A DNA stretch of 64,000 nucleotides, from the NCBI GenBank assembly GCA_964474055.1, contig CAYYRT010000407.1:1110-65109 (forward strand), in the 5' to 3' direction. Every line of letters begins with the position of its first letter. Position 1 is the stretch's first letter. The DNA comes from an uncultured Acidimicrobiaceae bacterium. GTDB taxonomy: Bacteria; Actinomycetota; Acidimicrobiia; Spongiisociales; ZC4RG35. Both the position numbers and the translations under genes were made by a program. Shown here in pieces: positions 1 to 64,000 of this stretch. The notes below the pieces were generated by a model. That model saw only the letters and a list, made by a program, of their open reading frames with translations, had not been told where the DNA came from and did not search any database.

Positions 1-975
1 GAGACCTTCGTCCGCAACGACTCGTCCAGCTCGGTCGACCAGCTCGGTCTTCGTCGGGGTCGGCAAGTTTACAATCAGAACACTCTCGGAGCTACGGTAG
101 ATTGGCTGTTAGACCAGGTCGCCACGCAGGCCTACTACCGCAACGTGCTGTTTCTCAACGAGGGCGGGAGTTCAAACAATACCAACACCACTGCAGGTGC
201 CTCCGCCAACGAAGATGATCAGATGACGCATATTCTCGGAGTGAACGCCGCAACCCGCGTCTTGACCGACTATCTGATCCGGGTGGGATATGAGTTCTCA
301 CGGACCGACGCACTCAACGGCGGGAACAGAGATTCGGCCAACACGAGCAACACCGTCTTTGCGTCCGCCTCTCGGCAGTTTGGCTTGTACGCGACCGGCG
401 GTCTGTCGACCTCCGCTCAGTTCCAGACCGAAGATAGCACCCGTGTCTACAACGTGTCTCTCTTCGGGGCCTACGGCTTGCCCACTGGGCTCTCGCTGTC
501 TGCCGCCGTGGGCTACAGCATTCTACAGAGCGACACGCAGGACAGCGAGGGCATCATCACGGCTAACGTCGCGGCCAGCTACCGCTTCGCGCGGGCTGTC
601 CTTTCTGTGGGCGTGTTTCAGGACTTCCGCCAGACTGCCCAGCAGGGCCAGAACTTTGGGACCGTCCAGACCCGGTCCTACTTCGGGAGCTTCCTTTACC
701 AGTGGACGCCGTTTATCAACACCGTGCTCAATGTGACTTACAGCGAGAACGAACCCACTGGGACCGGCAATCAGCGCGGCGGGGGAAGCCAGAACATGCT
801 CACGTACGGAGCTGGCGTGAACTGGCAGGTGTTGCGCTGGCTGACCGCGAGCTTGCAGTACCAATACAGCAGGCAAACCGGAGGCGATACCTTCAGCAAC
901 AATCAGCCGGGGCAGGCTGGGACCGGCGATTACGCCGAGAATCGCGCGACCCTCAGCCTCTTCGCGACGTTCTAG
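1..975 (+). CDS. 5'-truncated putative outer-membrane beta-barrel protein. The frame is open from base 1. Possibly the PEP-CTERM-locus-associated OMP.
   Basis: Frame 1 is open from position 1 to the stop at 973-975. The protein is Gly/Ser/Thr/Asn/Gln-rich with alternating hydrophobic residues and ends in ...ATLSLFATF (terminal aromatic beta-signal). Confidence 0.5.
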   Translation, partial: ETFVRNDSSSSVDQLGLRRGRQVYNQNTLGATVDWLLDQVATQAYYRNVLFLNEGGSSNNTNTTAGASANEDDQMTHILGVNAATRVLTDYLIRVGYEFSRTDALNGGNRDSANTSNTVFASASRQFGLYATGGLSTSAQFQTEDSTRVYNVSLFGAYGLPTGLSLSAAVGYSILQSDTQDSEGIITANVAASYRFARAVLSVGVFQDFRQTAQQGQNFGTVQTRSYFGSFLYQWTPFINTVLNVTYSENEPTGTGNQRGGGSQNMLTYGAGVNWQVLRWLTASLQYQYSRQTGGDTFSNNQPGQAGTGDYAENRATLSLFATF

Positions 976-1102
976 CGTCGCGGTTGTTACCCGCCGCGCA
1001 AACGTTGCACTGATTCACCAAGCGTTAAGTTTCTACTTTAATTCGCTATTTTATCGCGGTCAACGCTGATGGGAACGCGTCCGCGCAGATTTCCGTAGAA
1101 GA

Positions 1103-1122
1103 TGGAAAGGATTGCCCAATCC
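1103..1122. promoter_or_regulatory. Inverted repeat GGATTG-CC-CAATCC (within TGGAAAGGATTGCCCAATCC) about 88 bp upstream of the sigma-54 -24 element. Candidate enhancer (UAS).
   Basis: Perfect 6-bp arms with a 2-bp spacer, read directly from the sequence. Resembles the repeat at 44281-44298 upstream of the second sigma-54 promoter. Confidence 0.3.
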
Positions 1123-1202
1123 GTGTAGCGAAAGACCCCGAGAAATGATCGCGATTTTGTATTGTATTCAGTGAGTTAACTGCGTCTCGTCTGGTTCCGG
1201 CT

Positions 1203-1218
1203 TGGCACCGTGCTTGCT
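1203..1218 (+). promoter_or_regulatory. Sigma-54 (RpoN) -24/-12 promoter TGGCAC-N5-TTGCT driving operon 1.
   Basis: Exact match to the consensus TGGCAC N5 TTGCW at 1203-1218 in a lower-GC intergenic stretch, directly upstream of the first operon gene. Expected chance frequency in this window is about 0.1. Confidence 0.55.
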
Positions 1219-1233
1219 CCATCAGGGGCACGC

Positions 1234-2604
1234 ATGCTTCGGATCTTCCGGCACTATGTCTCGGGACTCGCGCTTGTCCTCTTCATGGGGGACATCGCGG
1301 TCATTTTCGCTGCTTCGTACGTCACCGAGCTCTCCGCAGTGTGGCCGGGCTATGGGCACTTCGTGTTCCGCACGCTAGAGATTAGCTTTGTAATTACCTT
1401 CATCCTCTACCTGGGCGATCTCTATCAGCCCCGCCAGGTGCTCGGACGTCGGGAGCTAATGGCCCGTGTCCTGACCTACCTGGCGACCGCGGCTATGGTC
1501 GTGGCGGCCGTCGGCTTCGCGGTCCCACCCCTGCGTCTGAGCCGCTCGGCCTTCCTCGGAATATTCCTGCTTACCACGCCAGGCATCATGATCTGGCGCG
1601 CCGCGCTTCTGGGAGCCTGGTCGCAGCAGCAGCTGATGCTTCGAGTGCTCGTCCTGGGGACCGGTCAGGTCGGTCGTCTCATCGCCGGGCTCGAGCTGAC
1701 CAGCGCCAGGCCATTCCGGATCATTGGGTTTTTGGACGACGCCCCTGACGCCGCGGACATGCTGCCGGACGGTCACGTCTTGCTCGGGAAGATCCAGGAT
1801 CTGGACTCGCTCGTGGAGGAAACCCGCCCGGACATCGTGGTCATCGCGCAACTGGACCGACGGGGCTGCTTCCCCACCAAGGCGCTGCTGGAGTGCCGTC
1901 TCCGTGGCATCCGCGTCGAGGACTGGCCGACCTTCTACGAAAAGGCTGAGGGCAAGATCCTCGTGACGGCCGTGCGACCGAGTTGGCTGATCTTCTCTGA
2001 CGGTTTCGTCAAGACGCCTCGTACTGAAATCATCAAGCGCTTGTTCGACATCACTTTGGCCCTGGCTGGCCTGGTTCTGTCGATCCCCTTGATGCTCATC
2101 ACCGCGATCGCGATCAAGCTGGAGTCTCCCGGACCGATTCTCTACCGGCAGCCTCGGCTGGGCAAGAACGGGTGCGTGTTCATCCTGAACAAGTTCCGGT
2201 CGATGCGCCAGGATGCCGAGAAGGACACCGGGCCCGTTTGGAGCGGACAGCGAGACCCGCGGATCAACCGGGTGGGCCACGTCCTGCGGCGCGCTCGGCT
2301 AGACGAGCTGCCGCAACTCTTCAACGTGCTCGTCGGCCACATGAGCTTCATCGGGCCGCGCCCGGAACGCCCGGAGTTCGTCGCCGAGCTACAGAAGCGG
2401 ATCCCGTTCTACATGGAGCGCCTGGCCGTGAAGCCGGGTCTCACCGGATGGGCACAGGTGAAGTATCAGTACGGCTCCTCGGTAGACGACGCGATCGAGA
2501 AACTCCAGTACGACCTGTACTACATCAAGAATCTTTCATTGTTCCTAGATCTCCTGATTGTTCTTAACACAGTGCAGGTAGTTATCTTCGCCCGGGGGCG
2601 TTGA
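1234..2604 (+). CDS. Polyprenyl-phosphate sugar phosphotransferase (bacterial sugar transferase, WbaP/EpsB-like). Priming enzyme.
   Basis: N-terminal TM helices and a C-terminal catalytic domain with ...RLDELPQLFNVLVGHMSFIGPRPERPEF..KPGLTGWAQV. The ORF-track start GTG 1210 overlaps the sigma-54 promoter, so ATG 1234 (or 1285) is preferred. Confidence 0.8.
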   Translation: MLRIFRHYVSGLALVLFMGDIAVIFAASYVTELSAVWPGYGHFVFRTLEISFVITFILYLGDLYQPRQVLGRRELMARVLTYLATAAMVVAAVGFAVPPLRLSRSAFLGIFLLTTPGIMIWRAALLGAWSQQQLMLRVLVLGTGQVGRLIAGLELTSARPFRIIGFLDDAPDAADMLPDGHVLLGKIQDLDSLVEETRPDIVVIAQLDRRGCFPTKALLECRLRGIRVEDWPTFYEKAEGKILVTAVRPSWLIFSDGFVKTPRTEIIKRLFDITLALAGLVLSIPLMLITAIAIKLESPGPILYRQPRLGKNGCVFILNKFRSMRQDAEKDTGPVWSGQRDPRINRVGHVLRRARLDELPQLFNVLVGHMSFIGPRPERPEFVAELQKRIPFYMERLAVKPGLTGWAQVKYQYGSSVDDAIEKLQYDLYYIKNLSLFLDLLIVLNTVQVVIFARGR

Positions 2605-2647
2605 CCAACGTGAGCGGCCCAAACAAAGCCAAGGAGACCAGCATCTG

Positions 2648-4876
2648 ATGGAGACCAGGACGGTCCTCAAACAAGTGGCGGTCTCGCTTTTCGCCCGGCG
2701 CAAGAAATGGATCGTTCTCACGGCGCTCGCCGCGCTCTTGCTTCTGGTGCCCGCTGCGTACTTGCTTTCCAAGGAGCCGCCGCGCTATCGAACAACGGCG
2801 ACGATTCTGATCGAGAACAGAGTCGGCCGCGAGCCGTTATTCCAGGAGTTTACGCGCAGCAGACCGGTCGCGGTCCAGCTCGCGATCCTCCAGAGCCGTC
2901 TCCTTGCCGCCTCCGTCGTGGAGGCGCTGCCCCCCGCCTCGCTCGAGGACCTGTTGCACAACCCGTACGGCCGCGATTACCTGGGGGAGCTGGTGGAGTG
3001 GCTGGGCAGCCTGCGCGGCCGCCAGGAGGTGGTCGCTGCGACCCCGCAGCGTCGCGCCGTCGCGGAGCTTCGCCGGGATCGCGTGAAGTTTACCAGTCCG
3101 TCGAGCGGTGCCACGGGCATCGTGGAGATCTCGGCCGAGGCGTCGCAGCCTCAGGTCGCGCTCGATATCGCCAACACGTATATCGAAGTGCTGCTGGCCC
3201 GGACCCGCTCCTTCAATGTGGACGACGCGAAGGCCACGCGGGAGTACCTCTCGCAGCAGGCAGTGCAGGTATCAGACGCACTCTCCCGCAATGAGTCTGC
3301 GCTCCGGGCGTTCACACTGTCCCGGGGCGGAGTCCAGATCCCTGCGAAAAGCGCGGACACGGCGCAGCGTCTCTCACAGCTCGAGACGACGCTGGCCGAG
3401 GTTCAAGCCAACAAGAGCATCAGCCAGACCCGCCTATCCCCGCTCAAGTCGAAGCTCGAATCCATGCCGGTCAGCCCGTCCACGCGCAAGACGATGGTTG
3501 CGGCGGCGCCAGTGAATCCGGCCAATACCCAGCGGCTCCTCTCGAAGCTCGGCAGTCTAGAGGCGCAGATGGTCGAGGCGAAGACCCGCTACTCCGAGGA
3601 CCACCCGCGAATTCGTTCGCTCGCCCAGCAGATCGGCGAGGTGCAGCGAGAGTTGGGCGAGACGATCAAGGACTCGATCCCTGCGAGCACCGGAGGGGCT
3701 CGCGTGGCGATTGCGCCCGATGACCGCGCCGCGTTCGCGGAGATGGTGACCGCGCTGGAAACATCAATCGTCTCCCTGAGCGTACAGGAGAACGCGCTGA
3801 AGGATCAGATCGTGGCCGCGCGGCGAGATCTGACCGGTCTCTCGAAGGACGAGCTGGAGTTTCGGCGGCTCGCGTCGGAGGTCGAGACCAGCCGCAAGCT
3901 CAGCACGCTCCTCTCCGACAAGCTCGGGGCAGCTCGGATCCGCGAGCAGGGTGAGATGAATGTCGTGAAGGTGATCGATCCGCCGGGCTTTCCCACCACC
4001 GCGCCCAACCAGCGCCGCATCCAGTTCGTGGGTTTGGCCCTGGCGCTGGCCCTGGTCATCGGTCTCGTCGCGCCGGCGACCGCGGAGTACTTCAACCGGG
4101 CCATCATGGGCGAGGACGACATCAAGCAGCTCACCGGCTTTCCCATCCTGACCGTGGTGCCGCAGGTGTCCTCGGAGAGGATGAGCTTCAGCTCGCGCCC
4201 GGGCGAGAGCCGGCAAGGGCCGCAGGAGGAGTACCACCTCTTCGTCGATGCCTTCCGGCGCCTCCGCGTCGAGCTGCAGATGATCAACGACACTGTCCCG
4301 CTTCGGAAGATCCTCGTCGCGAGCTGCCTGCCGTTCGAGGGCAAGTCCACGGTCGTCTTCAATCTCGGCCTGGCCTTTGGCGAGGCGGGGAGGCGTGTGA
4401 TCATCGCGGACGCCGACTTCCACCGACCGACGCTGCATCGGATCGCCAACGCCCCGCACCGCAAGGGGATCACCGATCTCCTGGCCGGCACCAGCAGTCT
4501 GATCGACACGATGATGCGAGTCACCGATAACGTCCAGCTGGCGCCGCGCGGCGACGCGTTGAGCGCTCCTTCGCGCTCGGGCCTGGGCACGGAGCGCCTG
4601 CCACGGATTCTCGGCGACATGTCCGACGAGGCTGACTACGTCATCATGGACTCCTCGCCGATTCTGCTGGTTCCGGACAACCTATACATGGCCGCGGCGG
4701 CGGACGGCATCGTGCTCGTGGTGGCGGTGGCGCAGACCCGGCCGCGGGACTTGCTGCGCACGAAGGCGATTCTGGAGCGAGCCGGCACCCCGATCGTTGG
4801 CGTGGTCCTGAACCGGACTCCGGTGAAGCAGCTGAGTTCGTACTACAAGCAGTACAGCGGCTACTACGGTTCTTGA
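2648..4876 (+). CDS. wzc: Fused polysaccharide co-polymerase / BY tyrosine autokinase (Wzc/GumC-like).
   Basis: N-terminal TM + Wzz-like periplasmic coiled-coil region and a second TM. C-terminal P-loop ATPase with Walker A PFEGKST, Walker A' VIIADADFHRP, Walker B VIMDSSPIL, and a Tyr-rich tail YYKQYSGYYGS. Confidence 0.8.
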   Translation: METRTVLKQVAVSLFARRKKWIVLTALAALLLLVPAAYLLSKEPPRYRTTATILIENRVGREPLFQEFTRSRPVAVQLAILQSRLLAASVVEALPPASLEDLLHNPYGRDYLGELVEWLGSLRGRQEVVAATPQRRAVAELRRDRVKFTSPSSGATGIVEISAEASQPQVALDIANTYIEVLLARTRSFNVDDAKATREYLSQQAVQVSDALSRNESALRAFTLSRGGVQIPAKSADTAQRLSQLETTLAEVQANKSISQTRLSPLKSKLESMPVSPSTRKTMVAAAPVNPANTQRLLSKLGSLEAQMVEAKTRYSEDHPRIRSLAQQIGEVQRELGETIKDSIPASTGGARVAIAPDDRAAFAEMVTALETSIVSLSVQENALKDQIVAARRDLTGLSKDELEFRRLASEVETSRKLSTLLSDKLGAARIREQGEMNVVKVIDPPGFPTTAPNQRRIQFVGLALALALVIGLVAPATAEYFNRAIMGEDDIKQLTGFPILTVVPQVSSERMSFSSRPGESRQGPQEEYHLFVDAFRRLRVELQMINDTVPLRKILVASCLPFEGKSTVVFNLGLAFGEAGRRVIIADADFHRPTLHRIANAPHRKGITDLLAGTSSLIDTMMRVTDNVQLAPRGDALSAPSRSGLGTERLPRILGDMSDEADYVIMDSSPILLVPDNLYMAAAADGIVLVVAVAQTRPRDLLRTKAILERAGTPIVGVVLNRTPVKQLSSYYKQYSGYYGS

Positions 4877-4878
4877 CG

Positions 4879-6228
4879 ATGACCCCTAACCCTCTAGCGA
4901 ATGGGAGTGCCCAGGACGTGTGGACCCAGCTATTGCTCGAAAAGCTCAAGACGCGCAACGCGCGCGTTAGTATCGTCGGCCTCGGCTACGTGGGTCTGAG
5001 CCTAGCGGTCGAACTGGGGAAGGCCGGCTTCACGGTTCGCGGCGTCGACTTGGACCTGGTGCGAGTCAACTTGCTGAACCGCGGCGAGACGTATTTGGTA
5101 GACGTCCCGGCCGAGACCGTCGCGCGGCTGGTGAGCGCGGGCCGGCTTTCCGGCTCGACTTCGTTCGAGGAGGCGGCGACCGCCGACGTCATCATCATTT
5201 GCGTCCCCACCCCGTTGCGCAAGACCAAGGAACCGGATATCTCGTACATCCTCTCGGCGGTGGAGAGCCTTCTGCCCCACCTGCACGCTGGCCAGCTCAT
5301 GGTGCTCGAGAGCACGACGTATCCGGGCACCACCGAGGAGGCGGTCCAGCCGCAGCTGGAGGCGAGCGGCCTTGTGATCGGACGGGACTTCTTCCTGGCG
5401 TTCTCCCCAGAGCGGGTCGATCCTGGCAACAAGCACTTCACCACCGCTACGATTCCAAAAGTCGTCGGGGGCGTCACCGTGGACTGCACGAAGCTTGCCT
5501 CGGCCCTTTATAGCCAGGTAACCAATACCGTGTTCGAGGTCTCGAGCCCGCGCGTTGCCGAGACCGCCAAGCTGCTCGAGAACACGTTCCGCAGTGTCAA
5601 CATCGCGTTGGCCAACGAACTGGCCTTCGCCTGCCGAAAGATTGGCGTGGATCCGTGGGAGGTCATCGAGGCTGCTGCCACGAAGCCATTTGGGTTCATG
5701 CCATTCTACCCAGGGCCCGGTATCGGTGGGCACTGCATCCCAGTCGATCCACTGTATTTCTCCTGGAAAGTGCGGCTGACGGGCTACGAAGCTCAGTTCA
5801 TCGCGCTGGCCGATCAGGTCAACCGGGGCATGCCCGAGCACGTCGTCGCGCTCGTTGGCGATGCGCTGAATGATCGGGCCCGTGCTTTGCGCGGATCGTC
5901 GGTGCTCGTCATGGGCGTCACGTACAAGGCCGACGTCAATGATATCCGCGAATCGCCCGCGCTCGAGATCCTCGAGACGCTAGAGAAGAAGGGCGCCCAC
6001 GTGTCGTACGCGGATCCATACACGCCACAGCTGGCGGTGGGGGAACTCAAGCTCACCGCGGTCGAGCCGACCGGCGATGCTCTCGCTGCGGCCGACTGCG
6101 TAGTGATCCTGACCAGCCACTCGAGCTTCGACTATGGCCTCATCGCGGAACGGGCTCCCCTGGTGGTCGACACGCGCAATGCGCTCAGGGCCTATCGTAA
6201 CGGTCGGGCTTCCATCGTGACACTCTGA
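4879..6228 (+). CDS. Nucleotide-sugar 6-dehydrogenase (UDP-ManNAc/UDP-GlcNAc dehydrogenase family, WecC/WbpA-like).
   Basis: Rossmann motif VSIVGLGYVGLSLAVEL. The catalytic-Cys region GIGGHCIPVDP is present and the length (449 aa) fits the UDP-glucose/GDP-mannose dehydrogenase family. Adjacent to wecB. Alternative TTG start at 4873 overlaps the wzc stop. Confidence 0.8.
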   Translation: MTPNPLANGSAQDVWTQLLLEKLKTRNARVSIVGLGYVGLSLAVELGKAGFTVRGVDLDLVRVNLLNRGETYLVDVPAETVARLVSAGRLSGSTSFEEAATADVIIICVPTPLRKTKEPDISYILSAVESLLPHLHAGQLMVLESTTYPGTTEEAVQPQLEASGLVIGRDFFLAFSPERVDPGNKHFTTATIPKVVGGVTVDCTKLASALYSQVTNTVFEVSSPRVAETAKLLENTFRSVNIALANELAFACRKIGVDPWEVIEAAATKPFGFMPFYPGPGIGGHCIPVDPLYFSWKVRLTGYEAQFIALADQVNRGMPEHVVALVGDALNDRARALRGSSVLVMGVTYKADVNDIRESPALEILETLEKKGAHVSYADPYTPQLAVGELKLTAVEPTGDALAAADCVVILTSHSSFDYGLIAERAPLVVDTRNALRAYRNGRASIVTL

Positions 6229-6237
6229 GGAGCGGCC

Positions 6238-7245
6238 ATGCGCACCGTTCTCGTGACTGGCGGCGCCGGGTTCATCGGGTCGCACCTAGTGGACCAGCTC
6301 CTGGACGGAGGAGCCGCGGTACGCGTTCTGGACAACCTGTCCACTGGCTCGCTGGTCAATTTGAAGGTGGCGGCCGAGCGGCACTCGCGCGACGGGGCGG
6401 TCGTCAACAGCAGTCGCCTCGAGGTCGTGATCGGGGATGTGCGGGATCGGGAGGTACTCCGGAAGGCGCTTCGCGATGTGAAGTACGTGTTCCATCTGGC
6501 GGCGCTGCCGGGGGGTTCAGGCGCGGCGGGAGATTTCGCGGACGTTCACGCGGTGAACGTGGAAGGCACATTGAACCTGCTGCACGGCGCCCTCAGGGAA
6601 GGCGTGTGGCGGGTTGTCCTTGCGTCGTGCGCGTCGGTCTACGGCAGCGGGGACACGGTGGCGGTCTCCGAGGACGCGCCGTTACGGCCGACTAGCCTGT
6701 TCGGAGCGTACAAGGTGGCTGCGGAGACCTACTGCCAAGCCTTCCACGCCCGGCATCAGCTCGACATCGTCGTCCTCCGCTACTTCAGTGTGTACGGCCC
6801 GCGGCAGAAGGCAGTTCCCGGGGGGCCGCTTCTCGCGAACCTGATCGGGGCGATGCGCAAGCGGCGGCCGCTCGAGCACTACAGGAGCACGAGGACGGAC
6901 GACGTCATTTACGTCGAGGATGCCGTCGCCGCTACGTTGGCTGCCGCGCGCGCGCCGCGCGCCGGTGGACAAGCGGTCAATGTTGGGTCGGGAGAGATGA
7001 CGAGTATCGGCGACGTGCTCCGTATCCTGAGTGGTCTTCTGGGGACGCCGGTCGATGTCGGACTTCTGAAACGCTGGGAGGGCGAGCCGCGTGGTGTCAT
7101 CGCGGACACGTCCCGTGCCAGGGCATTGCTGGATTTCGTTCCGCGGATCTCGGTTACCGCGGGGCTCGCGGAGGTCGTACGGGGGCTGGTCGAGGCTGAT
7201 CGGCTGGAGAGCCTTGCGCTGGCTCACGTAGGACTGGATGATTGA
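6238..7245 (+). CDS. NAD-dependent epimerase/dehydratase (SDR family, UDP-sugar 4-epimerase-like).
   Basis: N-terminal VLVTGGAGFIGSHLVDQLL Rossmann motif and a YxxxK region (YKVAAETY). GAGGAG RBS upstream. Confidence 0.8.
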   Translation: MRTVLVTGGAGFIGSHLVDQLLDGGAAVRVLDNLSTGSLVNLKVAAERHSRDGAVVNSSRLEVVIGDVRDREVLRKALRDVKYVFHLAALPGGSGAAGDFADVHAVNVEGTLNLLHGALREGVWRVVLASCASVYGSGDTVAVSEDAPLRPTSLFGAYKVAAETYCQAFHARHQLDIVVLRYFSVYGPRQKAVPGGPLLANLIGAMRKRRPLEHYRSTRTDDVIYVEDAVAATLAAARAPRAGGQAVNVGSGEMTSIGDVLRILSGLLGTPVDVGLLKRWEGEPRGVIADTSRARALLDFVPRISVTAGLAEVVRGLVEADRLESLALAHVGLDD

Positions 7246-8114
7246 TGGTCCCGATCCACAACGCCTTGACGTTTGACGTGGAGGAATACTTCCACGCGGA
7301 GGTCTTCGCGGGAGTGGTACGGCAGGAGCAGTGGGCATCGCTTGAGAGCCGGGTCGCGCCGGCGACGGAGCGGGTGCTTGCGCTCCTCGCCGAGACCGGC
7401 TCCCGGGCCACCTTCTTCGTCCTTGGCTGGGTCGCGGAGCGCCATCCGAAGATGGTGCGGAGCATCGCGGCCCAGGGTCATGAGGTGGCCTGCCACGGCT
7501 ACGGCCATCAGATGATCACGCGCCTGAGCCGTGCCGAGTTCAGAGAGGATATCCACCGCGGTAAAGGCGCGGTGGAGGACGCCGCGGGCGTCGCGGTGAC
7601 CGGCTATCGCGCGCCGACGTTTTCGGTGCTTCGCGAAACACTCTGGAGTCTCGAGGTTCTCGCGGAAGCCGGCTTTGAGTACGACTCGAGCATCTTTCCG
7701 ATCGTCCACGATCGCTACGGGATCCCGGATGCTCCACGGTTTCCGCATCGGCTTCGCGCCGGCCGCGGCAAGGAGATCACCGAGTTTCCGCTCTCCACGG
7801 TGGCTCGGTTCGGGTGGCGGTTCCCGGTGGCGGGCGGCGGGTACTTTCGGCTCTTCCCGTATTCGGTCACGCGCTGGGCGCTAGGCCAGCTCAACGCTCG
7901 CGAAGGCCAGCCGGCCATGGTCTACCTGCATCCGTGGGAGATGGATCCCGAGCAGCCCCGGCTGCCGGTGGGCTGTGTAGCTCAGTTCCGCCACTCGGTG
8001 AACACCGGCTCTACCGTCTCGAAGCTGCGCCGGCTGGTTCGGGAGTTTGCGTTCGCGCCGGTGAGGGACGTGCTCGCCACCGCTGGGGCCATAGGTTGGG
8101 GCAGGGTCGCATGA
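7245..8114 (+). CDS. Polysaccharide deacetylase (NodB fold). Resembles the PEP-CTERM-locus subfamily.
   Basis: TFDVEEYFH..RATFFVLGWVAERHP..GHEVACHGYGH motifs (metal-binding Asp/His). TGATG overlap with the upstream gene. Confidence 0.75.
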   Translation: MVPIHNALTFDVEEYFHAEVFAGVVRQEQWASLESRVAPATERVLALLAETGSRATFFVLGWVAERHPKMVRSIAAQGHEVACHGYGHQMITRLSRAEFREDIHRGKGAVEDAAGVAVTGYRAPTFSVLRETLWSLEVLAEAGFEYDSSIFPIVHDRYGIPDAPRFPHRLRAGRGKEITEFPLSTVARFGWRFPVAGGGYFRLFPYSVTRWALGQLNAREGQPAMVYLHPWEMDPEQPRLPVGCVAQFRHSVNTGSTVSKLRRLVREFAFAPVRDVLATAGAIGWGRVA

Positions 8115-9199
8115 GGATTCTGGCAGTCGTCGGAGCCCGGCCGAACTTCGTCAAGATCGCGCCGATCATGGCCGAGCTCGCGGAGTATCCGTACATCACG
8201 ACCACGCTGGTGCACACCGGACAGCACTACGATGCTCAGATGTCGGACTCTTTTTTCGCGAACCTGGAGATTCCGCGACCGGACACCAACCTCAAGGTGC
8301 AGGCGGGGGGTGCGATCGGCCAGATCGCGGAGATCATGACGCGGATCGAGCCCGTTCTCGACCGCTTTCACCCCGACATGGTGGTGGTCGTGGGCGATGT
8401 TAACTCTACGGTGGCGGCGACCATCGCGGCGGTGAAGATGGGCCGACCGGTGGCGCACGTCGAGGCGGGCCTGCGCAGCTTCGACCGTACCATGCCGGAG
8501 GAGGTGAACCGGATCCTCACCGACTCTATCTCGGATCTGCTTTTCACGAGCGAGCCGTCGGGAGAGGAGAATCTGCTCCGGGAGGGCGTCGCTTCCGAGA
8601 AGATTCACTTCGTGGGAAACGTGATGATCGACACGCTGTTCCGCTACCGAGAGCGGGCGCGGCAGTCTAAGGTGCTGGATCGGCTCGCGCTGTCCGCGGG
8701 CGGATACGTGGTCCTCACCCTCCACCGGCCCAGCAACGTGGACGACGAGGGCACCCTGGGGATGCTGCTCAGCGCGGTCGCCCGCATCCAGGCAGAGATC
8801 CCGGTGGTCTTCCCGGTGCATCCGCGGACACGCCGGCGACTCGAGGCGCTCGCGAGCGTCCTGACGCCGATGCCTGGGCTCCGGTTGGCAGACCCAATGC
8901 CATACCTGGACTTTCTTCAGCTCATGGCCGAGGCGCGTTGCGTGCTAACGGACTCGGGAGGCATTCAGGAGGAAACCACCGCCCTCCGCATCCCGTGCCT
9001 AACGCTGCGGCAGAACACCGAGCGGCCGGTCACGGTGATCCGGGGGACGAATCGCATCGTGGGCACGGAACCGGCTGCGATCTATGAGAGCTGGCGGGAG
9101 GTCGTGGACGGCAAGTGGCCGGCGGGCGAGTTGCCGGAGCTGTGGGACGGCAAGGCGGCTGCCCGCATCGCTCGCGTGCTTCTCGAAGCCGCGAGATAG
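8111..9199 (+). CDS. wecB: UDP-N-acetylglucosamine 2-epimerase (non-hydrolysing).
   Basis: MRILAVVGARPNFVKIAPIM..HTGQHYD..FDRTMPEEVNRILTD..LTDSGGIQEE hallmark motifs. ATGA overlap with the upstream gene. Confidence 0.85.
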   Translation: MRILAVVGARPNFVKIAPIMAELAEYPYITTTLVHTGQHYDAQMSDSFFANLEIPRPDTNLKVQAGGAIGQIAEIMTRIEPVLDRFHPDMVVVVGDVNSTVAATIAAVKMGRPVAHVEAGLRSFDRTMPEEVNRILTDSISDLLFTSEPSGEENLLREGVASEKIHFVGNVMIDTLFRYRERARQSKVLDRLALSAGGYVVLTLHRPSNVDDEGTLGMLLSAVARIQAEIPVVFPVHPRTRRRLEALASVLTPMPGLRLADPMPYLDFLQLMAEARCVLTDSGGIQEETTALRIPCLTLRQNTERPVTVIRGTNRIVGTEPAAIYESWREVVDGKWPAGELPELWDGKAAARIARVLLEAAR

Positions 9200-9207
9200 G
9201 CCGCTCC

Positions 9208-10233
9208 GTGGACGTTCGATCTCTCACGACCGAGACCGTTGATTGGGACGCCTTCGTGCGGAGCACGGCCGGCGGCACCCCCTTTCACCTGATGGCCTGG
9301 AAGCGCGCGGTGGAGAACACCTTCGGCCACCGGGCGCACTACCTGATGGCGGTCCGGCGCGGAGGCCTGGAAGGCGTCCTGCCCCTCTTTGAGGTGCGCG
9401 GGTTGCTCGGGGGCCGTGGGCTCGTGTCAATCCCGTATGCCGTCTACGGCGGGATCTGCGCGTCGGCCGAGCCCGCGCGCGTGGCCCTGCTGGCAGCCGC
9501 TCGAGAGCTGGCTACGAGGACCGGCACCCAGTACGTGGAGCTCCGCCATCGGGCGGACCGGCAGATCGAGGGTCTGCCCACGAAGTCGCTGTACGCGACC
9601 TTCGCGCGGCCGATCACTGCGAGCGACGAGGAGAATCTGAACGCTATCCCGCGCAAGCAGAGGCGGATGACACGGCTGGGCGCCAGGTACGGACTGCGCG
9701 CCGAGGTCGGCTTGCGTCATCTCGACGCCTTCTGGCACGTCTATGCCCACAGCGTGCACGCGCTCGGCTCGCCGGTCTTCCCGCGACGGCTCTTCCACGC
9801 GATCGCCCAGGAGTTCGGAAAGGAGTGCGAGCTCCTGACCGTGTGGAAGGACCAGCAGATGGTCTCCGGGGTCCTGGCCCTGTTCTACGAGGACCAGGTG
9901 CTGCCGTACTACGGGGGCGCTCTCCGGGAGGCGCTGAAGTACTCGGTCAACGACTTCATGTACTGGGAGCTCATGTGCCACGCGGCACGGGCGGGTTGCC
10001 GGACGTTCGATTTCGGCCGCAGCCGCGAGGGCACGGGCGCCTACGACTTCAAGCGTCACTGGGGCTTCGAACCCGTGCCGCTTCCGTATCAGTATGTCCT
10101 CGCGGACGGTGAGAGCATTCCGAACCTCAGTCCCTCGAATCCGAAGATGCACATGGCGGTGCAGGCCTGGAAGCGCCTGCCCCTTCCCGTGACCAAGGTC
10201 GTCGGCCCCCGGCTGACGAAGTACCTGCCATGA
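9208..10233 (+). CDS. FemAB-family protein (aminoacyltransferase-like). Resembles the PEP-CTERM/exosortase-associated FemAB subfamily.
   Basis: About 340 aa with ..WDAFV..TPFHLMAWKRAVE.. and the general FemAB/GNAT-like architecture. GTG start at 9208 inferred immediately after the wecB stop. Confidence 0.65.
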   Translation: MDVRSLTTETVDWDAFVRSTAGGTPFHLMAWKRAVENTFGHRAHYLMAVRRGGLEGVLPLFEVRGLLGGRGLVSIPYAVYGGICASAEPARVALLAAARELATRTGTQYVELRHRADRQIEGLPTKSLYATFARPITASDEENLNAIPRKQRRMTRLGARYGLRAEVGLRHLDAFWHVYAHSVHALGSPVFPRRLFHAIAQEFGKECELLTVWKDQQMVSGVLALFYEDQVLPYYGGALREALKYSVNDFMYWELMCHAARAGCRTFDFGRSREGTGAYDFKRHWGFEPVPLPYQYVLADGESIPNLSPSNPKMHMAVQAWKRLPLPVTKVVGPRLTKYLP

Positions 10234-11471
10234 ACATCCTGATGCTGGGCCGCTGGCTGCCCCCGCCGCGCCGCGCCGTCCGGGCTATGCGCGAGTACCA
10301 GTTCGCCGGCCAGCTCAAGAACGCGCACCGGCTGACGCTCGCGTTCATGGCCGACAATCCGGACTCGGCCGGTCCCATCTCCGCGCTGCGGAGCGAATTC
10401 GGCGACCTCGAGTTCGCGGTGATTCCGCGCGGCTGGAAGTCCCTGTCGAGCGCCCTCCGCCTCGTGACCGGGGAATCCTGCACGCTGTCGTACTTCCGCT
10501 CGGAGGCGCTCCGGACCCGGCTCGCCGATCGGCTGCGGCGGACGCACTACGACCTCATCTTCGTGTCCTCCTCGACGATGATCCAGTACGCCCTGGAGGC
10601 GGACCCGACCATCCCGATGGTGATGGACTTCGGGAGCGTCGGCTCCGAGTGGTGGCTGCAGCAGGCCGAGCGTGGCGCCTTCCCCGGCACGCGGTTTTTC
10701 CGGACGGAGGCTGCGCGCCTGCGCGCCGCCGAGGCGCAGGCGGCCCGGCGGGCGGTCCTTTTGCTGTCCGACACCGCCGAGGCGGGGCGGATCGTCGAGT
10801 CGCTGTCGCCGGGCGCTAGGCCCACGGTCGTGCCGAGCGGAGTGGACGTGGAGGCCTTCCCGGCGCACCCGCCGGCCGGCAAGGTGCCGACCGTGATCTT
10901 CAGCACCTCGCTCACCGATGAAGCCGAGGTCAAGGACGCGGTGGACTTCTGCGAGTCGGTGGTTCCGGCGGTGCGCGCTCGGGTGCCGCAGGCGCGGTTC
11001 GTCGTGGCGAGCAAGGACCCGATCACCAATCCAGGAGCGGCGGGACGGCTGCGCGGCGTCGAGCTGCTCCAGTCGACCGACCTGCGCCTGCTCTTCCACG
11101 ATCGCGCGGTGGCGGCGGGGCCGCTGCACGCGGGATTCGACGTGCGCGGCAGCGTGCTCGAGGCGATGGCGGCCGGGATCCCGGTGGTCGCGAGCGGGCG
11201 GGTCCGGGAGCACCTGAGCGCGACCGCGGATGTCGAGCTGCGGGTTGGGGACACCGCGCCCGAGTTCGCCCGCCACGTGGTCGAGCTCCTGTCGAACAGC
11301 TCGGAGCGTCAGGCGATGGGCGCCAACGGGCGGCGCTTCGTGCGCGCGAACTTCTCCTGGGAGGTCTTCGGGGCTCGCCTGGAGACCCTGCTCACCGGCG
11401 CCGTGAAGAGCCGGTTGACCACGAACGGGGGCCCGGAGTCTCGGCCGATCCCGGCCGCGTTTGGCGGGTGA
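10230..11471 (+). CDS. Glycosyltransferase family 4. A diverged tandem paralog of the next gene.
   Basis: GT4 C-terminal E..(x7)E-like region. Paralogous to 11471-12685, but the N-terminal PYPPxxGDKxR motif is replaced by LPPPRRAVRAMR. ATGA overlap with the upstream gene. Confidence 0.65.
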   Translation: MNILMLGRWLPPPRRAVRAMREYQFAGQLKNAHRLTLAFMADNPDSAGPISALRSEFGDLEFAVIPRGWKSLSSALRLVTGESCTLSYFRSEALRTRLADRLRRTHYDLIFVSSSTMIQYALEADPTIPMVMDFGSVGSEWWLQQAERGAFPGTRFFRTEAARLRAAEAQAARRAVLLLSDTAEAGRIVESLSPGARPTVVPSGVDVEAFPAHPPAGKVPTVIFSTSLTDEAEVKDAVDFCESVVPAVRARVPQARFVVASKDPITNPGAAGRLRGVELLQSTDLRLLFHDRAVAAGPLHAGFDVRGSVLEAMAAGIPVVASGRVREHLSATADVELRVGDTAPEFARHVVELLSNSSERQAMGANGRRFVRANFSWEVFGARLETLLTGAVKSRLTTNGGPESRPIPAAFGG

Positions 11472-12685
11472 TGCGTATGCGCATTCTTATGCTCGCGCAC
11501 CGGATCCCGTATCCGCCGCATACCGGGGACAAGACGCGCGCCTTTCACATCGCGCGTCACCTGGCACGCCACCACGACCTGACGCTCGGCTTCCTCGTCG
11601 AGGAGCGAGCCGATCTTGACGAGCTCAACGGCCTACGGGAGGTCGTCCCTAACGTCGAGTTCGGGCGGCTCTGGAAGCCGTGGAGCCTGCTCAAAGGTCT
11701 CGTCGGACTGACCACCGGTGGGTCGATCAGCCTCCCGTACTTTCACTCGCGGAAGCTTGAGCGGCGCGTGACGCGCCGAGCCGCCGAGACCCCCTACGAT
11801 CTCGTCTACCTCTCCTCCACCCCGATGGCGCAGTACGCGCGCGCGCTCGGGGTGCCGGCGGTGATGGACTTCGTTGACGTGGACTCGGACAAGTGGCGCC
11901 AGTACGCCGAGCACAGCCGCCCGCCCCGGAGCTGGCTCTACCGGACCGAGGGTCGCCGACTCCAAGCCGCCGAGGCCGACATCGCACGCTGGGCGAATCT
12001 CTGCGTGCTCGCCACCAAGGCCGAGGAGACCCTGCTCCGCTCGTTCGCACCGTGGGCCCGCACCGCGGTGGTCACGAACGGCATCGCCCTCGACTACTAC
12101 AAGCCGGTCGAGCGCGAGAGCGTGCCCCCCGCCGTGATCTTCACCGGGGCCATGGACTATCTGCCCAACATTGACGCGGTCCGGCACTTCTGCGACGAGA
12201 TGTTGCCCCGGATCCGGCAGCGAGTTCCCGAGACGCGCTTCTACATCGTCGGGCTGAATCCTCCCGGGGAAGTCCGGCGCCTCGTCGACATCCCGGGGGT
12301 CGTGGTCACCGGCACGGTCCCGGATGTGCGGCCCTACTACGGCCGCGCCGCGGTCTGCGTGGCGCCGCTACGCATCGGCCGGGGCGTCCAGAACAAGGTT
12401 CTCCAGTCAATGGCGATGGGTGTGCCGGTGGTGGCCAGCAGCGTGGCCCAGCGGGGACTCGAGGCGGTGCCCGGCAAGCACCTGTACGTCGAGGACGACC
12501 CCATCGCGGTCGCCGATCGCGTCGTGTCGCTGCTGGCTTCGCCCGCAGCCGCCGCGGCCATGGGCCTTCAGGGGCGCGCGTTCGTCGAGTCACACCACTC
12601 CTGGGACGCCTCCTGCTCGCGCCTCGAAAGCATGCTCCTGACGCTCGCCAGGCCCGGCGCGCATCTCGCGCGGATGCCCGCATGA
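11471..12685 (+). CDS. Glycosyltransferase family 4, PEP-CTERM/EpsH1-system-associated sugar-transferase type.
   Basis: N-terminus MRILMLAHRIPYPPHTGDKTRAFH is the characteristic start of this family. GT4 C-terminal domain present. Confidence 0.8.
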   Translation: MRMRILMLAHRIPYPPHTGDKTRAFHIARHLARHHDLTLGFLVEERADLDELNGLREVVPNVEFGRLWKPWSLLKGLVGLTTGGSISLPYFHSRKLERRVTRRAAETPYDLVYLSSTPMAQYARALGVPAVMDFVDVDSDKWRQYAEHSRPPRSWLYRTEGRRLQAAEADIARWANLCVLATKAEETLLRSFAPWARTAVVTNGIALDYYKPVERESVPPAVIFTGAMDYLPNIDAVRHFCDEMLPRIRQRVPETRFYIVGLNPPGEVRRLVDIPGVVVTGTVPDVRPYYGRAAVCVAPLRIGRGVQNKVLQSMAMGVPVVASSVAQRGLEAVPGKHLYVEDDPIAVADRVVSLLASPAAAAAMGLQGRAFVESHHSWDASCSRLESMLLTLARPGAHLARMPA

Positions 12686-14577
12686 GCGTCCCCGTGCCCT
12701 TCCTTGAAGCGCAGGCGTTCTCCGTCATGGGCGGGCTCGCGCCCGCGCCGGCCCGCCCGGTCACGGGCGAGGCGCTTCGGGCGATGGCTAGGCGCGTGAT
12801 CCAGGAGCCGGGCGCCATCTGCGCAGGGGCCGAGCCGGTCGGTCTGTTCGGCTCCGGCCGGGCCCGGATCGAGCGCGGCGACGCGGTCTGGGTGGCCGCG
12901 GAAGCCGACCTGCTAAACCTGGACGAGCTGCGCGCCGTGGCCGGGCTCGACGAGGCGCAGGCCCAGGCCGGCCTGCTCTCGCGCCTGTACGAGATGGAGG
13001 GGCCTGCGTTCCTCCGGCGGCTGCGCGGCGCCTTCGCTGTGGCGCTGTGGGACCGGCGGCAGCGGGCTCTGCTCCTGGCCGTGGACCCCTTCGGGATGAG
13101 GCGTCTGTACTACGCGGCCGATGTCCGGGGTACCGCCTTCGCGTCGCGCCTGGCCGCGCTGCGGGCCGGCCTCGCCCAGGCAGCGCCCATCGAGCCGGCC
13201 GCCATCTTCAGCTATCTGAACTTCGGCTTCATTCCGGCGCCCGAGACGCCCTTCACCGGCATCCGCCGCGTGCCCCCCGGACACGTGTTCCACGTCCGTC
13301 AGGGCTACAGCAAGCTCGAGCCCTACTGGGACATGAGCTACCCGGAGGAGCGCCACCGGGAGGAACGCGCGGCGGCCAGCTTGTACCGGCTGAGCCACGA
13401 AGCGGTTCGCGAGGCGCTGGCGCAGTCGGATCCGAGCGAGATAGGCGCCTTCCTGAGTGGGGGGACCGACAGCAGCACGGTGGTCGGCCTGATGACCCGC
13501 ATCACGGGGGGGGCGGTCCGCGCGTTCTCGATCGGCTTCCACGAGGATCGTTACGACGAGCTGCAGTACGCGAAGCTGGCCGCGCGGGCTTTCGGCGCGA
13601 CCCATCACACGCGGATCATCAAACCCGACGACGCGCTCGCCGCGCTGCCGCGGCTCGTCGAGGCCTACGACGAGCCCTTTGGCAACAACTCCGCCATCGG
13701 GGTCTACTTCTGCGCGCGCTTGGCCCGCGAGTACGGGGTCTCCCGGCTCCTGGCTGGCGATGGGGGCGACGAGATCTTCGGCGGCAACGAGCGGTACCGC
13801 ACCGATCGCATCTTCGCCCGCTACTCGAGCCTGCCCGCCGCGCTCCGTCACGGATTGCTCGAGCCGGTGCTGCTCGGCCTGCCCGTCGGCGTGCCCGGCA
13901 TCCTGGGCCGGGCCCAGCGCTATATCCGCCGCGCCAACATCCCGAACCCGCGCCGGTTCTACTCCTACGAGTTCCACGTCGCCCAAAACGCGGTTGAGAT
14001 GCTGGAGCCGTCTTTCCTGCGGCAGGCGGCGGCCACGGGGCCGTGGGGCGTGCTCGAGGAGCACTTCGCCCGCGTCCAGGCCAGCTCCGAGCTCAACCGA
14101 CTGATGTACCTCGACCTCAAGCTCACGATCGGCGACAACGACCTCTTCAAGGTCACCCGTACGTCCGAGCTGGGCGGCGTCGAGGTGCGCTTCCCATTCC
14201 TGGACCGGCCGCTGGTCGAGTTCACCGGCACATTGCCGCCCGAGTTCAAGGTGCGTGGGCTCGAGAAGCGGTATCTGTTCAAGCGCTCGTTCCGCGGGCT
14301 CCTGCCGAAGGAGATCCTGGCCAAGCAGAAGCACGGCTTCGGCGTGCCCACGTCCGACTGGCTCCGGAGCCATCGGGGGATTCGCGAGATGGCGCGCGAC
14401 GTCCTGCTGGAGAGCCGGACCGCGGACCGTGGGTATTTCCGGCGCGGAGTTCTGGAGCGCCTGTTCGAGCAGCTCGTCGCGGACAGCACGCCGTTCTACG
14501 GGGACGTCCTCTGGACGCTCCTGATGCTCGAGCTCTGGCACCGCCGTCACGTAGACGGCTGCGGGCTCGGCGGATGA
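12682..14577 (+). CDS. Asparagine-synthetase-like amidotransferase lacking the N-terminal catalytic Cys (degenerate glutaminase domain).
   Basis: Synthetase-domain PP-loop AFLSGGTDSS and conserved AsnB C-terminal blocks are present. The N-terminus has no MCG, HRGPD or YNGEIYN motifs. ATGA overlaps on both sides. Confidence 0.75.
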   Translation: MSVPVPFLEAQAFSVMGGLAPAPARPVTGEALRAMARRVIQEPGAICAGAEPVGLFGSGRARIERGDAVWVAAEADLLNLDELRAVAGLDEAQAQAGLLSRLYEMEGPAFLRRLRGAFAVALWDRRQRALLLAVDPFGMRRLYYAADVRGTAFASRLAALRAGLAQAAPIEPAAIFSYLNFGFIPAPETPFTGIRRVPPGHVFHVRQGYSKLEPYWDMSYPEERHREERAAASLYRLSHEAVREALAQSDPSEIGAFLSGGTDSSTVVGLMTRITGGAVRAFSIGFHEDRYDELQYAKLAARAFGATHHTRIIKPDDALAALPRLVEAYDEPFGNNSAIGVYFCARLAREYGVSRLLAGDGGDEIFGGNERYRTDRIFARYSSLPAALRHGLLEPVLLGLPVGVPGILGRAQRYIRRANIPNPRRFYSYEFHVAQNAVEMLEPSFLRQAAATGPWGVLEEHFARVQASSELNRLMYLDLKLTIGDNDLFKVTRTSELGGVEVRFPFLDRPLVEFTGTLPPEFKVRGLEKRYLFKRSFRGLLPKEILAKQKHGFGVPTSDWLRSHRGIREMARDVLLESRTADRGYFRRGVLERLFEQLVADSTPFYGDVLWTLLMLELWHRRHVDGCGLGG

Positions 14578-15581
14578 GCGCGCTGACCTCGTCGCTGCTG
14601 CGCTGGACGGCCACCGGGCTGCACGCGGCCTGCCTGTCGGGACCCGTGTCGCGGGCTCTCGGCTACGCGAGCGCGGCGCCGACCTTCCCGATCCTGTCGT
14701 ATCACCGGGTCAACGACGAGGGTGATCCGTTCTTTCCCTCGCTGCCCACCGAGATCTTCGAGCGGCAGATGACCTTCGTGGCCCGCGTCTACGTGGTACT
14801 CACGGTCGAGGAACTTGCCGAGCGCATGCGGAGGCGAGCGGTGCCGCGCAACGCGCTGGCCATCACTTTCGATGACGGTTATCGGGACAACCTGACCTAC
14901 GCCGCCCCGATCCTCGCACGGCTCGGGCTTCCCGCCACCGTCTTCCTCGCCACCGGGCCGATCGCTGGCGGAGAGTCCCTGTGGTTCGATCGCCTGGCCG
15001 CGGCCTTCAAGCAAGCCGCCACCCTCGCCTGGCGGGCGCCCTGGGGTGAGAGGCTGCCCCTCGAGACGCCGGCCCAACGCCTGGCCGCGCTCGGGCAGAC
15101 GCTCGGCCGCTTCAAGCGACTCGTCAACGAGGAGCGGCGACGCAAGGTCGAGCAGGTCCTGCTGACGCTAGGAACCGGTGACGACCGTCCGCTCAAGAAC
15201 CTCATGCTGGGCTGGGACGACGTGCAGGCGCTGATGGGTCTCGGCATCACGATCGGCGCCCACACCGTGACCCATCCAATCCTGTCCCAGCTCACACCGG
15301 AGGAAGCCCACGCCGAGATCTTCGAGTCGCACCGTATGATCAAGGCGGCCTGCGGCCGGGCCCCGCGAGCGTTCGCGTACCCCAATGGGCGGCCCGACGA
15401 CTATAGTCCAGCGATCCTCGCGCTCGTACGCGAGGCGGGCTTCACGTGCGCGGTGACGACCACGTTCGGCGTCAACACCCTGAGCACGCCGCCTTACGAG
15501 CTGCGCCGGGGCGGGCCGTGGGAATCCCATCTACCAACCTTTGCGCTCAAACTCGCGGGCTACCGGCTGACCGAGGCGTGA
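14574..15581 (+). CDS. Polysaccharide deacetylase (NodB/CE4 family).
   Basis: ILSYHRV..ALAITFDDGYRDN..ATVFLATG..HTVTHPIL motifs typical of NodB-fold deacetylases. Confidence 0.75.
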   Translation: MSALTSSLLRWTATGLHAACLSGPVSRALGYASAAPTFPILSYHRVNDEGDPFFPSLPTEIFERQMTFVARVYVVLTVEELAERMRRRAVPRNALAITFDDGYRDNLTYAAPILARLGLPATVFLATGPIAGGESLWFDRLAAAFKQAATLAWRAPWGERLPLETPAQRLAALGQTLGRFKRLVNEERRRKVEQVLLTLGTGDDRPLKNLMLGWDDVQALMGLGITIGAHTVTHPILSQLTPEEAHAEIFESHRMIKAACGRAPRAFAYPNGRPDDYSPAILALVREAGFTCAVTTTFGVNTLSTPPYELRRGGPWESHLPTFALKLAGYRLTEA

Positions 15582-15604
15582 GAGATCCCGAGGAGATCTG
15601 AGCC

Positions 15605-17287
15605 ATGTGCGGAATCGTCGGATACGTTGGCAACCGGAACGCCGCCGAGATCATCGTGGACGGCCTGAAGCGGCTCGAGTATCGCGGCTACGACTCGGCC
15701 GGTGTCGCGGTGGTGGACGGAGACCGGATCGAGCTCCGGCGGGCGGCGGGGAGAATCGCAGAGCTCGCGAGGCTGCTGCAGGAGCGGCCGGTTGGGGGCA
15801 CCGTCGGTCTCGGCCACACGCGCTGGGCGACTCATGGCCGTCCGTCGGAGGTCAACGCGCATCCACACGGTGACTGCACCGGCTCTCTGGTGGTCGTGCA
15901 CAATGGCATCCTCGAGAACTACTTGAGTCTCAAGGAGCGCCTACTCGAGCACGGTCACCGGTTCCGGTCCGAGACGGATACCGAGGTGATCGCGCACCTC
16001 GTGGAGGCGCACATCTCCAATGGCCTTCCCCTGGCCGCCGCCGCGCAGGCTGCGCTCCGAGAGGTGCGGGGAGCGTATGCGATCGGCATTCTTTCGATAA
16101 GCGCGCCGCGACAGCTCATCGTGGCCAAGCACGGCGCGGGCGCGGTGGTGATGGGACTGGGCGCAGACGAGATCCACGTCGCCTCCGACATTCCCGCTTT
16201 GCTCCCACATACCCGCGACGTGCTAGTTCTGGAGGACGGCGAGACGGCCGTCGTGACGCCGGCCGGGATCTGCCTGAGCACGGTGGATGGCCGCAGCGTG
16301 AGTCGGGCCCCGATCCGTATCACGTGGGATGCCACCATGGCGGAAAAAGGCGGCTATCGCCACTTTATGGCAAAGGAGATCTTCGAACAGCCGCGGGCGG
16401 TGACCGACACCTTCCTGGGACGTGTGGACATCGAGCACGGCTCGGTGAGCATTCCCGAGGCCAAGCTGACGCCGGACCTTCTCATCCCGATCCAGCGGGT
16501 CGTCCTGGTCGCCTGCGGCACGTCCTATCATGCCGCCTTGATAGGACGGACGATGGTCGAACGCTTGGCCGGGCTGCCTGCCGACGTCGCGGTCGCGTCC
16601 GAGTTCCGATATTCGGACCTGATCTTGGGGCCCGGCACCTTGATCGTCGCTATCTCTCAGTCCGGGGAGACCGCCGATACGATCGGCGCCGTGAAGGCGG
16701 GGCGGCGGTTGGGAGCCCCGGCGCTGTCCATCACGAATGTCGTAGGCTCAGCGCTTGCTCGTGAGTCAGATGGCGTGGTCTACACCCACGCCGGTCCGGA
16801 GATCGGCGTGGCCTCGAGCAAGACCTTCACGGCCACGCTTGCCGCGTGCTACATGCTGGCTCTCGCGATGGGCCGCATTCGCGGCCATCTGAGTGAGGCG
16901 GACGGGCGGAAGCGGGTCGAAGATCTTCTCGAGATGCCGAGGCTCATGGAGTCCGCCCTCACCGCCGACGCGCCTGCGGCCGTGCTCGCGCGAAAGCTTA
17001 CCGCCTACGAACACTTGCTATATCTTGGGCGCGGGGTTCAGTATCCGGTGGCACTGGAGGGCGCACTGAAAATGAAAGAGATCTCATACGTGCACGCCGA
17101 AGGGTACGCCGCCGGTGAGATGAAGCATGGACCGATAGCGCTGATTGACGACCGGATGCCGGTGATCGCGATAGCTCCTCGTGACCCATCCCACGACCGC
17201 ATGCTGGGCACGATCGAAGAGGTGCGGGGGCGAGACGGACACGTAGTCGCGCTGTGCCATGCGGACGACGCCGCGATCGCGGAGTAG
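15605..17287 (+). CDS. glmS: Glutamine--fructose-6-phosphate aminotransferase-like protein (GlmS-like). About 50 aa shorter at the C-terminus than canonical GlmS.
   Basis: MCGIVGYVG N-terminal nucleophile and two SIS domains (GTSYHAAL; AISQSGETADT; EGYAAGEMKHGPIALID). Ends at ...ALCHADDAAIAE without the conserved C-terminal tail. Confidence 0.75.
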   Translation: MCGIVGYVGNRNAAEIIVDGLKRLEYRGYDSAGVAVVDGDRIELRRAAGRIAELARLLQERPVGGTVGLGHTRWATHGRPSEVNAHPHGDCTGSLVVVHNGILENYLSLKERLLEHGHRFRSETDTEVIAHLVEAHISNGLPLAAAAQAALREVRGAYAIGILSISAPRQLIVAKHGAGAVVMGLGADEIHVASDIPALLPHTRDVLVLEDGETAVVTPAGICLSTVDGRSVSRAPIRITWDATMAEKGGYRHFMAKEIFEQPRAVTDTFLGRVDIEHGSVSIPEAKLTPDLLIPIQRVVLVACGTSYHAALIGRTMVERLAGLPADVAVASEFRYSDLILGPGTLIVAISQSGETADTIGAVKAGRRLGAPALSITNVVGSALARESDGVVYTHAGPEIGVASSKTFTATLAACYMLALAMGRIRGHLSEADGRKRVEDLLEMPRLMESALTADAPAAVLARKLTAYEHLLYLGRGVQYPVALEGALKMKEISYVHAEGYAAGEMKHGPIALIDDRMPVIAIAPRDPSHDRMLGTIEEVRGRDGHVVALCHADDAAIAE

Positions 17288-17309
17288 AGAGAGGCGGCAA
17301 GACATCGCC

Positions 17310-17828
17310 ATGACCACCCGGACGTCGATATCGTTTCGGACGAGACGCGTGTTGAGCAGCACCGTATTGGGCGGTGCCCTCGTATTGGGTAGTAGCCTGT
17401 CGACGGCGGCGCCGGGGCGGGCGCAGGTAGGCCAGCCGGTTGATCTCTTCAATCACACGTTCGACCGTAAGGTCGTCACCGTGCAGGTGCGCTCTGCTCT
17501 TCCCACCGCGGTCGATGGGCTCGAGCGGCTCGTGACCGCGACAGACGTCCGACAAGCACAACAGGCGATGGTGTCGATCAGGAACACGTATCGTTACCTG
17601 CGGGCGGCACAGGAGAGCATCACCCTCATTCATCAGCAAGCCAAGTACCCTGATCCGCTCGCCCCGGTGTACGCGAAGCGGATGTGGGAAGTGCGCGCCC
17701 ATTTGCTCAAGTGCCTTGATACGCGCGACACTCTCACCCCTGACAACCCAGAAAGTGTGGCCATGTGCGCCGACGAGCTCACCGAGGGAATTCGGAAGCT
17801 TCGCATCCTGGTCACACTCTTGCCGTGA
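17310..17828 (+). CDS. Hypothetical small secreted protein (predicted signal peptide).
   Basis: N-terminus MTTRTSISFRTRRVLSSTVLGGALVLGSSLSTAAPGRAQ is signal-peptide-like. It fills the only gap in the operon and its stop overlaps the downstream start (TGATG). Confidence 0.4.
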   Translation: MTTRTSISFRTRRVLSSTVLGGALVLGSSLSTAAPGRAQVGQPVDLFNHTFDRKVVTVQVRSALPTAVDGLERLVTATDVRQAQQAMVSIRNTYRYLRAAQESITLIHQQAKYPDPLAPVYAKRMWEVRAHLLKCLDTRDTLTPDNPESVAMCADELTEGIRKLRILVTLLP

Positions 17829-19147
17829 TGCCAATTCGCGACCTGGGGCTTCTCATAACGGTGATGGTCCTGCTGCCGATATGCATCGTGAGGCCATGGA
17901 TTGGGGTGCTGGTCTGGTCCTGGCTCGGTTACATGAACCCGCATCGGCTCACGTGGGGGTTCGCGTATAGCGTTCCATTCTCGATGATGGTGGCGGTACT
18001 GACTTTGGTGGGATGCGTGTTCACGAGCGAGCGGCGGCCGTTCGTGTGGAGCCGCGAGGTGGTCGCCCTCATGACGCTGTGGCTGTGGTTCGGGATCACG
18101 ACGGTGTTCGCGGTCTATCCGGACACGGCCATGGCAAAGTTTGTCGAGTTTTCGAAGATCATGCTGATGGCGGTTCTCGTCGTGCCGCTCTTCCAGGACC
18201 GGCGCAAGCTGAGGATACTGTTTCTGGTCATCGCGGCGTCGCTCGGCTTCTATGGGGTAAAAGGCGGGCTCTTCGTCTTGCAGACGGGCGGAGAATGGCA
18301 AGTGTTGGGTCCGCCCGGTTCGTTTTTCGAGGCGAATACCGAGCTGGCGCTGGTCTTGAACATGGCCCTCCCGTTGTTGTTCTATCTGGCACGGGAGGAG
18401 TCCCACAAGTGGAGAAGACGTGGCTTGTGGGCGTCATTCCTTCTGACGCTACTTGCCATTCCCTTCACGTACTCGAGAGGTGGCGTGCTGGGCCTGGCGG
18501 TGGTCGTCACGATCCTGTTTTTGAGGGTGCGTCGACGCCTGGTCTGGATCCCAATCATCGCCGTCGGCCTGTTGGCGTTCGCGATCTTTACGCCCGAGAA
18601 ATGGGTGAGTCGAGTCCAGACCATCGAAGAGTACGAGGTTGACGAGTCCGCTCAGCTCAGGTTCATGTCATGGCGAGTGGCGATGATGATCGCAGCGGAC
18701 CGCCCCGTGCTAGGAGGGGGGTTCAAGGTCTTCACGGACCGCGCCACTTATGACATCTATCTTCCCGGATATCCGCGCGCGTTTGGCCACGATGCGCACA
18801 GTATCTACTTCAATCTGCTGGGTGAACACGGCTGGGTCGGGCTCGGGTTGTTCCTACTCCTGGTCGGATTCTCGATGTTGACCCTCCTCAGGATTCGGCG
18901 GCTGGCCAAGGCAAACCCCGAAGTGGCGTGGGCGGGCAACTATGCACATATGGTCCAGGCGAGCCTCGCGGCCTACCTGGTGACGGGAGCATTCATAAGC
19001 GTGGCATATTTCGATCTTGCGTATCAGCTTCTGGTGATGATTCCGGTTCTTCACGTGGTAGCAGTTCGGGAGGTCGCGGCCCGGCAGAGCGCGCCGGTTG
19101 CGCCTCCATTGCCAGGCGCGGCTCGCATTCCCGCAAGAGCCAAGTGA
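17828..19147 (+). CDS. O-antigen ligase / Wzy_C-domain membrane protein (putative polymerase or O-glycosylation ligase, exosortase-system type).
   Basis: About 11 TM helices, a periplasmic-loop block ..FTYSRGGVLGLAVVV.. and a C-terminal region typical of Wzy_C/RfaL-like proteins. Confidence 0.7.
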   Translation: MPIRDLGLLITVMVLLPICIVRPWIGVLVWSWLGYMNPHRLTWGFAYSVPFSMMVAVLTLVGCVFTSERRPFVWSREVVALMTLWLWFGITTVFAVYPDTAMAKFVEFSKIMLMAVLVVPLFQDRRKLRILFLVIAASLGFYGVKGGLFVLQTGGEWQVLGPPGSFFEANTELALVLNMALPLLFYLAREESHKWRRRGLWASFLLTLLAIPFTYSRGGVLGLAVVVTILFLRVRRRLVWIPIIAVGLLAFAIFTPEKWVSRVQTIEEYEVDESAQLRFMSWRVAMMIAADRPVLGGGFKVFTDRATYDIYLPGYPRAFGHDAHSIYFNLLGEHGWVGLGLFLLLVGFSMLTLLRIRRLAKANPEVAWAGNYAHMVQASLAAYLVTGAFISVAYFDLAYQLLVMIPVLHVVAVREVAARQSAPVAPPLPGAARIPARAK

Positions 19148-19148
19148 G

Positions 19149-21020
19149 ATGTGCGGCATCGCCGGTCTGCTCCGGTTGGATGGCGCCCCGGTGGACCCGG
19201 CGATTGTTCGGCGCATGACCGACATTCTGGCCCACCGCGGTCCGGACGGTGAGGGATTCCACGTGGACGGACCGGTGGGGCTCGGCCACCGGCGTCTCGC
19301 GATCATCGACCTGGCGGGGGGCCGTCAGCCGATGGCCACCGCCGATGGAGCGATCTGGATCACGTACAATGGCGAGATCTACAACTACCGCGAGATCCGG
19401 CGAGAGCTGGGCGGTCTCGGCTTCGATCTCCGCTCCGCCTCGGATACCGAGGTCATCCTCGCGGCCTACGAGGCCTGGGGAGTGGGGTGTCTGGGTCGCC
19501 TGCGGGGGATGTTCGCCTTCGCTATCTGGGATGGGCGGCGGCGGCGGATCTTCATGGCGCGGGATCGGGTCGGCATCAAGCCGCTGGTTTACGCCTGGGA
19601 TGGCCGGTGCCTGCGGTTCGCCTCGGAGATCAAAGCTCTTCTCGAGGATCCCGCCGTTTCCCGTGAGCTCGACTGGGGAGCCGTTCGGGACTATCTTACG
19701 CATCACTACGTCTCCGCGCCTCGGACCATCTTCCGCGGAATACAGAAGCTGCCGCCGGCATCGTATCTGCTCTGCTCGCTTGACGGCAGTGAGCCCAAGG
19801 TTGAGAGCTATTGGGACCTGCACATGGCGCCGGACGCGAGTCTCAGTGAGAGCGACTGGACTGAGCAGCTCGAGTACCTCCTGAACGAGACCGTCCAGCT
19901 CCATATGGTCAGCGACGTTCCGGTGGGTGCCTTCCTCAGCGGTGGGATCGATTCCAGTAGCGTGGTGGCCTGTATGGCCCGCGCATCCGCCGGTCCAGTG
20001 AAGACGTTCTCTATCGGTTTCGACGAGCAGAACTTCGACGAGCTACGGTACGCGCGCCTGGTCGCAAAACGGTACGGAACCGAGCACTTCGAGATGATCG
20101 TGAAGCCCGACGTGATGAGCGTCCTGCCCCGCCTGGCTTGGCAGTTTGACGAGCCATTCAGCGATGCCTCGGCGATCCCAACGTACTGCGTAGCGAAGGT
20201 CACTCAGGAGCATGTAACCGTTGCTCTCTCCGGCGACGGCGGCGATGAGAGCTTCGCCGGATACCGCCGCTATGCCCATGCGTTGGATCTGCATCGCCGG
20301 ATCGACCGGACGCCGGCTTCTCTCGCCAAGCCTCTACTCCGGTGGGCCGCCGCCCGGCGGAGCCCAGGGGCCCGGGGGCGCGAGTTCATGGCGCTGCTCG
20401 GCATGTCGCCACTGGACCGATATCACCGGATGATGACGTATCAGTCGGAGGAAACGCTGGCGGCCCTGTTGACGCCCGAAGCCACCGCAAACGTGGTGCT
20501 CGACGCGGGGTCGACGGGATTCGGGCGCCTGGCGGCCGCGGCGGGCACCGACGACTACCTTTCGATGCTTCAGTACATAGACGTCCACCACTACTTGCCC
20601 GGGGACATCCTGACCAAGGTGGACCGGACGAGCATGCTCACATCGCTCGAGGCCCGAGTGCCGCTGCTCGACCACGTGCTCATGGAACACGCGGCCCGTA
20701 TGCCCTCCGACGCCAAGCTCCGAGATGGGATGGGGAAGCACGTCCTGAAAGAAGCGATGCGACCTCACCTGCCGGCGGAGATCCTGGACCGTCAGAAGAT
20801 GGGGTTTGGTGTGCCTCTGGCTACGTGGTTCCGAAAGGACCTGAAGGACTTCGCGCGTGACCTTCTGGCGGATCACCGAACCCGACAACGAGGGATCCTG
20901 CGGCCCGACACCGTGAGTCACTTGTTGGATATACACATCACCGGGAACCGTGACTACTCGTCTCAGCTGTGGTCCTTCATCTGCCTCGAGCTCTGGTTTC
21001 GTACGTGGTGGGACAAGTAA
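19149..21020 (+). CDS. asnB: Asparagine synthetase (glutamine-hydrolysing) family amidotransferase.
   Basis: MCGIAG N-terminus, HRGPDGEG, RLAIIDL, YNGEIYNY and PP-loop AFLSGGIDSS. Confidence 0.85.
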   Translation: MCGIAGLLRLDGAPVDPAIVRRMTDILAHRGPDGEGFHVDGPVGLGHRRLAIIDLAGGRQPMATADGAIWITYNGEIYNYREIRRELGGLGFDLRSASDTEVILAAYEAWGVGCLGRLRGMFAFAIWDGRRRRIFMARDRVGIKPLVYAWDGRCLRFASEIKALLEDPAVSRELDWGAVRDYLTHHYVSAPRTIFRGIQKLPPASYLLCSLDGSEPKVESYWDLHMAPDASLSESDWTEQLEYLLNETVQLHMVSDVPVGAFLSGGIDSSSVVACMARASAGPVKTFSIGFDEQNFDELRYARLVAKRYGTEHFEMIVKPDVMSVLPRLAWQFDEPFSDASAIPTYCVAKVTQEHVTVALSGDGGDESFAGYRRYAHALDLHRRIDRTPASLAKPLLRWAAARRSPGARGREFMALLGMSPLDRYHRMMTYQSEETLAALLTPEATANVVLDAGSTGFGRLAAAAGTDDYLSMLQYIDVHHYLPGDILTKVDRTSMLTSLEARVPLLDHVLMEHAARMPSDAKLRDGMGKHVLKEAMRPHLPAEILDRQKMGFGVPLATWFRKDLKDFARDLLADHRTRQRGILRPDTVSHLLDIHITGNRDYSSQLWSFICLELWFRTWWDK

Positions 21021-21022
21021 GC

Positions 21023-22150
21023 ATGGGTCCGGTCGTCGCCCATGTAGTGCATTCCCTGGACGTCGGTGGCCTCGAGAACGGCGTGGTGAACCTCGTCAAC
21101 ACAGCGGGCCTCCGCTTTCGGCACGTCATCGTGTGCATGACCACTGCCGGCCCATTGCGGGATCGGCTTGACCCCGGCGTCGAGGTGGTGACGGTCGGCA
21201 AGCGTCCCGGGCAGGACTTGGCCGCCGTCGTTCGCCTGATACGCTTGCTGCGCGCGGTCCGCCCTGCCATCGTCCACTCACGCAACTGGGCGGCCCTCGA
21301 TGCCGTCCCGTCCGCCCGGCTGGCCGGGGTTCGCGTGATCGTCCACGGTGAGCACGGGCGAGAGGCCACGGACCCCGAAGGGCGTAGCGAGCGCCGGAAC
21401 CGCATCCGCCGTCTTATTCATCCGCTGGTAAGCCAGTTCGTTACGGTCTCCCGCGACCTCGAGCGTTGGTTGATCGAGGACGTCCGTCTGCCGGACCGGA
21501 AGGTCACGGCGATCCCGAACGGGGTGGACGTGACGCGGTTCGGTTGCCCCGATCGCCGGGCGGCTCGGCGATCGCTGGGCCTGCCGGACGATAGCCTCGT
21601 TCTAGGCACGGTGGGCCGCCTGGACCCGGTGAAGGACCAGGCTGGCCTGCTGCGTGCGTTCGCCGATCTGCTGCCCGCGCATCCGGAGGCGTGGCTCATC
21701 GTGGCCGGAAACGGCCCCTGCCGCGAGAACCTGCACGGGCTGGCGGCCAGCCTCCGAATCTCCGAGCGGGTGCGATTTCTTGGCGAGCGCCCGGACGTGC
21801 CTGTTGTGCTGGCTGCCATGAACCTCTTCGTGCTGCCCTCGATCGCGGAGGGTATGTCCAACACGCTGCTGGAGGCCATGGCGAGCGGCCTTCCGGTGGT
21901 GGCCACCCGGGTCGGCGGCAATCCCGAGCTGATAGAGGAAGGCGTTAACGGCCGGCTGGTCCCCGCCCAGGACTCGGGTGCTCTCACTGCCGCCATCGCA
22001 GGCTATCTCGACGATCCCCACCTCCGCGCCCTTCACGGCAAGGCTTCGCGCGAGCGGGTGGCGAGCTCCTTCAGCCTCGAGCGCATGACTGAGGCCTACG
22101 TGAATCTGTACGGCCGGCTTCTGGCCCGCCGGGGCTGGACCGGAGTCTGA
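21023..22150 (+). CDS. Glycosyltransferase family 4 (second PEP-CTERM/EpsH1-associated sugar-transferase type).
   Basis: N-terminus MGPVVAHVVHSLDVGGLENGVVNLVN. GT4 C-terminal domain with EGMSNTLLEAMASGLPVVAT. Confidence 0.8.
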   Translation: MGPVVAHVVHSLDVGGLENGVVNLVNTAGLRFRHVIVCMTTAGPLRDRLDPGVEVVTVGKRPGQDLAAVVRLIRLLRAVRPAIVHSRNWAALDAVPSARLAGVRVIVHGEHGREATDPEGRSERRNRIRRLIHPLVSQFVTVSRDLERWLIEDVRLPDRKVTAIPNGVDVTRFGCPDRRAARRSLGLPDDSLVLGTVGRLDPVKDQAGLLRAFADLLPAHPEAWLIVAGNGPCRENLHGLAASLRISERVRFLGERPDVPVVLAAMNLFVLPSIAEGMSNTLLEAMASGLPVVATRVGGNPELIEEGVNGRLVPAQDSGALTAAIAGYLDDPHLRALHGKASRERVASSFSLERMTEAYVNLYGRLLARRGWTGV

Positions 22151-22151
22151 C

Positions 22152-24074
22152 GTGTGCGGCATCAACGGCGTTGTCTACACGGATCCGCGCCATCCCGTGG
22201 ATCGCGCCCTGCTACGTCGTCTCACCACGACGCTGGCCCACCGGGGACCGGATGCCGACGGCTTCTTCTGGGAAGAAGGCGCCGCCCTGGGCCACCGTCG
22301 GCTCAGTATCATCGACCTCTCCACTGGCGATCAGCCAATCTTCAACGAGGACGGCACCAAGGCGGTGGTCTTCAACGGCGAGATCTACAACTTCCACGAG
22401 CTGCGAGCCGATCTCACCGCGCTTGGCCATCGCTTCGCTACGGCTTCCGACACCGAAGTGCTCGTCCACGCCTGGGAGGAGTGGGGCGACGGGTTCGTGG
22501 CCCGGCTGCGAGGTATGTTCGCTTTCGCCCTCTGGGATCGCCGCCACCGCCGGCTCCTCCTGGCCCGCGACCGGGTGGGCAAGAAGCCGCTCTACTACAT
22601 CCACGATGAGGAGAGGCTGCTCTTCGGCTCGGAGTTGAAGGCCCTTCTCGGCGATCCGTCGGTGAAGCGAGCCGTCAATCTGGAGGTGCTGGACGACTAC
22701 CTCACCTTTGGCGCGGTGCCGGCCCCGCGCACGATCTACCAAGGTATCCAGCAGATCCTGCCGGCGCACTACCTGGTCTGGGAAGGTGGGCGGGTCCGCA
22801 CGACTGAGTACTGGGATCTCACGTATCGCTCCGGCCCGGCGCGCGGGGAAGCGGCCTGGTTGGAGGAGTTCGAGGACATCTTCAGCGAGGCGGTGCGGCT
22901 TCGCATGATTTCAGATGTACCGCTGGGCGCCTTTCTCTCCGGTGGCGTGGACTCGAGCGCGGTGGTGGCAGCGATGGCCGCCCAGGCCTCGCGGCCGGTC
23001 ATCACGACGAACGTCTCCTTCGCCGAAAGCGCCTTCGACGAGGCGTCCCACGCCCGGACCGTGGCCCGCGCGCTGAATACCGAGCACCATGAGCTCCTTG
23101 TCGAGCCGCGGGGCGCGGACATTCTTCCTGCACTGGTCTGGCATCTCGACGAGCCCTTTGCCGACTCCTCGGCGATGCCGACGTACTACGTCGCCCGCGC
23201 AGCTCGGCAGCGCGTGACGGTGGCCCTGTCTGGTGACGGTGGGGACGAGATCTTCGCAGGCTACCAGTGGCGCTACGGCTTGAACCTGGTCGAAGCGCGC
23301 CTCAGGCGGCTGATCCCGGGCCCGGTCCGCCGCAACCTGCTGGGTCCGCTCTCTACGGTGTGGCCCAAGGCGGACCGTCTGCCGCGCCCGCTGCGGTGGA
23401 AGTTCCTCCTGCGGAACCTAAGCCTCGAGGCCGAGCACGCCTACTTCCATGATATGAGCCTCTTCACGGCCGCCGATAAGCGGGGACTCTTGACCGATGG
23501 GTTCCAGCGCACGCTCAACGGTTACGATCCCTATCCCGCCTTCCAGAGACACTTTGACCGAGTACGCGGCGCCGATCACCTCAGCCGGCTTCTCTACGTG
23601 GATCTCAAGACCTGGCTGCCCAACGACATCCTGGTTAAGATGGATCGAATGGCTATGGCCAACTCCCTCGAGGTCCGGTCACCGCTCCTCGATCACAAAG
23701 TCATTGAGTTCGCCGCGACCCTGCCCTCGGAGCTCAAGTACCGCGGAACCACCTCGAAGTACTTGCTCAAGCGCTACACCGAGCGGCGGGTCCCGGCCTC
23801 GGCCGTCCACCGTCCGAAGATGGGCTTCTCCATACCGCTAGCGACCTGGCTGAGGCGCGAGCTACGTCCGACGGCGGAGCAGTTACTCCTCTCCGAGCGC
23901 GCGCTCGAGCGGGGCTATTTCCGACCGGCTCAGATCGGAGCGATGTGGGCGCGTCATCAGGACGGTAGCCACGACCACTCGCACCATCTGTGGGCGCTGA
24001 TGATGCTCGAGCTGTGGCACCGGCTCTTTGTCGATCAAGCGCCAACTCTGACCGCGCCGGATGCTGCGCGATGA
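22152..24074 (+). CDS. asnB: Asparagine synthetase (glutamine-hydrolysing) family amidotransferase.
   Basis: GTG start then CGINGVV, HRGPDADG, RLSIIDL, FNGEIYNF, PP-loop AFLSGGVDSS. Confidence 0.85.
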   Translation: MCGINGVVYTDPRHPVDRALLRRLTTTLAHRGPDADGFFWEEGAALGHRRLSIIDLSTGDQPIFNEDGTKAVVFNGEIYNFHELRADLTALGHRFATASDTEVLVHAWEEWGDGFVARLRGMFAFALWDRRHRRLLLARDRVGKKPLYYIHDEERLLFGSELKALLGDPSVKRAVNLEVLDDYLTFGAVPAPRTIYQGIQQILPAHYLVWEGGRVRTTEYWDLTYRSGPARGEAAWLEEFEDIFSEAVRLRMISDVPLGAFLSGGVDSSAVVAAMAAQASRPVITTNVSFAESAFDEASHARTVARALNTEHHELLVEPRGADILPALVWHLDEPFADSSAMPTYYVARAARQRVTVALSGDGGDEIFAGYQWRYGLNLVEARLRRLIPGPVRRNLLGPLSTVWPKADRLPRPLRWKFLLRNLSLEAEHAYFHDMSLFTAADKRGLLTDGFQRTLNGYDPYPAFQRHFDRVRGADHLSRLLYVDLKTWLPNDILVKMDRMAMANSLEVRSPLLDHKVIEFAATLPSELKYRGTTSKYLLKRYTERRVPASAVHRPKMGFSIPLATWLRRELRPTAEQLLLSERALERGYFRPAQIGAMWARHQDGSHDHSHHLWALMMLELWHRLFVDQAPTLTAPDAAR

Positions 24075-25261
24075 AGGTGCTTCACGTTCTCGACCACTCC
24101 GTGCCGACCATGAGCGGCTACAGCACACGGAGTTGGAACATCGTCCACTTTCAGCGCGCCCTCGGGCTGGACCCGGTGGTCCTCACCTCACCCAAGCATC
24201 CCGCGCCCGGACCCGAGCGGGACGTGCTCGACGGGATCAACCACTATCGTACGCCGAGGCCGTCCGGGCTGCCGGCCCGGGTACCCTACGCGAGCGAGGT
24301 GGCGCTGATGCTCCGCCTCACTGGCCGGATTGTCAGGGTCGCGCGCGCCGAGGGCGCCCGCATCCTCCACGCGCACTCGCCGGTGCTGAACGGACTGCCG
24401 GCTCTCTGGGCGGCTCGCCGCCTCGGAATTCCCGTGGTGTACGAGGCCCGGGCGTTCTGGGAAGACGCCGCCGTGGATCACGGCACCACGCGCGAGGGAT
24501 CGGCCCGCTACCGGATTACGCGGCGATTGGAGACGGCGCTCTTCCGGCGGGCGGATCGCGTCGTGGTCATCGCGGCCGCCATGCGGGACGAGATCGCCCG
24601 GCGCGGGATCCCGGTCTCCCGCGTCACGGTGGTGCCGAACGGGGTGGACGCCGACCGGTTCCGCCCGCTCCCGCGCAACGAAGCCCTCGGCCGCCGCTTC
24701 GCACTGAACGGTGGTTGCGTCCTGGGTTTCATCGGCTCCTTCTATCGGTACGAGGGCCTGCAGTTCCTCGTGGAGGCCGTGCCCGACCTCCGCCGGCGAC
24801 TCCCCGGAGCGCGTGTGCTTCTGGTGGGAGCGGGCGAAGAAGACGCTTCCCTTCGGGCGCTCGGGACCGAGTTGGGGGACGCCGTGATCTTCGCCGGCCA
24901 GGTGCCTCACGCCGAGATCCAGCAGTATTACTCGCTGATCGATATCTTCGTCTGCCCGCGGCTGCGCATGCGCCTGACCGAGCTGGTTACCCCGCTCAAG
25001 CCTCTCGAGGCGATGGCCATGGGCCAGGCCGTGCTGGCCAGCGACGTGGGCGGGCTTGCGGAGCTCATCGAGGATGGGGTGACCGGCGTGCTGTTTCCCG
25101 CTGAGTCGAGCTCCGGCCTCGTCGCGGCGGCGGGCCGCCTCGGGAGCGATCGTGAGGCACGACTGCGGATGGGCGAGCGGGCCCGGCAGCTGGTGCTCAA
25201 GGAACGGACGTGGCGTCAGGTTGTGGGCCGCTATCTGCCGCTCTACGAGGCCATCCGGTAG
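24071..25261 (+). CDS. Glycosyltransferase family 4 (exosortase-A-system-associated type).
   Basis: N-terminus MKVLHVLDHSVPTMSGYSTRS..LTSPKH is the hallmark of this GT subgroup. C-terminal EAMAMGQAVLASDVGG. ATGA overlap with the upstream gene. Confidence 0.8.
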   Translation: MKVLHVLDHSVPTMSGYSTRSWNIVHFQRALGLDPVVLTSPKHPAPGPERDVLDGINHYRTPRPSGLPARVPYASEVALMLRLTGRIVRVARAEGARILHAHSPVLNGLPALWAARRLGIPVVYEARAFWEDAAVDHGTTREGSARYRITRRLETALFRRADRVVVIAAAMRDEIARRGIPVSRVTVVPNGVDADRFRPLPRNEALGRRFALNGGCVLGFIGSFYRYEGLQFLVEAVPDLRRRLPGARVLLVGAGEEDASLRALGTELGDAVIFAGQVPHAEIQQYYSLIDIFVCPRLRMRLTELVTPLKPLEAMAMGQAVLASDVGGLAELIEDGVTGVLFPAESSSGLVAAAGRLGSDREARLRMGERARQLVLKERTWRQVVGRYLPLYEAIR

Positions 25262-25267
25262 ACGATC

Positions 25268-26503
25268 ATGCGTGTCCTGGTGCTCAGCTCCGTGTTTCCG
25301 AACGCTCGTCAACCCACTCTTGGGGTGTTTGTGCGGGAACGCATGAAGCGTGTAGCCAAGGGGTGCGAGGTGGTGGTCGTGGCCCCGCGGCCGTGGTTCC
25401 CGTTCGACCGCGTGGCTCGGCCGCAGTGGTGCGACATCGCGGCCACCGAAGACCAGGACGGCCTCCGTGTCTACCACCCCCGTGTGCTGTCCGTCCCGGG
25501 TACCCTCAAGTTCCTGGATGGTGTCCTCTACGCGGTGTCGCTGGTCAGGTTCCTATCGAAGCTGAGAAGGCGCTTCCCTTTCGACCTGATCGACGCCCAT
25601 TTCGCATACCCGGACGGGCTGGCGGGAGCACTCCTGGGGCGCGCTTTCCGGTGTCCGGTCGTGATCACCCTCAGGGGTAGCATCGTGCGGCTGTCGACCT
25701 ACCCGTTGCACCGCCCGCAGCTGCGCTTCGCGCTCGGAAGGGCGGCGCGGGTCATTGCGGTCAGCCAGTCGCTCAAAAGCGTGGCCGTAGGACTCGGCAT
25801 CGCTCCGGAGAAGGTCCGCGTCATCGCCAACGGCGTCGACACCGTCCATTTCTATCCTCGGGACCGAGAGGAAGCACGGCGTCATCTTGGTCTGCCGACC
25901 GGCCGGACCATTCTCATCTCGGTGGGCGGCCTGAACGAGGGAAAGGGCCATCACCGTGTGGTCGGGCTGCTCCCGAACCTCCTTCGACAACACCCCGACC
26001 TGCTCTTCGTCATCGTCGGGGGAGATCGTCCCTCAGACACCGTGCGCCCTTTACTCAACCGTCTCGTGCAGCGGGAGGGACTGGCCCGGCACGTCCTCGT
26101 GGCCGGCGAGCGGCCCCACGAGGAGATACCTTTCTGGCTGGCCAGCGCGGACCTGTTGTGCCTGGCGACCCGATCAGAGGGTTGGGCGAATGTCCTCCTG
26201 GAGGCCAGCGCCTGCGGCCGGCCGGCGGTCACGACGCGGGTCGGCGGCAACGCTGAGGTGCTTCCGGACGAGCGGTTTGGCCTCCTGGTTGCTCCGGACG
26301 ACGATCGAGCACTCGAGGAGGCTCTTCTGAGCGCCCTCCGGCGGACGTGGGATGCGGCGGCCATGGTCGCTCACGCGCGCGCTCACTCATGGGATCAGGC
26401 TGCAGGCGCCGTCCTGGAGGAGTTCCGCCGGCTCGTGAACGAGCCGGCACCCACGCCTGCCGTCGAGTCGCCACGGCGCCCCGTGGAGAACGTGGGCTGT
26501 TGA
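25268..26503 (+). CDS. Glycosyltransferase family 4.
   Basis: GT4 N-terminal domain (MRVLVLSSVFPN...) and C-terminal ..GWANVLLEASACGRPAVTTRVGG. Confidence 0.75.
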   Translation: MRVLVLSSVFPNARQPTLGVFVRERMKRVAKGCEVVVVAPRPWFPFDRVARPQWCDIAATEDQDGLRVYHPRVLSVPGTLKFLDGVLYAVSLVRFLSKLRRRFPFDLIDAHFAYPDGLAGALLGRAFRCPVVITLRGSIVRLSTYPLHRPQLRFALGRAARVIAVSQSLKSVAVGLGIAPEKVRVIANGVDTVHFYPRDREEARRHLGLPTGRTILISVGGLNEGKGHHRVVGLLPNLLRQHPDLLFVIVGGDRPSDTVRPLLNRLVQREGLARHVLVAGERPHEEIPFWLASADLLCLATRSEGWANVLLEASACGRPAVTTRVGGNAEVLPDERFGLLVAPDDDRALEEALLSALRRTWDAAAMVAHARAHSWDQAAGAVLEEFRRLVNEPAPTPAVESPRRPVENVGC

Positions 26504-27906
26504 TGCACCCTCTCCTCGTCCGTCACATCGTTCTTCCACTTCACGAGCGGCTCAAGCGGACGCCCACATTCGCATGGCTGAAGAGGCTCGAGAGGAGCCA
26601 GTGGCTCGACCGCGACCGGCTCCTCGATCTCCAGTTCGCCCGCCTGCAGGAGCACGTCCGGTTCGCCTACGAGCACACCGTCTACTACCGCCAGTTGCTG
26701 GACGAGCGCGAGCTCCCTCCTCACCGCATCCAGTCGCCGGACGATTTCCGTCGCATTCCGCCGCTGACGCGAGAGCTGATTCGGCGGAACTTCTCGGATC
26801 TCCAGGCGCGCGGCGCGCGGCTCGGGCGCGTGCAGCGGATCTCGACGGGCGGTTCCACCGGTGCCCCCATCACCCTGCTAGTGGATATGAGCGTCGGGAT
26901 CGACATCGCGGTGCGCCACCGGGCCCACCGCTGGTTCCAGGCCGAGCCGGGAGCGCGCGAGATTGTGCTGTGGGGATCGCCGATCGAGCTGGGCCGCCAG
27001 GACCGGGTCCGATCCTTCCGCGACTGGCTCTTGAACTCCCGGCTCCTGTCCGCGTTCGACCTCGGCGAGCCCGCGTTGGGCCGCTACGCGGAGGTGGTCG
27101 AACGACACCGACCCGAGGTCATGTACGGGTACGCGAGCGCGATATACCTCCTGGCCCGATACCTCGAGCGCCAAGGCTGGCATCCCACCTGGAAGCTCAA
27201 GGCAATCTTCACGACGGCCGAACCGCTGCTGGACTTCCAGCGCCACACCATCCAGTCGGTGTTCCGCTGCCCCGTGGCGGTCGAGTACGGCGCCCGGGAC
27301 GCCGGCCACCTGGCGGACGAGTGTCCGATGGGTAGTCTGCACATTCCGGCAGAATGCACACTGCTCGAGACGGAGGGGCGCACCGCCGACGGCCTGGGCG
27401 AGATCCTTGTCACAAACCTCTATTCACCAGCGATGCCTATCATCCGCTACCGCACCGGTGACATGGGCGAGATGGCCGACGGGCCCTGCCGCTGTGGCCG
27501 CTCGCTTCCCGTGCTCAAACGCGTGGAGGGGCGCCGTACCGACTTCCTGATCACGCCGGGGGGACGTGTCATGCATGCGCTCGGGGTCATCTACATCCTG
27601 CGGGAGGTGCAAACCATCAAGGAGTTCCAGGTCGTCCAGGAAGCGCTGGACCGGGTGCGCGTCGACGTCGTTCCCGAGCCAGCCTTCTCGGACCGCGAGC
27701 GAGAAGGCATCGAGCACCGGATCCGGACGCTCCTGGGGGAAGGGGTCGAGGTTCTTGTCCACGTCACCACCGGCATCCCCCACGCTCCCTCGGGGAAGTT
27801 TCGATTCGTGATCTCGCATATCGCCGACGCATACCTCGAGGGGATTCTCGCCGGGGTACCGGCGCCGGCGCAGACCTCGCCCACACCTGGGTCAGTTGGC
27901 AGGTAG
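26503..27906 (+). CDS. CapK / phenylacetate-CoA-ligase-like adenylate-forming enzyme.
   Basis: ..RISTGGSTGAPI.. adenylation core motif, PaaK/CapK-like length and layout. TGATG overlap with the upstream gene. Confidence 0.65.
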   Translation: MHPLLVRHIVLPLHERLKRTPTFAWLKRLERSQWLDRDRLLDLQFARLQEHVRFAYEHTVYYRQLLDERELPPHRIQSPDDFRRIPPLTRELIRRNFSDLQARGARLGRVQRISTGGSTGAPITLLVDMSVGIDIAVRHRAHRWFQAEPGAREIVLWGSPIELGRQDRVRSFRDWLLNSRLLSAFDLGEPALGRYAEVVERHRPEVMYGYASAIYLLARYLERQGWHPTWKLKAIFTTAEPLLDFQRHTIQSVFRCPVAVEYGARDAGHLADECPMGSLHIPAECTLLETEGRTADGLGEILVTNLYSPAMPIIRYRTGDMGEMADGPCRCGRSLPVLKRVEGRRTDFLITPGGRVMHALGVIYILREVQTIKEFQVVQEALDRVRVDVVPEPAFSDREREGIEHRIRTLLGEGVEVLVHVTTGIPHAPSGKFRFVISHIADAYLEGILAGVPAPAQTSPTPGSVGR

Positions 27907-27910
27907 GCGG

Positions 27911-28945
27911 ATGACTTGGCGCCTCTATCCCACGACGGCCTTTGCGGAATATCGCCCTCTCTGGGACAAGACCAACGGGCTGCAGGATGATCATCCCCTG
28001 CTGGATTCAGGGTTTGTCGCTTTGCTTCTCAAGTATTTCGGTTCCGATGCCACTCGGCTTGCGGTGTCAACAGACGCTCCCGGTGCCGCTCTTGCTCTCG
28101 TCCAGTCCTCCGGGCTCGGGACCTGGCAAACCTTCCAGCCTTCTCAGGCCCCGCTCGGGCTCTTGGTGTTCTCGTCTCGCCTCGGTGCCGACCTCCGCAT
28201 TCGTGAGCTTCTCCACCAGTTACCGGGGTACGCCATTGTGCTCTCCGTCCTTCAGCAAGACCCCGACTTCACCTCCTTGCCGGCCGCGGAAGATCAGCCC
28301 CGTGTGGAGCGATTGGACTACATCCAGACGGCGCGGCTGACCCCTTCGGGATCCTTCGACGACTACTGGGGCCGGCGTGGCAAGAATCTCACCCACAACC
28401 TCTCCCGTCAGCGTCGCCGGCTCGCGAAACAGGGAGCGACGCTGGAGCTGGTGAGCGATCGCGACCCCGCCGCCGTGGCGGAGGCGATCGGGGAGTATGG
28501 GCGCCTCGAGAGTCTGAGCTGGAAAGCTGAACACGGCACGGCGGTGAGCCCAGACAATCCCCAGGGGCTGTTCTATCGCGACGTGCTCGAGTACTTCTGC
28601 GCGCGAGGAGAGGGCGTGATCTACCGGCTGCTGCTGGATGGCAAGGCCGTTGCGTGCGATCTTTGCATCGAACGCAAGGGGATGCTGGTCGTGCTCAAAA
28701 CCACCTACGACGAACGGGTTTCCGGCTATTCATTGGGTCTTCTGCTCCACGAAAGCATGTTCCGGGCGGTCTTCGACGAAAAGCGCATCAAGGTCATCGA
28801 ATTTTACGGACGGGTCCGCGACTGGCACACGAAGTGGACCGATGAGATCCGCACGATGTATCATCTCACGCTCTATCGGCACGCATGGGTCCCGCGAGCC
28901 CGTCGTCTCATTCGCGCATGGACAAGCCGCGGAGCTCGCGGATGA
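27911..28945 (+). CDS. CelD/BioF2-like (GNAT-fold) acyltransferase-like protein.
   Basis: About 345 aa with no obvious TM. Layout as in CelD-like proteins that accompany CapK-like enzymes. Alternative TTG start at 27896. Assignment from overall pattern only. Confidence 0.45.
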   Translation: MTWRLYPTTAFAEYRPLWDKTNGLQDDHPLLDSGFVALLLKYFGSDATRLAVSTDAPGAALALVQSSGLGTWQTFQPSQAPLGLLVFSSRLGADLRIRELLHQLPGYAIVLSVLQQDPDFTSLPAAEDQPRVERLDYIQTARLTPSGSFDDYWGRRGKNLTHNLSRQRRRLAKQGATLELVSDRDPAAVAEAIGEYGRLESLSWKAEHGTAVSPDNPQGLFYRDVLEYFCARGEGVIYRLLLDGKAVACDLCIERKGMLVVLKTTYDERVSGYSLGLLLHESMFRAVFDEKRIKVIEFYGRVRDWHTKWTDEIRTMYHLTLYRHAWVPRARRLIRAWTSRGARG

Positions 28946-29973
28946 GTGTCACCATCCGTCGCGCCGTCCTCGAGGCCGACGGCGACCGCATGGTCAAGCT
29001 ATTCGCCGCTCACCTCAACTCTGCCTATGACCAGGCGCGCTTCGACTGGCTCTACCGCGCCAATCCCGACGGGCCCGGTCGGGCCTGGCTCGCGGTCGAC
29101 AGCGAGACGGGAGATCTGGTGGGCACTGCCGCCGCGATACCGCGCCGAGTGCTGATGGGCGGCGAAGATCGACTGGCCTTCGCCTTTAGCGACTTCTGCG
29201 TCGTGCCGACATTCCGCGTGCTCGGGCCGGCCCTCCGATTGCAGCAGGCCTGCCTCGCGCTGGTCGCCGAAGGCGACGCCCTGTTCGGTTACGACTTCCC
29301 GTCGGCCGGGATGACGGCGATCTACCGGCGCCTCGGCATACAACCTTTCGGGCACATCTCCCGGTTCGCCCGACCTCTTCGGAGTGGTCGAAGGATCCGT
29401 GCCCTCGGGCTTCCTTCGCCGGTCGCCGTGCCGCTCACGGGCGTCGCCGACTTTCTCCTGGTGCTCACGGGACCAAGTCGCCGGCGCCGGGATATCGAGG
29501 TGGCATTGCATCGCGGAGCGTGTGGGCCAGAATTCTCACTCCTCGACCGGAATTGCAGTGATCAGTCCACCGTGAGGCTTCGCCGTTCGGCCGAGTATCT
29601 GAACTGGCGTTTCCTCGCGAATCCATTCCAGCACCACGAGATTTTCAGCGCGCGTTCGGGGGGAACATTGCTCGCTTACGCGGTGGTCGCGTCGCAGCCG
29701 GAGACGCCCACCGTAGTTGATCTCTTCGGCCCCTGCGATCGGAATGTGATCCAGACGCTCATCGCGGGTGTCACAGCCCGTCTGCGCGCCCGCGGCGCCA
29801 TCACGCTGAGTATCACGCTCCTGGAAACCCACCCCTGGGCAGGTCTTGTCCGGCGACTCGGCTTTCGTCGGCGCGAGTCCTCGCCCGCGATTCTCTACGC
29901 TCCTGACGCCTCGGCGATGTCCCGGCTGACGGGCTCGCCGTGGCTCCTCACCTGGGGGGACCGAGACAGTTGA
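28942..29973 (+). CDS. GNAT-family N-acyltransferase-like protein.
   Basis: Central ..DLVGTAAAIPRRV..FAFSDFCVVPTFR..ACLALV.. resembles the acyl-CoA N-acyltransferase core. ATGA overlap with the upstream gene. Confidence 0.5.
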   Translation: MSVTIRRAVLEADGDRMVKLFAAHLNSAYDQARFDWLYRANPDGPGRAWLAVDSETGDLVGTAAAIPRRVLMGGEDRLAFAFSDFCVVPTFRVLGPALRLQQACLALVAEGDALFGYDFPSAGMTAIYRRLGIQPFGHISRFARPLRSGRRIRALGLPSPVAVPLTGVADFLLVLTGPSRRRRDIEVALHRGACGPEFSLLDRNCSDQSTVRLRRSAEYLNWRFLANPFQHHEIFSARSGGTLLAYAVVASQPETPTVVDLFGPCDRNVIQTLIAGVTARLRARGAITLSITLLETHPWAGLVRRLGFRRRESSPAILYAPDASAMSRLTGSPWLLTWGDRDS

Positions 29974-29990
29974 CCTTTGACGGGGGCGCT

Positions 29991-30254
29991 ATGGCTGGCA
30001 CTCACACCGCCGATCGAATCAAGGCGTTCATCCTCGATCACTTCCCCTTGGCTCGTGGGCGCTCGTTACGGAACGATGATCGTCTCTTGGAGAACGGTCT
30101 CCTCGACTCGCTGGGCGTTCTGGACCTCGTGGCCTACCTCGAGCGGGAGTTCCAGATGGTCGTCTCTGACGACGAATTGCTACCCGAGCATTTCGAAAGC
30201 ATCGATCGTCTCACCCGATTTGTCGACCGTAAGCGTGGCGGGACCGCACGATGA
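29991..30254 (+). CDS. Acyl carrier protein (phosphopantetheine-binding).
   Basis: 88 aa. ..ENGLLDSLGVLDLVAYLE.. carries the DSL phosphopantetheine attachment motif. Confidence 0.7.
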   Translation: MAGTHTADRIKAFILDHFPLARGRSLRNDDRLLENGLLDSLGVLDLVAYLEREFQMVVSDDELLPEHFESIDRLTRFVDRKRGGTAR

Positions 30255-31312
30255 CTGGCGACACTCCCCGGCGCGTCGCGGTGGTGATTCCCTTCTATCA
30301 ACGCGAACACGGTATCCTTTCGAAGGCGGTGACGTCCGCCCTCGGGCAGCTCGATGTCGAGGAGTTTGAGATCATCGTGGTCGACGATGGCTCGCCGGTC
30401 TTGGCCCAGGATGAACTGGCTCCACTCCTTACGCACAACCGAGATCGCCTGCGTGTACTTCATCGATCGAACGGCGGTCCCGGCGCGGCTCGAAACACCG
30501 GTCTTGATGCGGTCAGCCCGGAGACCACGTACATTGCCTTTCTCGATTCGGACGACACGTGGGCCCCCAGTCATCTGCATCGCGCCGTGGCGGCCCTGGA
30601 CCAGGGCTACGACTTCTACTTCTCGGACTTTTTCCAGCTCGACCAAACGATCAGTGCGTTCCGACGTGCCGGGCGCATCGAGCCGTCGCACCACCCCGCG
30701 CTACGCGGTCTTTCCGCGATGCACGAGTGGAGCGGAGACATGCTCGCCCAGATCCTCACCGGCAATGTCATCGGCACTTCCACCGTCGTGTACCGGCGCG
30801 CCTGCTGCCCGGAGCTTCGATTCCACGAGGACTATTCGCATGCCGGCGAGGACTATCTCTTCTGGCTCGATGTCTCGACCCGGACGACACGGTTTGTCTT
30901 TTCCTCGGACAACGAGTGCACCTATGGCAAGGGGGTCAACATGTACACCGGGTCGGGGTGGGGTAGCGCGGGCTCACTCCGGCGAACTCTGTGCGAGATG
31001 AAGTACCTGAAGGCCGTCAGGCGCCGGTATCCCCTGAGTCCGGCGCTGTCCAGCCACGTCGCGAGGGGTCGCAGACGTCTGCGCAGTTACTTTGTTCGTG
31101 ATGTGCTGCATCGCCTGTTCCGTCGAGAGCCTCTGGACCCTCACGTGCTGCTGGAACAATTGCGCCACGACGTGTGGAGCGGGGTCCTATTCGCACCACT
31201 CGCTTGCCTCATCGCGGTCTCTGCCATCAAGGCGAAGCTCACGGTGGCGCGCACGGGCGGCGCCGCGGCCGCCCTGGTGACCTCCCTCAAGGACACGACA
31301 TGGACTATTTGA
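30251..31312 (+). CDS. Glycosyltransferase family 2.
   Basis: VAVVIPFYQRE..IVVDDGS..AFLDSDDTW (DxD) motifs. Confidence 0.8.
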   Translation: MTGDTPRRVAVVIPFYQREHGILSKAVTSALGQLDVEEFEIIVVDDGSPVLAQDELAPLLTHNRDRLRVLHRSNGGPGAARNTGLDAVSPETTYIAFLDSDDTWAPSHLHRAVAALDQGYDFYFSDFFQLDQTISAFRRAGRIEPSHHPALRGLSAMHEWSGDMLAQILTGNVIGTSTVVYRRACCPELRFHEDYSHAGEDYLFWLDVSTRTTRFVFSSDNECTYGKGVNMYTGSGWGSAGSLRRTLCEMKYLKAVRRRYPLSPALSSHVARGRRRLRSYFVRDVLHRLFRREPLDPHVLLEQLRHDVWSGVLFAPLACLIAVSAIKAKLTVARTGGAAAALVTSLKDTTWTI

Positions 31313-32871
31313 TCCATCACATGCTGCGCACCAGCGCTGGGCGCACGCCGCAGAAGGAAGCGCTGGTCCACAAGGAGCAGCGACTCACGTATCGCGACGC
31401 GTGGGCTCGGGTCAGCGGGTTCGCGGAGGGGCTGACGCGTGCCGGGCTTCAGCGAGGCGATCGGGTTGGCATCTATCTTGAGCCATCCGTCGCCCAGGCG
31501 ATGTCCATCTTCGGCGTCTCCAAAGCTGGGGGCGTCTTCGTTCCCGTCAACAGTCTGCTGTTCCCGGACCAGGTTGCCCACATCGCGCGGAACTGCTCGA
31601 TGCGGTTTCTGGTGGCCCCGGCCTCTCGCCTCTCGGCGCTAGCGGCCATCCATTCAGAGGTGCCGTCTCTGGAATCTGTCGTGGTAGTGGCGGATGGCGG
31701 CCCGGTTCACAGCCCTTGGCCGGCCCACGATTTCGAGGCCTTGTGCCGGCTCGAGGCCAGTGAGACCGAGCGAGAGGCGGGGATCGAGAAGGACTTGGCC
31801 GCCATCCTGTACACATCGGGCTCCACCGGGAAGCCCAAGGGCGTGATGCTGAGTCACGCACAGGTCATGGCCGGCAGCTCCATCGTCTCGAGCTACCTGG
31901 AGATCACCGCTGCCGACCGCATCCTCGCCATCCTCCCCTTCACCTTCGATGCCGGCCTGAACCAGATCATGACCGCCTTCCAGCAGGGGGCAACGATTGT
32001 CCTGATGACCTTTGTCTTCGCCCGGGAGATCGTTCAAGCTCTTCTACGCGAGCGAATCACCGGCCTCGCCGGCGTGCCGACGCTCTGGAGCCTGCTGTCC
32101 CACGGAAGCGCGACCCTCGACAAGCAACCGCTGCCTCATCTCCGCTACATCACAAATACCGGCGGCGCGATGCCGCAGCCGATACTCGCCACATTGCGGG
32201 CAGCACTGCCCGGTACTCGGGTCTTTCTCATGTACGGGTTGACCGAGGCTTTCCGCTCCACCTACCTTCCGCCCGAGGAGCTGGATCGGAGGCCGACCTC
32301 AATTGGGAGAGCCATCCCGAATACGGAGATCCTCGTGATCAACGAGGACGGTCAGCTCAGCAAGCCCGGCCAGGTCGGCGAGCTCGTCCACCGGGGCCCC
32401 ACGGTCTCGATGGGTTACTGGGGTGAGCCTGAGCTGACCGCGCAGGTCTTGAGACCGCACCCGTTGCGCGCGCCGCAGCTCGGCGAAGCGGAGAAGGTCT
32501 GCTACTCGGGCGACTATGTGACCATGGACGAGGAGGGGTATCTCTTCTTCGTTGGACGGCGAGATACGATGATCAAGTGCTCCGGGTTCCGGATCAGCCC
32601 GACCGAGGTCGAGGAGGTGCTGTTTCAGAGTGGGCTGGTCAAGGGCGCCGCGGTCATCGGCGTGCCCGATCCGAGCCTTGGCCAGTTCATCAAAGCCTTC
32701 GTTGTCGGAAAGGACGGAGGCTCGCTCAATACCGAGGAGCTGCTCCAGTTCTGTTCAGAACGCAGCCCGCGTCACATGGTTCCCAAAGTCATCGAGATAG
32801 TCGACGATCTCCCGAAGACTTCGAGCGGCAAAGTAGACTACCCCGCCCTGCGTCGGCGGGAGGGCCTCTGA
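31300..32871 (+). CDS. AMP-dependent synthetase/ligase (acyl-CoA / acyl-carrier-protein ligase, exosortase-associated type).
   Basis: ILYTSGSTGKPKGVMLSH (A3 motif), YGLTE, GDY..DEEGYLFFVGRRDTMIKCSGFRISPTEVE, ..SSGKVD. Confidence 0.8.
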   Translation: MDYLIHHMLRTSAGRTPQKEALVHKEQRLTYRDAWARVSGFAEGLTRAGLQRGDRVGIYLEPSVAQAMSIFGVSKAGGVFVPVNSLLFPDQVAHIARNCSMRFLVAPASRLSALAAIHSEVPSLESVVVVADGGPVHSPWPAHDFEALCRLEASETEREAGIEKDLAAILYTSGSTGKPKGVMLSHAQVMAGSSIVSSYLEITAADRILAILPFTFDAGLNQIMTAFQQGATIVLMTFVFAREIVQALLRERITGLAGVPTLWSLLSHGSATLDKQPLPHLRYITNTGGAMPQPILATLRAALPGTRVFLMYGLTEAFRSTYLPPEELDRRPTSIGRAIPNTEILVINEDGQLSKPGQVGELVHRGPTVSMGYWGEPELTAQVLRPHPLRAPQLGEAEKVCYSGDYVTMDEEGYLFFVGRRDTMIKCSGFRISPTEVEEVLFQSGLVKGAAVIGVPDPSLGQFIKAFVVGKDGGSLNTEELLQFCSERSPRHMVPKVIEIVDDLPKTSSGKVDYPALRRREGL

Positions 32872-34178
32872 TGGTGGACCGGGTCTCCACTCTGATCGCT
32901 CGGCACTTCATGGAGTCCGGGGGCCAGCTGGCGATCGGCGGCCTTCCCATCGGGCCTATCGCATCGGAGTTCGGCACCCCGTTCTTCGTCTACAGCGCGG
33001 ACGTGCTGGATCGCACGTGGGCCCGCCTGCGACAGACGTATCCGGCCGAGTTCTCGATCAGCTACTCGGTGAAGGCGAACCCCAATCGGGCGATCGTCCG
33101 GTACTTCCTTGGCCAGGGGTGTGGTCTAGAGGTCGCGTCGGCAGGCGAGCTGACTCTGGCCCTCGCGGCGGGCTGTCCTCCTCAGCGTATCATGTTTGCC
33201 GGGCCGGGTAAGACGGAGACGGAGCTACGCCTCGCGTTGAATCGGCGCATCGGCGAGATCCACATTGAATCCCTCACTGAGGCCCAACGCATTGGCACCA
33301 TCGCCGCGAGTGTCGGCGAGCCGGCCCGGATCGCTCTCCGTGTCAATCCGAGTGCCGACGCCCAGGGTGGGGCAATGCAGATGGGAGGCAAGCCTGCCCC
33401 CTTCGGCGTGGACGAGGAGGTGCTCGAGGAAACCCTGGACCAGCTCCTCCGCAATCCGAATCTTTCGGTTCGGGGAATCCACCTGTTCAGCGGGACGCAG
33501 ATTCTCGACTACACGGTTCTCGTTCGCCAGTACGAAAAGGGGCTGGCTTTGGCACGCCGTGCTTCCAAGCACCTGCCGGGTCCGCTTCGGACGCTCGATT
33601 TCGGCGGAGGTCTGGGGGTTCCGTATTTCACGGGAGAGTCCGAGCTCGACATGGACTCGCTGGCCGCCCGCCTGCGAGAGCTGGTGGACGAGGTTCGATC
33701 CGACAGGCTGTTGGCCGGTACCCAGCTCGTGATCGAACCCGGGCGATATCTGGTCGCGGAAGCGGGTATCTATGTCGCCCGGATCAACGACATCAAGGTA
33801 TCTCGAGGCAAGACGTTCCTGATCATCGACGGAGGGATGAACCATCATCTCGCCGCTTCAGGAAACCTCGGCCAGGTCATCAAGCGCAATTTCCCGGTGG
33901 CCATTCTGAACAAGATAAGGCGTGAAAGCTCTGGACGGGTCGACGTGGTCGGGCCCCTGTGCACGCCGCTGGATACGCTGGCCCGCGACGTTGAGCTACC
34001 GGGGGCCGAGATTGGCGATTTGCTCGGGATCTTCTGTTCGGGAGCCTATGGGCTCACGGCCAGCCCGGTCCACTTTCTGAGCCATCCGCTGCCTGCCGAA
34101 GTCTTGGTCGAGGCGGGCGTTCCACGGCTGATAAGGGGCCGGCGAGAGGTCCGAGAGGCCCTTGACGATCTCGACTGA
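32871..34178 (+). CDS. PLP-dependent decarboxylase, Orn/DAP/Arg decarboxylase fold (exosortase-associated type).
   Basis: ..TPFFVYS..ISYSVKANPN.. (PLP-Lys region), ..LDFGGGLGVPY.., C-terminal ..CGSGAYG. TGATG overlap with the upstream gene. Confidence 0.8.
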   Translation: MVDRVSTLIARHFMESGGQLAIGGLPIGPIASEFGTPFFVYSADVLDRTWARLRQTYPAEFSISYSVKANPNRAIVRYFLGQGCGLEVASAGELTLALAAGCPPQRIMFAGPGKTETELRLALNRRIGEIHIESLTEAQRIGTIAASVGEPARIALRVNPSADAQGGAMQMGGKPAPFGVDEEVLEETLDQLLRNPNLSVRGIHLFSGTQILDYTVLVRQYEKGLALARRASKHLPGPLRTLDFGGGLGVPYFTGESELDMDSLAARLRELVDEVRSDRLLAGTQLVIEPGRYLVAEAGIYVARINDIKVSRGKTFLIIDGGMNHHLAASGNLGQVIKRNFPVAILNKIRRESSGRVDVVGPLCTPLDTLARDVELPGAEIGDLLGIFCSGAYGLTASPVHFLSHPLPAEVLVEAGVPRLIRGRREVREALDDLD

Positions 34179-34245
34179 GGCTCTTGCGCGCGCCGCCCGG
34201 GGCCCCACCTTCCGTGTCCGGCGTGAGCCGAGGTTGACGGCTCGG

Positions 34246-35370
34246 ATGCTCACTCCATCGATCAAGAGGCGACCACTGCCCGTGCCGGTCGAAGGTAGTC
34301 CAACCTTCTATCTTTTCTGGGCCCGCAGCGGGATCTACCAGAGCCTTCGCGTGCTCGGGTTGGCTGCAGGGGACACCGTGCTGGCTCCCGCGTACCATTG
34401 CGCCTCTCTCGTCGATCCGATCCTTCAGTCCGGAGCTTCGGTCCGCTTCTTTCAGATCCGCCGGGACTGCTCCGTGGACCTCGACGACATCCGCGCCAGG
34501 ATCGACCGCCGCACTCGCGCGATCATCGCCGTCCACTATTTCGGCTTTCCGCAACCACTGCGGGAGCTCCGGACGCTATGTGATGAGCGCGGCTTGTTTC
34601 TCATAGAGGACTGCGCGCACGTGCTGAGTGGGCATTCCGAGGGTCACGCCCTCGGGAGTGTTGGTGACGTCAGCGTGTTCAGCTGGAGGAAGTTCCTGCC
34701 TCTGTACGACGGGGGCGTGCTGGCGGTCAACAACCCTGCCCTGGCCCCCTCGCTCCGTCTGACCGATCCTTCCAGACTGCTCCGGCTGCGGATATGGAAG
34801 AATCTGCTGGACCGGCTGGTGGATGACTCCTCATTCGGAGAATCAGAGGCGTTTCGCGGCATCCTTCGGGCCGTATCGAAGCTCGGTCGGCGGATCGCTT
34901 CTCGGGGCCAGCAATCCGCGTCACTCGCCGTCAACAACTACAGCCTGGATTTGGAGCCGGAGGCGCTGAGCCTCGGCATGTCCGGCCCGTCACGCCGCAT
35001 GTTGCGTCAGGCGGATTTCGCCGAGATCATTGAAGCTCGGCGGCGGAACTACCGGATGCTCCAGGTGCGGCTGACGGGGGTGCCCACCGTGGCGCCTTTG
35101 TTCCCTGCTCTTCACGAGGGCGTCTGCCCATGGGTGTTTCCTCTCGTGGCGTCGGGCCGCCGCGGCTTTCATCTGGAGCTTCGGGCCAGAGGTATTCCGG
35201 CCGTGACCTGGGGAGAGGTGATCCATCGCGATCTTCCCCTGCACGAGTTCCCGGCCGCCCGGTTCCTCTACGAGCATGCCGTTTTCGTGCCGGTCCACCA
35301 AAGCCTTACCGAGTCCGACCTGGAGACTACCGTCGAGGCCATCCGAGCGGTCGCGACCGACCGCGCATGA
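34246..35370 (+). CDS. DegT/DnrJ/EryC1/StrS-like PLP-dependent aminotransferase (sugar aminotransferase-like).
   Basis: ..GDTVLAPAYHCASLVDPI..AIIAVHYFGFP..LFLIEDCAHVLSG..VFSWRKFLPLYDGG pattern. Alternative TTG start at 34162. Confidence 0.5.
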   Translation: MLTPSIKRRPLPVPVEGSPTFYLFWARSGIYQSLRVLGLAAGDTVLAPAYHCASLVDPILQSGASVRFFQIRRDCSVDLDDIRARIDRRTRAIIAVHYFGFPQPLRELRTLCDERGLFLIEDCAHVLSGHSEGHALGSVGDVSVFSWRKFLPLYDGGVLAVNNPALAPSLRLTDPSRLLRLRIWKNLLDRLVDDSSFGESEAFRGILRAVSKLGRRIASRGQQSASLAVNNYSLDLEPEALSLGMSGPSRRMLRQADFAEIIEARRRNYRMLQVRLTGVPTVAPLFPALHEGVCPWVFPLVASGRRGFHLELRARGIPAVTWGEVIHRDLPLHEFPAARFLYEHAVFVPVHQSLTESDLETTVEAIRAVATDRA

Positions 35371-36647
35371 GATCGCTGCTCATGGTCGCCTTCCACTACC
35401 CCCCCTGCGTGGGGAGCAGCGGCGTCTTGCGGACACTCAAGTTCTCACGGTATCTCCCGGACGTCGGCTGGCGCCCGCTGGTGCTGACCGCGCACCCTCG
35501 TGCCTATGAGCGAACGGGATTCGATCAGCTAGGCGAGATCCCTCCAGGCGTTGAGGTTGCTCGCGCGCCGGTGGTGGATTCGTTTCGACATCTGGCCTTT
35601 CGTGGGCGGGCCCTCCGGATCACCGCCCTTCCTGATCGATGGGTCACCTGGTGGGTCGGCGCGGTGGCCACGGGACTGTGGCTCATACGCCGGCGGCGGC
35701 CAGCCGCGATCTGGTCGACGTATCCTATTGCGACGGCGCATCTGATCGGGCTCGCCCTTCATCGACTCACCGGTCTTCCTTGGGTCGCGGACTTCCGGGA
35801 CTCCATGACAGAGCCCGGCTACCCCCGTGACCCCTGGACCCGCCGTGCCTATCTCGCCATCGAGCGGCAGACGGTCAGACGGGCGTCTGCCCTCGTCTTC
35901 ACCGCCCGCTCCACGCGAGCCATGTACCTCGAGCGCTATCCAGGCCTCTCGCCCGACCGCTGCTTCGTTGTGCCCAATGGATACGACGAAGCCGATTTCG
36001 TCGCCCTGTCCGCGCCAACGGGGCGGTGCCCATCGGAAGGTGCGTTGCGCCTGCTCCATGCCGGCTTGATCTATCCGGAAGAGCGCGATCCGCGTCCGTT
36101 CTTTCGCGCTCTGGCCCGGCTGAAGCGCGCCGGCGTCGTCGCCCCCGACACCGTGTCCATCGAGCTTCGCGCGTCAGGGTCTGAGCGCGAATATGCGCGC
36201 CTCCTCGGCGAGCTGAACATCCTGGAGCTAGTCCGCCTCCTCCCGGCGCTTTCGTACCGGGACGTTCTCCAGAACGGCCTGGCCGCCGACGCTCTACTTC
36301 TCCTGCAGGGTCCTACCTGCAATCATCAGATTCCGGCGAAGCTCTACGAATACCTGCGGCTGGGCAAGCCAATCCTCGCCCTGACCGACGCCCGGGGCGA
36401 CACGGCGGCGGTTCTCGGTGAGACTGGAGGCGCGACCACCATCGATCTGCTCGACGAGGATGCGCTGTACCGTGGCCTGCCGTCTTTCCTGGACTCCGTC
36501 CGCAACGGCACCCACCCGGTGCCGGATGCGACAATCTCCGCCCAGTACGCGCGTCACAACCAGGCCGGCGCGCTCGCCCGCCTGTTGACTACGCTCGTGG
36601 AGCGCTCCGATCCGGCGCCCAGAGTGCACACGGGAGTTCGTCTATGA
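35367..36647 (+). CDS. Glycosyltransferase (GT4-like N-terminal domain).
   Basis: MRSLLMVAFHYPPCVGSSG.. typical GT4 N-terminal start. ATGA overlap with the upstream gene. Confidence 0.6.
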   Translation: MRSLLMVAFHYPPCVGSSGVLRTLKFSRYLPDVGWRPLVLTAHPRAYERTGFDQLGEIPPGVEVARAPVVDSFRHLAFRGRALRITALPDRWVTWWVGAVATGLWLIRRRRPAAIWSTYPIATAHLIGLALHRLTGLPWVADFRDSMTEPGYPRDPWTRRAYLAIERQTVRRASALVFTARSTRAMYLERYPGLSPDRCFVVPNGYDEADFVALSAPTGRCPSEGALRLLHAGLIYPEERDPRPFFRALARLKRAGVVAPDTVSIELRASGSEREYARLLGELNILELVRLLPALSYRDVLQNGLAADALLLLQGPTCNHQIPAKLYEYLRLGKPILALTDARGDTAAVLGETGGATTIDLLDEDALYRGLPSFLDSVRNGTHPVPDATISAQYARHNQAGALARLLTTLVERSDPAPRVHTGVRL

Positions 36648-36994
36648 GATATCGATACCGGCTTTCTCTCATCGGTGCGGTCCTCTGGAGCGTGTCCCTG
36701 ATACCAAGCGGCTACGTCGACGACAGGCCTCGAAGCGCGCAGGCCCAGGGCGCCCCCGGGCGGGAGCCGAGTCCCGGCTCGTCTCAGGATGCCGGTGTCT
36801 CCACCCCGCTCAACCCGACCGCTGGCGCCCACATGGACAGCTATGACTACGATAGGCGGAACCGCGTCATAGTCAGCACGAGCTACGGGGAGAGCCAGTT
36901 CCGGATGTGGGTCTGGAGGCCTGATGACAGTGTCTGGAGGGAACTGCCCGTCGACACCCGCCCGACCGAGCTGTGGGCCTGGGGCTATCGGTGA
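36644..36994 (+). CDS. Hypothetical small secreted protein.
   Basis: Signal-peptide-like MRYRYRLSLIGAVLWSVSLIPSG. ATGA overlap with the upstream gene. Confidence 0.4.
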   Translation: MRYRYRLSLIGAVLWSVSLIPSGYVDDRPRSAQAQGAPGREPSPGSSQDAGVSTPLNPTAGAHMDSYDYDRRNRVIVSTSYGESQFRMWVWRPDDSVWRELPVDTRPTELWAWGYR

Positions 36995-37008
36995 AAGCCC
37001 GCGAAGCC

Positions 37009-39993
37009 ATGAACCGCTTGACCTTCGTTGCGGCCCTGGTGTCCTTCTGCGTGCCCATCTTCGTTCCCGGGCCGTCCGCGACGGAGCCCGGCGGGTCCGC
37101 GGGGGAGGTCTCGATCGTCTATTCCCGTTGCCTCCGGATGGAACGCGCGGCTCCAGTCACTCACACCGTGGTCGTGAACGGTAGGCCGGTCAAGGTAGAC
37201 AAATCGCTGGGCCACTCGGATGTGCTCGATGTCCTGCCCGATATCAGTAACTTCTTCGGGGGGTTCACCGCACCCTGTGACCTCATCCTCCGCAATGGGT
37301 CCGGGGCAGAGCGGGTCCTGTACGATTGTGCCTCACGGTCGACGGACCAGGGTGCGTGCGCAGCCCTTGACGCTGCCGTGTCGTTCGACGCGAAGACCAT
37401 TGCCTTCGCAGTCTTTCGAGGTCCGATCCAGCGGCGTACCCTCGATCTCCCTCCCAAGTTCTTTCATCCCGCCGCGGCCGACGGCAGATCTCTGCGGATT
37501 GCCCTCCCCAACGCCTACCTCGAGAGTCGTGAAGCCCAGCTCTTCCTCGTGGATGTCGCCACCGGCAGAGTGACCGGTCTCCCTCACCGCGCCGGCGTCT
37601 TCGACTCCGGTCCGGCGTGGCTCTCGAATGGTCGGCTGGCATTCACCTCCACGCGGAGCGGCCAGTTCTCCACTTTGGTCTCCGACCTTCAGCGCCCCGC
37701 CTCACAGATCTTCACGAGCGATCCGGATGGGCGCAACGTCGAGAAGGCCAGCTATCATGCGCTTGCCGGGGAGCAGCATCCGTTTCAGCTGAAAGACGGG
37801 CGTGTCGCCTTGAGTAGCTGGCAGCTCTTTGGAATGCTGCCGTATCGGAACGACAACGGCTCCGCCGGTAGCTTCGGCACGCTCGACAACTTCTTCCACG
37901 TCTACTCCCAGCATCCGGACGGGGCGAATCCGTTTCCCCTCTTTGGCCAGCACACCACGAATCTGGGAACCTACCCGAGCCCATACCCCGCCCACTTTGC
38001 CGCCCATTTCGCCACGCAGGGCAGCGACGGCCGGTTCTGGGTGGCCGATTACTATCGCGGCAACAATTCCGGTCTCGGACAGGTCGTCGGCTTCCCCCTG
38101 CCGCCGATCGGCCAGGAAGGCATCGCTCCCAATCGCGCGTCTCATCTTCATGACATCTATCGACCCGAAGGGTTTACCATGCTCACGCGGTGGGCGAGCG
38201 GTTTCGACGCCATGGCCGGGCCTATGCCCCCGCCGTCGGTCCGGCTTCCCACGTATCGCGATCCGCTCGCCCTCGTCGGCAAGATCAGCCATCCGGCCGC
38301 GTTGCCGAAGAACGCGCTACTCATCACCTGGGCCGCGGGCGGTTGCAGTACCGTGACCGGCGGGTACCTGGAGATGGAGATGCTGACCCGCTTGGGCCGA
38401 GACAACCCCGGATGCGACGCCGGCATCTACCGGACGTCGCGCATTCCGTCGCGGCATCCATCCGATCTTGTCCAGATCGTGAATCGCCGCGAGTATCACG
38501 AGATCATGGCGCGGGCCGTGGTTCCGTACTCCGTCATCTACGGCATCGAGAAGCCCGCTGCCATTCCTCGGGCGGAGCTGGCCGCGGCGGGTGATCCGGA
38601 CCTCGTGCCCGGTACCCCGTTCGGTGTTCTCGGCGCCTCATCGATCATCCTCCGCGAGACGCGGCCGGTAGGCGGAATCCCGTTTTCGGGGACGCCCTTC
38701 GCCTTCAGTCTCCAGGGAACGGACACCGTCGACTACAAGGACGAGGAGCTGTGCGGTATCCGGATTCTCGCCGTGCAGCCGAACCAGCGCGAGGAGTACA
38801 AGCGGTACAAGACGACCGTCGGCGAGCGGGTCGTGATCCTGGGCGAGTTCCCGGTACACAAGAGGGACCGCGCCGGGAACTCTCCTCGCGACCCGACCGG
38901 CGCACCCGATACCTCTTTCAAGGTGCGCTTCCCCGCCAATACCCCATACCTGATGCAGGGGATCGATTGCCTGGGCCGCACCTTGAATACCGACCAGACG
39001 TGGCAGCACCTCAGGCCGGGCGAGCTGAAGACCTGCAATGGCTGTCATGTTCATGGCAAGGAGGGACTGCCCTTCAACAAGACCGCCGCCGCTGATCCCG
39101 GGTATCGAGCGGTTCGCCTGGGCGAGGGCAGCGTCCCATTGCTGGCAGGCGGCTCGCGGGCATCGGTTCAGGTGGTGAGCAGGCCCGGGTACGGCCTACA
39201 GTTCGAATTCGAGCGCGACGTGTTTCCCATTTTCCAGCGCCGTTGCGCGGGCTGTCATTCGGGCACCGCGCCGGCCGCCGGCGTGGTGCTGGACCTTCCC
39301 GGGACCGGACCTGGGTCCACGTACGATCGCCTTGTCCGGGATCGCGGGCAGCGATTCGTGCCGGACGGCCGCCGCTACCCCCATCCTATCCGCAAGCCCC
39401 AGCTGACGAAATACGTCCGCGCCCTCAACGCTCGCGGCAGTCTGCTCTACTGGAAGGCCATCAACCAGCGAACCGACGGCCGGACCGACACAACGTACAC
39501 GCGCGCGGCCGGTCCAGGATGGGAAGACGTGGACTTCGGGCCCTCCCATCCGACGAGCATCACCCCGGAGGAGCTGGCCACCCTCTCCAGATGGCTCGAC
39601 ACGGGTGCGGCCGCCCAGGCCGGTTTCCTTGCCGACACCACGCCTCCTACTCTGCACCTGGCCGCGGGTGTTCACGGTCAGGCGGTGACCACTCTTTACG
39701 TCGGAACCGTGGATGTTTTTAGCGGCATTGATCAGGCGTCCCTCGAGGTCTGCGTGGTGGCCGGCGATGGCCGTTGTGGTCCGAACCTGGCGCCCAGGGC
39801 CGACCCCGCCGGCGTTGTGAGCATCAGCTTCCGAGAGCCGATTTCCAGCCCGGATGTCGAGGTTCGCGGACGCGTGCGCGACCTGGCCGGTAACGAGACG
39901 CAAGTCCAACACACCTTAGGATGGCTAGTCGAGAACACGGCCCCAGGCCGCCAGACGCCCACGGCGGGGGCTTCCGGTGCTCCCCGTCGATAG
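37009..39993 (+). CDS. Large (~995 aa) secreted beta-propeller protein with two CxxCH motifs and a PSCyt1-like C-terminus (putative c-type cytochrome domain protein).
   Basis: Signal peptide MNRLTFVAALVSFCVPIFVPG, PD40/TolB-like repeats, CNGCH and CAGCH motifs, C-terminal ..ITPEELATLSRWLDTGAA. Confidence 0.6.
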   Translation: MNRLTFVAALVSFCVPIFVPGPSATEPGGSAGEVSIVYSRCLRMERAAPVTHTVVVNGRPVKVDKSLGHSDVLDVLPDISNFFGGFTAPCDLILRNGSGAERVLYDCASRSTDQGACAALDAAVSFDAKTIAFAVFRGPIQRRTLDLPPKFFHPAAADGRSLRIALPNAYLESREAQLFLVDVATGRVTGLPHRAGVFDSGPAWLSNGRLAFTSTRSGQFSTLVSDLQRPASQIFTSDPDGRNVEKASYHALAGEQHPFQLKDGRVALSSWQLFGMLPYRNDNGSAGSFGTLDNFFHVYSQHPDGANPFPLFGQHTTNLGTYPSPYPAHFAAHFATQGSDGRFWVADYYRGNNSGLGQVVGFPLPPIGQEGIAPNRASHLHDIYRPEGFTMLTRWASGFDAMAGPMPPPSVRLPTYRDPLALVGKISHPAALPKNALLITWAAGGCSTVTGGYLEMEMLTRLGRDNPGCDAGIYRTSRIPSRHPSDLVQIVNRREYHEIMARAVVPYSVIYGIEKPAAIPRAELAAAGDPDLVPGTPFGVLGASSIILRETRPVGGIPFSGTPFAFSLQGTDTVDYKDEELCGIRILAVQPNQREEYKRYKTTVGERVVILGEFPVHKRDRAGNSPRDPTGAPDTSFKVRFPANTPYLMQGIDCLGRTLNTDQTWQHLRPGELKTCNGCHVHGKEGLPFNKTAAADPGYRAVRLGEGSVPLLAGGSRASVQVVSRPGYGLQFEFERDVFPIFQRRCAGCHSGTAPAAGVVLDLPGTGPGSTYDRLVRDRGQRFVPDGRRYPHPIRKPQLTKYVRALNARGSLLYWKAINQRTDGRTDTTYTRAAGPGWEDVDFGPSHPTSITPEELATLSRWLDTGAAAQAGFLADTTPPTLHLAAGVHGQAVTTLYVGTVDVFSGIDQASLEVCVVAGDGRCGPNLAPRADPAGVVSISFREPISSPDVEVRGRVRDLAGNETQVQHTLGWLVENTAPGRQTPTAGASGAPRR

Positions 39994-40060
39994 GGCCCAG
40001 TTGACGCTTACCTCAAGGCGTGGGCCCCGCCTCGCCGGCGAGGCGAGAAGGTCGCCCGTG

Positions 40061-41281
40061 TTACCGCTTTCCTCCAGGCGGGTCGCTCCTTGTAAAGCGG
40101 TACGCCCACGTTCGCCTCCCGGAGGCCGCGTCGGTGAGGAAGATATAGAGATTGTTGATGGGGTCGTAGTCCAGTGCGTGAAACGCGAGGGTGCCGATCT
40201 TGGCATCCTGCGTCGACGACGCTTGCATGCGTTGTGAGGTCCAGTGTTTCGTCAAGGGATCATAGGCGTAAAACGTTCCGTCGAGGACTCCACCGCCGAT
40301 GACCATGTTGGCGGCGTCGTAGGCCCATCCTGATTCCTGTGAGTTGGGAATGTCTCCCGTCATCCCCGTCACCTCCGACACCCGTGGTCCCTTCGATGCA
40401 ACTTCGAAGACCCGGGTCGGCGATCCGCGGGCGACCAGGTACATCCTCCGGTTCGGAGGAAAATAGACCAGGTTATTCGCGTATCCGACGGTGGCGGGTA
40501 CATCTGCCAACGTGTCCACCTTCTGAGTCGCCGGATCGTACCGCCATAGACGTCCAGGACTAGCATTGACGCCGAGCCCGATGATCAGGATCAACTTAGA
40601 CTCGGGATCGTACTCCGCGGCCGCTGCGTAGTACCACGTGCTATCCGCAGGGGCGCGACTATATGTCCATCGTGGTGTCGCCGATAGGAGGTCGTAGTGA
40701 GCGATCTTCGCTCGTCCAGGAATCCCACCACTCGTCAGGATGATGAAGTGCTTCTCATTTCCCACCTCGGCTACCGCCAGCATGTCATAGGTATGGCGGA
40801 CGACCGGGTGCCCGGTACTGATCCACGCGCCTCTCTCCGTGTCATTGTTGGCAGCGGTCATTGCCGCCGCGGGAGTCGAGCGATACAGACTCCCCCATTT
40901 CAGCGTATTTAGGTCGAAGGCAGCGATATCCGTCCGGATCGCCGGCCCGTGCCCGCCACCGAACATGAGCATCCGATGATGGTGGGAGTCGTACCGGAAG
41001 CCACTGTAGTCGGTGATGAACTCGCACCCGGTGGGACGGTCAGCTGGCTCACTGCAGGTATAGCGTCCCAGATCCAGAGCCGTGCCGGGAGGAATATTCT
41101 GCAGGGTTGGGTTTGGACGGGGCATGACGCTTCCCCCCGATCGGTCCCTCTCCGTCTTTGCCTCCCGGTACTGCACCGACCGAACCGTCTGCGGCTCGGC
41201 AAGCGCAGCCGCCAGCGCGCACTCCCCCAACACCAGCGTCAGCACCATCACAACCACCCTACTCCCCCAGCTCCAGTTCAC
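40061..41281 (-). CDS. Secreted hypothetical protein, probable beta-propeller (Kelch/galactose-oxidase-like).
   Basis: GTG start with an AAGGAGG RBS, signal peptide, repeated Gly/Trp/Tyr-rich blade-like segments. Confidence 0.5.
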   Translation of the reverse strand: MNWSWGSRVVVMVLTLVLGECALAAALAEPQTVRSVQYREAKTERDRSGGSVMPRPNPTLQNIPPGTALDLGRYTCSEPADRPTGCEFITDYSGFRYDSHHHRMLMFGGGHGPAIRTDIAAFDLNTLKWGSLYRSTPAAAMTAANNDTERGAWISTGHPVVRHTYDMLAVAEVGNEKHFIILTSGGIPGRAKIAHYDLLSATPRWTYSRAPADSTWYYAAAAEYDPESKLILIIGLGVNASPGRLWRYDPATQKVDTLADVPATVGYANNLVYFPPNRRMYLVARGSPTRVFEVASKGPRVSEVTGMTGDIPNSQESGWAYDAANMVIGGGVLDGTFYAYDPLTKHWTSQRMQASSTQDAKIGTLAFHALDYDPINNLYIFLTDAASGRRTWAYRFTRSDPPGGKR

Positions 41282-41362
41282 CCGACTGTCCCCTCCTTGA
41301 GGAACGGCGCAATCAACAGAGCAGGATGCAATATCTCCTCCGGCGTCTCGAGCGGGAGTTGG

Positions 41363-42592
41363 CTATCGCCTCACGTCGGGACGGATAGGCCCGCTCGGCC
41401 GCTCGATCGCTCCGGTGCTGGCCGGGACTCGTCGCGGGGTACCGAAAAAGTCATCGTCCACCTGGGTCCGGTCAACCCCTGGTATCGCGGCGCCGATGAG
41501 TAAGGAGCCGAGGAACGGCGAAAAATCAAGCCCTTCGGTGTTCGCGAAGCAGGCCACCCACGTGCAGTTCACGTTGCCCAGGAGACGGAGACCGGGGCGA
41601 GCGGCAGGCAGGACCGGGGTGCCGACCCGGCCATGAACTGCGTTGTTCAGGATCGATGCCTCCACCGGTTCATTGTCTGCGATCCAGATGGCCGCCTGCC
41701 GGTTGCCGTAGACGCTATTGTGCGCGACGATGACCCCACGCAGAAGACCCCGACCCTGATAGTTTTCGAGTCCGATGCCCGCTTTGAAGTTGCCGACGGC
41801 CACGTTGTTCCGCACCAGTACCGGTCCACCCGCGATCACGATGCCGGACGAGGTGCGGGATCCGGATACGAAGTTGCGCTCGACCACGCTCATATTTAGC
41901 AGATCGCGCGCGCCATAGACCATGATGCCGGGGCCTTTGGTGTCTTGAATCATATTGCCCCGGATGACGCCGGACGAGTTCAGCTTCACCTGGAGGCCAT
42001 AGCCCACCTCGGAGCCGGACGCGCTCACCCCCTGAATGTGGTTGCCCTCCACGACCAACCCCGAGATGGTGCACCCAAACCCGTCGTGGCACCCGAAGTA
42101 CATGCCGGTAGCGAGGGACTCGGCGATCACGTTGCGTCTCACGGCTAGCCCGTGCACGCTGGCGTGGGTCGATGCGACTGCGATCCCGCCCAGCTGGAAA
42201 AATCGACAGTCCTCGATCGTGATCCGGTTCCCTGACATGATCCGGATGCCATCCGCCTCGCCGAAGTTTCCCCAGAATTCAAGGCCCCGGATTGTGACGT
42301 CGCTCGCCTTGACCTCGAGCAAGTTGACCGGGCGGCCCGAATACGACAGGCGCGGTCGACGCGCGGGATCGGCGGCCCGGATCACGAGGGGCAGCCCAAT
42401 CTGCCCCCCCCGGTGGATCACGCAGCCCGCCCGATAGTCGCCTGCTTCGAGCACGAGCTCTTCGCCCGGCGCCAACGACTGAATGGCGACGCAGAGATCC
42501 GTCGCGGGGCCGATTTCGAGACCACGAGCGGGAGCGGGAGAAAGAGCGAAGACGGTAAGCAGGAGTGCCAGACCGATGAGCGCAGGCATCAA
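41363..42592 (-). CDS. Secreted right-handed parallel beta-helix repeat protein (pectin-lyase fold). Candidate polysaccharide lyase, epimerase or hydrolase.
   Basis: Signal peptide MMPALIGLALLLTVFALSPAPA. Repeated ..GN.I.DC.., ..RNNV..GN.. and ..HNSVYGN.. beta-helix coil motifs. Confidence 0.6.
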   Translation of the reverse strand: MMPALIGLALLLTVFALSPAPARGLEIGPATDLCVAIQSLAPGEELVLEAGDYRAGCVIHRGGQIGLPLVIRAADPARRPRLSYSGRPVNLLEVKASDVTIRGLEFWGNFGEADGIRIMSGNRITIEDCRFFQLGGIAVASTHASVHGLAVRRNVIAESLATGMYFGCHDGFGCTISGLVVEGNHIQGVSASGSEVGYGLQVKLNSSGVIRGNMIQDTKGPGIMVYGARDLLNMSVVERNFVSGSRTSSGIVIAGGPVLVRNNVAVGNFKAGIGLENYQGRGLLRGVIVAHNSVYGNRQAAIWIADNEPVEASILNNAVHGRVGTPVLPAARPGLRLLGNVNCTWVACFANTEGLDFSPFLGSLLIGAAIPGVDRTQVDDDFFGTPRRVPASTGAIERPSGPIRPDVRR

Positions 42593-42717
42593 CTCTCATC
42601 TTACACGAGCCTTGGCGGCCGCTTTTCACTTCCCCGCGCGGATCGGAGGATCACGGTGGAAGCGTGCTAGACTGAGCGCGCCGTCCAAGCCTGCTGCCCG
42701 GCAAGGTGGCGTCACAT

Positions 42718-43140
42718 ATGGCGGACAAGCTCGAACCGAGCCCTCATCTCTACGAGGAAGACGACCTGCGTCATCTTCTCGCCAGGGAGGTGCTGCGTTC
42801 GACGCGCTACCAGGATTTCCTCACGCTATGCCTCATCCGGGTCGCGTCGGCGGAGCCCTCCCTCCGGGACGCGATCGCTCGACAGGTCGCCGAGATGCTG
42901 CGATCCACTGACCTGGTCGGGAGCATCGGTGAGGATATCGCGGTGTTGCTCGTTCACACCCCGGATACGGAGGCGATCATGATCGCCTCCCGAATCCGTG
43001 ACCGAATCGACCGCCCGTCCGTGCCTCCCTCGGCCGGCGCGGTCGTCCTCCACATTGGGCTGGCGTGCTTTCCGGTCGACGGCACGAGCGATGACGCACT
43101 CCTGGCGTGTGCCCAAGCTCGCCTGGAGACGGCGCGGTGA
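42718..43140 (+). CDS. Stand-alone degenerate GGDEF-domain protein (I-site RSTD retained, A-site GEDIA). Putative c-di-GMP receptor.
   Basis: ..RSTDLVGSIGEDIAVLLVHT...RIRDRI......LHIGLACFPVDG..ALLACAQARL matches the C-terminal half of GGDEF. AAGGTGG RBS upstream. Confidence 0.55.
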   Translation: MADKLEPSPHLYEEDDLRHLLAREVLRSTRYQDFLTLCLIRVASAEPSLRDAIARQVAEMLRSTDLVGSIGEDIAVLLVHTPDTEAIMIASRIRDRIDRPSVPPSAGAVVLHIGLACFPVDGTSDDALLACAQARLETAR

Positions 43141-43222
43141 GGCGCCGGAAGGCACTATCTGGGTTGTGAGGGGAGCGCAAGTCGGCTAGGATCGCGGTCC
43201 AGACGGAGGTGGTGACGGCGGC

Positions 43223-43861
43223 ATGGCTCTCTACATGGTCGAACGCGATCTCAATCATGTCGCGCCCGAGCAGTTTCGCCTCGACCAGAAAGACATCGCC
43301 TCCGCCTGCTTCCAGCTCAAGGCGCGGGGCAAGCGCATCCGGTACATCAGCAGCGCGGTGGCACCCGCGGACGGCCGCGCCTTCGATCTCTTCGGCGCGG
43401 ACGACGCCGAGCTCGTCACGGATGCCCACGCAACCGCGGGCGTCCAGTATCTCCGGATTGTCGAGATCCTTGACCTGACACCAAGCTTCATCCAGCGCAG
43501 CACGTCTCGTCCGCGACGACCCCCCGAGTGGGCCGCCGGGGGTGCGGACTGCGCGGGTAAAGCGAAAGGGGCCACGCACGCCATGACCGTGAACCCAGAG
43601 TTGACACGATGGCTCTCCGAGGGCCAGCGGCTCTTCGGCGTATGTCTGGAGACGCTCGAGAACCTCGAGCGGCTGCAGACCGAGAACACCATGCTCCGAG
43701 AGGAAACGGCCCGCCTGCGCCACCGCGTTGACCTCCTGCAGACCGATCGGGCCGAGATGGTGGCGGCCTTCAATGACCTCGCGGGCCACGTTACCCAGGT
43801 TGTGGACCACATCATCCAGAAATCCGAGGATGGCGAGGGAAGCGCAGCCACCGGGGCATAG
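43223..43861 (+). CDS. DUF4242 (SCO4226-like) domain protein with a C-terminal coiled-coil extension.
   Basis: MALYMVERDL..FDLFGADDAELVTDAH..IVEILDLTP resembles the DUF4242 family. C-terminal heptad-rich segment LETLENLERLQTENTMLREETARLRHRVDLLQ. Confidence 0.45.
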   Translation: MALYMVERDLNHVAPEQFRLDQKDIASACFQLKARGKRIRYISSAVAPADGRAFDLFGADDAELVTDAHATAGVQYLRIVEILDLTPSFIQRSTSRPRRPPEWAAGGADCAGKAKGATHAMTVNPELTRWLSEGQRLFGVCLETLENLERLQTENTMLREETARLRHRVDLLQTDRAEMVAAFNDLAGHVTQVVDHIIQKSEDGEGSAATGA

Positions 43862-44280
43862 CCTCCGGAGTGTAAGACTTACACCCGAGGTCGAAAAGTT
43901 CCCACTAACCGGGAAGGGGGAAGACGGATGCGTTTGACCCCCAACCCTGCCTGCGTCAAGAATCCTCTTACTCCAGCTTGAGGTCCCATATGTGCAAATG
44001 AGCTGTGCATACAACGCGGCCCGCCGTGTTCGGAGTAAATCGTCTCCTGAGTCGACAGGTTGATCGTCGCCTTAACTTACTGATAAACATGAGAGAGTTT
44101 GCGGGAGCGCGTTTCGATCGAGGGATGCACTCTCGTGTCACCGTGAAGCGGCCATCACATTCCTTCACGGTCCACGCAATAGTTGCGGTAGATGACCTGA
44201 GACTCAAGTATCGGAATAATATACGTTTATGTTCTCACCGGCCCTGTGGCGTCAGCAACATTCAGATCGTCCGTCAGAAA

Positions 44281-44310
44281 GGAATGGGATTTCCCATTAT
44301 GTGAATGGAA
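44281..44310. promoter_or_regulatory. Inverted-repeat cluster AATGGGA-TT-TCCCATT plus CCATT-N5-AATGG about 90 bp upstream of the sigma-54 -24 element. Candidate enhancer (UAS) for a bEBP.
   Basis: Perfect 7-bp arms with a 2-bp spacer at 44283-44298 and an overlapping second IR to 44308. Same distance and similar sequence to the repeat at 1103-1122. Confidence 0.35.
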
Positions 44311-44378
44311 TTGCCGGGCTATGGACTGAGTCTCGCCTGTTAGAACGGGCACTTGAACGGACTGGGTACTTTGCGGGG

Positions 44379-44394
44379 TGGCACCTAATTTGCT
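44379..44394 (+). promoter_or_regulatory. Sigma-54 (RpoN) -24/-12 promoter TGGCAC-N5-TTGCT upstream of the enhancer-binding-protein gene.
   Basis: Exact consensus match 63 bp upstream of ATG 44457, at the 3' end of a low-GC 600-bp leader. Confidence 0.6.
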
Positions 44395-44456
44395 TAATCT
44401 AATCACGCAACTCCTATGGCCCACCTTTCATACCCAGAGTAACGGAAGACGAAGCG

Positions 44457-45847
<1,391 letters not shown>

Positions 45848-45851
<4 letters not shown>

Positions 45852-47437
45852 GCGACGCGCTGCGCGGCCTGGACGACGGCGATGCCGCTCCGCGCGGGGG
45901 CTCGGCCCTCGACCGCCTCCGGCAGGCCTGGAGCCGGCGCAAGTGGCTCGGCATCCTGGTGGTCCTGCTGCCCCTCACCGCGGGCGTCAGCGTCATCATG
46001 GCCCTGCCCGATCTCTACCAGTCCACCGCCCTCGTCATGATCGAGCGGCAGCAGGTGCCCGAGGCCTTCGTCCGCCCGACCATCACCAGCCAGCTCGAGA
46101 TCCGCCTCCAGACGATCAGCCAGGAGATCCTGAGCCGCTCGCGGCTCGAGGCCCTGATCCAGCGATTCAATCTCTATCCCGAGATGCGGACGCCCGCGTC
46201 GAGCGAGCAGGCGGTGAACCGGCTCCGGACCGACATCCGCCTGGAGCTGAAGTCCAGCGACAACAACCGCGCCGGCACCACGACCGCCTTCGCGCTGTCG
46301 TACCGGGGGCGCGATCCCCAGACCGTGGCGCAGGTGACCAATACCCTGGCTTCCTTCTACATCGAGGAGAACCTCAAGGCGCGCGAGCGGCAGGCGACGG
46401 GCACCGCGGAGTTCCTGCGGGTCCAGCTCGCGGACGCCAAGAGGCGCCTCGACGAGCAGGAAGCGCGGGTGAGCGAGCTGCGCCGCCGCTACATCGGCCA
46501 GCTCCCGCAGCAGATGCAGGGCAATCTCGCCACGCTGGACTCCCTCACCCAGCAGCTCCGGATCAACAGCGACAACCAGGTGCGGCTCGTCGAGCGGCGA
46601 GACCAGCTCGCGGCCCAGCTCACGCAGGTGCGCGCCATGTCCGGCGATGAGACCGATGAGATGCGGCTGGCCCGGTTCAAGCGGGAGCTGGCCACGCTCC
46701 GCATCAAGTACACGGATCTCTGGCCGGACATCATCCGGCTCAAGGACGAGATCGCCACACTGGAGAAGCAGATGGCCGAGCCGAAGCCCAAGAGTACGGC
46801 CAAGACGCCCCTGCCTCCCAGCCCGGAGGTCATGCGGGTGCAGGAGATGCTGGGAATGGCCGAGACCGAGCTGAAGCTGGCCAAGCAGGACGAGCAGCGG
46901 ATCCGCCGCGCGATCGACGTGTACCAGACACGAGTCGACAACGCGCCGCGGAGCGAGCAGGAGTTCCAGGAGATGACCCGGGACTACCAGGCGACCCGGG
47001 AGCTCTACCAGACGCTCTCCAAGCGCTACGACGAGGCCCTGCTCGCCGAGAGCATGGAGCAGCGGCAGAAGGGCGAGCAGTTCCGGGTGCTCGATTCCGC
47101 ATTGCCCTCGTCCGTGCCCACCGCGCCCCGGCGGTCGCGGCTGCTGCTGGCCTGCATCGCGCTGTCGCTGGCCCTCGGGGCCGGGGCGGTGGTGCTCGCC
47201 GAGATGCTCGACACCTCGTTCCACTCGACCGACGACCTGCGCGCCTACACCACCGTCCCCGTGCTGGTCAGCATCCCGCGGATCCTGACCCAGTCGGACT
47301 CGCGCCGGGAGCGGTGGCGGTTCCGCTTCGCGACGGTGGGGGTGCTGGTGTGCCTCGTGGTGGTCGCGGGCTCCTGCTACATCTTCGCCTACGGCAACGA
47401 GCAGCTCGCCCAGCTCCTCTCACGCGGAAAGGCCTGA
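45848..47437 (+). CDS. Polysaccharide chain-length determinant (Wzz/GumC-like, PEP-CTERM-locus subfamily).
   Basis: N-terminal TM ..WLGILVVLLPLTAGVSVIMAL.., long periplasmic coiled-coil and a C-terminal TM ..LLACIALSLALGAGAVVLA... ATGA overlap with the regulator gene. Confidence 0.75.
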
Positions 47438-47446
47438 GCGGGCGCG

Positions 47447-48508
47447 ATGGCCATCTACCTCGACTTCTACGGGCTGGAGCGGGCTCCGTTCGGGCCCACC
47501 GCGGACCCGGACTTTCTCTACCTGACCCCCGGACACAAGGAGGCGCTCGCCCAGCTCCTCTACGCCATCCAGGAGAAGAAGGGCTTCATCCTGGTGACCG
47601 CCGAGGTCGGGATGGGCAAGACCACGCTGCTGCAGGCCCTCCGCCACGAGCTCGACAGCACCACCGCGGTGGCCTACGTCTCGAACTCGATGCTGCCCTT
47701 CCCCGGCATCCTCGAGTACATGCTCGAGGAGTTCGAGATCCAGAAGCCCGGCGAGTCCCACGCGCAGCGGCTGGTGGTGCTCCAGAACTTCCTGCTGGAG
47801 CGGCACCGCACCGGCCAGAGCACGGTGCTGATCCTCGACGAGGCGCAGAATCTCTACCCGCAGACGCTCGAGCAGATCCGGCTGCTGTCGAACTTCGAGA
47901 CGACCAAGGAGAAGATCCTCCAGATCGTGCTCGTCGGCCAGCCGGAGCTCCTGGCCCGCCTCGAGCTGCCCGAGCTGCGCCAGCTCAAGCAGCGCATCGG
48001 GATCCTCTGCACGATCCCGGCGATGACCAGCTCGGCGAGCCGGAACTACATCCGGACGCGGCTCCGGCTGGCCGGTGCCCGGGACCTGGGCATCTTCACG
48101 GAGGAGGCGCTGGCCCGCATCTCGTCGCAGGCCGGCGGCATCCCCCGTGTGGTCAACACGGTCTGCGATCATTGCCTGCTGATCGGGTACGCCGATCAGA
48201 CGCGGCGCATCGACGCGGACATCGTGGACCAGGCCCTCTCCTATCTGCACGGCGGCGCGCCCATGCGCTCGCGGCGGCGCGTGCGCGAGCACGACCGCCA
48301 GCTCTCGTCGCCGCGCGTGGCCCGGCGGCGGGCCCGCAGCCGCATGAGCTCCCTCGGCTGGGGTGTGCTCGGCGTGTCCACCGCGGTGGTGGCCGCCGTG
48401 GTCGCGCTCATCTGGACGCATCCCGAGCTCGTGACGGAAGCGCTCCATGTCTCCTCCGAGCACCTCGAGGATCTCGCGCGCGGGCTGCGCTCGCTGGTCG
48501 GCCTGTGA
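47447..48508 (+). CDS. ExeA/GspA-like AAA ATPase (putative secretion ATPase of PEP-CTERM loci).
   Basis: MAIYLDFYGL..PF start, Walker A ..VTAEVGMGKTTLL.., Walker B ..VLILDEAQNL.., ..LQIVLVGQPEL.. Confidence 0.75.
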   Translation: MAIYLDFYGLERAPFGPTADPDFLYLTPGHKEALAQLLYAIQEKKGFILVTAEVGMGKTTLLQALRHELDSTTAVAYVSNSMLPFPGILEYMLEEFEIQKPGESHAQRLVVLQNFLLERHRTGQSTVLILDEAQNLYPQTLEQIRLLSNFETTKEKILQIVLVGQPELLARLELPELRQLKQRIGILCTIPAMTSSASRNYIRTRLRLAGARDLGIFTEEALARISSQAGGIPRVVNTVCDHCLLIGYADQTRRIDADIVDQALSYLHGGAPMRSRRRVREHDRQLSSPRVARRRARSRMSSLGWGVLGVSTAVVAAVVALIWTHPELVTEALHVSSEHLEDLARGLRSLVGL

Positions 48509-49563
48509 GCAAGTTCCAGAAGGCGCTCGAGCAGGCCCAGCGCGACCGGGCTCTCCGCCTGCGCCCGACCCCCGCCCCGCCCAGGGAGGCCCCCGCGGAG
48601 ACCGAGGAGCATGCGGCCCCGGCCCCGGCCGAGCCGCAGAACGGGCATCCGGCCGAATCGCGCGCGGCGTGGCCGGCCCCCCCGCCGCCCCCCGCTCCGC
48701 GCCCGCAGCCGCCGAGCCAGGCGCGGCCGCCGCGGCGCCGGCGCCCGGTCGGGATCACGGAGGCGGTGGATGACCACATGGTGAGCCTCGTGGCCCCGTC
48801 GAGCCTGGAGGCCGAGCAGTACCGGGCCCTGCGCCACGTGGTCGAGCAGAAGCGCCGGACCGAGAACATGTCGATCATCGCGGTCTCGAGCCCGGCGGGC
48901 GGTGACGGCAAGACCACGACCGCGATCAACCTGGCCGGCGCCCTGGCCCAGGCGCCCGACGCGCGGGTGCTGCTGGTCGAGGCGGATCTCCGTCGCCCGT
49001 CCATCGGCGCGCTGCTCGGCCTGGGCGATCCGAACGCGCCCGGCCTGGTCCATGGGATCCTCGACCCCCGCCTCACCCTGGCCGACATCGTCCAGCCGCT
49101 CACCATGTTCAACCTGAGCGTGGTCGTGGCGGGCCAGACGCCGCCGAGCCCGTACGAGGTGCTCAAGTCGCCCCGCCTCGCGGAGCTGCTCGACGAAGCG
49201 CGACGCGACTACGACTTCGTGATCCTCGACACGCCGCCCCTGGTGCCGGTGCAGGATTATCGCGTGATCGCCCGCCTGGTGGACGGCATGGTCCTGGTGG
49301 TCGCGGCGCATCGTACCCCGCGGCCGATGCTGGAGGCCGCGTTCGAGATCCTCGATCCCGCCCGCATGATCGGGCTGGTGTTCAACGGCTACGACCACTT
49401 GCTGGCCGGCCGGAGCATGGGCTATTACGACGGCTACAACGGGCCTCGCTCGGGCCACCGGGGCTCCGCCGCCGGCAGTCCCGGCACTCGACTGGGCCGT
49501 CTCCTGCGCCGCGGGGGCGGGTCCCGGACCAGGAGCCGGCGCGCCGGAGACTCCGAGCCGTGA
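48505..49563 (+). CDS. BY-family protein tyrosine autokinase (EPS / PEP-CTERM locus type).
   Basis: GTG start giving MSKFQKALEQA (typical N-terminus). Pro-rich linker, Walker A SPAGGDGKTT, A' VLLVEADLRRP, Walker B DFVILDTPP, Tyr cluster MGYYDGYNG. Confidence 0.75.
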   Translation: MSKFQKALEQAQRDRALRLRPTPAPPREAPAETEEHAAPAPAEPQNGHPAESRAAWPAPPPPPAPRPQPPSQARPPRRRRPVGITEAVDDHMVSLVAPSSLEAEQYRALRHVVEQKRRTENMSIIAVSSPAGGDGKTTTAINLAGALAQAPDARVLLVEADLRRPSIGALLGLGDPNAPGLVHGILDPRLTLADIVQPLTMFNLSVVVAGQTPPSPYEVLKSPRLAELLDEARRDYDFVILDTPPLVPVQDYRVIARLVDGMVLVVAAHRTPRPMLEAAFEILDPARMIGLVFNGYDHLLAGRSMGYYDGYNGPRSGHRGSAAGSPGTRLGRLLRRGGGSRTRSRRAGDSEP

Positions 49564-50918
49564 GGCTCGCGATCCTCGAAGGCATCGTGCTGTTCCTGGC
49601 GGTGTCCGGGAGCATCTTCGCCTGGGGTCAGCTGCTGATCGTGGACTGGATCGACGTGGGCCAGGCGGTCTGGCAGTCGGCGGCGGTCTCCCTCTGCTGC
49701 ATCGTCGCCTTCTACTACAACGACCTCTACGACCTCCAGGTCGTGCGCAGCTTCAGCCTCTTCGCCTCCCGGCTCCTGCAGTCCTTCGGGGTGGCGCTCA
49801 TCCTCCTGGCCGCCTTCTACACCCTGCTCCCCGCCACCCAGATCGCGGGAGGCCCGTTCTTCTCGAGCCTGCTGGTGAGCGCCGGCCTGCTGGTGCCGCT
49901 GCGGGCCGTCGGCTACTTCTTCATGCGCCACCGCGCCTTTGCCGACCGGGTCCTGATCCTCGGGACCGGTCCGCTCGCCCGGCGGCTCCTGCACGAGATC
50001 GAGGCCCGCCCGAACTTCCGCTACGCCATCGCGGGCGTCGCCGATGACGGGGCCGGCACTGCGGAGGGCGCACTGCCCTACCCGGTGCTGGGACCGCTCG
50101 AGCGGCTCGACAAGATCATCGAGGAAGTGAAGCCGGACCGCATCATCGTCGCCCTCAAGGAGCGGCGGGGCCGGATGCCGGTGAACCAGCTGCTCGAGTG
50201 CGGGGCGCGCGGCATCCTCGTCGAGGACGGCCTGCGGACCTACGAATCGTTCACCGGCAAGCTGCCGATCGAGTCGCTGACGCCGTCCTTCCTCATCTTC
50301 TCGGGGGCCTTCCGCAAGTCCCGCCTGCAGCTCGCGGGCCGGCGCGTCGTGAGCGTGGTGGCCGCCACCGTGGGCCTGCTGGCGGCCTCGCCGCTGATGG
50401 CGCTGATCGCGGCGGCGATCAAGCTCGATTCCCGTGGCCCGGTGCTCTACGTGGACGAGCGCGCGGGGCTCGGGGGCCGGCCCTTCAACCTGCTGAAGTT
50501 CCGCACGATGCATCCGGTCCCGGCGGGCGAGACGGCGGGCGCGTCGGTGTGGGCGCGCGACGACCACTCCCGGATCACCCGGGTCGGCCGCTTCATTCGC
50601 AAGCTCCGCCTCGACGAGCTGCCGCAGTTCTGGAACGTGGTCCAGGGCGACATGGACCTGGTCGGTCCCCGCCCCGAGATCCTGGCCAACGTGCAGCCCA
50701 TGAGCGAGCGGATCCCCTACTACTCGCTCCGGCATTCGGTCCGTCCCGGCCTCACCGGCTGGGCCCAGACCCGCTTCGGCTATTCGGTCAGCCTCGAGCA
50801 GGTCACCGAGAAGATGCGGTACGACCTGTTCTACATCAAGCACATGTCCTTCTGGCTCGACCTGCGGATCCTCGTGGACACGGTCAAGATCATGCTCTTC
50901 GGGCGCGGGGCCCAGTAG
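49560..50918 (+). CDS. Polyprenyl-phosphate sugar phosphotransferase (second priming sugar transferase, EpsB/WbaP-like).
   Basis: ..RLDELPQFWNVVQGDMDLVGPRPE..RPGLTGWAQ.. catalytic motifs and N-terminal TM helices. Confidence 0.85.
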   Translation: MRLAILEGIVLFLAVSGSIFAWGQLLIVDWIDVGQAVWQSAAVSLCCIVAFYYNDLYDLQVVRSFSLFASRLLQSFGVALILLAAFYTLLPATQIAGGPFFSSLLVSAGLLVPLRAVGYFFMRHRAFADRVLILGTGPLARRLLHEIEARPNFRYAIAGVADDGAGTAEGALPYPVLGPLERLDKIIEEVKPDRIIVALKERRGRMPVNQLLECGARGILVEDGLRTYESFTGKLPIESLTPSFLIFSGAFRKSRLQLAGRRVVSVVAATVGLLAASPLMALIAAAIKLDSRGPVLYVDERAGLGGRPFNLLKFRTMHPVPAGETAGASVWARDDHSRITRVGRFIRKLRLDELPQFWNVVQGDMDLVGPRPEILANVQPMSERIPYYSLRHSVRPGLTGWAQTRFGYSVSLEQVTEKMRYDLFYIKHMSFWLDLRILVDTVKIMLFGRGAQ

Positions 50919-50931
50919 CCCCGGTCCCGCC

Positions 50932-52098
50932 GTGAGCTCCGTGGAAGTCCTGTTCTGGGCCTGTTCTCTCCTTGCCGCCCACACGTATCTGCTCTACCCC
51001 GTCTTCCTGCTCGCGGCGTCCTCGCTCGTCCAGGCCTGGCGGGATCTGCGGGCGCCGCGCGACCGGCGGCCGGCCGTGACCGCTCCGGCCGCGCTGCCGC
51101 CCGTCTCGCTGATCGTCCCGGCCCACAACGAGGAGCGCCGCCTGCCCGACAAGCTCGCCAACCTGCGCGCGCTCGACTATCCGCCGGACCGCCTCCAGGT
51201 CGTCTTCGTTTCGGACGGCTCCACCGACGGCACCAACGCGATCCTCGAGGCGGCGGCGGGCGGGCCCATCGAGGCGCTCTACCTGCCGGTCCGGTCCGGG
51301 AAGGCGAGCGCGGTCAACCAGGCGGTCGGCCGGGCCCGCCACGCGATCCTGGTCTTCTCCGACGCCGCCACCCTCTTCGCCCCCGCCGCGGTCAGGACCC
51401 TGGTACGCCACTTCGCCGACCCGCGCGTGGGCGCCGTGTGCGGCGCGCTCCGGTTCGAGGCCAGCGCCGAGTCGCAGCAGACGGAAGGCGTCTACTGGCG
51501 CTACGAGTCCATGCTGCGCCTGCTCGAGTCGCGGCTCGGGGTGACCCTCACCGCGAGCGGGGCCATCTACGCGCTCCGGCGGGAGTGCTTCGTGCCCCTC
51601 CCGGCGGACACGCTCGTGGAGGACCTCCTGGTGCCCGTCAACACCCGCCGCGCGGGCTTTCGCGTGCTCTACGACCCGGACGCCGTCGGCACCGACTTCG
51701 CGCCCGCGACCGTCGCGGGCGAGTTCACCCGCCGGGTCCGCATCGCGACCGGCAGCTTCCGGGCGCTCGGCCAGCTCCTGCGGGGCCCGCTCGACCCGAT
51801 GACCGCGTTCGCCTTCTTCTCGCACAAGCTCCTGCGCTGGGTCCTCCCCTTCCTGCTGCTGGGCATGCTGATCAGCAGCGCCCTGCTGTGGGAGCGGGGC
51901 CTGTACCGCGCCCTGTTCGCCGCGCAGCTCGTGTTCTACGCCTGGGCCCTCCTCGGCTGGGCCTTCCGCCGGCGCGTGCAGGGCGTCCGCTTCGCACTGG
52001 TCGCCTACTACCTGTCGGCCATGCACCTGGCCTTCCTGGTGGGGTTCGTGCGCTTCCTGGCCGGCCATCGCGGCGTGGCGTGGCGCCGGGTCTCGTGA
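50932..52098 (+). CDS. Glycosyltransferase family 2 (membrane-anchored).
   Basis: ..VSLIVPAHNEE..VVFVSDGSTDGT.. and ..LVED.. DxD-type motifs. N- and C-terminal TM helices. Confidence 0.75.
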   Translation: MSSVEVLFWACSLLAAHTYLLYPVFLLAASSLVQAWRDLRAPRDRRPAVTAPAALPPVSLIVPAHNEERRLPDKLANLRALDYPPDRLQVVFVSDGSTDGTNAILEAAAGGPIEALYLPVRSGKASAVNQAVGRARHAILVFSDAATLFAPAAVRTLVRHFADPRVGAVCGALRFEASAESQQTEGVYWRYESMLRLLESRLGVTLTASGAIYALRRECFVPLPADTLVEDLLVPVNTRRAGFRVLYDPDAVGTDFAPATVAGEFTRRVRIATGSFRALGQLLRGPLDPMTAFAFFSHKLLRWVLPFLLLGMLISSALLWERGLYRALFAAQLVFYAWALLGWAFRRRVQGVRFALVAYYLSAMHLAFLVGFVRFLAGHRGVAWRRVS

Positions 52099-52105
52099 GC
52101 CGGCC

Positions 52106-53041
52106 ATGAAGGCGAGGCTCCTCGAGCTCCTGGTCTGCCCCACCTGCAAGGGGGATCTGGCCCTCCGGGCCGATCAGGTCACCCACGGCGAGATCGTCAC
52201 CGGCACGCTCGCCTGCGCTCCGTGCCGGGCCGCCTACCCCGTGGCCGCCGGCATCCCGCGGTTCACCGCCCAGGACGCCTACGCCGAGAGCTTCGGCGAC
52301 GAGTGGCATCGCTTCCGGACCGTCCAGATCGACTCCCTGAACGGCAGGACGGAGTCCGAGGACGGCTTCCGGCGGAAGACCGGGCTCGGCCCCGAGGACC
52401 TGCGCGGCCGCCTGGTCCTGGACGCCGGGGCGGGCGCCGGCCGCTACGCGGAGGTCATGGCCCGGTGGGGCGCCGAGGTGGTCGGGGTGGACCTCACCCG
52501 CGCGGTGGACGCGGCGGCCCAGAACCTGCGCGCCTATCCCACCGCGCACCTGGTGCAGGCCGACATCTTCGCCCTGCCCTTCCGCGACGAGACGTTCGAC
52601 GTGGCGTACTCGATCGGCGTGCTCCACCACACCCCGGACACCGCGGCGGCCTTCCGGCGGGTGGCGGCGCTCGTCAAGAAGGGCGGCCAGCTGGCGGTGT
52701 ACGTGTACCAGGCGGGCGGGCTCATGCGCTACACGTCCGACGCCCTGCGCGTGGTCACCACGCGGCTGCCGCGGCCGGTCGTGTACTGGGGCTCGACCGC
52801 GGCGATCCCGATCTACTACCTGCACCGCCTCCCGGTGGTGGGGCGCGCCCTCGAGGTGCTGCTGCCGACCATCGGGCATCCCCACTGGCGCTGGCGCTGG
52901 CTCGACACCTTCGACTGGTACACGCCGCGGTACCAGTGGAAGCACCGCTATCCGGAGGTGTTCCGCTGGTTCCGGGAGGCCGGCTTCAACCTCGTGCACG
53001 TCGCGGACGAGCCCATCTGCGTGCGCGGGGTGAAGAGCTGA
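52106..53041 (+). CDS. Class I SAM-dependent methyltransferase with an N-terminal Trm112-like zinc ribbon.
   Basis: LLVCPTCKG...CAPCR (Cys4 ribbon). SAM motif I LVLDAGAGAGRYAE and ..AYSIGVLHH.. motif. Confidence 0.7.
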   Translation: MKARLLELLVCPTCKGDLALRADQVTHGEIVTGTLACAPCRAAYPVAAGIPRFTAQDAYAESFGDEWHRFRTVQIDSLNGRTESEDGFRRKTGLGPEDLRGRLVLDAGAGAGRYAEVMARWGAEVVGVDLTRAVDAAAQNLRAYPTAHLVQADIFALPFRDETFDVAYSIGVLHHTPDTAAAFRRVAALVKKGGQLAVYVYQAGGLMRYTSDALRVVTTRLPRPVVYWGSTAAIPIYYLHRLPVVGRALEVLLPTIGHPHWRWRWLDTFDWYTPRYQWKHRYPEVFRWFREAGFNLVHVADEPICVRGVKS

Positions 53042-53043
53042 GC

Positions 53044-54351
53044 ATGCGCAGCAGGCGCCTGCGCTTCCCGGGCAGCGGCCGCCAGGCATTCGCCTACGGC
53101 GGGCTCCTGCTCTTCACGGCCCTGCTCTACCTCCGCCCGAACGAGTGGCTGCCCATCGGCACCTTCCCGATCGTCCGCATCGTCGCGCTGGTCACGCTGG
53201 CCGCCTTCTTCGTGGACCAGCTCACGGCGCGGCGGCCCATCTCCGTGCTCCCGCGGGAGCTGAAGCTGCTGCTGGGAATCACGGGCCTGATGCTGCTCGC
53301 CATTCCGCTCGGCCTGGATCCGGCCGCCAGCTTCGGCGGCTTCAAGAACAACTTCCTCAAGTGCCTGCTGATCTTCATCCTGATGATCAACGTGGTCACG
53401 TCCTACGAGCGTTTGATCCGCCTCCTCGAGGTGACCACGCTCTGCGCCACCTTCATCGCGCTCGGTACGCTGTACGAGTTCGCCGCCGGCCGGAACCTGG
53501 CCCACGGGTACCGGGCCGTCGGGTTCGTGGGCGGGATCTTCGGCAACCCGAATGACCTGGCCCTCGCGCTGAACATCCTCCTGCCCATCGCGATCGCCCT
53601 CACGCTGAGCCGATCCACCCCGGGACAGAAGATGCTCTACGGCGCGTGCAGCGGGCTGCTGGCGATGGCCGTCGTCGCCACCTACTCGCGCGCGGGCTTC
53701 ATGACGCTGGCCGGGCTGTCCGCCGTGCTCCTCTTCCGGTTCCGGCGGAGGTACCCCGCGTTCATCGTGGTCGGAGTGGTCGCGGGCGTGGCCCTCGTGA
53801 TCCTGGCCCCCGGGAGCTTCTGGGAGCGGATCTTCACGATCTTCGACGCGTCGAACAATCCTTCCGCGGCGCAGAGCTCGGAGCTGCGCTGGGCCCTTAT
53901 GTGGCGCGCCCTCGCGGTGGCCGGGTTCAATCCGCAGCGGTGGCTGTTCGGCATCGGCATGTACAACTTCCACATCGTCTCGGTCATGGAGCTGGCCCAG
54001 CACAATGCCTACCTCCAGCTCTTCAACGAGGTCGGGCTGCCGGCGCTCATCCTCTACGTGCTGTTCATCGTGACGGTCATCCGGCACATGGGGCGGATCG
54101 TGAAGCTGTACGAGGGGGTCCGTGCGTATCGCGATGTCTGGGTGATGGCGGTGGGGATCCAGACCGGGCTGATCGCCTACGCGGTGGGCAGCTTCTTCGC
54201 GCCGGTCGTGTACCTCTGGTACCTGTACTACGTGGCGGGATTCGCGGTCTGTCTCAGGCAGGTGGTGGTGGCCGGCAACCGGACGCAGAAGGTCGCCGTT
54301 CCCACGGAGAGCCCTCGACGTGTGTGGTATCTACGGCGCGCTCAGCAGTGA
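53044..54351 (+). CDS. O-antigen ligase / Wzy_C-like polytopic membrane protein (second copy in the window).
   Basis: About 10-12 TM helices, ..ATYSRAGFMTLAGLSAVLL.. loop block analogous to the 17828-19147 protein. Confidence 0.65.
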   Translation: MRSRRLRFPGSGRQAFAYGGLLLFTALLYLRPNEWLPIGTFPIVRIVALVTLAAFFVDQLTARRPISVLPRELKLLLGITGLMLLAIPLGLDPAASFGGFKNNFLKCLLIFILMINVVTSYERLIRLLEVTTLCATFIALGTLYEFAAGRNLAHGYRAVGFVGGIFGNPNDLALALNILLPIAIALTLSRSTPGQKMLYGACSGLLAMAVVATYSRAGFMTLAGLSAVLLFRFRRRYPAFIVVGVVAGVALVILAPGSFWERIFTIFDASNNPSAAQSSELRWALMWRALAVAGFNPQRWLFGIGMYNFHIVSVMELAQHNAYLQLFNEVGLPALILYVLFIVTVIRHMGRIVKLYEGVRAYRDVWVMAVGIQTGLIAYAVGSFFAPVVYLWYLYYVAGFAVCLRQVVVAGNRTQKVAVPTESPRRVWYLRRAQQ

Positions 54352-56179
54352 CCCGGGTCGTCCGGTCGAGGCCGAGCTCCTCGAGCGGATGGGACGGGTT
54401 CTCATGCATCGCGGCCCGGACGGCGGAGGTACGCACCGGTCCGGGCCGCTCGGGATGGGCATGCGCCGCCTCAGCATCATCGACCTCGCCGGCGGCGACC
54501 AGCCCATGGCCAACGAGGACGGCACGATCTGGGTCGTCTACAACGGCGAGATCTACAACTACCGGCTGCTCGCGGCCGACCTCCGGAGCCGCGGCCATCG
54601 CTTCGCGACCTCGTCCGACACCGAGGTGCTGCTCCACCTCTACGAGGAGCACGGCGAGCGCTGCGTCGAGCACCTGCGCGGGATGTTCGCCTTTGCGATC
54701 TGGGACGCGCCGCGGCGCACGCTCTTCCTGGCCCGCGACCGGTTCGGCATCAAGCCGCTCTACTACGCCGTCACGCCGCAGGGGCTGCTCTTCGGATCCG
54801 AGCTGAAGGCGCTGCTCCAGAGCCCGTGGCTGCCGCGCCGGCTCGCCGACGAGGCGCTCCTCGCCTATCTGCAGCACGGCTACGTGCCGGATCCCCAGTC
54901 CATCCTGCAGGGCGTGGTCAAGCTGGCGCCGGGCCACACGCTGCTCGTCGAGGACGGCCGGCCGAGAGAGCCGAAGCGCTACTGGCACGCCACCCCGTTC
55001 CTTCGTGAGAGCGGGGGCGAGCCCGACGAGGGCGAGGCGGCCGAGCGCCTCTGGGCCGGGCTGGAGGACGCGGTCCGATCGCACATGGTGAGCGACGTGC
55101 CGGTCGGGGCGTTCCTCAGCGGCGGGCTCGATTCGAGCGCGGTCGTGTCCATCATGGCGCGCGCGTCGAGCCGGCCGATCAAGACCTTCTCGGTGGGCTT
55201 CCGCGAGGACCGCTACAACGAGCTGCCCCACGCCCGCCAGGCCGCCGAATGGTGCGGTACCGACCACCACGAGCTCATGGTGGAGCCGAACGACCTGAAG
55301 GTTCTCGACGAGATCCTGGGCGGCTTCGACGAGCCCTTCGCCGACTCCTCCGCGATTCCGACGTATCTCGTCTCCCGCCTGGCCCGGGAGCACGTCAAGG
55401 TGGTCCTGTCGGGGGACGGTGGGGACGAGCTGTTCGCCGGCTACGAGCGCTACCAGGTGGACCACAGCCGGCGGCGGCTCGGGCTCCTCGGAGACCTCCA
55501 TCTCGGCGGACCACTCCGGGCTCTCAGCGCGGTGTTGCCGGTCGGGCGCGGCAAGAACACGCTACGCAACCTCTCCCTGCCCCGCGTGCGCCGGTACCTC
55601 GACACGCTCTCGCTGTTTCCCGACGGCCCGCTCACCGAGCTGATCGGACCCGCGCGCGGGGTCCCGGTCAGCCCGCTCGTCGCCATGGTGGATCCGGAGC
55701 TCGATCCCCTGTCCCGCCTCCAGGACCTGGACCTCAAGAGCTACCTGCCCGGCGACATCCTGACCAAGGTCGACCGGATGAGCATGGCCAACTCTCTCGA
55801 GGCGCGGGTGCCGCTGCTGGACCACCATCTGGCCGAGTACGCCTGCGGCCTGCCGCCGGCGATGCGGATGCGCGGAGGGGTGAAGAAGTACCTGCTCAAG
55901 CGCGCGCTCCGCGGTCGGATCCCGGCGGAGCTGCTCACCCGCCCCAAGCAGGGCTTCGGCGTCCCGCTGGAGTCCTGGTTCTCGGGAAGCATCCGGGGCT
56001 TCTTCCGCGACCGCCTGGGCGACGGAAGTCGCCTGGCCGCCATCGGCATCCAGGCGCAGGGCCTCCGGACGCTGCAGGAGCGCTTCGAGCAGACCGGCCG
56101 GCGCGACTATTGCGACCGCCTCTGGGCCCTGGTCGTGCTCGACCATTCGGTGCAGCGGCTCTTCGGGGCGGCCGCATGA
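54320..56179 (+). CDS. asnB: Asparagine synthetase (glutamine-hydrolysing) family amidotransferase.
   Basis: GTG start then CGIYG, HRGPDGGG, RLSIIDL, YNGEIYNY, PP-loop AFLSGGLDSS. Confidence 0.85.
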   Translation: MCGIYGALSSDPGRPVEAELLERMGRVLMHRGPDGGGTHRSGPLGMGMRRLSIIDLAGGDQPMANEDGTIWVVYNGEIYNYRLLAADLRSRGHRFATSSDTEVLLHLYEEHGERCVEHLRGMFAFAIWDAPRRTLFLARDRFGIKPLYYAVTPQGLLFGSELKALLQSPWLPRRLADEALLAYLQHGYVPDPQSILQGVVKLAPGHTLLVEDGRPREPKRYWHATPFLRESGGEPDEGEAAERLWAGLEDAVRSHMVSDVPVGAFLSGGLDSSAVVSIMARASSRPIKTFSVGFREDRYNELPHARQAAEWCGTDHHELMVEPNDLKVLDEILGGFDEPFADSSAIPTYLVSRLAREHVKVVLSGDGGDELFAGYERYQVDHSRRRLGLLGDLHLGGPLRALSAVLPVGRGKNTLRNLSLPRVRRYLDTLSLFPDGPLTELIGPARGVPVSPLVAMVDPELDPLSRLQDLDLKSYLPGDILTKVDRMSMANSLEARVPLLDHHLAEYACGLPPAMRMRGGVKKYLLKRALRGRIPAELLTRPKQGFGVPLESWFSGSIRGFFRDRLGDGSRLAAIGIQAQGLRTLQERFEQTGRRDYCDRLWALVVLDHSVQRLFGAAA

Positions 56180-57321
56180 CGCATCCTCCGCACGGCGTGC
56201 TGCTCATGGGCGACACGCTCAACCTCGGCGGGACCGAGGGGCAGTTCGTCGAGGTCGCGTGCGGTCTCGATCGCTCGCGCTGGCGCCTCGAGGTCGCCTG
56301 CATCCGGGCCGAGGGCCCGCTGCGGGCCCGCCTGACGGGGGCCGGGATCGAGCCGTGGAGCTGCAACGGCACCTCGTTCTCGTCGCCCCGGTTCATGGCG
56401 ACGATCCTCGGCCTCGCGCGGCGGATGAAGACCCTGCGCATCGACCTGGTCCATTCCTTCGACTTCTACGGCAACCTGCTCGCGCTCCCCGCGGCCCGGA
56501 TCGCGCGCGTGCCCGTCATCATCGCGAGCCAGCGGGACCTGGGCGAGCTGCGGCCCAGGCACCAGCACCGCATCCACGGCGGGATGCTCCGCCTGGCCAC
56601 CCATATCACGGTGAACTCGTCGGCGGTCGCGGATCGGCTGAGCGGGAGCCGGGCGGCGCGCGCCGGCCGCTTGACCGTCATCCACAACGGCGTGGACGTG
56701 GCGCGCTTCGCCCCCGCGAGCGCTCCGCCCGTCGCGGAGACGCTGCAGGTCGGGTCCCTCGCCAGCCTGCGCGGCTACAAGGGCGTGCGCGAGCTGGTGG
56801 AGGCCGCCGCCGAGGTGAAGCGCTCCGCCCCGCGCGTCCGCTTCGTGGTCTGGGGCGAGGGCCCGCTCCGGGCCGAGCTCGAGCGCCGCATCCAGGCGCT
56901 GGGCCTGTCGGACACCGTGCGCCTGCCCGGCGCCACCCGAGAGCCCGAGGCCGCCCTCCGCCAGTGCCGGATCTTCGTGCACCCTTCCCTCAGCGAGGCC
57001 TCGTCCAACGTGGTGCTCGAGGCCATGGCGACCGGGTTGCCGGTCGTCGCCACCACCGCCGGCGGGACCCCCGCCCTGGTCCAGCACGGCCACTCGGGGT
57101 TGCTCGTGGCGCCGGGCACCCCTGCCGCGCTGGCCGCCGCCGTGCTCTCGCTGGTCTCGGATCCATCGCTCGCGGCCCGGCTCGGCGCGGCGGCGCGGCT
57201 CCGCGCGGTCGGCGAGTTCGGCATGGACCGGATGCTCCAGCGTCTCGAGGCGCTCTACCTGCACGCGCTCGGCGTGGATCCGCAGCCGTCGGTCGGAGTC
57301 GGCGCGGTGGCCCGGTCATGA
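56176..57321 (+). CDS. Glycosyltransferase family 4.
   Basis: GT4 C-terminal ..EASSNVVLEAMATGLPVVATTAGG.. ATGA overlap with the upstream gene. Confidence 0.75.
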   Translation: MTHPPHGVLLMGDTLNLGGTEGQFVEVACGLDRSRWRLEVACIRAEGPLRARLTGAGIEPWSCNGTSFSSPRFMATILGLARRMKTLRIDLVHSFDFYGNLLALPAARIARVPVIIASQRDLGELRPRHQHRIHGGMLRLATHITVNSSAVADRLSGSRAARAGRLTVIHNGVDVARFAPASAPPVAETLQVGSLASLRGYKGVRELVEAAAEVKRSAPRVRFVVWGEGPLRAELERRIQALGLSDTVRLPGATREPEAALRQCRIFVHPSLSEASSNVVLEAMATGLPVVATTAGGTPALVQHGHSGLLVAPGTPAALAAAVLSLVSDPSLAARLGAAARLRAVGEFGMDRMLQRLEALYLHALGVDPQPSVGVGAVARS

Positions 57322-58439
57322 GCCGGGCCCGGGTCGTGCTGGCCGGCTTCTATCCGCCGCCGTACGCGGGCGAGCCCATTCACGTCAAGCAGCTCGCTCG
57401 GTTCCTCCGGGACCGGGGCGTCGAGGTCGAGGTGCTGAACCTCAACCGGCACGCTCCTCCGAGCGATGAGTACCGCGGCGCCACGACGCCCTTCGCGCTG
57501 ATGCGCCTCCTCCTGACCATGCCCGGGCGCTCCTCCGTCCTGCACCTGCACACCAACGGGCATAGCTGGAAGAGCTGGCTCATGATCGCCGCCGCGGCCC
57601 TCGGCGCTCGCCTGAAGGGCACGCGCACGATCCTGACCATCCACTCCGGGCTGTTCCCCGGCTACGTCGCGACGCTCGGACGGCTCGCGCGCGCGCTGGC
57701 CAGGGCAATCCTTCGCTCCTTCGCGAAGGTGATCGGCGTCAACCGCGACATCGGCCGAGCCATGGAGGGCCTCGGCATCGGCGGCCCGGACCTCGCGGTC
57801 ATCCCCGCGTTCCTCGGAGTGCCGGACTCCGCGGCGCTCGCGCCGGAGGACCGCGCGCGCATCGACGGCTTCCGTCCGGTGCTGATGGTGGTCGGCGGGG
57901 GCGATCGCGACCCGGAGCAGGGCCTGCCGACGGTCATCGAGACACTGCCGGCGCTCATCGCGCTCTTCCCGCGACTGCGCGCGATCTTCGTCGGCTGGCA
58001 GGTCGGACTCAAGACGAATCCGCTCCTCGCGGCGGGCGGCCTGGGTGAGCATGCGCTCTGCCTCGGCGAGATCTCGCACGAGCGGTGCCTGGGCTTCCTG
58101 CAGCAAGCCGACGTGGTCGTCCGGTCCACCTTCGCCGACGGGGACGCCATCACGGTTCGCGAAGGCCTCGATCTGGGCGTTCCCGTGGTCGCCAGCGACA
58201 CCGCCTTCCGCCCGCCCGGGGTCGTCCTGTTCCGGAAGGGCGACAGCCGGGATCTGCTGGCCAAGCTGACGGACGTGCTCGCGGTGCCGGCGGCCGGCCG
58301 CGAGGCCTCGGCGGGCGCGGTGACTCCGGCCCAGAGCCTCTGGCAGATCTACGCGGAGCTGGTGGGCGGCGATGGCACGGCGGGCTCCTGCGCCACCCCA
58401 CCGCGGCGTCAAGGGCGCGCGCCGGTGACCCCGCCATGA
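57318..58439 (+). CDS. Glycosyltransferase-like protein (GT-B fold, GT4-like).
   Basis: N-terminal ..VLAGFYPPPYAGEPIHVKQL.. and C-terminal ..DAITVREGLDLGVPVVASD.. resemble GT4 halves. ATGA overlap with the upstream gene. Confidence 0.55.
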   Translation: MSRARVVLAGFYPPPYAGEPIHVKQLARFLRDRGVEVEVLNLNRHAPPSDEYRGATTPFALMRLLLTMPGRSSVLHLHTNGHSWKSWLMIAAAALGARLKGTRTILTIHSGLFPGYVATLGRLARALARAILRSFAKVIGVNRDIGRAMEGLGIGGPDLAVIPAFLGVPDSAALAPEDRARIDGFRPVLMVVGGGDRDPEQGLPTVIETLPALIALFPRLRAIFVGWQVGLKTNPLLAAGGLGEHALCLGEISHERCLGFLQQADVVVRSTFADGDAITVREGLDLGVPVVASDTAFRPPGVVLFRKGDSRDLLAKLTDVLAVPAAGREASAGAVTPAQSLWQIYAELVGGDGTAGSCATPPRRQGRAPVTPP

Positions 58440-60552
58440 ACGCCCGCCGCCTGCTCCAGATGGGGCCGGCCGAGGTCTACGGTCGAGCCCGCCAGGAGAT
58501 CTCCAAGCTGGCCGACCGCCACGCGCCGGGCCTGCGGCCCGGGTCCCGCCCGGAGCAGCGGGTCGCCGCCGAGCTCCCGTCGCACCGCTTCTTCCCCGGC
58601 GCCCTGGACCCGGCGACCATCCCCGCGCTCGATCGTCTGGTGCCCGGAAGCCGGCGTCGGGTGCTGGAGGCCGCCGAGTCGCTCCTGGGCAATCGCTTCG
58701 ACCTGCTCGGCCATCGTGCCCTCGACTTCGGCGACCCGATCGACTGGCATCTGGATCCGGTGAGCGGCCGCCGAGCGCCGCTCCGGCACTGGAGCCTGAT
58801 CGATCCGTTGGACGCCGACGTCGTGGGCGACAGCAAGGTGATCTGGGAGCTGAGCCGTCACCAGTGGCTGGTCCGGCTGGCCCAGGCCCATCGCCTGACC
58901 GGCGACGACCGGTTCGCGATGGCGTGCGCCGCGCAGGTCACGGCGTGGCTCGACCGGAACCCCCGCGGCATGGGTATCAACTGGGCCAGCAGCCTCGAGG
59001 TGGCCTTCCGCCTGATGTCCTGGTCGTGGGTGCTGCACCTCCTCCATGACGCCCCGGTCTGGCCCGCGGGGCTGCGCGAGCGCATGCTGGCGTCGCTCAG
59101 CGCGCACGCAAGCCACGTCGAGCGGTATCTCTCGCACTACTTCTCGCCGAACACGCACCTGACCGGCGAAGCGCTCGGCCTCTTCCATGCGGGGGGGATC
59201 TTTCCCGGCCTGCCCCGCGCCGCACGGTGGCGCGACCTGGGCCGGAGCATCCTGGAGCGTGAGGCGCTGCGCCAGATCCTCCCCGACGGCGTGTACTTCG
59301 AGCAGTCCACCTGCTATCAGCGCTACACGGCGGAGATCTACCTCCAGTTCATCGCGCTGTCCGAGCACAACGGCCTGGAGGTGTCCGGTGCCGTCCGGGA
59401 GCGAATCGGGCGGCTGCTGGACGCCTTGCTGGCATTGCTCGGCCCCGACAGGTCCATGCCCCGGATCGGCGACGCCGACGGCGGCTGGCTCCTGCCGCTC
59501 GACCTGCGGGCGGCCGATGACGCCCGCGGGGTGTTCTCGACCGCCGCGGTGGTCTTCGAGCGGCCCGACTACGCCTGGGCTTCGGAGGGCCTCCAGGCGG
59601 AGACGCTCTGGCTCCTGGGCCCGTCGGCTGCCGCGGCCATGGCGCGGCTGTCGCCCCACCCGCCGCGCTCCGCGCCGTCCCAGGTTCTTCCGCATGGCGG
59701 TTACGCGGTCCTGCGGGAGCACTGGCGGCCGGACGCCGACCAGGTGATCCTCGACGTCGGTCCGCTCGGCTGTCCGAACAGCAGCGGGCACGGGCACGCG
59801 GACCTGCTGGCCCTGCAGTGCTCGTTCCGGGGACGCCCGTACGTGGTGGACCCCGGCACCCTGGGCTACACCGCCACCGGCGGCGACCGCGCGCACTTCC
59901 GCGCGACCGCCGCGCACAGCACGATCGAGGTGGATGGCCGGGGCCAGGCCGTGCCGCGCGGCCCCTTCGGCTGGCACGCCAGGCCCCGCGCGCGGCTGCT
60001 CCGCTTCGGAGCCAACGACGCTTCGCTGCACTTCGCCGAGGGCGCGCATCGCGCCTACGAGGACCTTCCCGGCTCGGTGCGCCACCGCCGCGGCGTGATC
60101 CTCACCCGGGCGCCGGGGTTCTGCGTGGTCGTGGACGATCTGGGCGGCGCCGGCGAGCATCACCTTGATCTGCGATTCCAGCTCGCCCCCATGCCGGTCG
60201 CCGTCACCGGGGACCAGTGGGTCCGGGCGGGCATGCCCGGCGCGGAGGGTCTGTTGATCCGCGCATTCTCGACCGTCACGGTGAAGGCCACGGTGGCCGA
60301 GGGGGATCTCGAGCCGCGCCGGGGCTGGATCGCTCCGGTCTACGGGGTCCAGATGCCGGCGCCGATGCTGGTCTACTCGCTCGTCGCGGCGCTCCCCGTC
60401 CGGCTCGTCACCATCCTGCTGCCGACGGACTGCGGCATCGACCCGTCGTCCATCGCGCCCATCGTCCGCGACGGCGTGCTGACCGGGCTCTCGCTGGATG
60501 GCGATCGCGCCCGCCTGTTCCTGGACGGGCCGTCGCTCGAGCGGCCGACGCC

Positions 60553-60556
<4 letters not shown>
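58436..60556 (+). CDS. Heparinase II/III-like protein (polysaccharide-lyase-like, alginate-lyase / heparinase II/III family).
   Basis: 706 aa. N-terminal alpha/alpha-toroid-like region (..WELSRHQWLVRLAQA..) and C-terminal ..GHGHADLLAL.. / ..HSTIEVDG.. blocks characteristic of Hepar_II_III_N and C domains. Confidence 0.6.
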
Positions 60557-63311
<2,755 letters not shown>

Positions 63312-63315
63312 CCCC

Positions 63316-64000
63316 ATGCGGATTCTCTGGGTCAAGGTCGGCGGGCTCTGGCCGCTCGACATGGGCGGGCGCCTGCGGAGCTTCAATACCATCGCCGAGC
63401 TCGCGCGCCGGCACCGCGTGACCGTGCTGACCACGCACGGGCCCGCGGACGACACCGAGGGGCTCGCGGCCCGGCTGACGGCGTGCGAGCGCATCGTCTC
63501 GGTGCCCCACGCGATTCCGAAGGCGGGGACACCCCGCTTCGCGGCGGCCCTGGCCCGGTCCTGGCTCTCGCCCTACCCGGTCGACCTGTGGAAGTGCCGG
63601 GTCCCCGCGCTTCAGGCCCATGTCCGGGAGGCCCTGGCCGCGGGCGTGGACGTGTGCGTGGCCGATTTCCTCGTCGCCATGCCGAACGTGCCGGCCGGTG
63701 GGCGGGCGCCCATCCTCCTCTTCGAGCACAACGTCGAGTATCTGATCTGGAAGCGGCTCCACGACGTCGAGCGCGGCACCCTTCGCCGGGCCCTGCTCGG
63801 CATCGAGTGGCGGAAGATGCGCCGCTACGAAGCGCGGGCCTGCCGGCGCGCGGCGCTCACCGTCGCCGTCTCCGAGGCCGACCGCGCGCTGCTCGGGGCC
63901 GGTGCCCGCGATGCCGACATCCGCGCGATCCCCACCGGGGTGGACACGACCTACTTCCACCCCAACGGGACCGTGGAGAAGCCCGCCACGCTGGTCTTCA
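63316..64000 (+). CDS. 3'-truncated glycosyltransferase family 4 (PEP-CTERM/EpsH1-associated sugar-transferase type). Continues beyond the window.
   Basis: N-terminus MRILWVKVGGLWPLDMGGRLRSF.. is paralogous to 11471-12685. The frame is open to the end of the window. Confidence 0.6.
   Translation, partial: MRILWVKVGGLWPLDMGGRLRSFNTIAELARRHRVTVLTTHGPADDTEGLAARLTACERIVSVPHAIPKAGTPRFAAALARSWLSPYPVDLWKCRVPALQAHVREALAAGVDVCVADFLVAMPNVPAGGRAPILLFEHNVEYLIWKRLHDVERGTLRRALLGIEWRKMRRYEARACRRAALTVAVSEADRALLGAGARDADIRAIPTGVDTTYFHPNGTVEKPATLVF

Follow-up and report, generated by a model that had tools for sequence, protein, structure and literature searches.

A shared enhancer module at two predicted sigma-54 promoters of polysaccharide gene clusters, and its probable activator

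We examined a 64-kb stretch of DNA (the window) that contains two polysaccharide operons, each preceded by a sigma-54 promoter with the same upstream enhancer module. It appears fairly likely that the two operons are switched on together from these promoters and that the protein encoded at 44457-45851 is the activator. In the proposed circuit, an NtrC-family enhancer-binding protein would bind the dyads of the module as dimers and assemble an ATPase ring, which DNA bending, putatively at an IHF-type site, would bring to the closed sigma-54 holoenzyme complex. ATP hydrolysis via the GAFTGA loop would then open the promoter. The most likely candidate for this role is the 44457-45851 protein, whose gene is the first of operon 2. 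If this protein is the activator, a positive feedback loop would arise that also fires operon 1, which is headed by a priming glycosyltransferase gene and whose message would have a leader of only 3-14 nt and no Shine-Dalgarno sequence. Autoregulation by the 44457-45851 protein seems the most economical reading; both the identity of the dyad-binding protein and the feedback are inferred. The kind of switch is an ordinary and well supported one. The features of the window are as follows, with centres given relative to the predicted transcription start site (TSS) and UAS-A and UAS-B denoting the first and second upstream dyads.

1084-1093, + strand: conserved block CGCAGATTTC, upstream of the site-1 dyads and among the most conserved non-promoter stretches in the 57-sequence alignment
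1104-1121, + strand: UAS-A of promoter 1, GGAA-AGGAT-TGCCCAATC, centre approximately -119
1124-1139, + strand: UAS-B of promoter 1, TGTAGCGAAAGACCCC, degenerate in the window, approximately 21 bp 3' of UAS-A, centre approximately -98
1166-1178, + strand: IHF-like site ATTCAGTGAGTTA, two mismatches to WATCAR-N4-TTR, centre approximately -57
1203-1218, + strand: predicted sigma-54 promoter 1, TGGCACCGTGCTTGCT, with the -24 GG at 1204-1205, the -12 GC at 1216-1217 and a predicted TSS at approximately 1229
1234-2604, + strand: TIGR03013 XrtA/PEP-CTERM-system priming glycosyltransferase (483.5 bits; cut-off 393.35), which opens polysaccharide cluster 1
2648-39993, + strand: rest of polysaccharide cluster 1, all genes co-directional
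44271-44280, + strand: conserved block (G)CGTCAGAAA, adjoining UAS-A of promoter 2 and kept in 14 distinct regulator-upstream regions
44281-44298, + strand: UAS-A of promoter 2, GGAA-TGGGAT-TTCCCATT, centre approximately -117.5, GGAA/TTCC dyad intact in 14 of 14 relatives
44302-44315, + strand: UAS-B of promoter 2, TGAA-TGGAAT-TGCC, 21 bp 3' of UAS-A, centre approximately -96.5
44343-44355, + strand: IHF-like position GAACGGGCACTTG, two mismatches, centre approximately -56 (GATCAR-N4-TTG in relatives)
44379-44394, + strand: predicted sigma-54 promoter 2, TGGCACCTAATTTGCT, predicted TSS at approximately 44405, leader of approximately 52 nt
44457-45851, + strand: NtrC-family enhancer-binding protein with a Fis-type helix-turn-helix (HTH) (PF00158, PF25601, PF02954, weak PF00072)
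45848-63311, + strand: polysaccharide cluster 2, downstream of the regulator gene and translationally coupled to it (ATGA overlap at 45848-45851)

The promoter sequence TGGCACNNNNNTTGCT (TGGCAC-N5-TTGCT) was found exactly twice when both strands of the 64-kb window were searched, at 1203-1218 (+) and 44379-44394 (+), confirming the count given in the initial annotation. Shuffled sequences contained a mean of 0.02 matches, and two or more matches were reached in 0 of 100 shuffles. Allowing one mismatch yielded two further sites, both intragenic; the other weak matches in the window scan were either intragenic or scored 11.7 or less, and no additional sigma-54 promoters were found within the clusters. 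It was noted that promoter 1 lies in the intergenic region 976-1233 and promoter 2 in the intergenic region 43862-44456, that both regions are 52% GC, compared to 67% for the window, and that each is oriented with its own downstream gene. The placement of both sites in lower-GC intergenic DNA on the coding strand, and of the second ahead of an enhancer-binding regulator gene, was described correctly at the outset. Conservation was assessed in the orthologous upstream regions of uncultured relatives, and TGGCAC-N5-TTGC was kept at the orthologous position ahead of the first gene (site 1) in 57 distinct regions and ahead of the regulator gene (site 2) in 14. These patterns support both sites as genuine sigma-54 promoters, with a predicted dependence on sigma-54 and with predicted TSSs at the usual position, 12 nt 3' of the C in the -12 GC. 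No sigma-70-like promoter was detected on the + strand before gene 1. A search for known RNA families such as the c-di-GMP riboswitch found none, either in the whole window at gathering score or, at E = 1, in the 595-nt intergenic region ahead of the regulator gene.

We then characterized the elements upstream of the two promoters. Both occur as originally given: TGGAAAGGATTGCCCAATCC spans 1103-1122 and GGAATGGGATTTCCCATT spans 44281-44298, with both centres approximately 90 nt 5' of the -24 element. The conserved element is a dyad, GGAA-N6-TTCC(CAWT), centred at approximately -118, and a second, weaker dyad follows 21 bp, or two turns of the helix, downstream at approximately -97. An IHF-like site is found at approximately -57 in the relatives and is degenerate in the window. 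The relatives share the site-1 UAS-A consensus GGAA-N6-TT(T/G)CCCAATC; the spacer of the window copy is 1 nt shorter, so that its score with a 19-nt matrix is only 9.7. For UAS-B, the aligned consensus is GGGAG-N5/6-TTCTCCG at site 1 and TGAA-N6-TgCC at site 2; this dyad differs between the promoter classes and contributes only approximately 4.5 bits at site 2. Of the 57 site-1 relatives, 25 carry an exact IHF core at the aligned position, at a distance of 31-33 nt from the -24 GG (0.11 predicted from shuffles). The site-2 alignment has a conserved block, tAGATCAnnnAcTTG, at the IHF-like position, and site-2 sequences gave 0 strict matches to the IHF consensus because their first position is G. 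Between the right half of the element and the -24 GG there are 89-93 nt at site 1 and 87-91 nt at site 2, which bears out the enhancer spacing first proposed. Such a fixed element-to-promoter distance is enhancer geometry. The GGAA-N6-TTCC motif is a DNA motif not previously described.

The initial annotation had regarded the upstream elements as related palindromes. The relatedness stands, but the local palindromes (GGATTG/CAATCC and AATGGGA/TCCCATT) are not the conserved unit. They are peculiar to this genome and differ in their centres, and arms with full complementarity were present in 5 of the 57 sequences from site 1 and 1 of the 14 from site 2, the latter being the window itself. They were rejected as the functional unit because they are unconserved. 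A third GGAA-N6-TTCC dyad 21 bp 5' of UAS-A was also rejected, as the conserved CGCAGATTTC block misfits the dyad in the aligned sequences. This block is left unaccounted for by the enhancer model. Other conserved blocks were observed at site 2, including TGTGCA-N7-TGTGCA (43991-44009), GCAAT-AG-TTGC (44176-44186) and a palindrome at 43870-43884; far-upstream conserved blocks of this kind were seen at site 2 only.

The relatedness of the two modules was assessed with 19-nt and 38-nt matrices derived solely from site-1 regions in genomes other than that of the window. The best match to the 19-nt matrix on either strand of the window was at 44281 (21.3), a score that 0.3% of shuffled windows attained. 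Scanning with the 38-nt matrix left just 44281 (25.8) and 1103 (20.0) with scores of at least 8 in the window; the maximum among 300 shuffles was 16.5, and none of the 300 reached the observed scores. By these scores, the two window elements are related beyond chance. Across 0.97 Mb of related loci, a sigma-54 site was situated approximately 100 nt downstream of 76 of the 79 matrix matches scoring at least 15. Both module-bearing promoters were found together on four contigs, that of the window among them; a fifth pairing (L173/L001) consists of two separate records joined via an identical protein. A third copy of the module was found in L037 in a third gene context, adding an extra type of predicted regulon member. 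The window's own copies are off consensus, with the short spacer in the site-1 UAS-A and two mismatches in both IHF-like sites. For regulator homologs that are more distant (59-68% identity) and for paralogs (41-46% identity), the upstream sequences gave element scores no higher than background.

The regulator encoded at 44457-45851 is the sole enhancer-binding protein among the window ORFs scanned, and the module was found directly upstream of its gene in 14 of 14 orthologous loci. Its AAA+ domain (PF00158; E = 2.4e-73) has GETGTGK, GAFTGA and FLDEIG in the translation, and its Fis-type HTH spans residues 416-450 (PF02954; E = 2.6e-11). GAFTGA was present in 120 of 120 orthologs (81-93% identity), in which the HTH is near-invariant. 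When the receiver was aligned with Aquifex NtrC4 (3dzd), Asp54 and Lys102 were kept, the acidic pair DD corresponded to T10 and P11, and the Thr was replaced by Ala; orthologs in which a pattern search matched have Ala-x-Pro/Glu-type residues in place of DD. Judged by this alignment, the receiver does not have the full set of residues of a phosphorylatable domain. Classical kinase control is unlikely given the loss of the metal-binding acidic pair, and the activity of the regulator probably depends on how much of it is present, or on a ligand or a partner protein. No histidine kinase was found among the window ORFs scanned.

The regulator had at first been called PrsR-like, which we do not uphold. 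It scored 348.9 bits with TIGR02915 compared to a cut-off of 502.6, and the generic NifA, AtoC and NtrC models score as high or higher. PrsK is not adjacent, and the TTTACA motif is absent near either promoter, its only occurrences in the window being at 68 and 40091.

In both the window and loci L161-L172, the regulator gene is flanked by an SCO4226-like gene upstream and a chain-length determinant gene downstream, and the gene order of regulator, GNVR protein and ATPase is kept in L161-L172. Cluster 2 encodes a TIGR03007 chain-length determinant, a TIGR03015-like ATPase, a tyrosine kinase, a second priming transferase, a GT2 transferase, a methyltransferase, AsnB-like amidotransferases, GT4 transferases and a heparinase-like protein. 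The regulator gene is the first gene of this second polysaccharide cluster and not a stand-alone target. A small GGDEF ORF was also noted two genes upstream of the regulator.

An alternative is that the module is a true sigma-54 enhancer that is bound by another enhancer-binding protein encoded elsewhere in the genome, either paralog B, which is conserved, or a third one, paralog C, with the 44457 regulator acting as a cascade target or sharing the sites. We consider this possible, though unlikely. Paralog B, which genome bins of Methylomirabilota conserve, has an HTH (RWNRAEAARLLKISYKAMLYKIR) close to that of the window regulator, and the recognition helices of same-phylum paralogs are closely similar to the window regulator's (SYKAMLYKIR in the comparison). 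The paralog B gene is located approximately 1 kb from the third module copy in L037 and has neither a module nor a sigma-54 site upstream, as expected for a top-level regulator. Both arrangements have precedents: SypG and LuxO at qrr1 are a documented pair of activators with overlapping sites (PMC10162802), and cascades such as that from BerB to BerA are known (PMC9684580). However, paralog B is beside the module in only one of seven paralog B loci, whereas the window regulator has it directly upstream in every orthologous locus. A pure cascade would also need other sigma-54 targets of the 44457 protein; none were found in the 64-kb window, and both sites carry the same element.

It is quite improbable that the upstream blocks are operators of a regulator that does not act with sigma-54, such as a repressor or nucleoid protein, with the activator sites located in other blocks or elsewhere. 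Such a reading would draw on the conserved blocks that the enhancer model leaves unused (1084-1093 at site 1; 43991-44009, 44176-44186 and 43870-43884 at site 2). However, the far-upstream blocks are limited to site 2, while the dyads are found approximately 100 nt from the -24 element in both promoter classes and in the third gene context, and a pair of dyads sharing one face of the helix, with an IHF-type site after them, is the standard enhancer layout. Finally, fortuitous -24/-12 matches downstream of unrelated AT-rich inverted repeats can be given almost no credence: the two local palindromes do differ in centre and are unconserved as palindromes, but neither the promoter pair nor the matrix scores were reproduced by shuffling, and chance resemblance is refuted by the conservation of both regions across dozens of genomes in which the surrounding intergenic DNA is not conserved.

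The proposed activation by the 44457-45851 protein was then compared with known systems. NtrC at glnAp2 and ZraR at zraP/zraSR bind tandem dyads on one helical face approximately 100-140 nt upstream of the -24/-12 elements. In these systems, the regulator's own gene is part of the activated operon, giving positive autoregulation; the regulator is phosphorylated by a cognate kinase encoded adjacently, and the leaders are of normal length. The window resembles them in its tandem-dyad layout upstream of -24/-12 and in having the regulator gene in a putative target operon, and differs in its DNA motif; the adjacent kinase and the normal leaders belong to those systems. FleQ and VpsR control polysaccharide genes from sigma-70 promoters. 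In Burkholderia cenocepacia, BerB and BerA control the Bep polysaccharide, with BerB acting through BerA (PMC9684580). The likeness of the proposed circuit to FleQ/VpsR and BerB/BerA is in polysaccharide control of the enhancer-binding type, independent of classical phosphorylation, with diguanylate-cyclase-type genes nearby; one difference is that no motif test indicated c-di-GMP binding by the window regulator.

In Vibrio fischeri, SypG is described as activating several sigma-54 promoters of the syp polysaccharide locus through one shared motif (Ray et al. 2013, as summarized in PMC10162802). It is similar to the present case in being an enhancer-binding response regulator encoded within a polysaccharide locus with a shared upstream motif, and different in its phosphorelay control through SypF, whereas the receiver of the window regulator is without the acidic pocket; the organisms are also from different phyla. 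The SypG motif TTCTCANNNTGMDWN had no match in the window, even when one mismatch was allowed, and identity with the syp enhancer was rejected. The PrsK/PrsR/PrsT system and its "PEP-CTERM box" were described in Proteobacteria (Haft et al. 2006; PMC1569441), the element being found there only, with the histidine kinase PrsK in tandem or nearby in 12 of 13 genomes and with a 17-nt "motif 1" that ends in TTTACA. Dependence of pepA on RpoN was shown in Aquincola (PMC9850573). Both systems have a sigma-54 promoter within an XrtA/PEP-CTERM polysaccharide context and an NtrC-family activator with a Fis-type HTH, and the short, sometimes repeated Prs activator motif approximately 63 nt from the sigma-54 motif is comparable to the approximately 62 nt between UAS-B and the -24 element here. 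In contrast to the Prs system, PrsK and PrsT are not adjacent here, the receiver is degenerate, and the motif is GGAA-N6-TTCC and not a 17-mer ending in TTTACA. The targets also differ: here they would be the operon headed by the priming glycosyltransferase gene and the one to which the regulator itself belongs, and not single PEP-CTERM protein genes.

Regulation in the Methylomirabilota/Rokubacteria-type soil lineages is essentially unstudied because they have no cultured representatives. The module supplies a concrete cis-regulatory code (dyad, spacing, bend site and promoter), together with a candidate regulator of the large polysaccharide loci of this phylum, and the motif is usable for regulon prediction in metagenome bins, with one extra member type already found (L037). 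Control of the cell exterior is a recognized theme of sigma-54 (PMC3162934), to which these results add a new phylum and a regulator that is not a PrsR family member. A more ambitious reading, which we regard as doubtful, is that the regulator is a polysaccharide master switch specific to the Methylomirabilota/Rokubacteria lineage: a non-phosphorylatable, self-amplifying activator with a ligand input that controls at least three kinds of operons via one dyad, including a near-leaderless main operon. The operon kinds would then be the priming transferase cluster, the regulator's own cluster and a CDP-glucose pathway gene, and the regulator would respond to a small ligand, for instance c-di-GMP, made by the recurrent neighbouring small GGDEF proteins.

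Lastly, we examined cluster 1 and its leader. Besides the TIGR03013 gene, which has more than 100 orthologs of 456 aa, this cluster encodes a Wzc-like kinase, sugar-nucleotide enzymes, an XrtA-system deacetylase, a FemAB-like protein, stp1/2/3 glycosyltransferases, AsnB-like amidotransferases, GlmS, an O-antigen-ligase-like protein, an acyl-CoA ligase and a decarboxylase. Across the window, the XrtA-associated marker families of an XrtA/PEP-CTERM exopolysaccharide locus that scored above their cut-offs were TIGR03013, TIGR03006, TIGR03019, TIGR03087, TIGR03088, TIGR04063, TIGR03097, TIGR03098 and TIGR03007. No exosortase (EpsH/XrtA) match was found among the subset of window ORFs scanned, and the source contig extends past the window. 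Cluster 1 has internal gaps of 277 nt (29974-30250) and 325 nt (36648-36972), in which neither sigma-70-like promoters nor intrinsic terminators were detected; a single 39-kb transcript is one possible reading.

The TTGCT of promoter 1 is 15 nt from the ATG at 1234, and the initial annotation was right about this short distance. Its suggestion that the true start is further downstream did not hold: the N-terminus M-L/F-R-I-F-R-H-Y is conserved among first-gene orthologs with third-position, coding-type variation and Met18 is unconserved, which rules out a downstream start codon and makes the very short leader the conserved state. Searching the literature on leaderless transcripts from sigma-54 promoters turned up nothing specific. 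The leader predicted for operon 1 is 3-14 nt in all relatives, and conservation of so short a leader after a sigma-54 promoter is an unusual feature.

The 64-kb window contains exactly two copies of the sigma-54 motif TGGCAC-N5-TTGCT, one at 1203-1218 (site 1) and one at 44379-44394 (site 2), both on the + strand, as had been proposed in the initial annotation. Shuffled sequence predicted only 0.02 matches, and two matches were recorded in 0/100 shuffles. When one mismatch was allowed, only two extra sites were returned, both intragenic. Both exact matches are intergenic (within 976-1233 and 43862-44456, respectively), in DNA of 52% GC, compared with 67% for the window. The genes that follow them are:

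ATG 1234, downstream of site 1: XrtA/PEP-CTERM-system priming glycosyltransferase (TIGR03013; 483.5 bits against a cut-off of 393.35)
ATG 44457 (gene 44457-45851, + strand), downstream of site 2: NtrC-family enhancer-binding protein (the regulator)

Approximately 39 kb of co-directional polysaccharide genes lie downstream of the glycosyltransferase gene. The sequence ATGA at 45848-45851 holds both the regulator stop codon and the start codon of a TIGR03007 chain-length determinant, and a second polysaccharide cluster follows, which includes an ATPase, a tyrosine kinase, a second priming transferase, glycosyltransferases, and amidotransferases; the regulator therefore heads a second operon and is not an isolated gene. 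The window was assigned to an uncultured genome of Methylomirabilota/Rokubacteria type: the nearest related loci were genome bins with these names, and many soil metagenome contigs matched as well. It was noted that five AsnB-like amidotransferase paralogs are spread across both clusters (12682-14577, 19098-21020, 22152-24074, 54320-56179, and 61401-63311), all below the TIGR03108 cut-off; the window ORFs scanned included no exosortase gene. Upstream of site 1, ORF 145-975 has the C-terminus ...ATLSLFATF, as is typical of outer-membrane beta-barrels. A family search with this ORF gave no match, and relatives carry in its place a gene of 432-598 aa without a Pfam match.

Both upstream elements quoted in the initial annotation were found where it had placed them. 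Position matrices of 19 and 38 nt were trained on site-1 relatives alone, with the window excluded. On both strands, the window-wide top match of the 19-nt matrix was 44281, at site 2, with a score of 21.3 that ranks in the upper half of those obtained on the training sequences. The 38-nt matrix gave just two window matches of at least 8, at 44281 (25.8) and 1103 (20.0). When the window was shuffled 300 times under a first-order Markov model, the highest score on the 38-nt matrix was 16.5, and the 19-nt score of 21.3 was reached in 0.3% of shuffles. The window site-1 copy scores 9.7 on the 19-nt matrix because its spacer is 1 nt short. The right half of the element lies 89-93 nt (site 1) and 87-91 nt (site 2) from the -24 GG, and in contigs with both genes (the window and three others) the element is 98-101 nt upstream of the GG at both promoters; a fifth two-promoter pairing consists of two records joined via an identical protein. 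Across 0.97 Mb of fetched loci, 76/79 matches of at least 15 have a sigma-54 site approximately 100 nt downstream. The cross-site matrix matches and the fixed distance to the GG therefore bear out the earlier view that the two promoters share an element, placed at enhancer distance.

Conservation did not extend to the palindrome arms (6 bp and 7 bp) described earlier, which were fully complementary in 5/57 site-1 and 1/14 site-2 sequences. The symmetry that relatives retain is GGAA-N6-TTCC (UAS-A), intact in 14/14 site-2 sequences and complementary at 3/4 or more positions in 47/57 site-1 sequences. A second, weaker dyad (UAS-B) occurs 21 bp downstream in both classes, as GGGA-N6-TTCT (site 1) and TGAA-N6-TGCC (site 2). 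We consider it very probable that both sites function as sigma-54 promoters and share a two-dyad enhancer module.

We examined conservation at site 1 through a metagenome scan with the glycosyltransferase, which returned 80 loci; those of 63-81% protein identity with the entire upstream region alignable gave 57 distinct sequences. Their information profile comprised five conserved blocks with unconserved DNA between:

Block 1 (window 1084-1093): CGCAGATTTC
Block 2: GGAA-N6-TT(T/G)CCCAATCAG, directly continuous with GGAG-N6-TTCTCCG
Block 3 (AT-rich): AAATCAA-N4-TTA
Block 4: TGGCAC-N5-(C)TTGCTCC
Block 5: cGcCATG

The IHF core WATCAR-N4-TTR was exact in the AT-rich block of 25/57 sequences (0.11 predicted by shuffles), in every case at a distance of 31-33 nt to the -24 GG. 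The regulator was represented by more than 120 protein clusters of 81-93% identity, and 14 distinct upstream regions (from L001, L002, L161-L172, and the window) were compared at site 2. These align in the order gcGTCAGaAaGGAA-N6-TTCCCAwtaagTGAA-N6-TgCC, tAGATCAnnnAcTTG, and TGGCAC-N5-TTGCTttt. The surrounding gene order is also conserved (SCO4226-like gene, 600-680 nt intergenic, regulator, GNVR protein, ATPase). Just 5' of UAS-A, strong conservation was noted for CGCAGATTTC at site 1 and GCGTCAGAAA (44271-44280) at site 2, the latter approximately 10 nt, or one helical turn, closer to UAS-A. Neither matches the dyad pattern.

At sigma-54 promoters, transcription starts 12 nt downstream of the C in the -12 GC, and the predicted starts here assume this rule:

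Predicted start of transcription: about 1229 (site 1), about 44405 (site 2)
UAS-A centre: -119 (site 1), -117.5 (site 2)
UAS-B centre: about -98 (site 1), -96.5 (site 2)
IHF-like site centre: -57 (site 1), -56 (site 2)

The spacing of dyads, IHF-like site, and promoter is the textbook IHF-assisted enhancer layout. The ATG at 1234 is the correct glycosyltransferase start codon, because more than 100 orthologs are annotated at 456 aa, the N-terminus M-L/F-R-I-F-R-H-Y is conserved, variability there by codon position is 0.24 / 0.06 / 0.46, and the window Met18 is replaced by Leu, Phe or Ala in other sequences. The predicted promoter-1 leader would thus be 5 nt in the window; it is 3-14 nt (median 9) over all 57 sequences. 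A Shine-Dalgarno-like sequence was present in just 11/57 of these, and no + strand sigma-70-like promoter was found upstream of 1234. The near-leaderless state of the promoter-1 message appears to be a conserved trait. In contrast, the regulator leader is 50-97 nt. Within it (44395-44456), the blocks tATGG...TTCAcA and acGgaAga..GCaATG are conserved in relatives, and an Rfam search matched no family.

The regulator carries Walker A (GETGTGK), GAFTGA, Walker B, and a Fis-type HTH; GAFTGA was present in 120/120 orthologs, with the HTH nearly invariant. Aligned to Aquifex NtrC4 (PDB 3dzd), its receiver has T10 P11 for the acidic pair DD and Ala for the conserved Thr, with Asp54 and Lys102 retained. 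This loss recurs in orthologs, and no kinase gene lies beside the regulator in the window or relatives. The description "PrsR-like" did not hold, and the regulator was rejected as PrsR: it scored 348.9 bits on TIGR02915 against a cut-off of 502.6, no better than on generic NtrC, AtoC, and NifA models, and PrsR "motif 1", a 17-mer ending in TTTACA (PMC1569441), was missing from both promoter regions.

The identity of the dyad-binding protein is the weak step of the interpretation. We lean modestly towards the 44457 protein, which would then autoregulate and co-activate. Its gene is immediately preceded by the module in 14/14 orthologous loci, the protein is the sole enhancer-binding protein among the window ORFs scanned, both window promoters bear the same element, and its DNA-binding helix is almost invariant. 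NtrC and ZraR are known examples of such positive autoregulation. Certainty is reduced by two other Methylomirabilota/Rokubacteria activators, paralogs B and C, which could bind instead of, or alongside, the regulator. Paralog B, at 41-45% identity, is conserved and its recognition helix is similar; in one related locus a third complete module lies approximately 1 kb from its gene, on the opposite strand; however, the module was beside paralog B in just 1/7 paralog B loci. Site sharing has precedent in SypG and LuxO, two activators with sites in common (PMC10162802). Of the original interpretation, the shared promoter/enhancer module stands, and the regulator as its binder is the part we infer.

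The third copy is:

L037 1870-1984, minus strand: CGCAGAATTTC, GGTAGGAGGTTACCCAATCAG, IHF-like site, and TGGCAC-N5-TTGCT

It precedes, by approximately 75 nt from promoter to ATG, a glucose-1-phosphate cytidylyltransferase gene (TIGR02623; 365.6 bits against a cut-off of 300.25), a placement showing that the module would serve a polysaccharide regulon wider than the two window operons.

NtrC and ZraR are analogues for the tandem sites and the proposed autoregulation. Cell-exterior functions, exopolysaccharide among them, are well established as being under sigma-54 control (PMC3162934). The PrsR/PEP-CTERM box resembles the module in layout and spacer, but has another motif, other targets, and a different member of the regulator family. 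SypG and the syp enhancer are similar in having an activator within the locus that acts on several promoters through one motif; the SypG motif TTCTCANNNTGMDWN had no match in the window. BerB, a c-di-GMP-binding activator of a polysaccharide pathway (PMC9684580), is counted among the regulator's closest analogues. The mechanism class is already known; the motif, lineage, degenerate receiver, and very short predicted leader are new.

Additional features were noted nearby. Directly after the SCO4226-like stop, 43870-43884 is a perfect 15-bp palindrome, GTGTAAGACTTACAC, whose TGTAA-N3/4-TTACA form is retained in L161, L162, and L168. It looks like a protein-binding site of TyrR-box or PrsR-motif-1 style rather than a hairpin, for which only 1 nt would be left as loop. 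A direct repeat, TGTGCA-N7-TGTGCA (43991-44009), and GTCAnCaTGaA...CACATTCCTTC...GCAAc-nG-TTGCGA with a 5-1-5 palindrome (44135-44188) are conserved in 14/14 regions upstream of the regulator. They lie 215-415 nt before the predicted transcription start, and other regulators probably feed in through them. Upstream of glycosyltransferase homologs of 53-58% identity (L146-L160), a GGTACG-N4-TTGC promoter type preceded by a GCGCAA-N3-TTGCGC-like palindrome suggests another activator in more distant lineages. Small stand-alone GGDEF ORFs (85-165 aa) recur beside enhancer-binding protein genes in the Methylomirabilota/Rokubacteria phylum, a possible link to c-di-GMP:

Window 42706-43140: small GGDEF ORF
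L161 794-1225: small GGDEF ORF
L166 823-1080: small GGDEF ORF
L032 4734-5231: small GGDEF ORF, between paralog B and a third activator

Follow-up and report, generated by a model that had tools for sequence, protein, structure and literature searches.

What reaction, if any, can be carried out by an asparagine-synthetase homolog that lacks the cysteine nucleophile of its glutaminase domain? The question is raised by a gene in a 64,000-nucleotide stretch of DNA from an uncultured Acidimicrobiaceae bacterium (GenBank assembly GCA_964474055.1, contig CAYYRT010000407.1), here referred to as “the window.” An initial annotation, made from the sequence alone, noted the missing cysteine and proposed either an amidotransferase that uses free ammonia or another amine donor or a non-catalytic scaffold. 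We name this glutaminase-dead asparagine-synthetase-family paralog AsnB* (12682 to 14577; 631 amino acids, ATG start) and the adjoining deacetylase NodB2 (14574 to 15581); all features given with coordinates lie on the forward (+) strand. AsnB* probably makes an unusual amide bond on a polysaccharide.

The gene and its locus

The 631-residue open reading frame and its PP-loop were found as the initial annotation had described them, and the 50 in-frame codons upstream of the ATG, although free of stops, offer neither a usable start nor an MCG from which a canonical N terminus could be restored. Read directly from the letters, ATGA overlaps join AsnB* to a TIGR03087 glycosyltransferase (11468 to 12685; overlap at 12682 to 12685) and to NodB2 (start/stop overlap at 14574 to 14577). 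The latter is the translational coupling to a polysaccharide deacetylase reported earlier, and the same 4-nucleotide overlap is found in the orthologous loci L001 and L002.

It is extremely improbable that the gene is a decaying pseudogene or an annotation artefact caused by a frameshift or a wrong start. Public annotations do label the protein “asparagine synthase (glutamine-hydrolyzing),” a label contradicted by its sequence. However, the frame is intact, no upstream start exists, GC3 is 0.91 (typical for coding sequence of the host genome), and the exact protein is also found in an independent Logan assembly. Conservation in related loci points the same way: more than 120 close orthologs (56 to 93% identity) are of equal length, and none has the Cys. 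As a trait common to so many orthologs, the loss is not due to chance, and this family-wide conservation effectively refutes an artefact.

The window is an XrtA/PEP-CTERM exopolysaccharide (EPS) locus, which encodes WecB and a UDP-ManNAc dehydrogenase. Separate from NodB2, it contains a canonical XrtA-system polysaccharide deacetylase (TIGR03006; 7242 to 8114; 371 bits versus a cutoff of 276) paired with a canonical FemAB-family XrtA-associated protein (TIGR03019; 9115 to 10233; 397.5 bits versus a cutoff of 260), which is VimA-like by analogy with a published pathway (PMC7468200). Five genes are asparagine-synthetase-like altogether, and the four other than AsnB* are canonical MCG-type paralogs. 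They include one at 19149 to 21020 (TIGR03108-like, 697 bits, with a full-length GATase_7 match at 1e-47) and one at 22152 to 24074 whose N terminus reads VCG (GTG start, then Cys-Gly; TIGR03108, 759 bits). The canonical triad of TIGR03006, TIGR03019, and TIGR03108-like proteins is therefore present in the window, as are, for context, an XrtA-associated acyl-CoA ligase (TIGR03098; 31174 to 32871) and a PLP decarboxylase (TIGR03099-like; ~32850 to 34178). The XrtA/PEP-CTERM setting, the four canonical paralogs, and the canonical deacetylase/FemAB pair were not part of the initial annotation.

A dead glutaminase site beside a conserved synthetase core

AsnB* begins with a 15-residue extension (MSVPVPFLEAQAFSV; 12682 to 12726) that, by ortholog comparison and AlphaFold2, precedes the first strand of the Ntn-fold domain. 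The extension is conserved at the protein level in the closest orthologs (MSxPxPFLE...) and missing where orthologs begin MxLIGGL; residues 1 to 10 have a pLDDT of <50. Alignments and the AlphaFold2 model define the following residues 16 to 190 (12727 to 13251) as a degenerate class-II (Ntn) glutaminase-like domain. In the best reading, made by comparison with M-S-G-I-C-G-W of the wider clade, G17 (12730 to 12732) of V-M16-G17-G18-L occupies the former Cys position. HMMER alignment to E. coli AsnB (1CT9) bore out the loss of the glutamine site: E74/A75/D76 (12901 to 12909) align with N74/G75/E76, which become E(D)/A(L,M)/D in close homologs, and the S-D98-C-E segment is a gap. The 9-residue Arg49 region, GHRRL(A/S)IID in the canonical paralogs of the window, is deleted in 119 of 119 family members examined. 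The earlier statement that every glutaminase-domain motif is lost thus holds for the catalytic motifs but not for the Ntn fold, which is still recognized by Pfam (GATase_7, 1.2e-14, residues 67 to 161; GATase_6, 5.9e-10), retains the structural motifs LRGAFAxALWD and LLLAVDxFGxRxLYY, and is modeled with a pLDDT of 83 to 93 over residues 15 to 165.

The C-terminal domain matches Pfam Asn_synthase at 3e-83. Its ATP pyrophosphatase signature, the PP-loop SGGTDSS (residues 259 to 265, within FLSGGTDSS at 257 to 265; 13456 to 13476), is invariant in 16 of 16 family members, and S259, G260, G261, D263, S264, and S265 are at least 90% conserved among 83 clade members and also occur in canonical AsnBs. 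GDGGDE (residues 359 to 364; 13756 to 13773) is the equivalent of the SGEGSDE Mg/AMP-binding loop of E. coli AsnB (aligned to 1CT9 residues ~346 to 352), and K550 (14329 to 14331) that of Lys449, by residue count along the HMMER alignment to 1CT9 residues 383 to 465; both are kept in both clades. At least 90% conservation among the 83 members likewise applies to SGGxDSS as a whole, D330, GDGGDE, K490, K523, and K550, all of them common to canonical enzymes. Mean pairwise identity in the synthetase domain is 46% for the AsnB* clade versus 45% for canonical enzymes, compared with 27% versus 53% in the N-domain; constraint on the synthetase domain equals that in canonical enzymes, and only the N-domain is relaxed. 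Near the active site, the clade has N335, N369, R425, D487, and K548, where canonical enzymes have D, Y, Y, I, and R. AlphaFold2 predicts a confident two-domain AsnB fold (pLDDT 81, pTM 0.83), for which the best Foldseek matches are TsnB9, AsnB, beta-lactam synthetase, and CarA. Because its glutaminase site is dead while the adenylating domain remains intact, AsnB* cannot be an ordinary glutamine-dependent amidotransferase.

The wider clade spans Methylomirabilota, Acidobacteriota, Desulfobacterales, and Beta- and Gammaproteobacteria. Each of the 82 genome loci recovered gives a higher score with AsnB* than with the canonical paralog, and a neighbor-joining tree built from just the synthetase domain splits cleanly in two (83 AsnB* clade versus 17 canonical sequences). 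These comparisons place AsnB* in a distinct multi-phylum clade of XrtA/PEP-CTERM EPS loci, apart from the canonical XrtA AsnBs. The clade lacks every glutamine-site motif, and its N-domain is free to diverge. Across lineages, the former Cys position is G, A, F, W, Y, or T, consistent with a residue freed from selection. Approximately 36 of the 82 members, all outside Methylomirabilota, retain a Cys in an M-S-G-[ILVM]-C-G-W N terminus, and some residual N-domain chemistry could persist there. The group is widespread and unstudied; a literature search found no biochemical or genetic studies of any member.

Partner genes, proposed reaction, and alternatives

NodB2 is a CE4 polysaccharide deacetylase of 335 amino acids with a PgaB-N-domain/PplD-like sequence (Pfam Polysacc_deac_1, PF01522, 1.6e-23; PDB sequence matches 6dq3 and PgaB), to which the TIGR03006 profile of the canonical XrtA deacetylase gives no match. 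Its start is confirmed by orthologs that are 335 amino acids long at 100% coverage, and its catalytic motifs, TFDD (D100-D101; 14871 to 14876) and HTVTH (H230-H234; 15261 to 15275), show at least 95% conservation across 146 homologs. NodB2 has no hydrophobic N terminus, signal peptide, or transmembrane segment and is predicted to be cytoplasmic, so AsnB* and NodB2 would both act in the cytoplasm.

The commonest neighbors of the clade are the NodB2 type, a second FemAB-like GNAT (GNAT2), and the XrtA-associated PLP decarboxylase. NodB2 forms the largest neighbor cluster within 4 kb (28/82 loci). Of the 50 loci that extend over 15 kb or more, only 18 have a detectable NodB2 within 8 kb, which makes it a common companion of AsnB* but not a required one. 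NodB2 overlaps and is co-directional with AsnB* in Methylomirabilota (L001 to L004), has the same orientation as AsnB* in Acidobacteriota and in one Actinomycetota MAG (L009, L012, and L054), is convergent in Oxalobacteraceae (L017, L024, L034, L042, and L072), and lies upstream in L077. Recurrence across phyla and orientations supports a link that exceeds one ATGA overlap. GNAT2 directly adjoins AsnB* in eight loci (L002 to L004, L007, L033, L036, L057, and L064), and in two Bryobacteraceae genomes, a single-ORF GNAT2::NodB2 fusion is its neighbor. The commonest immediate neighbor is the TIGR03099 PLP decarboxylase (17/82 loci); in Betaproteobacteria, the ligase and decarboxylase lie, in that order, immediately upstream of the AsnB* ortholog. 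The initial annotation had covered neither the clade membership nor the second GNAT and PLP decarboxylase partners.

With moderate confidence, we favor an active, glutamine-independent amide synthetase that works with NodB2 on an EPS sugar. Which substrates and nucleophile are used, and in what order the steps follow, is our inference. The PP-loop domain would spend ATP on adenylating a carboxylate. The most plausible one is the C-6 carboxyl group of a uronic acid (e.g., ManNAcA or GlcNAcA from the WecB and UDP-ManNAc dehydrogenase of the locus); alternatively, it may be an acyl or aminoacyl carboxyl already borne by the sugar. The adenylate would then be resolved by a nitrogen nucleophile of non-glutamine origin, preferably an organic amine, either one that the translationally coupled, cytoplasmic NodB2 unmasks on the sugar or one made by the XrtA-associated PLP decarboxylase. 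Such a reaction would yield a substituted amide, not a plain uronamide. Like its counterparts in beta-lactam synthetase and carbapenam synthetase, the vestigial N-domain would act only as a scaffold for the structure or the substrate cleft. AsnB* and NodB2, with GNAT2 in many genomes, would constitute a second, diverged deacetylase/acyltransferase/AsnB triad.

A possible but rather unlikely alternative is that AsnB* converts a uronic acid to a primary uronamide, as the canonical paralogs do, using cytoplasmic NH3/NH4+ instead of glutamine hydrolysis. AsnB-type enzymes, including E. coli AsnB, can use free ammonia in vitro, and both the intact core beside a dead glutaminase site and the nearest HMM, still the XrtA amidotransferase TIGR03108, would fit such a reaction. 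However, next to four glutamine-dependent paralogs in the window, a fifth primary amidase seems redundant; the substitutions near the active site suggest a changed substrate; and this reading would not explain why coupling to a deacetylase that unmasks an amine is conserved, why GNAT2 and NodB2 are fused (GNAT2::NodB2), or why an amine-forming decarboxylase is adjacent. A non-catalytic AsnB* that organizes or regulates a canonical AsnB paralog, NodB2, or a glycosyltransferase complex, the scaffold of the initial annotation, is disfavored and improbable. AsnB enzymes are dimers; of the 82 loci, 7 have a canonical paralog within 3 kb of AsnB* and 15 have one within 8 kb; and the N-domain is retained though catalytically dead; yet the PP-loop, Mg/AMP loop, and Lys residues, which dead enzymes normally lose, are kept across at least five phyla under constraint equal to that on active paralogs.

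It is quite improbable that AsnB* still depends on glutamine by receiving ammonia in trans from a separate glutaminase, such as a canonical AsnB partner or the neighboring GlmS-like protein. Split glutaminase/synthetase systems such as MurT-GatD exist, the order AsnB*, NodB2, GlmS is shared by the window and L001, and the GlmS-like protein of the window, although missing its C-terminal isomerase tail, retains an MCGIVG glutaminase domain. Against this, only 2 of the 82 loci have a GlmS neighbor, the neighbor clusters of these loci include no small, dedicated glutaminase gene, and the N-domain, which would be needed to dock or channel ammonia, is poorly conserved.

Comparison with known systems

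The favored amide synthetase has a close parallel in the Wbp/Vim pathway of the P. gingivalis T9SS, in which the linking sugar is an aminoacylated glucuronamide: the CE4 deacetylase VimE, FemAB-like VimA, and the AsnB homolog WbpS together convert a di-N-acetyl uronic acid to an N-aminoacyl uronamide that anchors sorted proteins; its authors pointed out homologous genes in XrtA loci (PMC7468200). NodB2, GNAT2, and AsnB* are the same three enzyme types and recur together, even as a GNAT2::NodB2 fusion, but WbpS is a canonical amidotransferase, whereas AsnB* is glutaminase dead and belongs to a second, diverged set beside the canonical triad.

The WbpS-like XrtA amidotransferase TIGR03108 of EPS and O-antigen loci shares with AsnB* the superfamily, two domains, ~620 to 640 residues, a long C-terminal extension, and the XrtA EPS setting. 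It is the best-scoring HMM, although at 324.9 bits versus a cutoff of 816.9 and with a match that begins only at profile position 96 (TIGR01536 scores 269.0 versus 267.1), and AsnB* is 34% identical over 600 amino acids to the canonical paralog at 19149 to 21020. Unlike TIGR03108 proteins, AsnB* has neither the Cys nucleophile nor the Arg49/Asn74/Glu76/Asp98 glutamine site, falls in a separate clade, and carries substitutions close to the active site.

Beta-lactam synthetase (1JGT/1MC1) and the carbapenam synthetase CarA (1Q15) also have an AsnB fold without N-domain glutaminase activity; their PP-loop domain adenylates a carboxylate, and the amide is closed with a substrate-borne amine. Both match the AsnB* model (Foldseek E values of 1e-17 to 1e-19; CarA by sequence at 2e-08), but they are only 16 to 18% identical, are ~500 amino acids long, lack the C-terminal extension, and belong to antibiotic clusters. 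The AsnB* clade arose independently of them, from XrtA-type long AsnBs. Lasso-peptide isopeptide-forming cyclases (NF033535) and ikarugamycin/albusnodin macrolactam cyclases (NF033561) are further AsnB homologs that work without glutamine and join a substrate amine in an amide (isopeptide) bond; AsnB* has no RiPP context, and its scores (151 versus a cutoff of 525 and 84 versus 300) are below those of the canonical paralogs in the window. The best PDB match is the hydroxyamidotransferase TsnB9 (7YLZ; sequence, 5.5e-20; structure, E 1e-25, TM 0.69 to 0.75), a long-form AsnB homolog whose transferred nitrogen nucleophile is not ammonia. TsnB9 is described as an amidotransferase, presumably with a working N-domain; it differs from AsnB* in its trichostatin biosynthesis context and is 20% identical to it.

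The Cys-less AsnB and its two domains

The forward-strand gene at 12682-14577 encodes a 631-aa protein of the AsnB family (N-terminus MSVPVPFLEAQAFSVMGGLAP), here called the Cys-less AsnB. The gene overlaps a neighbor at both ends: its start codon with the TGA of the glycosyltransferase gene upstream (gcATGAgc), and its stop codon, at 14574-14577 (ggATGAgc), with the ATG of NodB2, a gene for a 335-aa CE4 deacetylase (14574-15581, forward strand), confirming the ATGA coupling to a deacetylase described in the initial annotation. Residues 1 to 46 are free of Cys, so the nucleophile expected after Met is absent, as had been reported. The ORF finder gave no ATG, GTG, or TTG, and no stop codon either, in frame within the 50 codons upstream, which rules out an upstream start that would give an MCG N-terminus, and the Cys loss stands. 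A start at M16 (MGGLAP) is possible in principle and is used by some orthologs; we favored 12682 because the closest orthologs conserve the extension in their protein sequences and because an ATGA overlap joins this start to the preceding gene. The protein is Cys-less with either start. Its GC3 of 0.91 is usual for genes of the window (∼67% GC), and we rejected the possibility of a pseudogene or assembly artifact.

Alignment to Escherichia coli AsnB (1CT9) indicates what became of the glutamine site. HMMER aligned residues 72 to 160 to residues 72 to 164 of 1CT9, with Asn74-Gly75-Glu76 becoming Glu74-Ala75-Asp76 and the Ser-Asp98-Cys-Glu stretch falling in a gap. When 119 close family members were aligned with two canonical (Cys-Gly N-terminus) paralogs from the window, the nine-residue segment GHRRL(A/S)IID, which holds the Arg49 equivalent, was deleted in all 119; a six-residue deletion lies ahead of the D98 region, and the former N-G-E reads D/E - L/M/A - D. 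The earlier statement that every glutaminase-domain motif is lost holds for the catalytic motifs, all of which are gone, and needs to be narrowed for the remainder, because structural motifs (LRGAFAxALWD, LLLAVDxFGxRxLYY, and FAS), a family match, and the predicted fold remain. Pfam matches to residues 67 to 161 are weak but significant (GATase_7, 1.2e-14; GATase_6, 5.9e-10); a canonical paralog matches the GATase_7 model at 1e-47. An AlphaFold2 model from a 16-sequence alignment (pLDDT, 81; pTM, 0.83) has residues 15 to 165 folded (block means of 83 to 93) and residues 1 to 10 disordered.

The synthetase domain is a full Pfam Asn_synthase domain (3e-83) and retains the PP-loop noted initially (SGGTDSS, residues 259 to 265). 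This loop, D330, GDGGDE (359 to 364), K490, K523, and K550 are at least 90% conserved in 83 clade members and identical in the canonical enzymes. By residue counting along the 1CT9 alignment, K550 is the equivalent of E. coli AsnB Lys449, and the Asp-binding Arg387 of the E. coli enzyme is matched by K490, in the Cys-less AsnB as well as in the canonical XrtA paralogs, which suggests a substrate other than aspartate. Mean pairwise identity within the clade is 46% in the synthetase domain and 27% in the N-terminal domain, a pattern that is reversed in the canonical XrtA AsnBs (45% and 53%, respectively). Foldseek searches of the PDB with the model recovered TsnB9, E. coli AsnB, human ASNS, beta-lactam synthetase, and carbapenam synthetase. 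Judged by its conserved residues, the synthetase half looks active.

The best NCBIfam model, TIGR03108 (XrtA/PEP-CTERM amidotransferase), scores 324.9 bits, below its cutoff of 816.9, over profile positions 96 to 624 only; with TIGR01536, the model for AsnB in general, the score is borderline, 1.9 bits over the cutoff (269.0 versus 267.1), and comes from the C-terminal domain only (profile positions 81 to 517). Membership in the lasso (NF033535; 151 versus 525 bits) and macrolactam (NF033561; 84 versus 300 bits) cyclases was excluded. There is no clade-specific NCBIfam model, and public records name these proteins “asparagine synthase (glutamine-hydrolyzing).” On the residues present, this name is a systematic mis-annotation; the known mechanism of glutamine hydrolysis would be impossible for them.

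A multi-phylum clade and its recurrent partners

More than 120 orthologs (56 to 93% identity) were found in the protein database, nearly all of 585 to 660 aa and a few of them truncated; the best homologs carry Methylomirabilota or “Candidatus Rokuibacteriota” names, and by these names the source organism would be of that type. Most start M-x-L-I-G-G-L or have a 13- to 15-residue extension as in the window, and an MCG N-terminus occurs in none of 120. Scanning one genome per GTDB species yielded 80 loci, and every match was closer to the Cys-less AsnB than to a canonical paralog (360 to 650 versus 150 to 320 bits). The loci come from Methylomirabilota, Acidobacteriota, an Actinomycetota MAG, and Desulfobacterales, as well as from many Beta- and Gammaproteobacteria (among them Massilia, Janthinobacterium, Duganella, Rubrivivax, Nitrosomonas, Nitrosospira, Nitrotoga, and Chromatiaceae). 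In a neighbor-joining tree built from the synthetase domain only, a single branch separates 83 clade sequences from 17 canonical ones, and the HRRLxIID, NGEIYN, and SDTE motifs are missing from all clade members.

The former Cys position varies within the clade. Approximately 36 of 82 members have the N-terminus M-S-G-[ILVM]-C-G-W (MCGW in three), and the others have G, A, F, W, Y, or T at this position. Many non-Rokubacteria (L009, L012, L014, L017, L020-L024, L028-L030, L033-L036, L042, L047, L061, L065, L067, L068, L073, and L078 among the homologous loci) have the M-S-G-[ILVM]-C-G-W form, with the Cys at position 5 behind a conserved leader of three to four residues, and lack all other glutaminase motifs. 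The propeptide of Bacillus subtilis PurF is removed; the leader may be removed in the same way, or the Cys may have another role. Because the residue is kept in some lineages and variously replaced in others, the pattern fits a clade in which it is no longer needed for catalysis. By alignment, G17 of the window protein would be the former Cys; S14, taken from a first MAFFT alignment, was dropped, since G17 is the better equivalent when compared with the M-S-G-I-C-G-W N-termini of the wider clade. A few orthologs have a Cys three residues ahead of IGG (e.g., ...CVIGG), which is not conserved.

NodB2 scores 83.4 bits against Pfam PF01522 (gathering score, 23.1), and 146 homologs conserve its CE4 motifs TFDDGYRDN (D100 and D101) and GAHTVTHP (H230 and H234) to at least 95%. 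Its sequence resembles the PgaB N-domain and 6DQ3, and no signal peptide or membrane segment was found. It was rejected as the canonical XrtA deacetylase, as TIGR03006 has no match at 14574-15581 (E values up to 1e-3); the true member lies at 7242-8114.

The pairing of the two genes recurs in related loci. Two independent Methylomirabilota contigs (L001 and L002) have the pair with its 4-nucleotide overlap despite differing upstream genes. NodB2 adjoins the AsnB gene on the same strand in L009, L012, and L054 (Acidobacteriota and an Actinomycetota MAG), is convergent and downstream of it in Oxalobacteraceae (L017, L024, L034, L042, and L072), and lies upstream in L077. When all ORFs within 4 kb of 82 clade genes were clustered, NodB2 was the largest neighbor family (28 loci); it is present in 18 of the 50 loci of at least 15 kb. 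The pairing is frequent, not universal. A second FemAB-like (Acetyltransf_6) GNAT, GNAT2, directly adjoins the gene in L002-L004, L007, L033, L036, L057, and L064, and in two Bryobacteraceae a single-frame GNAT2::NodB2 fusion lies directly downstream of the ortholog (L005:6952-9525 and L006:9602-12019), linking de-N-acetylation to re-acylation. The commonest immediate neighbor is the PLP decarboxylase TIGR03099 (17 of 82 loci), and in Betaproteobacteria the operon order is acyl-CoA ligase, decarboxylase, AsnB.

The XrtA locus and a putative amide synthetase

By its gene content, the window is a large XrtA/PEP-CTERM exopolysaccharide (EPS) locus. Above NCBIfam cutoffs are a priming transferase (TIGR03013), the deacetylase TIGR03006 (7242-8114), WecB, the FemAB-family protein TIGR03019 (9115-10233), a ligase-like protein (TIGR03097), an acyl-CoA ligase (TIGR03098), a chain-length determinant (TIGR03007), and the glycosyltransferases TIGR03087, TIGR03088, and TIGR04063; a UDP-ManNAc-dehydrogenase-type gene exceeds the cutoff of the NDP-sugar dehydrogenase subfamily. 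Two proteins fall just below their cutoffs, a TIGR03099-like PLP decarboxylase (457 versus 478 bits) and a TIGR03015-like ATPase (244 versus 324.5 bits). NCBIfam scans recognized no xrtA (exosortase) among the large ORFs scanned; this gene may be located beyond the window's ends or be one of the other ORFs. By BLAST, 42 of the 50 homologous loci of at least 15 kb carry at least one XrtA marker. Four canonical AsnB paralogs whose N-termini read Cys-Gly and whose glutaminase domains are complete (19149-21020, 22152-24074, 54320-56179, and 61401-63311) are TIGR03108-like yet under its cutoff (544 to 759 versus 816.9 bits), making five AsnB-type enzymes in one 64-kb window. After a gene for an F390-synthetase/PaaK-like adenylating enzyme (26347-27906) comes a GNAT at 27896-28945, BspF-like in NCBIfam and weakly GNAT2-like (tblastn, 1.9e-7), which may be a displaced GNAT2 of this locus.

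The T9SS (type IX secretion system) linking sugar 2-N-seryl/glycyl-3-N-acetyl-glucuronamide is built by a deacetylase, a FemAB-like transferase, and an AsnB homolog, and the same authors pointed out that XrtA loci carry the homologous genes, TIGR03019 and TIGR03108 (PMC7468200). The same enzyme types are present here as the canonical triad (TIGR03006, TIGR03019, and TIGR03108-like), and beyond this triad the window holds a second, diverged set consisting of NodB2, the Cys-less AsnB, and the weak GNAT2 homolog at 27896-28945. From these enzyme types and the second set, we read the Cys-less AsnB as a putative amide synthetase, dependent on ATP, whose target would be another modified sugar, the second in the EPS repeat unit, where it would adenylate a carboxylate for attack by an amine, the identities of both of which we infer.

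The initial annotation had left the donor as free ammonia or another amine, with a noncatalytic scaffold as the alternative. Beta-lactam synthetase, CarA, and the lasso cyclases share with the Cys-less AsnB the two-domain AsnB fold with a dead N-domain and an intact PP-loop domain, and known glutaminase-dead AsnB homologs use substrate amines. By this analogy, and because the gene is coupled to amine-creating enzymes (with its linkage to a deacetylase, a GNAT, and a decarboxylase as contextual support), because four glutamine-dependent paralogs are already present in the window, and because the clade has its own substitutions near the active site, we favor an amide bond with an organic or sugar-borne amine over amidation with free ammonia; supply of ammonia by a trans-acting glutaminase is a further rival to this reading. 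A scaffold role would accord with the dead N-domain, and it is disfavored because the synthetase core is conserved and the domain constraint is reversed relative to the canonical enzymes, both of which argue against a pseudoenzyme and for an adenylating enzyme with a vestigial N-domain.

A more specific version of the amide-synthetase reading, which we consider improbable as a whole, is that the enzyme is a dedicated ATP-dependent ligase joining an organic amine to a carboxylate of the XrtA EPS repeat unit. The resulting substituted amide would be the “linking” moiety through which exosortase A attaches PEP-CTERM proteins to the polysaccharide, and in proteobacteria, acidobacteria, and rokubacteria it would correspond to the Wbp/Vim linking sugar of the T9SS. 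The amine would come either from NodB2, as a deacetylated sugar amine, or from the XrtA-associated ligase/decarboxylase operon, as its product.

Glutaminase-dead AsnB homologs as such are known, and the clade would not astonish a specialist. In the literature searched, we found no description of a polysaccharide-locus clade of such proteins with NodB2, GNAT2, and decarboxylase partners, and asparagine synthases go unmentioned in the 2006 PEP-CTERM paper. A coherent multi-phylum clade with a CE4 deacetylase, GNAT2, and an XrtA-associated PLP decarboxylase as partners constitutes a concrete, testable enzyme set, which makes the chemistry joining PEP-CTERM proteins to exopolysaccharide in the exosortase system more directly testable, and Massilia, Janthinobacterium, Duganella, and Rubrivivax are tractable carriers. 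The PEP-CTERM system is needed for floc formation by activated-sludge bacteria (PMC9012009, PMC9850573).

Other features of the window

Upstream of the Cys-less AsnB are tandem TIGR03087-type glycosyltransferase genes (10230-11471 and 11468-12685), the first strongly diverged (199 bits; cutoff, 317) and the second above cutoff (416 bits); the same tandem pair occurs in L001. The GlmS gene that follows NodB2 (15605-17828) encodes 560 aa corresponding to residues 1 to 555 of the 612-aa GlmS of the syntenic L001 contig and lacks its C-terminal tail, and nothing in the window matches the 490-aa Wzx-type flippase encoded after GlmS in L001. The difference looks like a deletion of ∼1.6 kb and is probably not a mis-assembly, because an independent Logan assembly (L083) also has GlmS at 560 aa.

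A second EPS gene set of higher GC content (70 to 74% versus 60 to 67%) occupies 44457-53041. Three of its members score under their cutoffs: a sigma-54 response regulator resembling the PEP-CTERM-box regulator, a TIGR03015-like ATPase, and, by a small margin, a second TIGR03013-type priming transferase. The others are a second chain-length determinant (TIGR03007), a GT2, and a Trm112-methyltransferase fusion. Family matches are faint for three further large ORFs: a 1,006-aa protein with a weak hydrazine-synthase-alpha-like stretch (36973-39993), a NosD-like beta-helix protein (41363-42592, reverse strand), and a protein of 823 aa, part of which resembles heparinase II/III (HepC) (58085-60556). 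The latter two are possible EPS-modifying or EPS-degrading enzymes.

What the first reader, a model, noticed from the sequence alone, without database searches (positions are those of the whole stretch)
19149..24074. Expansion of glutamine-dependent AsnB paralogs, each embedded next to a GT4
Four full-length MCGI-type asparagine-synthetase paralogs lie in this window (19149, 22152, 54320, 61401), plus the Cys-less one. Each is stop/start-coupled to a GT4 or a Wzy-like gene.

Exosortase loci usually carry one or two of these. Five suggests several distinct amidation events, such as uronamide formation as with WbpS, or amidotransfer onto different sugars, rather than asparagine synthesis.
Basis: partly seen in the sequence, partly recalled or inferred. 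Interest (0 to 1): 0.55.

Follow-up and report, generated by a model that had tools for sequence, protein, structure and literature searches.

The report
Five sugar-amidating AsnB-like enzymes clustered
Two neighbouring slime-polysaccharide gene clusters of an uncultured soil bacterium (Methylomirabilota/Rokubacteria) together carry five old, diverged asparagine-synthetase-like enzymes. They most likely turn sugar acid groups into amides rather than make asparagine, which makes this an unusually rich example of a known kind of enzyme, not a new system.

Summary
Five AsnB-family genes lie at 12682, 19149, 22152, 54320 and 61401. Four have the catalytic N-terminal Cys and one does not. All sit tightly against glycosyltransferase, Wzy-like or deacetylase genes.

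They share only 33-47% identity. In a tree with 93 relatives, four of the five fall in their own clades with non-window sequences (bootstrap 100 for four). They never group together. So this is not a local duplication burst.

The count arises because two conserved polysaccharide clusters lie side by side:
- An XrtA-type cluster holds A0, A1 and A2.
- A second Wzy/tyrosine-kinase cluster holds A3 and A4.
- A related genome has the same layout plus a sixth copy just past where this window ends.

A2 sits between the stp2 and stp3 glycosyltransferases, the position held by the canonical XrtA/PEP-CTERM amidotransferase. Published work groups that family (TIGR03108) with WbpS, WbqG and PGN_1234, and gene knockouts tie the latter two to uronamide formation. 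Uronic-acid-forming dehydrogenases and a heparinase-like gene accompany these enzymes.

The Cys-less copy belongs to a conserved subfamily (120 of 120 relatives lack Cys) that is always found beside a polysaccharide deacetylase.

The chemistry is inferred, not shown. No exosortase gene lies in the window. Verdict: new members of a known kind, of moderate interest.

The parts
12682..14577 (+). A0: Cys-less AsnB-like protein (631 aa). The glutaminase domain is degenerate and the PP-loop synthetase domain is intact.
   Evidence: Pfam Asn_synthase 280.9 bits. TIGR03108 is the best hit at 324.9 bits. It has no Cys2, N74, G75, E76 or D98 equivalents. All 120 database relatives lack the Cys while the synthetase motifs are at least 95% conserved.
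14574..15581 (+). Polysaccharide deacetylase, overlapping the A0 stop codon (ATGA). It is the conserved partner of A0-type genes.
   Evidence: Weak PgaB/IcaB/NodB-type hits. The A0-deacetylase pair recurs in L001, L087, L013, L011 and L031.
17828..19147 (+). Wzy-like 'O-glycosylation ligase, exosortase A system-associated'. It ends 1 nt before A1.
   Evidence: TIGR03097 at 444.9 bits, above the 188.1 cut-off. Pfam Wzy_C and DUF5935 also hit.
19149..21020 (+). A1: Gln-dependent AsnB-like amidotransferase (623 aa, MCGI).
   Evidence: TIGR03108 697.5 bits. It forms its own clade with L001 and L025, bootstrap 100. Orthologs in relatives share 67% identity at the same position.
21023..22150 (+). 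GT4 glycosyltransferase of the stp2 type.
   Evidence: TIGR03088 at 426.7 bits, above the 409 cut-off.
22152..24074 (+). A2: Gln-dependent AsnB-like amidotransferase (640 aa). It occupies the position of the canonical XrtA/PEP-CTERM amidotransferase, between stp2 and stp3.
   Evidence: TIGR03108 at 758.7 bits, the highest of the five but below the 816.9 cut-off. The same stp2-AsnB-stp3-GT4-CapK order occurs in the XrtA-containing loci L020 and L031, where the AsnB scores 1065 bits.
24071..25261 (+). GT4 glycosyltransferase of the stp3 type, with an ATGA overlap onto the A2 stop.
   Evidence: TIGR04063 at 498.8 bits, above the 442 cut-off.
4873..6228 (+). Nucleotide-sugar 6-dehydrogenase, the uronic-acid source for cluster A. 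WecB 2-epimerase lies nearby at 8111-9199.
   Evidence: TIGR03026 at 432 bits. UDP-ManNAc-DH and TviB models are below their cut-offs. WecB (TIGR00236) scores 327.9 bits.
53044..54351 (+). Wzy-like polymerase of cluster B. It overlaps the A3 start by 32 nt.
   Evidence: Pfam Wzy_C at 51 bits. Weak TIGR03097 hit. Frame confirmed by GC3.
54320..56179 (+). A3: Gln-dependent AsnB-like amidotransferase (619 aa).
   Evidence: TIGR03108 653.4 bits. The same methyltransferase/Wzy-AsnB-GT4 context occurs in L019, L042, L055, L057, L038 and L085. The L085 ortholog shares 70% identity.
56176..57321 (+). GT4 glycosyltransferase, with an ATGA overlap onto the A3 stop. A second GT4 follows at 57318-58439.
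   Evidence: Weak stp2-like hit at 165 bits. Pfam GT4 domains.
58436..60556 (+). Heparinase II/III-like protein, a recurrent upstream neighbour of A4-type genes.
   Evidence: Pfam Hepar_II_III_N and Hepar_II_III_C. It sits beside A4-type genes in L074, L057 and L085, and upstream of 9 of 59 metagenome AsnB-like genes that had enough flank.
60553..61401 (+). 282-aa ORF of unknown function, ending in a TGATG overlap with the A4 start.
   Evidence: Strong GC3 coding signal. No Pfam or NCBIfam hit. It is not homologous to the methyltransferase found at this position in L085.
61401..63311 (+). A4: Gln-dependent AsnB-like amidotransferase (636 aa, MCGI), the most divergent Cys-containing copy.
   Evidence: TIGR03108 544.3 bits. 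It forms its own clade with eight metagenome sequences, bootstrap 100. 120 orthologs share 69-94% identity.
63316..64000 (+). stp1-like GT4 glycosyltransferase that runs off the window end.
   Evidence: Weak TIGR03087 hit. It shares 67% identity with the 405-aa GT that follows the A4 ortholog in L085.

Best explanation
**What the window holds.** There are two adjacent, independently conserved Wzy-dependent exopolysaccharide clusters. Cluster A, at about 1.2-36.6 kb, is XrtA/PEP-CTERM-type by gene content. Cluster B, at about 44.5 kb to beyond 64 kb, begins with a sigma-54 regulator and a chain-length/ATPase/tyrosine-kinase set. Each brings its own AsnB-like amidotransferases.

**How A1-A4 most likely work.**
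- They are two-domain Ntn glutamine amidotransferases. The N-terminal Cys hydrolyses glutamine and the ammonia is channelled to the C-terminal PP-loop domain.
- That domain adenylates a carboxylate on a sugar. The most likely target is C-6 of a (2-acetamido)hexuronic acid, either as a UDP-sugar or on the undecaprenyl-linked repeat unit. The product is a neutral uronamide plus AMP and PPi.
- Each paralog belongs to a different old subfamily with its own acceptor-loop motif and its own neighbouring glycosyltransferase. They probably amidate different residues, or the same residue at different assembly steps, in two different polymers.

**A0.** It cannot use glutamine. It most likely uses free or handed-over ammonia, or another amine. 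It works together with the deacetylase that always accompanies it.

**Shown versus inferred.** Shown: domain make-up, catalytic motifs, divergence, phylogeny, synteny, and co-occurring dehydrogenases. Inferred: the acceptor, the product, and the division of labour.
For: - **Architecture and motifs:**
- **Family placement:** TIGR03108 is the best hit for all five. The E. coli-type AsnB model NF006949 is far below its cut-off, at 141-354 against 499 bits. The closest solved structure is TsnB9, which transfers onto a non-amino-acid carboxylate.
- **Phylogeny:** the A0, A1, A2 and A4 clades each have 100% bootstrap with non-window members. The window copies are never monophyletic.
- **Synteny:**
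  - Canonical XrtA loci run stp1, XrtA/EpsI, TviB-like UDP-GlcNAc 6-dehydrogenase, stp2, amidotransferase (1065 bits), stp3.
  - Cluster-B-type loci run GT2, methyltransferase and/or Wzy, AsnB, GT4.
  - A4-type genes lie beside heparinase II/III-like and dehydrogenase genes.
  - 27 of 48 metagenome homologs have a GT4 directly adjacent.
- **Conservation in the lineage:** the whole supercluster is conserved in a related Methylomirabilota contig, with orthologs at 67-77% identity. That contig also has a dehydrogenase and a sixth AsnB downstream of A4.
- **Acceptor loops:** they are at least 90% conserved within each subfamily and differ between subfamilies, while the catalytic motifs are shared.
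- **Literature:**
  - Deleting PGN_1234 (WbpS) abolishes the uronamide, and WbpS and WbqG best match TIGR03108 (PMC7468200).
  - A wbpS mutant of H. pullorum stalls its glycan at HexNAc-HexNAcA (PMC6025236).
  - A transposon insertion in the R. gelatinosus gene with the same GT1-AsnB-GT1-GT1-CapK context as A2 changes aggregation (PMC3684757).
  - LtsA amidates lipid-linked peptidoglycan intermediates (PMC7920481 abstract).
Against: - No biochemical or compositional data exist for this organism, which is an uncultured MAG.
- None of the five reaches the curated TIGR03108 cut-off, while all pass the generic asparagine-synthase model TIGR01536.
- Within the window, cluster B has no dehydrogenase. 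That argument rests on a relative.
- Cluster A may be impaired. Its wzx flippase is missing and its glmS paralog is truncated compared with two relatives. No exosortase is in the window either.
- I could not compare directly with WbpS or WbqG sequences.
- Within-subfamily conservation partly reflects close relatedness of the database hits.
Confidence: 0.6

Rival explanations
1. They amidate, or ligate amines to, carboxylates other than uronic acid C-6. Candidates are aminoacyl, succinyl, pyruvyl or lactyl decorations of the polymer. Another candidate is the 'linking sugar' proposed to join PEP-CTERM proteins to glycan.
For: - Cluster A also encodes a FemAB/VimA-like aminoacyl transferase, GNATs, an acyl-CoA ligase, a PLP decarboxylase and a CapK-like ligase.
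- Veith et al. propose that VimA-like, VimE-like and amidotransferase genes of PEP-CTERM loci build an amino-acid-modified sugar.
- TsnB9 shows that the fold accepts varied carboxylates.
Against: - The experimentally supported members nearest to this family, PGN_1234 and WbqG, act on uronic acids.
- Dehydrogenases and a heparinase-like gene are the recurrent companions.
Confidence: 0.2
2. Fewer than five are functional or distinct in role. Cluster A may be decaying, or some paralogs may be redundant. The count would then overstate the number of amidation events.
For: - The wzx flippase is deleted, the glmS paralog has lost its C-terminal tail, and no exosortase is present in the window.
- A composition step between the clusters hints at a recent replacement or a chimeric contig.
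Against: - All five ORFs are intact with catalytic motifs preserved.
- Orthologs of all five are kept at 59-77% identity in a related contig.
- Strong codon-position GC signal is present throughout.
Confidence: 0.12
3. They are real asparagine synthetases. They would supply Asn, for example for Asn-rich secreted proteins, or serve as housekeeping copies placed in these operons by chance.
For: - All five pass the TIGR01536 'asparagine synthase (glutamine-hydrolyzing)' cut-off, at 269-521 against 267 bits.
- Sources name them so.
- From my own knowledge, long-type AsnB homologs of B. subtilis can complement an E. coli Asn auxotroph.
Against: - Five diverged copies sit inside glycan operons with conserved glycosyltransferase neighbours across many lineages.
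- One copy cannot use glutamine.
- The E. coli AsnB residues T322, T323, R325, D384 and R387 are not matched.
- The NF006949 model is far below its cut-off.
Confidence: 0.05

Closest known systems
WbpS (P. aeruginosa O6), WbqG (E. coli O121) and PGN_1234 (P. gingivalis): AsnB-like uronamide-forming amidotransferases
   Same: - They share the Ntn-Cys plus PP-loop architecture.
- They are encoded inside glycan clusters next to glycosyltransferases and uronic-acid-forming dehydrogenases.
- They are reported to best match TIGR03108, as A0-A4 do.
   Different: - In those systems a single copy serves one O-antigen or linking sugar. Here there are five, probably six, diverged copies across two clusters.
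TIGR03108, the XrtA/PEP-CTERM system amidotransferase (eps_aminotran_1)
   Same: - It is the best model for all five.
- A2 sits in the canonical stp2-amidotransferase-stp3 position.
   Different: - All five score below the curated cut-off, at 325-759 against 816.9 bits.
- The window has no XrtA, whereas the canonical loci L020 and L031 have an XrtA/EpsI fusion two genes upstream.
Multi-AsnB exopolysaccharide/floc clusters of Rubrivivax gelatinosus, Thauera MZ1T, Rhodoferax, Zoogloea and Aquincola
   Same: These are large PEP-CTERM-associated EPS clusters with two or three 'asparagine synthase/wbpS' genes. One of them has the same GT1-AsnB-GT1-GT1-CapK-Wzy context.
   Different: This window is from a different phylum (Methylomirabilota). 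It has a higher count, a second cluster type with a heparinase-linked subfamily, and no exosortase in the window.
E. coli asparagine synthetase B (1CT9)
   Same: The glutaminase site (C1, R49, N74, G75, E76, D98) and the PP-loop are conserved in A1-A4.
   Different: - The synthetase domain is weakly similar.
- The window proteins carry an insertion of roughly 70-90 residues after the SGxGxDE motif.
- The TTIR loop and the D384 and R387 equivalents differ.
LtsA/AsnB peptidoglycan mDAP amidotransferases, and TsnB9 hydroxyamidotransferase (7YLZ)
   Same: They are AsnB homologs that act on carboxylates other than aspartate. LtsA acts on lipid-linked intermediates. TsnB9 is the best PDB match for A0, A2 and A4.
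   Different: Their acceptors and genomic contexts are different.
Cys-less AsnB homologs: beta-lactam synthetase, CarA and lasso-peptide cyclases
   Same: Like A0, they keep the adenylating domain and a dead glutaminase-like domain. They form amides with a nucleophile other than glutamine-derived ammonia.
   Different: - A0 is much closer to the TIGR03108 group (324.9 bits) than to these. The lasso cyclase model gives 151 bits and CarA gives E = 2e-8.
- A0 sits in a polysaccharide operon beside a deacetylase.

Membership tests
AsnB superfamily (class II Ntn glutamine amidotransferase plus PP-loop synthetase) | An N-terminal catalytic Cys directly after the initiator Met, together with the glutamine-site residues (R49, N74, G75, E76, D98 in E. 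coli numbering). | tested here: met
   Met for A1-A4. Not met for A0, which keeps only the Arg. All 120 A0-family relatives also lack the Cys.
AsnB superfamily (class II Ntn glutamine amidotransferase plus PP-loop synthetase) | The PP-loop SGGxDS and the SGxGxDE and KxGF motifs of the adenylating domain. | tested here: met
   Present in all five, and at least 90% conserved in the A0, A2 and A4 families.
TIGR03108 XrtA/PEP-CTERM system amidotransferase | Whole-protein score at or above the curated cut-off of 816.9 bits. | tested here: not met
   A2 scores 758.7, A1 697.5, A3 653.4, A4 544.3 and A0 324.9 bits. A canonical member, L031, scores 1065.1 bits.
TIGR03108 XrtA/PEP-CTERM system amidotransferase | Position between the stp2 (TIGR03088) and stp3 (TIGR04063) glycosyltransferases of an XrtA-type EPS operon. 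| tested here: met
   Met for A2 only. stp2 scores 426.7 and stp3 scores 498.8 bits, both above their cut-offs. The same order is seen in L020, L022, L027 and L031.
TIGR03108 XrtA/PEP-CTERM system amidotransferase | Co-occurrence with an exosortase A gene and PEP-CTERM proteins. | tested here: not met
   - No XrtA hit appears in any NCBIfam scan of the window genes.
- tblastn with two XrtA sequences gives E > 0.4.
- The motif search found no PEP-CTERM tail.
- The rest of the genome could not be examined.
Genuine asparagine synthetase B | Score above the AsnB equivalog model NF006949 (cut-off 499 bits). | tested here: not met
   Scores are 141-354 bits. The broader TIGR01536 model is passed by all five, at 269-521 against 267 bits.
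Genuine asparagine synthetase B | Residues implicated in aspartate binding and beta-aspartyl-AMP formation in E. coli AsnB: the T322/T323/R325 loop, K376, D384 and R387. This residue list comes from my own knowledge of the AsnB literature. | tested here: inconclusive
   The aligned positions differ. The loop reads EPFADSS, EPIAFPS or EPFGNNS, and the D384 and R387 equivalents are I/L and K. The alignment of this region crosses a long insertion and is uncertain.
WbpS/WbqG-type uronamide-forming amidotransferases | Encoded in a glycan cluster together with a nucleotide-sugar 6-dehydrogenase that makes the uronic acid. | tested here: met
   Cluster A has a dehydrogenase at 4873-6228. Canonical loci have a TviB-like dehydrogenase two genes upstream. 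For cluster B a dehydrogenase is seen only in the related contig L085.
WbpS/WbqG-type uronamide-forming amidotransferases | Sequence grouping with WbpS, WbqG or PGN_1234 rather than with other AsnB-like proteins. | not tested
The link rests on the published statement that they best match TIGR03108 (PMC7468200).
WbpS/WbqG-type uronamide-forming amidotransferases | A uronamide residue in the finished glycan that depends on the gene. | not testable with these tools
   The organism is an uncultured MAG and no glycan data exist.

The most novel reading that the evidence does not exclude
The Cys-less A0 subfamily, always paired with a polysaccharide deacetylase, may not be an ammonia-using amidotransferase. 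It could be an ATP-dependent ligase that joins an adenylated sugar carboxylate to the free amine exposed by the deacetylase, or to an amino acid. That would create lactam or amide cross-links or aminoacyl-amide decorations in an exopolysaccharide. With A1-A4 and the probable sixth copy, the two polymers would then carry a programmed pattern of neutralised and cross-linked carboxylates.
Probability: 0.1. Interest if true: 0.7.

Novelty: new member of a known kind. Interest (0 to 1): 0.35.

Why it matters
**Why amidation matters.** It removes the negative charge of uronic acids. That changes how a slime polymer binds metals, water, cells and phages.

**What a multi-enzyme locus implies.** Five to six dedicated enzymes suggest that soil Methylomirabilota/Rokubacteria, which are abundant but uncultured, tune polymer charge residue by residue.

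**Practical value.**
- The window shows that 'asparagine synthase' annotations inside polysaccharide operons are misleading. At least five separable subfamilies are hidden under that one name, each with a diagnostic neighbour: stp2/stp3, Wzy, methyltransferase/GT4, heparinase-like, or deacetylase.
- The conserved Cys-less subfamily paired with a deacetylase is the least understood piece. It is the best candidate for new chemistry.

Tried and rejected
- **Source contig look-up.** I looked for the window's own contig, to see beyond 64 kb, using A4, the priming GT and P0001. None is on record.
- **Genome scan.** The genome-contig scan with A2 returned only two distant loci, so it gave no species-level census.
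- **PEP-CTERM tails.** A regular-expression search of all six frames for PEP-CTERM tails found nothing credible.
- **RNA genes.** tRNA and Rfam scans of the whole window found nothing, so there is no tRNA-linked island boundary between the clusters.
- **Recent duplication.** Rejected: 33-47% identity and no monophyly.
- **Chimeric contig as the explanation for two clusters.** Not supported as a general explanation, because three other contigs carry both A2-type and A4-type orthologs. This rests on shared contig lengths, and was confirmed for one contig. The GC3 step, however, is specific to this window and remains unexplained.
- **The glmS paralog.** The MCGI-type gene at 15605 was considered as a sixth AsnB. 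It is a glmS paralog.
- **Structure prediction.** Not run. The tools return no coordinates, so the subfamily-specific loops could not have been mapped onto the pocket.

Full report
**1. What is in the window**

The window is high-GC (60-74%), and almost every gene is on the + strand. I called genes from codon-position GC and annotated them with NCBIfam and Pfam. Two polysaccharide clusters emerge.

Cluster A spans about 1.2-36.6 kb. Many of its genes exceed the curated cut-offs of 'XrtA/PEP-CTERM system' families:
- the priming transferase TIGR03013;
- the deacetylase TIGR03006;
- the FemAB-like protein TIGR03019;
- the glycosyltransferases stp1, stp2 and stp3;
- the Wzy-like TIGR03097;
- the acyl-CoA ligase TIGR03098.

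Cluster A also has a nucleotide-sugar dehydrogenase, WecB, a glmS paralog, GNATs and a CapK-like ligase.

Cluster B runs from about 44.5 kb to beyond 64 kb. Its gene order is:
- sigma-54 response regulator;
- chain-length determinant (TIGR03007);
- ATPase (TIGR03015-like);
- tyrosine kinase;
- priming transferase;
- GT2;
- methyltransferase;
- Wzy;
- A3;
- two GT4s;
- a heparinase II/III-like protein;
- an unknown ORF;
- A4;
- an stp1-like GT.

Between the clusters lie a 1006-aa secreted protein, two minus-strand genes and small regulators. The closest named relatives are Methylomirabilota / Candidatus Rokuibacteriota MAGs.

**2. The observation**

Five AsnB-family genes are present at the stated positions. 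Four have the N-terminal Cys and one lacks it.

All junctions with neighbours are gaps of 0-4 nt or overlaps. This is true of the operons in general, since 29 of 39 junctions are 10 nt or less, or overlap (refined starts). The coupling is real but not specific to these genes.

The paralogs share 39-47% identity among A1-A4 and 33-36% between A0 and the rest. The finding survives.

**3. Where the five come from**

I collected 80 metagenome loci with A2-like proteins, plus related contigs. I then built a neighbour-joining tree of 99 AsnB-like sequences rooted on E. coli AsnB.
- The A0, A1, A2 and A4 clades each contain non-window sequences and have bootstrap support of 100/100.
- The placement of A3 is weaker, at 35-48.
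- The window copies are never monophyletic, 0 of 100 bootstraps.

Each subfamily has its own conserved neighbourhood.
- **A2-type.** It lies between stp2 and stp3 in loci that carry an XrtA/EpsI fusion and a TviB-like UDP-GlcNAc 6-dehydrogenase just upstream. There the amidotransferase scores 1065 bits on TIGR03108.
- **A3-type.** It follows a methyltransferase and/or Wzy and precedes a GT4, in loci with the same regulator-to-GT2 order as cluster B.
- **A4-type.** It lies next to heparinase II/III-like and dehydrogenase genes.
- **A0-type.** It lies next to a polysaccharide deacetylase.

A related Methylomirabilota contig (GCA_035280465.1, DATEFU010000376.1) has the same two-cluster layout. 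Its orthologs share 67-77% identity, and its A2 and A4 orthologs lie about 50 kb apart. Downstream of A4 it continues with a GT4, a UDP-glucose/GDP-mannose-type dehydrogenase, a GT2, a sixth AsnB-like gene and then methyltransferases. By inference, the window's locus probably continues in the same way past 64 kb.

**4. How unusual the number is**

Published PEP-CTERM-associated EPS clusters report two 'asparagine synthetase' genes in Zoogloea and Aquincola (PMC9012009). They report three in Rubrivivax, Thauera and Rhodoferax (PMC3684757).

In my sample, 21 loci were at least 16 kb long. Of these, 15 had one AsnB-like gene, 4 had two and 2 had three. The window has three within 10 kb of A2 and five in 64 kb. 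That puts it at the top of what I saw, but the excess comes from two clusters lying side by side. I could not run a genome-wide census.

**5. What they do**

The glutaminase and adenylation motifs are intact in A1-A4. Several lines of evidence argue against asparagine synthesis.
- The E. coli-type AsnB model is far below its cut-off.
- The best solved relative is TsnB9, an AsnB-like enzyme that transfers a nitrogen group onto trichostatic acid.
- The loop aligned with the E. coli AsnB TTIR segment is replaced by motifs that are at least 90% conserved within each subfamily but differ between subfamilies. They are EPFADSS in the A2 family, EPIAFPS in the A4 family and EPFGNNS in the A0 family.
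- The genes are embedded in glycan operons across many lineages, and 27 of 48 homologs have a GT4 directly adjacent.

Several lines of evidence point to uronamide formation.
- Dehydrogenases that make uronic acids are recurrent companions, as is a heparinase-like protein.
- Deleting PGN_1234 (WbpS) in P. gingivalis abolishes the glucuronamide form of the linking sugar.
- WbqG is reported as required for GalNAcAN, and WbpS and WbqG are reported to best match TIGR03108 (PMC7468200).
- An H. pullorum wbpS mutant stalls its glycan at HexNAc-HexNAcA (PMC6025236).

That the enzyme may act on lipid-linked intermediates is plausible by analogy with LtsA. The same paper points out that PEP-CTERM loci combine a VimA-like FemAB protein, a VimE-like deacetylase and this amidotransferase. 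All three are present in cluster A.

**6. The Cys-less copy**

A0 is not a decayed gene.
- All 120 database relatives, at 56-93% identity, lack the Cys.
- In the A2 and A4 families, 110 and 116 of 120 relatives have Met-Cys at residues 1-2.
- The first ~100 residues of A0 are poorly conserved, while the synthetase motifs are at least 95% conserved.
- More distant members from other loci also lack the Cys.

A0 must therefore use ammonia from elsewhere or a different amine. Its constant partner is a deacetylase, which would expose a sugar amine. That is the basis of the low-probability novel reading.

**7. Caveats**

- No exosortase or Wzx flippase gene lies in the window.
- Compared with two relatives, the glmS paralog has lost its last ~57 residues and the 490-aa wzx gene is missing. 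Cluster A may be impaired, or the contig may be misassembled.
- Cluster B genes have GC3 of 0.91-0.97, against 0.73-0.93 for cluster A. This step is absent in the relative.
- The tree is distance-based. The WbpS link is from the literature, not from sequences I could align.

**8. Verdict**

'Expansion' should be read as the co-location of several old subfamilies. These are new members of a known kind. The conserved Cys-less, deacetylase-linked subfamily is the most interesting loose end.

Noticed in passing
window 15605-17828 (junction about 17270-17310): The glmS paralog stops at residue ~555 of 612 and so loses its catalytic C-terminal tail. The 490-aa Wzx flippase gene that follows it in two related contigs (L001, L087) is absent. 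A small secreted ORF (17310-17828) follows directly. No Wzx homolog exists anywhere in the window. This is either a real ~1.7-kb deletion or an assembly artefact.
   Followed up: partly
window 1-64000: Cluster A contains many XrtA/PEP-CTERM-system marker genes above their curated cut-offs, yet there is no exosortase (XrtA/EpsI) gene and no PEP-CTERM protein. In the canonical loci L020 and L031, XrtA sits between stp1 and a TviB-like dehydrogenase.
   Followed up: yes
window about 42600-44450 (boundary); genes 1210-42592 versus 44457-64000: There is a sharp composition step. Third-codon-position GC is 0.73-0.93 in cluster A and 0.72-0.78 in the three genes between the clusters, against 0.91-0.97 in cluster B. 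The related contig shows no such step (L087 0.78-0.88, L085 0.70-0.88). Possible causes are recent replacement of cluster B from a higher-GC relative or a chimeric MAG contig.
   Followed up: partly
window 36973-39993 (+): A 1006-aa secreted protein lies between the two polysaccharide clusters. It has a hydrazine-synthase-alpha middle-domain hit (PF18582, 40.6 bits) and two CxxCH haem-binding motifs. Its function here is unknown.
   Followed up: no
window 60553-61401 (+): A 282-aa ORF with a strong coding signal and no Pfam or NCBIfam hit overlaps the A4 start. In the related contig L085 an unrelated methyltransferase occupies this position.
   Followed up: partly
L085 15378-17267 (related contig, downstream of the A4 ortholog): This is a sixth AsnB-like gene (629 aa, MMCGIAG, 36-39% identical to A1-A4). 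A GT4, a UDP-glucose/GDP-mannose-type dehydrogenase and a GT2 precede it. The window's locus probably continues in the same way beyond 64 kb.
   Followed up: partly
window 42706-43140 and 43223-43861 (+): Two small ORFs lie in the otherwise gene-poor spacer before the sigma-54 regulator. By eye, one resembles a degenerate GGDEF-type domain. Neither was scanned against family libraries.
   Followed up: no

Follow-up and report, generated by a model that had tools for sequence, protein, structure and literature searches.

A probable carrier-protein-dependent acyl/aminoacyl decoration system within a bacterial EPS operon

What does a ligase, carrier protein and decarboxylase trio do inside an EPS operon, and which of the surrounding genes work with it? 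An earlier note on this DNA described a nine-gene cassette of this kind, and the cassette is confirmed: all nine genes (G1–G9) lie on the plus strand at 26503–36647 of the window, the whole 64,000-nt stretch analyzed. The EPS context is likewise confirmed, with XrtA/PEP-CTERM-associated families flanking the cassette both upstream and downstream. No exosortase gene itself was found within the window, and no phosphopantetheinyl transferase gene was noticed there. Also in the window are a sugar dehydrogenase, which would produce uronic acids, and five AsnB-like amidotransferases. Most cassette genes overlap or nearly abut (intergenic gaps, in order, of -1, +4, -4, +17, -4, -13, -1, +67 and -4 bp). 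The small gaps and overlaps make the translational coupling proposed for the block plausible throughout, except at the G7–G8 junction (+67 bp). Every cassette enzyme is predicted to be soluble except the GT2 glycosyltransferase G5. The results support a carrier-protein-dependent acyl/aminoacyl decoration system within the EPS operon, and the overall interpretation given in the earlier note is partly supported.

The nine genes form more than one unit

When 97 related loci from several phyla are compared, the nine genes prove not to form the single cassette they had been taken for. The ligase gene (G6, 31300–32871) adjoins the decarboxylase gene (G7, 32871–34178) in 62/65 loci, and the ACP gene (G4, 29991–30254) is found in 43/47; thus, the arrangement is not due to chance. 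A homologue of the putative acyltransferase G3 (28942–29973) lies upstream of the ACP in 30/39 loci, and a homologue of the glycosyltransferase G9 (35367–36647) is located immediately 3′ of the decarboxylase gene in 35/50. The core module consists of five genes: G3, G4, G6, G7 and usually then G9. It is always set among EPS genes, which surround it in about 90 loci besides this one; the neighbors include AsnB-like amidotransferases, stp glycosyltransferases, an EpsB_2 priming transferase, a deacetylase and WecB. This gene set is widely conserved yet uncharacterized.

G8 (34246–35370) and G2 (27911–28945) make up a pair of their own, which can be separated from the module and is also seen where the trio is missing. 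G8 is present in 9/27 loci; the two genes occur together in seven loci and G2 without G8 in none, and in one trio-less locus a DegT gene is directly followed by a 55%-identical homologue of G2. G1 and G5 are lineage-specific accessory genes outside the conserved module. Co-occurrence with the trio is seen for the GNAT G3 but not for the CapK-like G1, which was found in one of the 27 related loci whose flanks are complete. G1 (26503–27906, 467 aa) is a PaaK/CapK-like adenylate-forming enzyme with only weak NCBIfam matches (PaaK, F390, DVU_1553); among solved proteins, PaaK and AjiA1 are closest to it, and its homologue in locus L010 carries Pfam CapK_C. G5 (30251–31312, 353 aa), found in 2/27 loci, is a GT2 glycosyltransferase (Pfam Glycos_transf_2, 90 bits) with a hydrophobic segment at its C-terminus. 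It is inserted between the genes for the ACP and the ligase, where other loci have a paralogue of G3 or an Acetyltransf_6 gene, and the closely related locus L010 lacks it.

Ligase, carrier protein and decarboxylase

G4 is a free-standing acyl/aminoacyl carrier protein of 87 aa (not 88, as first reported) with a DSLG motif. It matches PP-binding with 23 bits (cut-off 20.8); among NCBIfam models, those for the carrier proteins AmcB, OlsHI-type and AsbD come closest. The D-S-x-G motif, including the attachment Ser, is invariant in 54/54 ACP sequences. G6 is an NRPS-type stand-alone adenylating enzyme that exceeds the cut-off (633.9 vs 592 bits) of TIGR03098, "acyl-CoA ligase, exosortase A system-associated". 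The best family for G7 is TIGR03099, "PLP decarboxylase, exosortase A system-associated", with 457.8 bits, just under the trusted cut-off of 478.45. The two genes are an adjacent pair in an XrtA-type locus and, with the ACP, fit the description of a trio that recurs in exosortase loci with no assigned function; the family names assign neither substrate nor mechanism.

The pocket of G6 is of the NRPS type and carries the Asp with which amino-acid adenylation domains bind the amino group. In a search with the pocket fragment, VinN, an enzyme that activates an aspartate analogue at its side-chain carboxyl, scored 65 bits, compared with 38 for the next solved match, and the pocket motifs align without gaps. 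VinN residues D230, S299 and R331 correspond to Asp, Thr and Arg in G6, and these three residues are invariant in 65 sequences; VinN F231 and K330 are replaced by Ala and Phe, respectively. From these features of the sequence, we propose Asp or Glu as the substrate of G6, to be activated at the side-chain carboxyl. The features do not discriminate between Asp, Glu and another dicarboxylic amino acid.

The pocket bears on the analogy drawn earlier with D-alanylation of teichoic acids by DltABCD, in which an adenylating ligase and a small carrier protein also serve to place an aminoacyl group on a surface glycopolymer. Applied here, the ligase would load an ordinary amino acid (D-Ala, for instance) for esterification to the polymer, and the decarboxylase would have a free substrate and a separate role. 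The cassette does contain a ligase, a small carrier protein and acyltransferases, and G4 has a faint match to the DltC model (E 2.6e-4). However, its score of 21 bits is far under the cut-off of 68, and the 60 best solved relatives of G6 do not include DltA; G4 and G6 do not belong to the DltC and DltA families. The window contains no multi-pass membrane protein of the DltB (MBOAT) kind and no equivalent of DltD, and the cassette enzymes other than G5 are predicted to be soluble. The invariant pocket Arg suits a carboxylate-bearing substrate, and the gene adjoining that of the ligase so consistently encodes a BtrK-like decarboxylase. We consider this reading improbable. The analogy holds for the ligase-plus-carrier step only; cytoplasmic transfer and decarboxylation on the carrier, as proposed below, would be further differences.

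G7 (435 aa) is a PLP-dependent decarboxylase with an alanine-racemase fold. It had been called an Orn/DAP-type enzyme, and database sources often label its homologues diaminopimelate decarboxylase (DAPDC). Its closest solved relative is instead the L-glutamyl-[BtrI ACP] decarboxylase BtrK (281 bits, E 2e-82), and the best true DAPDC scores 221 bits. G7 and BtrK have CTP(L/E)D, GGM(N/H)HH and SPVHFL in common, for which the DAPDC counterparts are CETGD and MNDLIRPSIY, and sequence comparison found no CES(G/S)D, the DAPDC motif (bioRxiv 10.1101/2020.10.01.322594), in G7. The BtrK-like segments that replace CES(G/S)D and MNDLxRPxxY are invariant in about 95 homologues, as are the PLP Lys and the Cys of the decarboxylase among homologues.

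If G7 nevertheless acted on free meso-DAP, Orn, Lys or Arg, the lysine or diamine formed could be amide-linked to EPS uronic acids by an AsnB- or CapK-like enzyme, with the ligase and ACP devoted to an acylation of another kind, such as one with a fatty acid. Such a scheme could draw on the AsnB-like amidotransferases and the sugar dehydrogenase in the window, and it agrees with the annotation of the homologues, with the score of G7 above the lysA cut-off (306.5 vs 297.9 bits) and with matches of G6 to generic fatty-acid-CoA ligase models. It conflicts with the kinship of G7, for which BtrK is a nearer relative than any solved DAPDC, with the invariant BtrK-like segments, and with the amino-binding Asp and VinN-like pocket of the ligase, and it leaves the tight ACP–ligase–decarboxylase synteny unexplained. 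We regard it as unlikely.

A BtrK-like G7 should act on the amino acid once it is carrier-bound. Loading would then precede decarboxylation, which makes the activation of a decarboxylated amine, as suggested before, unlikely. Because a tethered amino acid can undergo PLP-dependent α-decarboxylation only if its α-carboxyl is free, the tether would be formed via a second carboxyl. The BtrK-like decarboxylase and the VinN-like pocket with its invariant Asp, Thr and Arg thus make Asp or Glu on the ACP the best model.

Proposed mechanism and acyl transfer

We propose that an acidic amino acid is loaded on the ACP and decarboxylated there, and that the aminoacyl group is then moved to the EPS polymer, a scheme to which we give about an even chance of being correct. 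All steps are drawn from homology and synteny. G6 would adenylate a dicarboxylic amino acid, most likely L-Asp or L-Glu, at its side-chain carboxyl and thioesterify this group to the phosphopantetheine arm of holo-G4. G7 would strip the free α-carboxyl, as BtrK, VinO and FlvO do, yielding β-alanyl-S-ACP or 4-aminobutyryl-S-ACP. G3, in which the pantetheine-binding motif is intact, could, on the cytoplasmic side, pass the ω-aminoacyl group to a sugar amine (less likely a hydroxyl) of a nucleotide sugar or of the lipid-linked repeat unit, and the sugar concerned may be added or extended by G9. The EPS would then carry a short aminoacyl side group with a primary amine, free or further capped. The literature searched connects no EPS bearing this substituent with an XrtA locus, and we found in it no published proposal that links such a module to EPS decoration.

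A close precedent for the chemistry is butirosin biosynthesis in Bacillus circulans (BtrI/BtrJ/BtrK/BtrH). There, Glu is tethered by its side-chain carboxyl to an 87-aa free-standing carrier protein and decarboxylated by a PLP enzyme of alanine-racemase fold, and in the end the acyl group passes by N-transfer to an amino sugar. Unlike the ANL/NRPS-type G6, BtrJ is an ATP-grasp enzyme. The cassette has no equivalents of BtrH, BtrG or BtrO/V; its transferase candidate is a tandem GNAT, and the acceptor would be a polysaccharide precursor rather than an aminoglycoside. Carrier-protein-dependent (amino)acyl decoration of surface glycoconjugates in the Gram-negative cytoplasm is also described for AlmEFG, which modifies Vibrio cholerae lipid A with glycine, and RfbK-O, which N-acylates perosamine of the V. 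cholerae O1 antigen with tetronate. Neither is known to have an on-carrier decarboxylase, and their acyltransferases are of other families.

The β-amino-acid starter-unit trios of vicenistatin (VinN/VinL/VinO), fluvirucin (FlvN/FlvL/FlvO) and bolagladin (BolO/BolC/BolN, a proposed case) each combine an ANL-type adenylating enzyme with a free-standing ACP and a PLP decarboxylase. A ligase, an ACP and a decarboxylase that acts on the tethered amino acid are established for BtrJ/I/K, FlvN/L/O and CtaD/E/F (PMC11350588); the same logic is described for VinN/VinL/VinO (PMC7756342) and proposed only for BolO/C/N. The Vin, Flv and Bol trios feed PKS or NRPS assembly lines, whereas the present trio has no PKS or NRPS downstream and is set in an XrtA-type EPS locus. 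Since every characterized trio with a BtrK-like decarboxylase belongs to secondary metabolism, the module might, like the bolagladin genes, make a diffusible small molecule (an N-acyl amino acid, or a lipopeptide-like or siderophore-like compound) and be merely co-regulated with EPS; a link between N-acyl amino acid synthases and PEP-CTERM loci is drawn in the title of Craig et al. 2011, cited in PMC8776678. We think this doubtful: PKS, NRPS, condensation and thioesterase genes are all absent nearby, glycosyltransferase genes alternate with those of the module in this operon and are plausibly coupled to them in translation, EPS genes surround the module in other loci, and a glycosyltransferase gene is frequent 3′ of the decarboxylase.

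For the transfer step of the on-carrier scheme, G3 (343 aa) is the proposed candidate from ACP to sugar amine. It is a tandem GNAT resembling the Eis aminoglycoside N-acetyltransferases, with a 30.6-bit match to Acetyltransf_9 and a conserved GNAT motif, R92-x-x-G95-x-A97. A Foldseek search with its AF2 model (pLDDT 93) retrieved Eis-like acetyltransferases and N-myristoyltransferases (E about 1e-14), and homologues of 34–39% identity again lie within the same module. G3 is linked to the ACP by synteny only and could use plain acetyl-CoA. In 7/36 well-flanked loci, G3-, G3′- and Ac6-type genes are all absent near the trio, so another transferase must serve there; five of these seven loci have the ACP, ligase and decarboxylase alone. 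In G9 (426 aa), a GT4-like (GT-B) glycosyltransferase, only the N-terminal GT4 domain is recognized (Pfam Glyco_trans_4_4 and Glyco_transf_4).

G2 (344 aa), a tandem GNAT of the Acetyltransf_6 (CelD/BcsL) family (PF13480, 79 bits), has a FemX/MprF-like fold: the top Foldseek matches of its AF2 model (pLDDT 92) are the aminoacyl-tRNA-dependent transferases Sba18/Sbb17, MprF and FemX (E about 1e-10). It is likely an N-(amino)acyltransferase partner of the DegT/DnrJ/EryC1-type sugar aminotransferase G8, and the pair would produce an N-acylated amino sugar. G8 (374 aa) matches PF01041 in its N-terminal half only (106 bits); its best solved relative is TlmJ, with which the catalytic Lys aligns.

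Gene module and related loci

ORF listing and translation place nine + strand genes at 26503-36647 in an XrtA/PEP-CTERM-type EPS locus, with successive gaps of -1, +4, -4, +17, -4, -13, -1, +67 and -4 bp. They encode, in order, a CapK-like adenylating enzyme (G1), an acyltransferase-like protein (G2), a tandem-GNAT protein (G3), a carrier protein (G4), a GT2 (G5), a ligase (G6), a PLP decarboxylase (G7), a DegT aminotransferase (G8) and a GT4-like transferase (G9). Family scans bore out all the gene labels of the earlier note with small corrections: its 'CelD-like' protein, G2, is Pfam Acetyltransf_6, its 88-aa ACP is a carrier protein but has 87 aa, and the profile matches of G8 (DegT) and G9 (GT4) are limited to the N-terminal halves.

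We compared 98 related loci, comprising nine from reference genomes (a scan with a single protein, identity ≤57%), 80 from metagenomes (a scan with an alignment) and nine from exact-protein look-ups; the tblastn tallies, with the window's proteins as queries, cover the first 94 of these loci, or 97. The ligase lies beside the decarboxylase in 62 of 65 loci, the ACP upstream in 43 of 47, and the GT4-like gene G9 downstream in 35 of 50. The earlier note had joined the ligase, decarboxylase and ACP to GNAT and CapK neighbors, and this association holds for G3, found upstream of the ACP in 30/39 loci, but not for the CapK-like G1, found in 1/27. G5, G2 and G8 occur in 2/27, 8/27 and 9/27 loci, respectively. 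The most frequent architecture is G3-ACP-G3'-ligase-decarboxylase-GT, where G3' is a G3 paralogue; the position held by G5 in the window is elsewhere mostly occupied by such a paralogue or by an Acetyltransf_6 gene, and at least two acyltransferase-like genes are present in 24 of 36 well-flanked loci. G2 and G8 occur together in seven loci, G8 occurs alone in four and G2 alone in none, and in an O-antigen-like locus without the ligase, decarboxylase and ACP, a G2 homologue with 55% identity lies immediately 3' of a DegT gene. One close relative, L010 (88-91% identical to the window), has the order G1-G3-ACP-ligase-decarboxylase-G9 without G2, G5 and G8, and another, L011, matches the window. 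Based on the counts, the G2/G8 pairing and L010, we interpret the nine genes as a core module with separable add-ons rather than as one cassette.

The reference-genome scan found the module in Nitrospira, Bacteroidia, cyanobacterial, Gemmatimonadota and Acidobacteriota MAGs, and it is also present on many metagenome contigs, mostly from JGI/IMG. The L010 decarboxylase (L010:9874-11176) matches as two pieces in different frames and is called as a 392-aa product, reflecting either a frameshift or an assembly error. Decarboxylase homologues with 38-41% identity also occur in a Woesearchaeota MAG (L008) and an Acetatifactor MAG (L009); no G6-like ligase or G4-like ACP was detectable near them, and they could belong to other BtrK-like systems with a different ligase type.

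Ligase, carrier protein and decarboxylase

G6 matches TIGR03098 with 633.9 bits, over the cut-off of 592.35, and the match spans positions 1-515 of the 517-position profile. For G7, the TIGR03099 score of 457.8 bits is just under the cut-off of 478.45, with TIGR03099 still its top family, ahead of lysA at 306.5. The two genes overlap by 1 bp and form an adjacent pair inside the XrtA/PEP-CTERM EPS locus. NCBIfam names TIGR03098 an acyl-CoA ligase and TIGR03099 a PLP decarboxylase, both 'exosortase A system-associated', and the names give neither substrate nor mechanism.

Several features place G7, an alanine-racemase-fold PLP enzyme, nearer to BtrK, the L-glutamyl-[BtrI carrier protein] decarboxylase, than to the DAP decarboxylases: (i) Among all solved structures, BtrK is its best relative (281 bits), and the best DAP decarboxylase scores 221. 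(ii) The motifs GGM(N/H)HH, CTP(L/E)D and SGAYGL..SPVHFL.HP are common to G7 and BtrK in the alignment; in the DAP enzyme the corresponding places are taken by GMNDLIRPSIY and CETGD, and in MNDLxRPxxY it is the Arg and Tyr that bind the distal end of DAP. A CES(G/S)D motif has been described as a conserved feature of DAP decarboxylases (bioRxiv 10.1101/2020.10.01.322594). (iii) Across ~95 homologues there is essentially no variation in the BtrK-like motifs, the PLP lysine or the Cys, and K68 (in SVKANPN), the Schiff-base Lys, is invariant in G7 homologues. We rejected an ordinary LysA function for G7 because of the relative scores and the active-site motifs. If G7 instead acted on a free substrate, it might supply an amine for the amidation of uronic acids, and a UDP-ManNAc-dehydrogenase-like enzyme is indeed encoded near the cassette; in the window, however, G7 adjoins a free-standing carrier protein and an amino-acid-activating ligase, as a BtrK-type enzyme would, and we consider the free-substrate explanation unlikely.

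The ligase has the FDxS-motif Asp, which is the amino-group-binding residue in NRPS adenylation domains. For a 143-residue fragment of its pocket, VinN is by far the top solved match (65 vs 38 bits), and the pocket motifs of the two proteins align without gaps. VinN activates the side-chain carboxyl of 3-methylaspartate, with D230 binding the amino group and S299 and R331 binding the alpha-carboxylate (PMC11253843; PMC7756342). In G6, the counterparts of VinN residues D230, F231, S299, K330 and R331 are D, A, T, F and R, so that the D230/S299/R331 equivalents are D, T and R and the bulky F231 is replaced by Ala. Because these five positions are invariant in 65 sequences (48-89% identity), save one Ala-to-Val change, the alignment argues for a single conserved carboxylate-bearing substrate. 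The beta13-beta14 loop also aligns gaplessly (TEAFRS in G6 vs TECKRI in VinN), which, in this comparison with VinN alone, suggests that it is as short as the VinN loop.

G4 matches PF00550 (PP-binding) with 23 bits, above the gathering score of 20.8, and has the D-S-L/x-G motif. D39, S40 and G42 are invariant in 54/54 sequences, and S40 is the predicted attachment Ser. The earlier note had drawn a parallel to Dlt, in which a ligase, a carrier protein and an acyltransferase decorate the polymer. Loading of a carrier protein by a ligase survives from that parallel, but the rest of the Dlt machinery does not. G4 scores 21 bits against the DltC model (cut-off 68), and the 60 top-ranked solved relatives of G6 do not include DltA. 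Neither DltB (MBOAT) nor DltD was found in the window, where the only multi-pass ORFs are two priming transferases, two Wzy-like proteins and one GT2. A Dlt-like scheme thus appears very improbable.

Proposed decoration pathway

The pathway that we infer for G6, G4, G7 and G3 would consist of three steps. First, G6 would load Asp or Glu via its side chain onto holo-G4. Next, G7 would decarboxylate the loaded amino acid to give beta-alanyl- or 4-aminobutyryl-S-G4. Finally, G3 would move the beta-alanyl or 4-aminobutyryl group to a sugar. A PLP alpha-decarboxylase requires that both the alpha-amino and the alpha-carboxyl group be free, and a carrier-tethered amino acid leaves them so only when it is attached through a second carboxyl; hence, we propose side-chain tethering. 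The scheme follows the logic that has been established for BtrJ/I/K, FlvN/L/O and CtaD/E/F (PMC11350588) and for VinN/L/O, and proposed for BolO/C/N (PMC7756342). As the module enzymes lack membrane segments, transfer would take place in the cytoplasm, onto a nucleotide sugar or a lipid-linked repeat. Candidate sources of acceptor amines are the XrtA-type deacetylase, a recurrent neighbor of the module (e.g., in the related locus L096), and the aminotransferase G8.

The AF2 model of G3 (pLDDT 93.4) comprises two GNAT domains, and its Foldseek matches, 4my0, 3n7z, 2hv2 and 2ozg (E ~1e-14, TM 0.6-0.7), show a fold most like Eis-type aminoglycoside N-acetyltransferases and N-myristoyltransferases. 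The pantetheine-binding motif R-x-x-G-x-A is kept, with R92 invariant and G95 and A97 at least 90% conserved, in agreement with the N-terminal R/Q-x-x-G-x-G/A pantetheine-pyrophosphate-binding motif of Eis-like tandem GNATs. Unlike Eis, G3 lacks the third, SCP2-like domain, as judged from its length, which is ~45 aa shorter. The G3 family has ~1,900 representatives at 50% identity (E <= 1e-30).

The AF2 model of G2 (pLDDT 92.3) has Sba18/Sbb17, MprF and FemX as top Foldseek matches (E 1e-10 to 1e-9, TM 0.5-0.6), and the modeled structure has the Fem/DUF2156-type tandem-GNAT fold of FemX/MprF-type aminoacyl-tRNA-dependent transferases; a sequence search against solved structures gave no match. 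The related BspF is named crotonyl transferase in NCBIfam, and its donor is presumably acyl-CoA. G2 and G8 probably form a route of their own to an N-(amino)acylated amino sugar. Among solved proteins, G1 is closest to PaaK and AjiA1.

The closest known systems, the butirosin and macrolactam starter-unit pathways, belong to secondary metabolism, whereas the genes described here lie among EPS genes. The module could be a small-molecule pathway that is merely co-located with EPS genes, and we give this explanation little credence. We found no published link of the exosortase-associated families with the butirosin or macrolactam pathways, although literature coverage is incomplete and an earlier mention is possible. 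Literature on exosortase or PEP-CTERM in connection with ACP, decarboxylase or butirosin likewise yielded nothing relevant, and the ligase, decarboxylase and ACP genes are unmentioned in Haft et al. 2006.

Decoration of EPS by the proposed pathway would bring carrier-protein-tethered amino-acid decarboxylation, a feature of antibiotic biosynthesis, into the tailoring of surface polysaccharides, and the BtrK and VinN logic leads to a testable prediction, namely an EPS with an amide-linked beta-alanyl or 4-aminobutyryl group. The finding offers a specific answer, well grounded yet wholly inferential, for two long-standing function-unknown families and for the large GNAT family, whose members lack annotation, such that a single characterization would annotate many genes. 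With a cationic amine, an otherwise acidic EPS would change in charge, metal binding and flocculation, and the amine could also give sorted proteins a place to attach. Bacteria of soil and sediment and those that form flocs commonly carry exosortase A/PEP-CTERM loci.

EPS surroundings and exosortase

Near the cassette are genes for an EpsB_2 priming transferase, a chain-length/tyrosine-kinase protein, the UDP-ManNAc-dehydrogenase-like enzyme, WecB, an XrtA polysaccharide deacetylase, a FemAB-family protein, the stp1, stp2 and stp3 glycosyltransferases, three AsnB-like amidotransferases and a Wzy-like TIGR03097 protein. The XrtA-associated families in the window are TIGR03013, 03006, 03019, 03087, 03088, 04063, 03108, 03097, 03007 and 03015. 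Family scans and a count of hydrophobic segments identified no exosortase gene in the window.

A bolder proposal, to which we assign only a slim chance, is that the module puts a primary-amine handle (beta-alanyl or 4-aminobutyryl) on the EPS repeat unit as the nucleophile that receives PEP-CTERM proteins from exosortase A after cleavage of the sorting signal. Such a flexible side group would be the long-sought acceptor of exosortase A, comparable to the pentaglycine bridge made by Fem transferases for sortase. If true, the proposal would account for the phylogenetic tracking of exosortase A systems by the ligase and decarboxylase families, and for the recurrence of FemAB-like and FemX/MprF-like transferases and polysaccharide deacetylase in the same loci.

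Further downstream, at 44457-63311, there is another EPS cluster that carries XrtA-type markers. It encodes a sigma-54 response regulator that is a relative of the PEP-CTERM-box regulator, chain-length (TIGR03007) and Wzy_C proteins, a TIGR03015 ATPase, a GT2, the second EpsB_2 priming transferase of the window, a heparinase II/III-like protein and two further AsnB-like amidotransferases, bringing the AsnB-like genes across the window to five. The block at ~15600-43900, which includes the whole cassette, has a third-position GC of 0.75-0.83, vs 0.88-0.97 for the flanking EPS genes, and an overall GC of 62-66%, vs 70-73% for the flanks (10200-14600 and 44400-64000); it may be a horizontal acquisition within an XrtA-type locus of older origin. 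A glmS-like gene at 15605-17287 matches the GlmS model only to position 551/607 and ends ~50 residues early, and may be a truncated or decaying paralogue; it is followed by a small, apparently secreted ORF (17259-17828).

Directly after G9, G10 (36644-36994, 116 aa) retains only the first ~58 and last ~60 residues of a Kelch-like gene of 398 aa, and appears to be its in-frame remnant; the intact form occurs in L011 (L011:8531-9727), a locus at 87-92% identity. The - strand Kelch-like gene at 40061-41281 was considered as a relocated copy of the truncated gene and rejected, as its identity is only 23%, indicating a paralogue. The next gene, G11 (36973-39993), encodes a secreted protein of 1006 aa whose middle domain is hydrazine-synthase-alpha-like (PF18582), and on the - strand at 41363-42592 is a gene for a Pel9A/NosD-like beta-helix protein. 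Both of these genes lie after the cassette and are kept in L010 and L011, and their products may process polysaccharide outside the cell.
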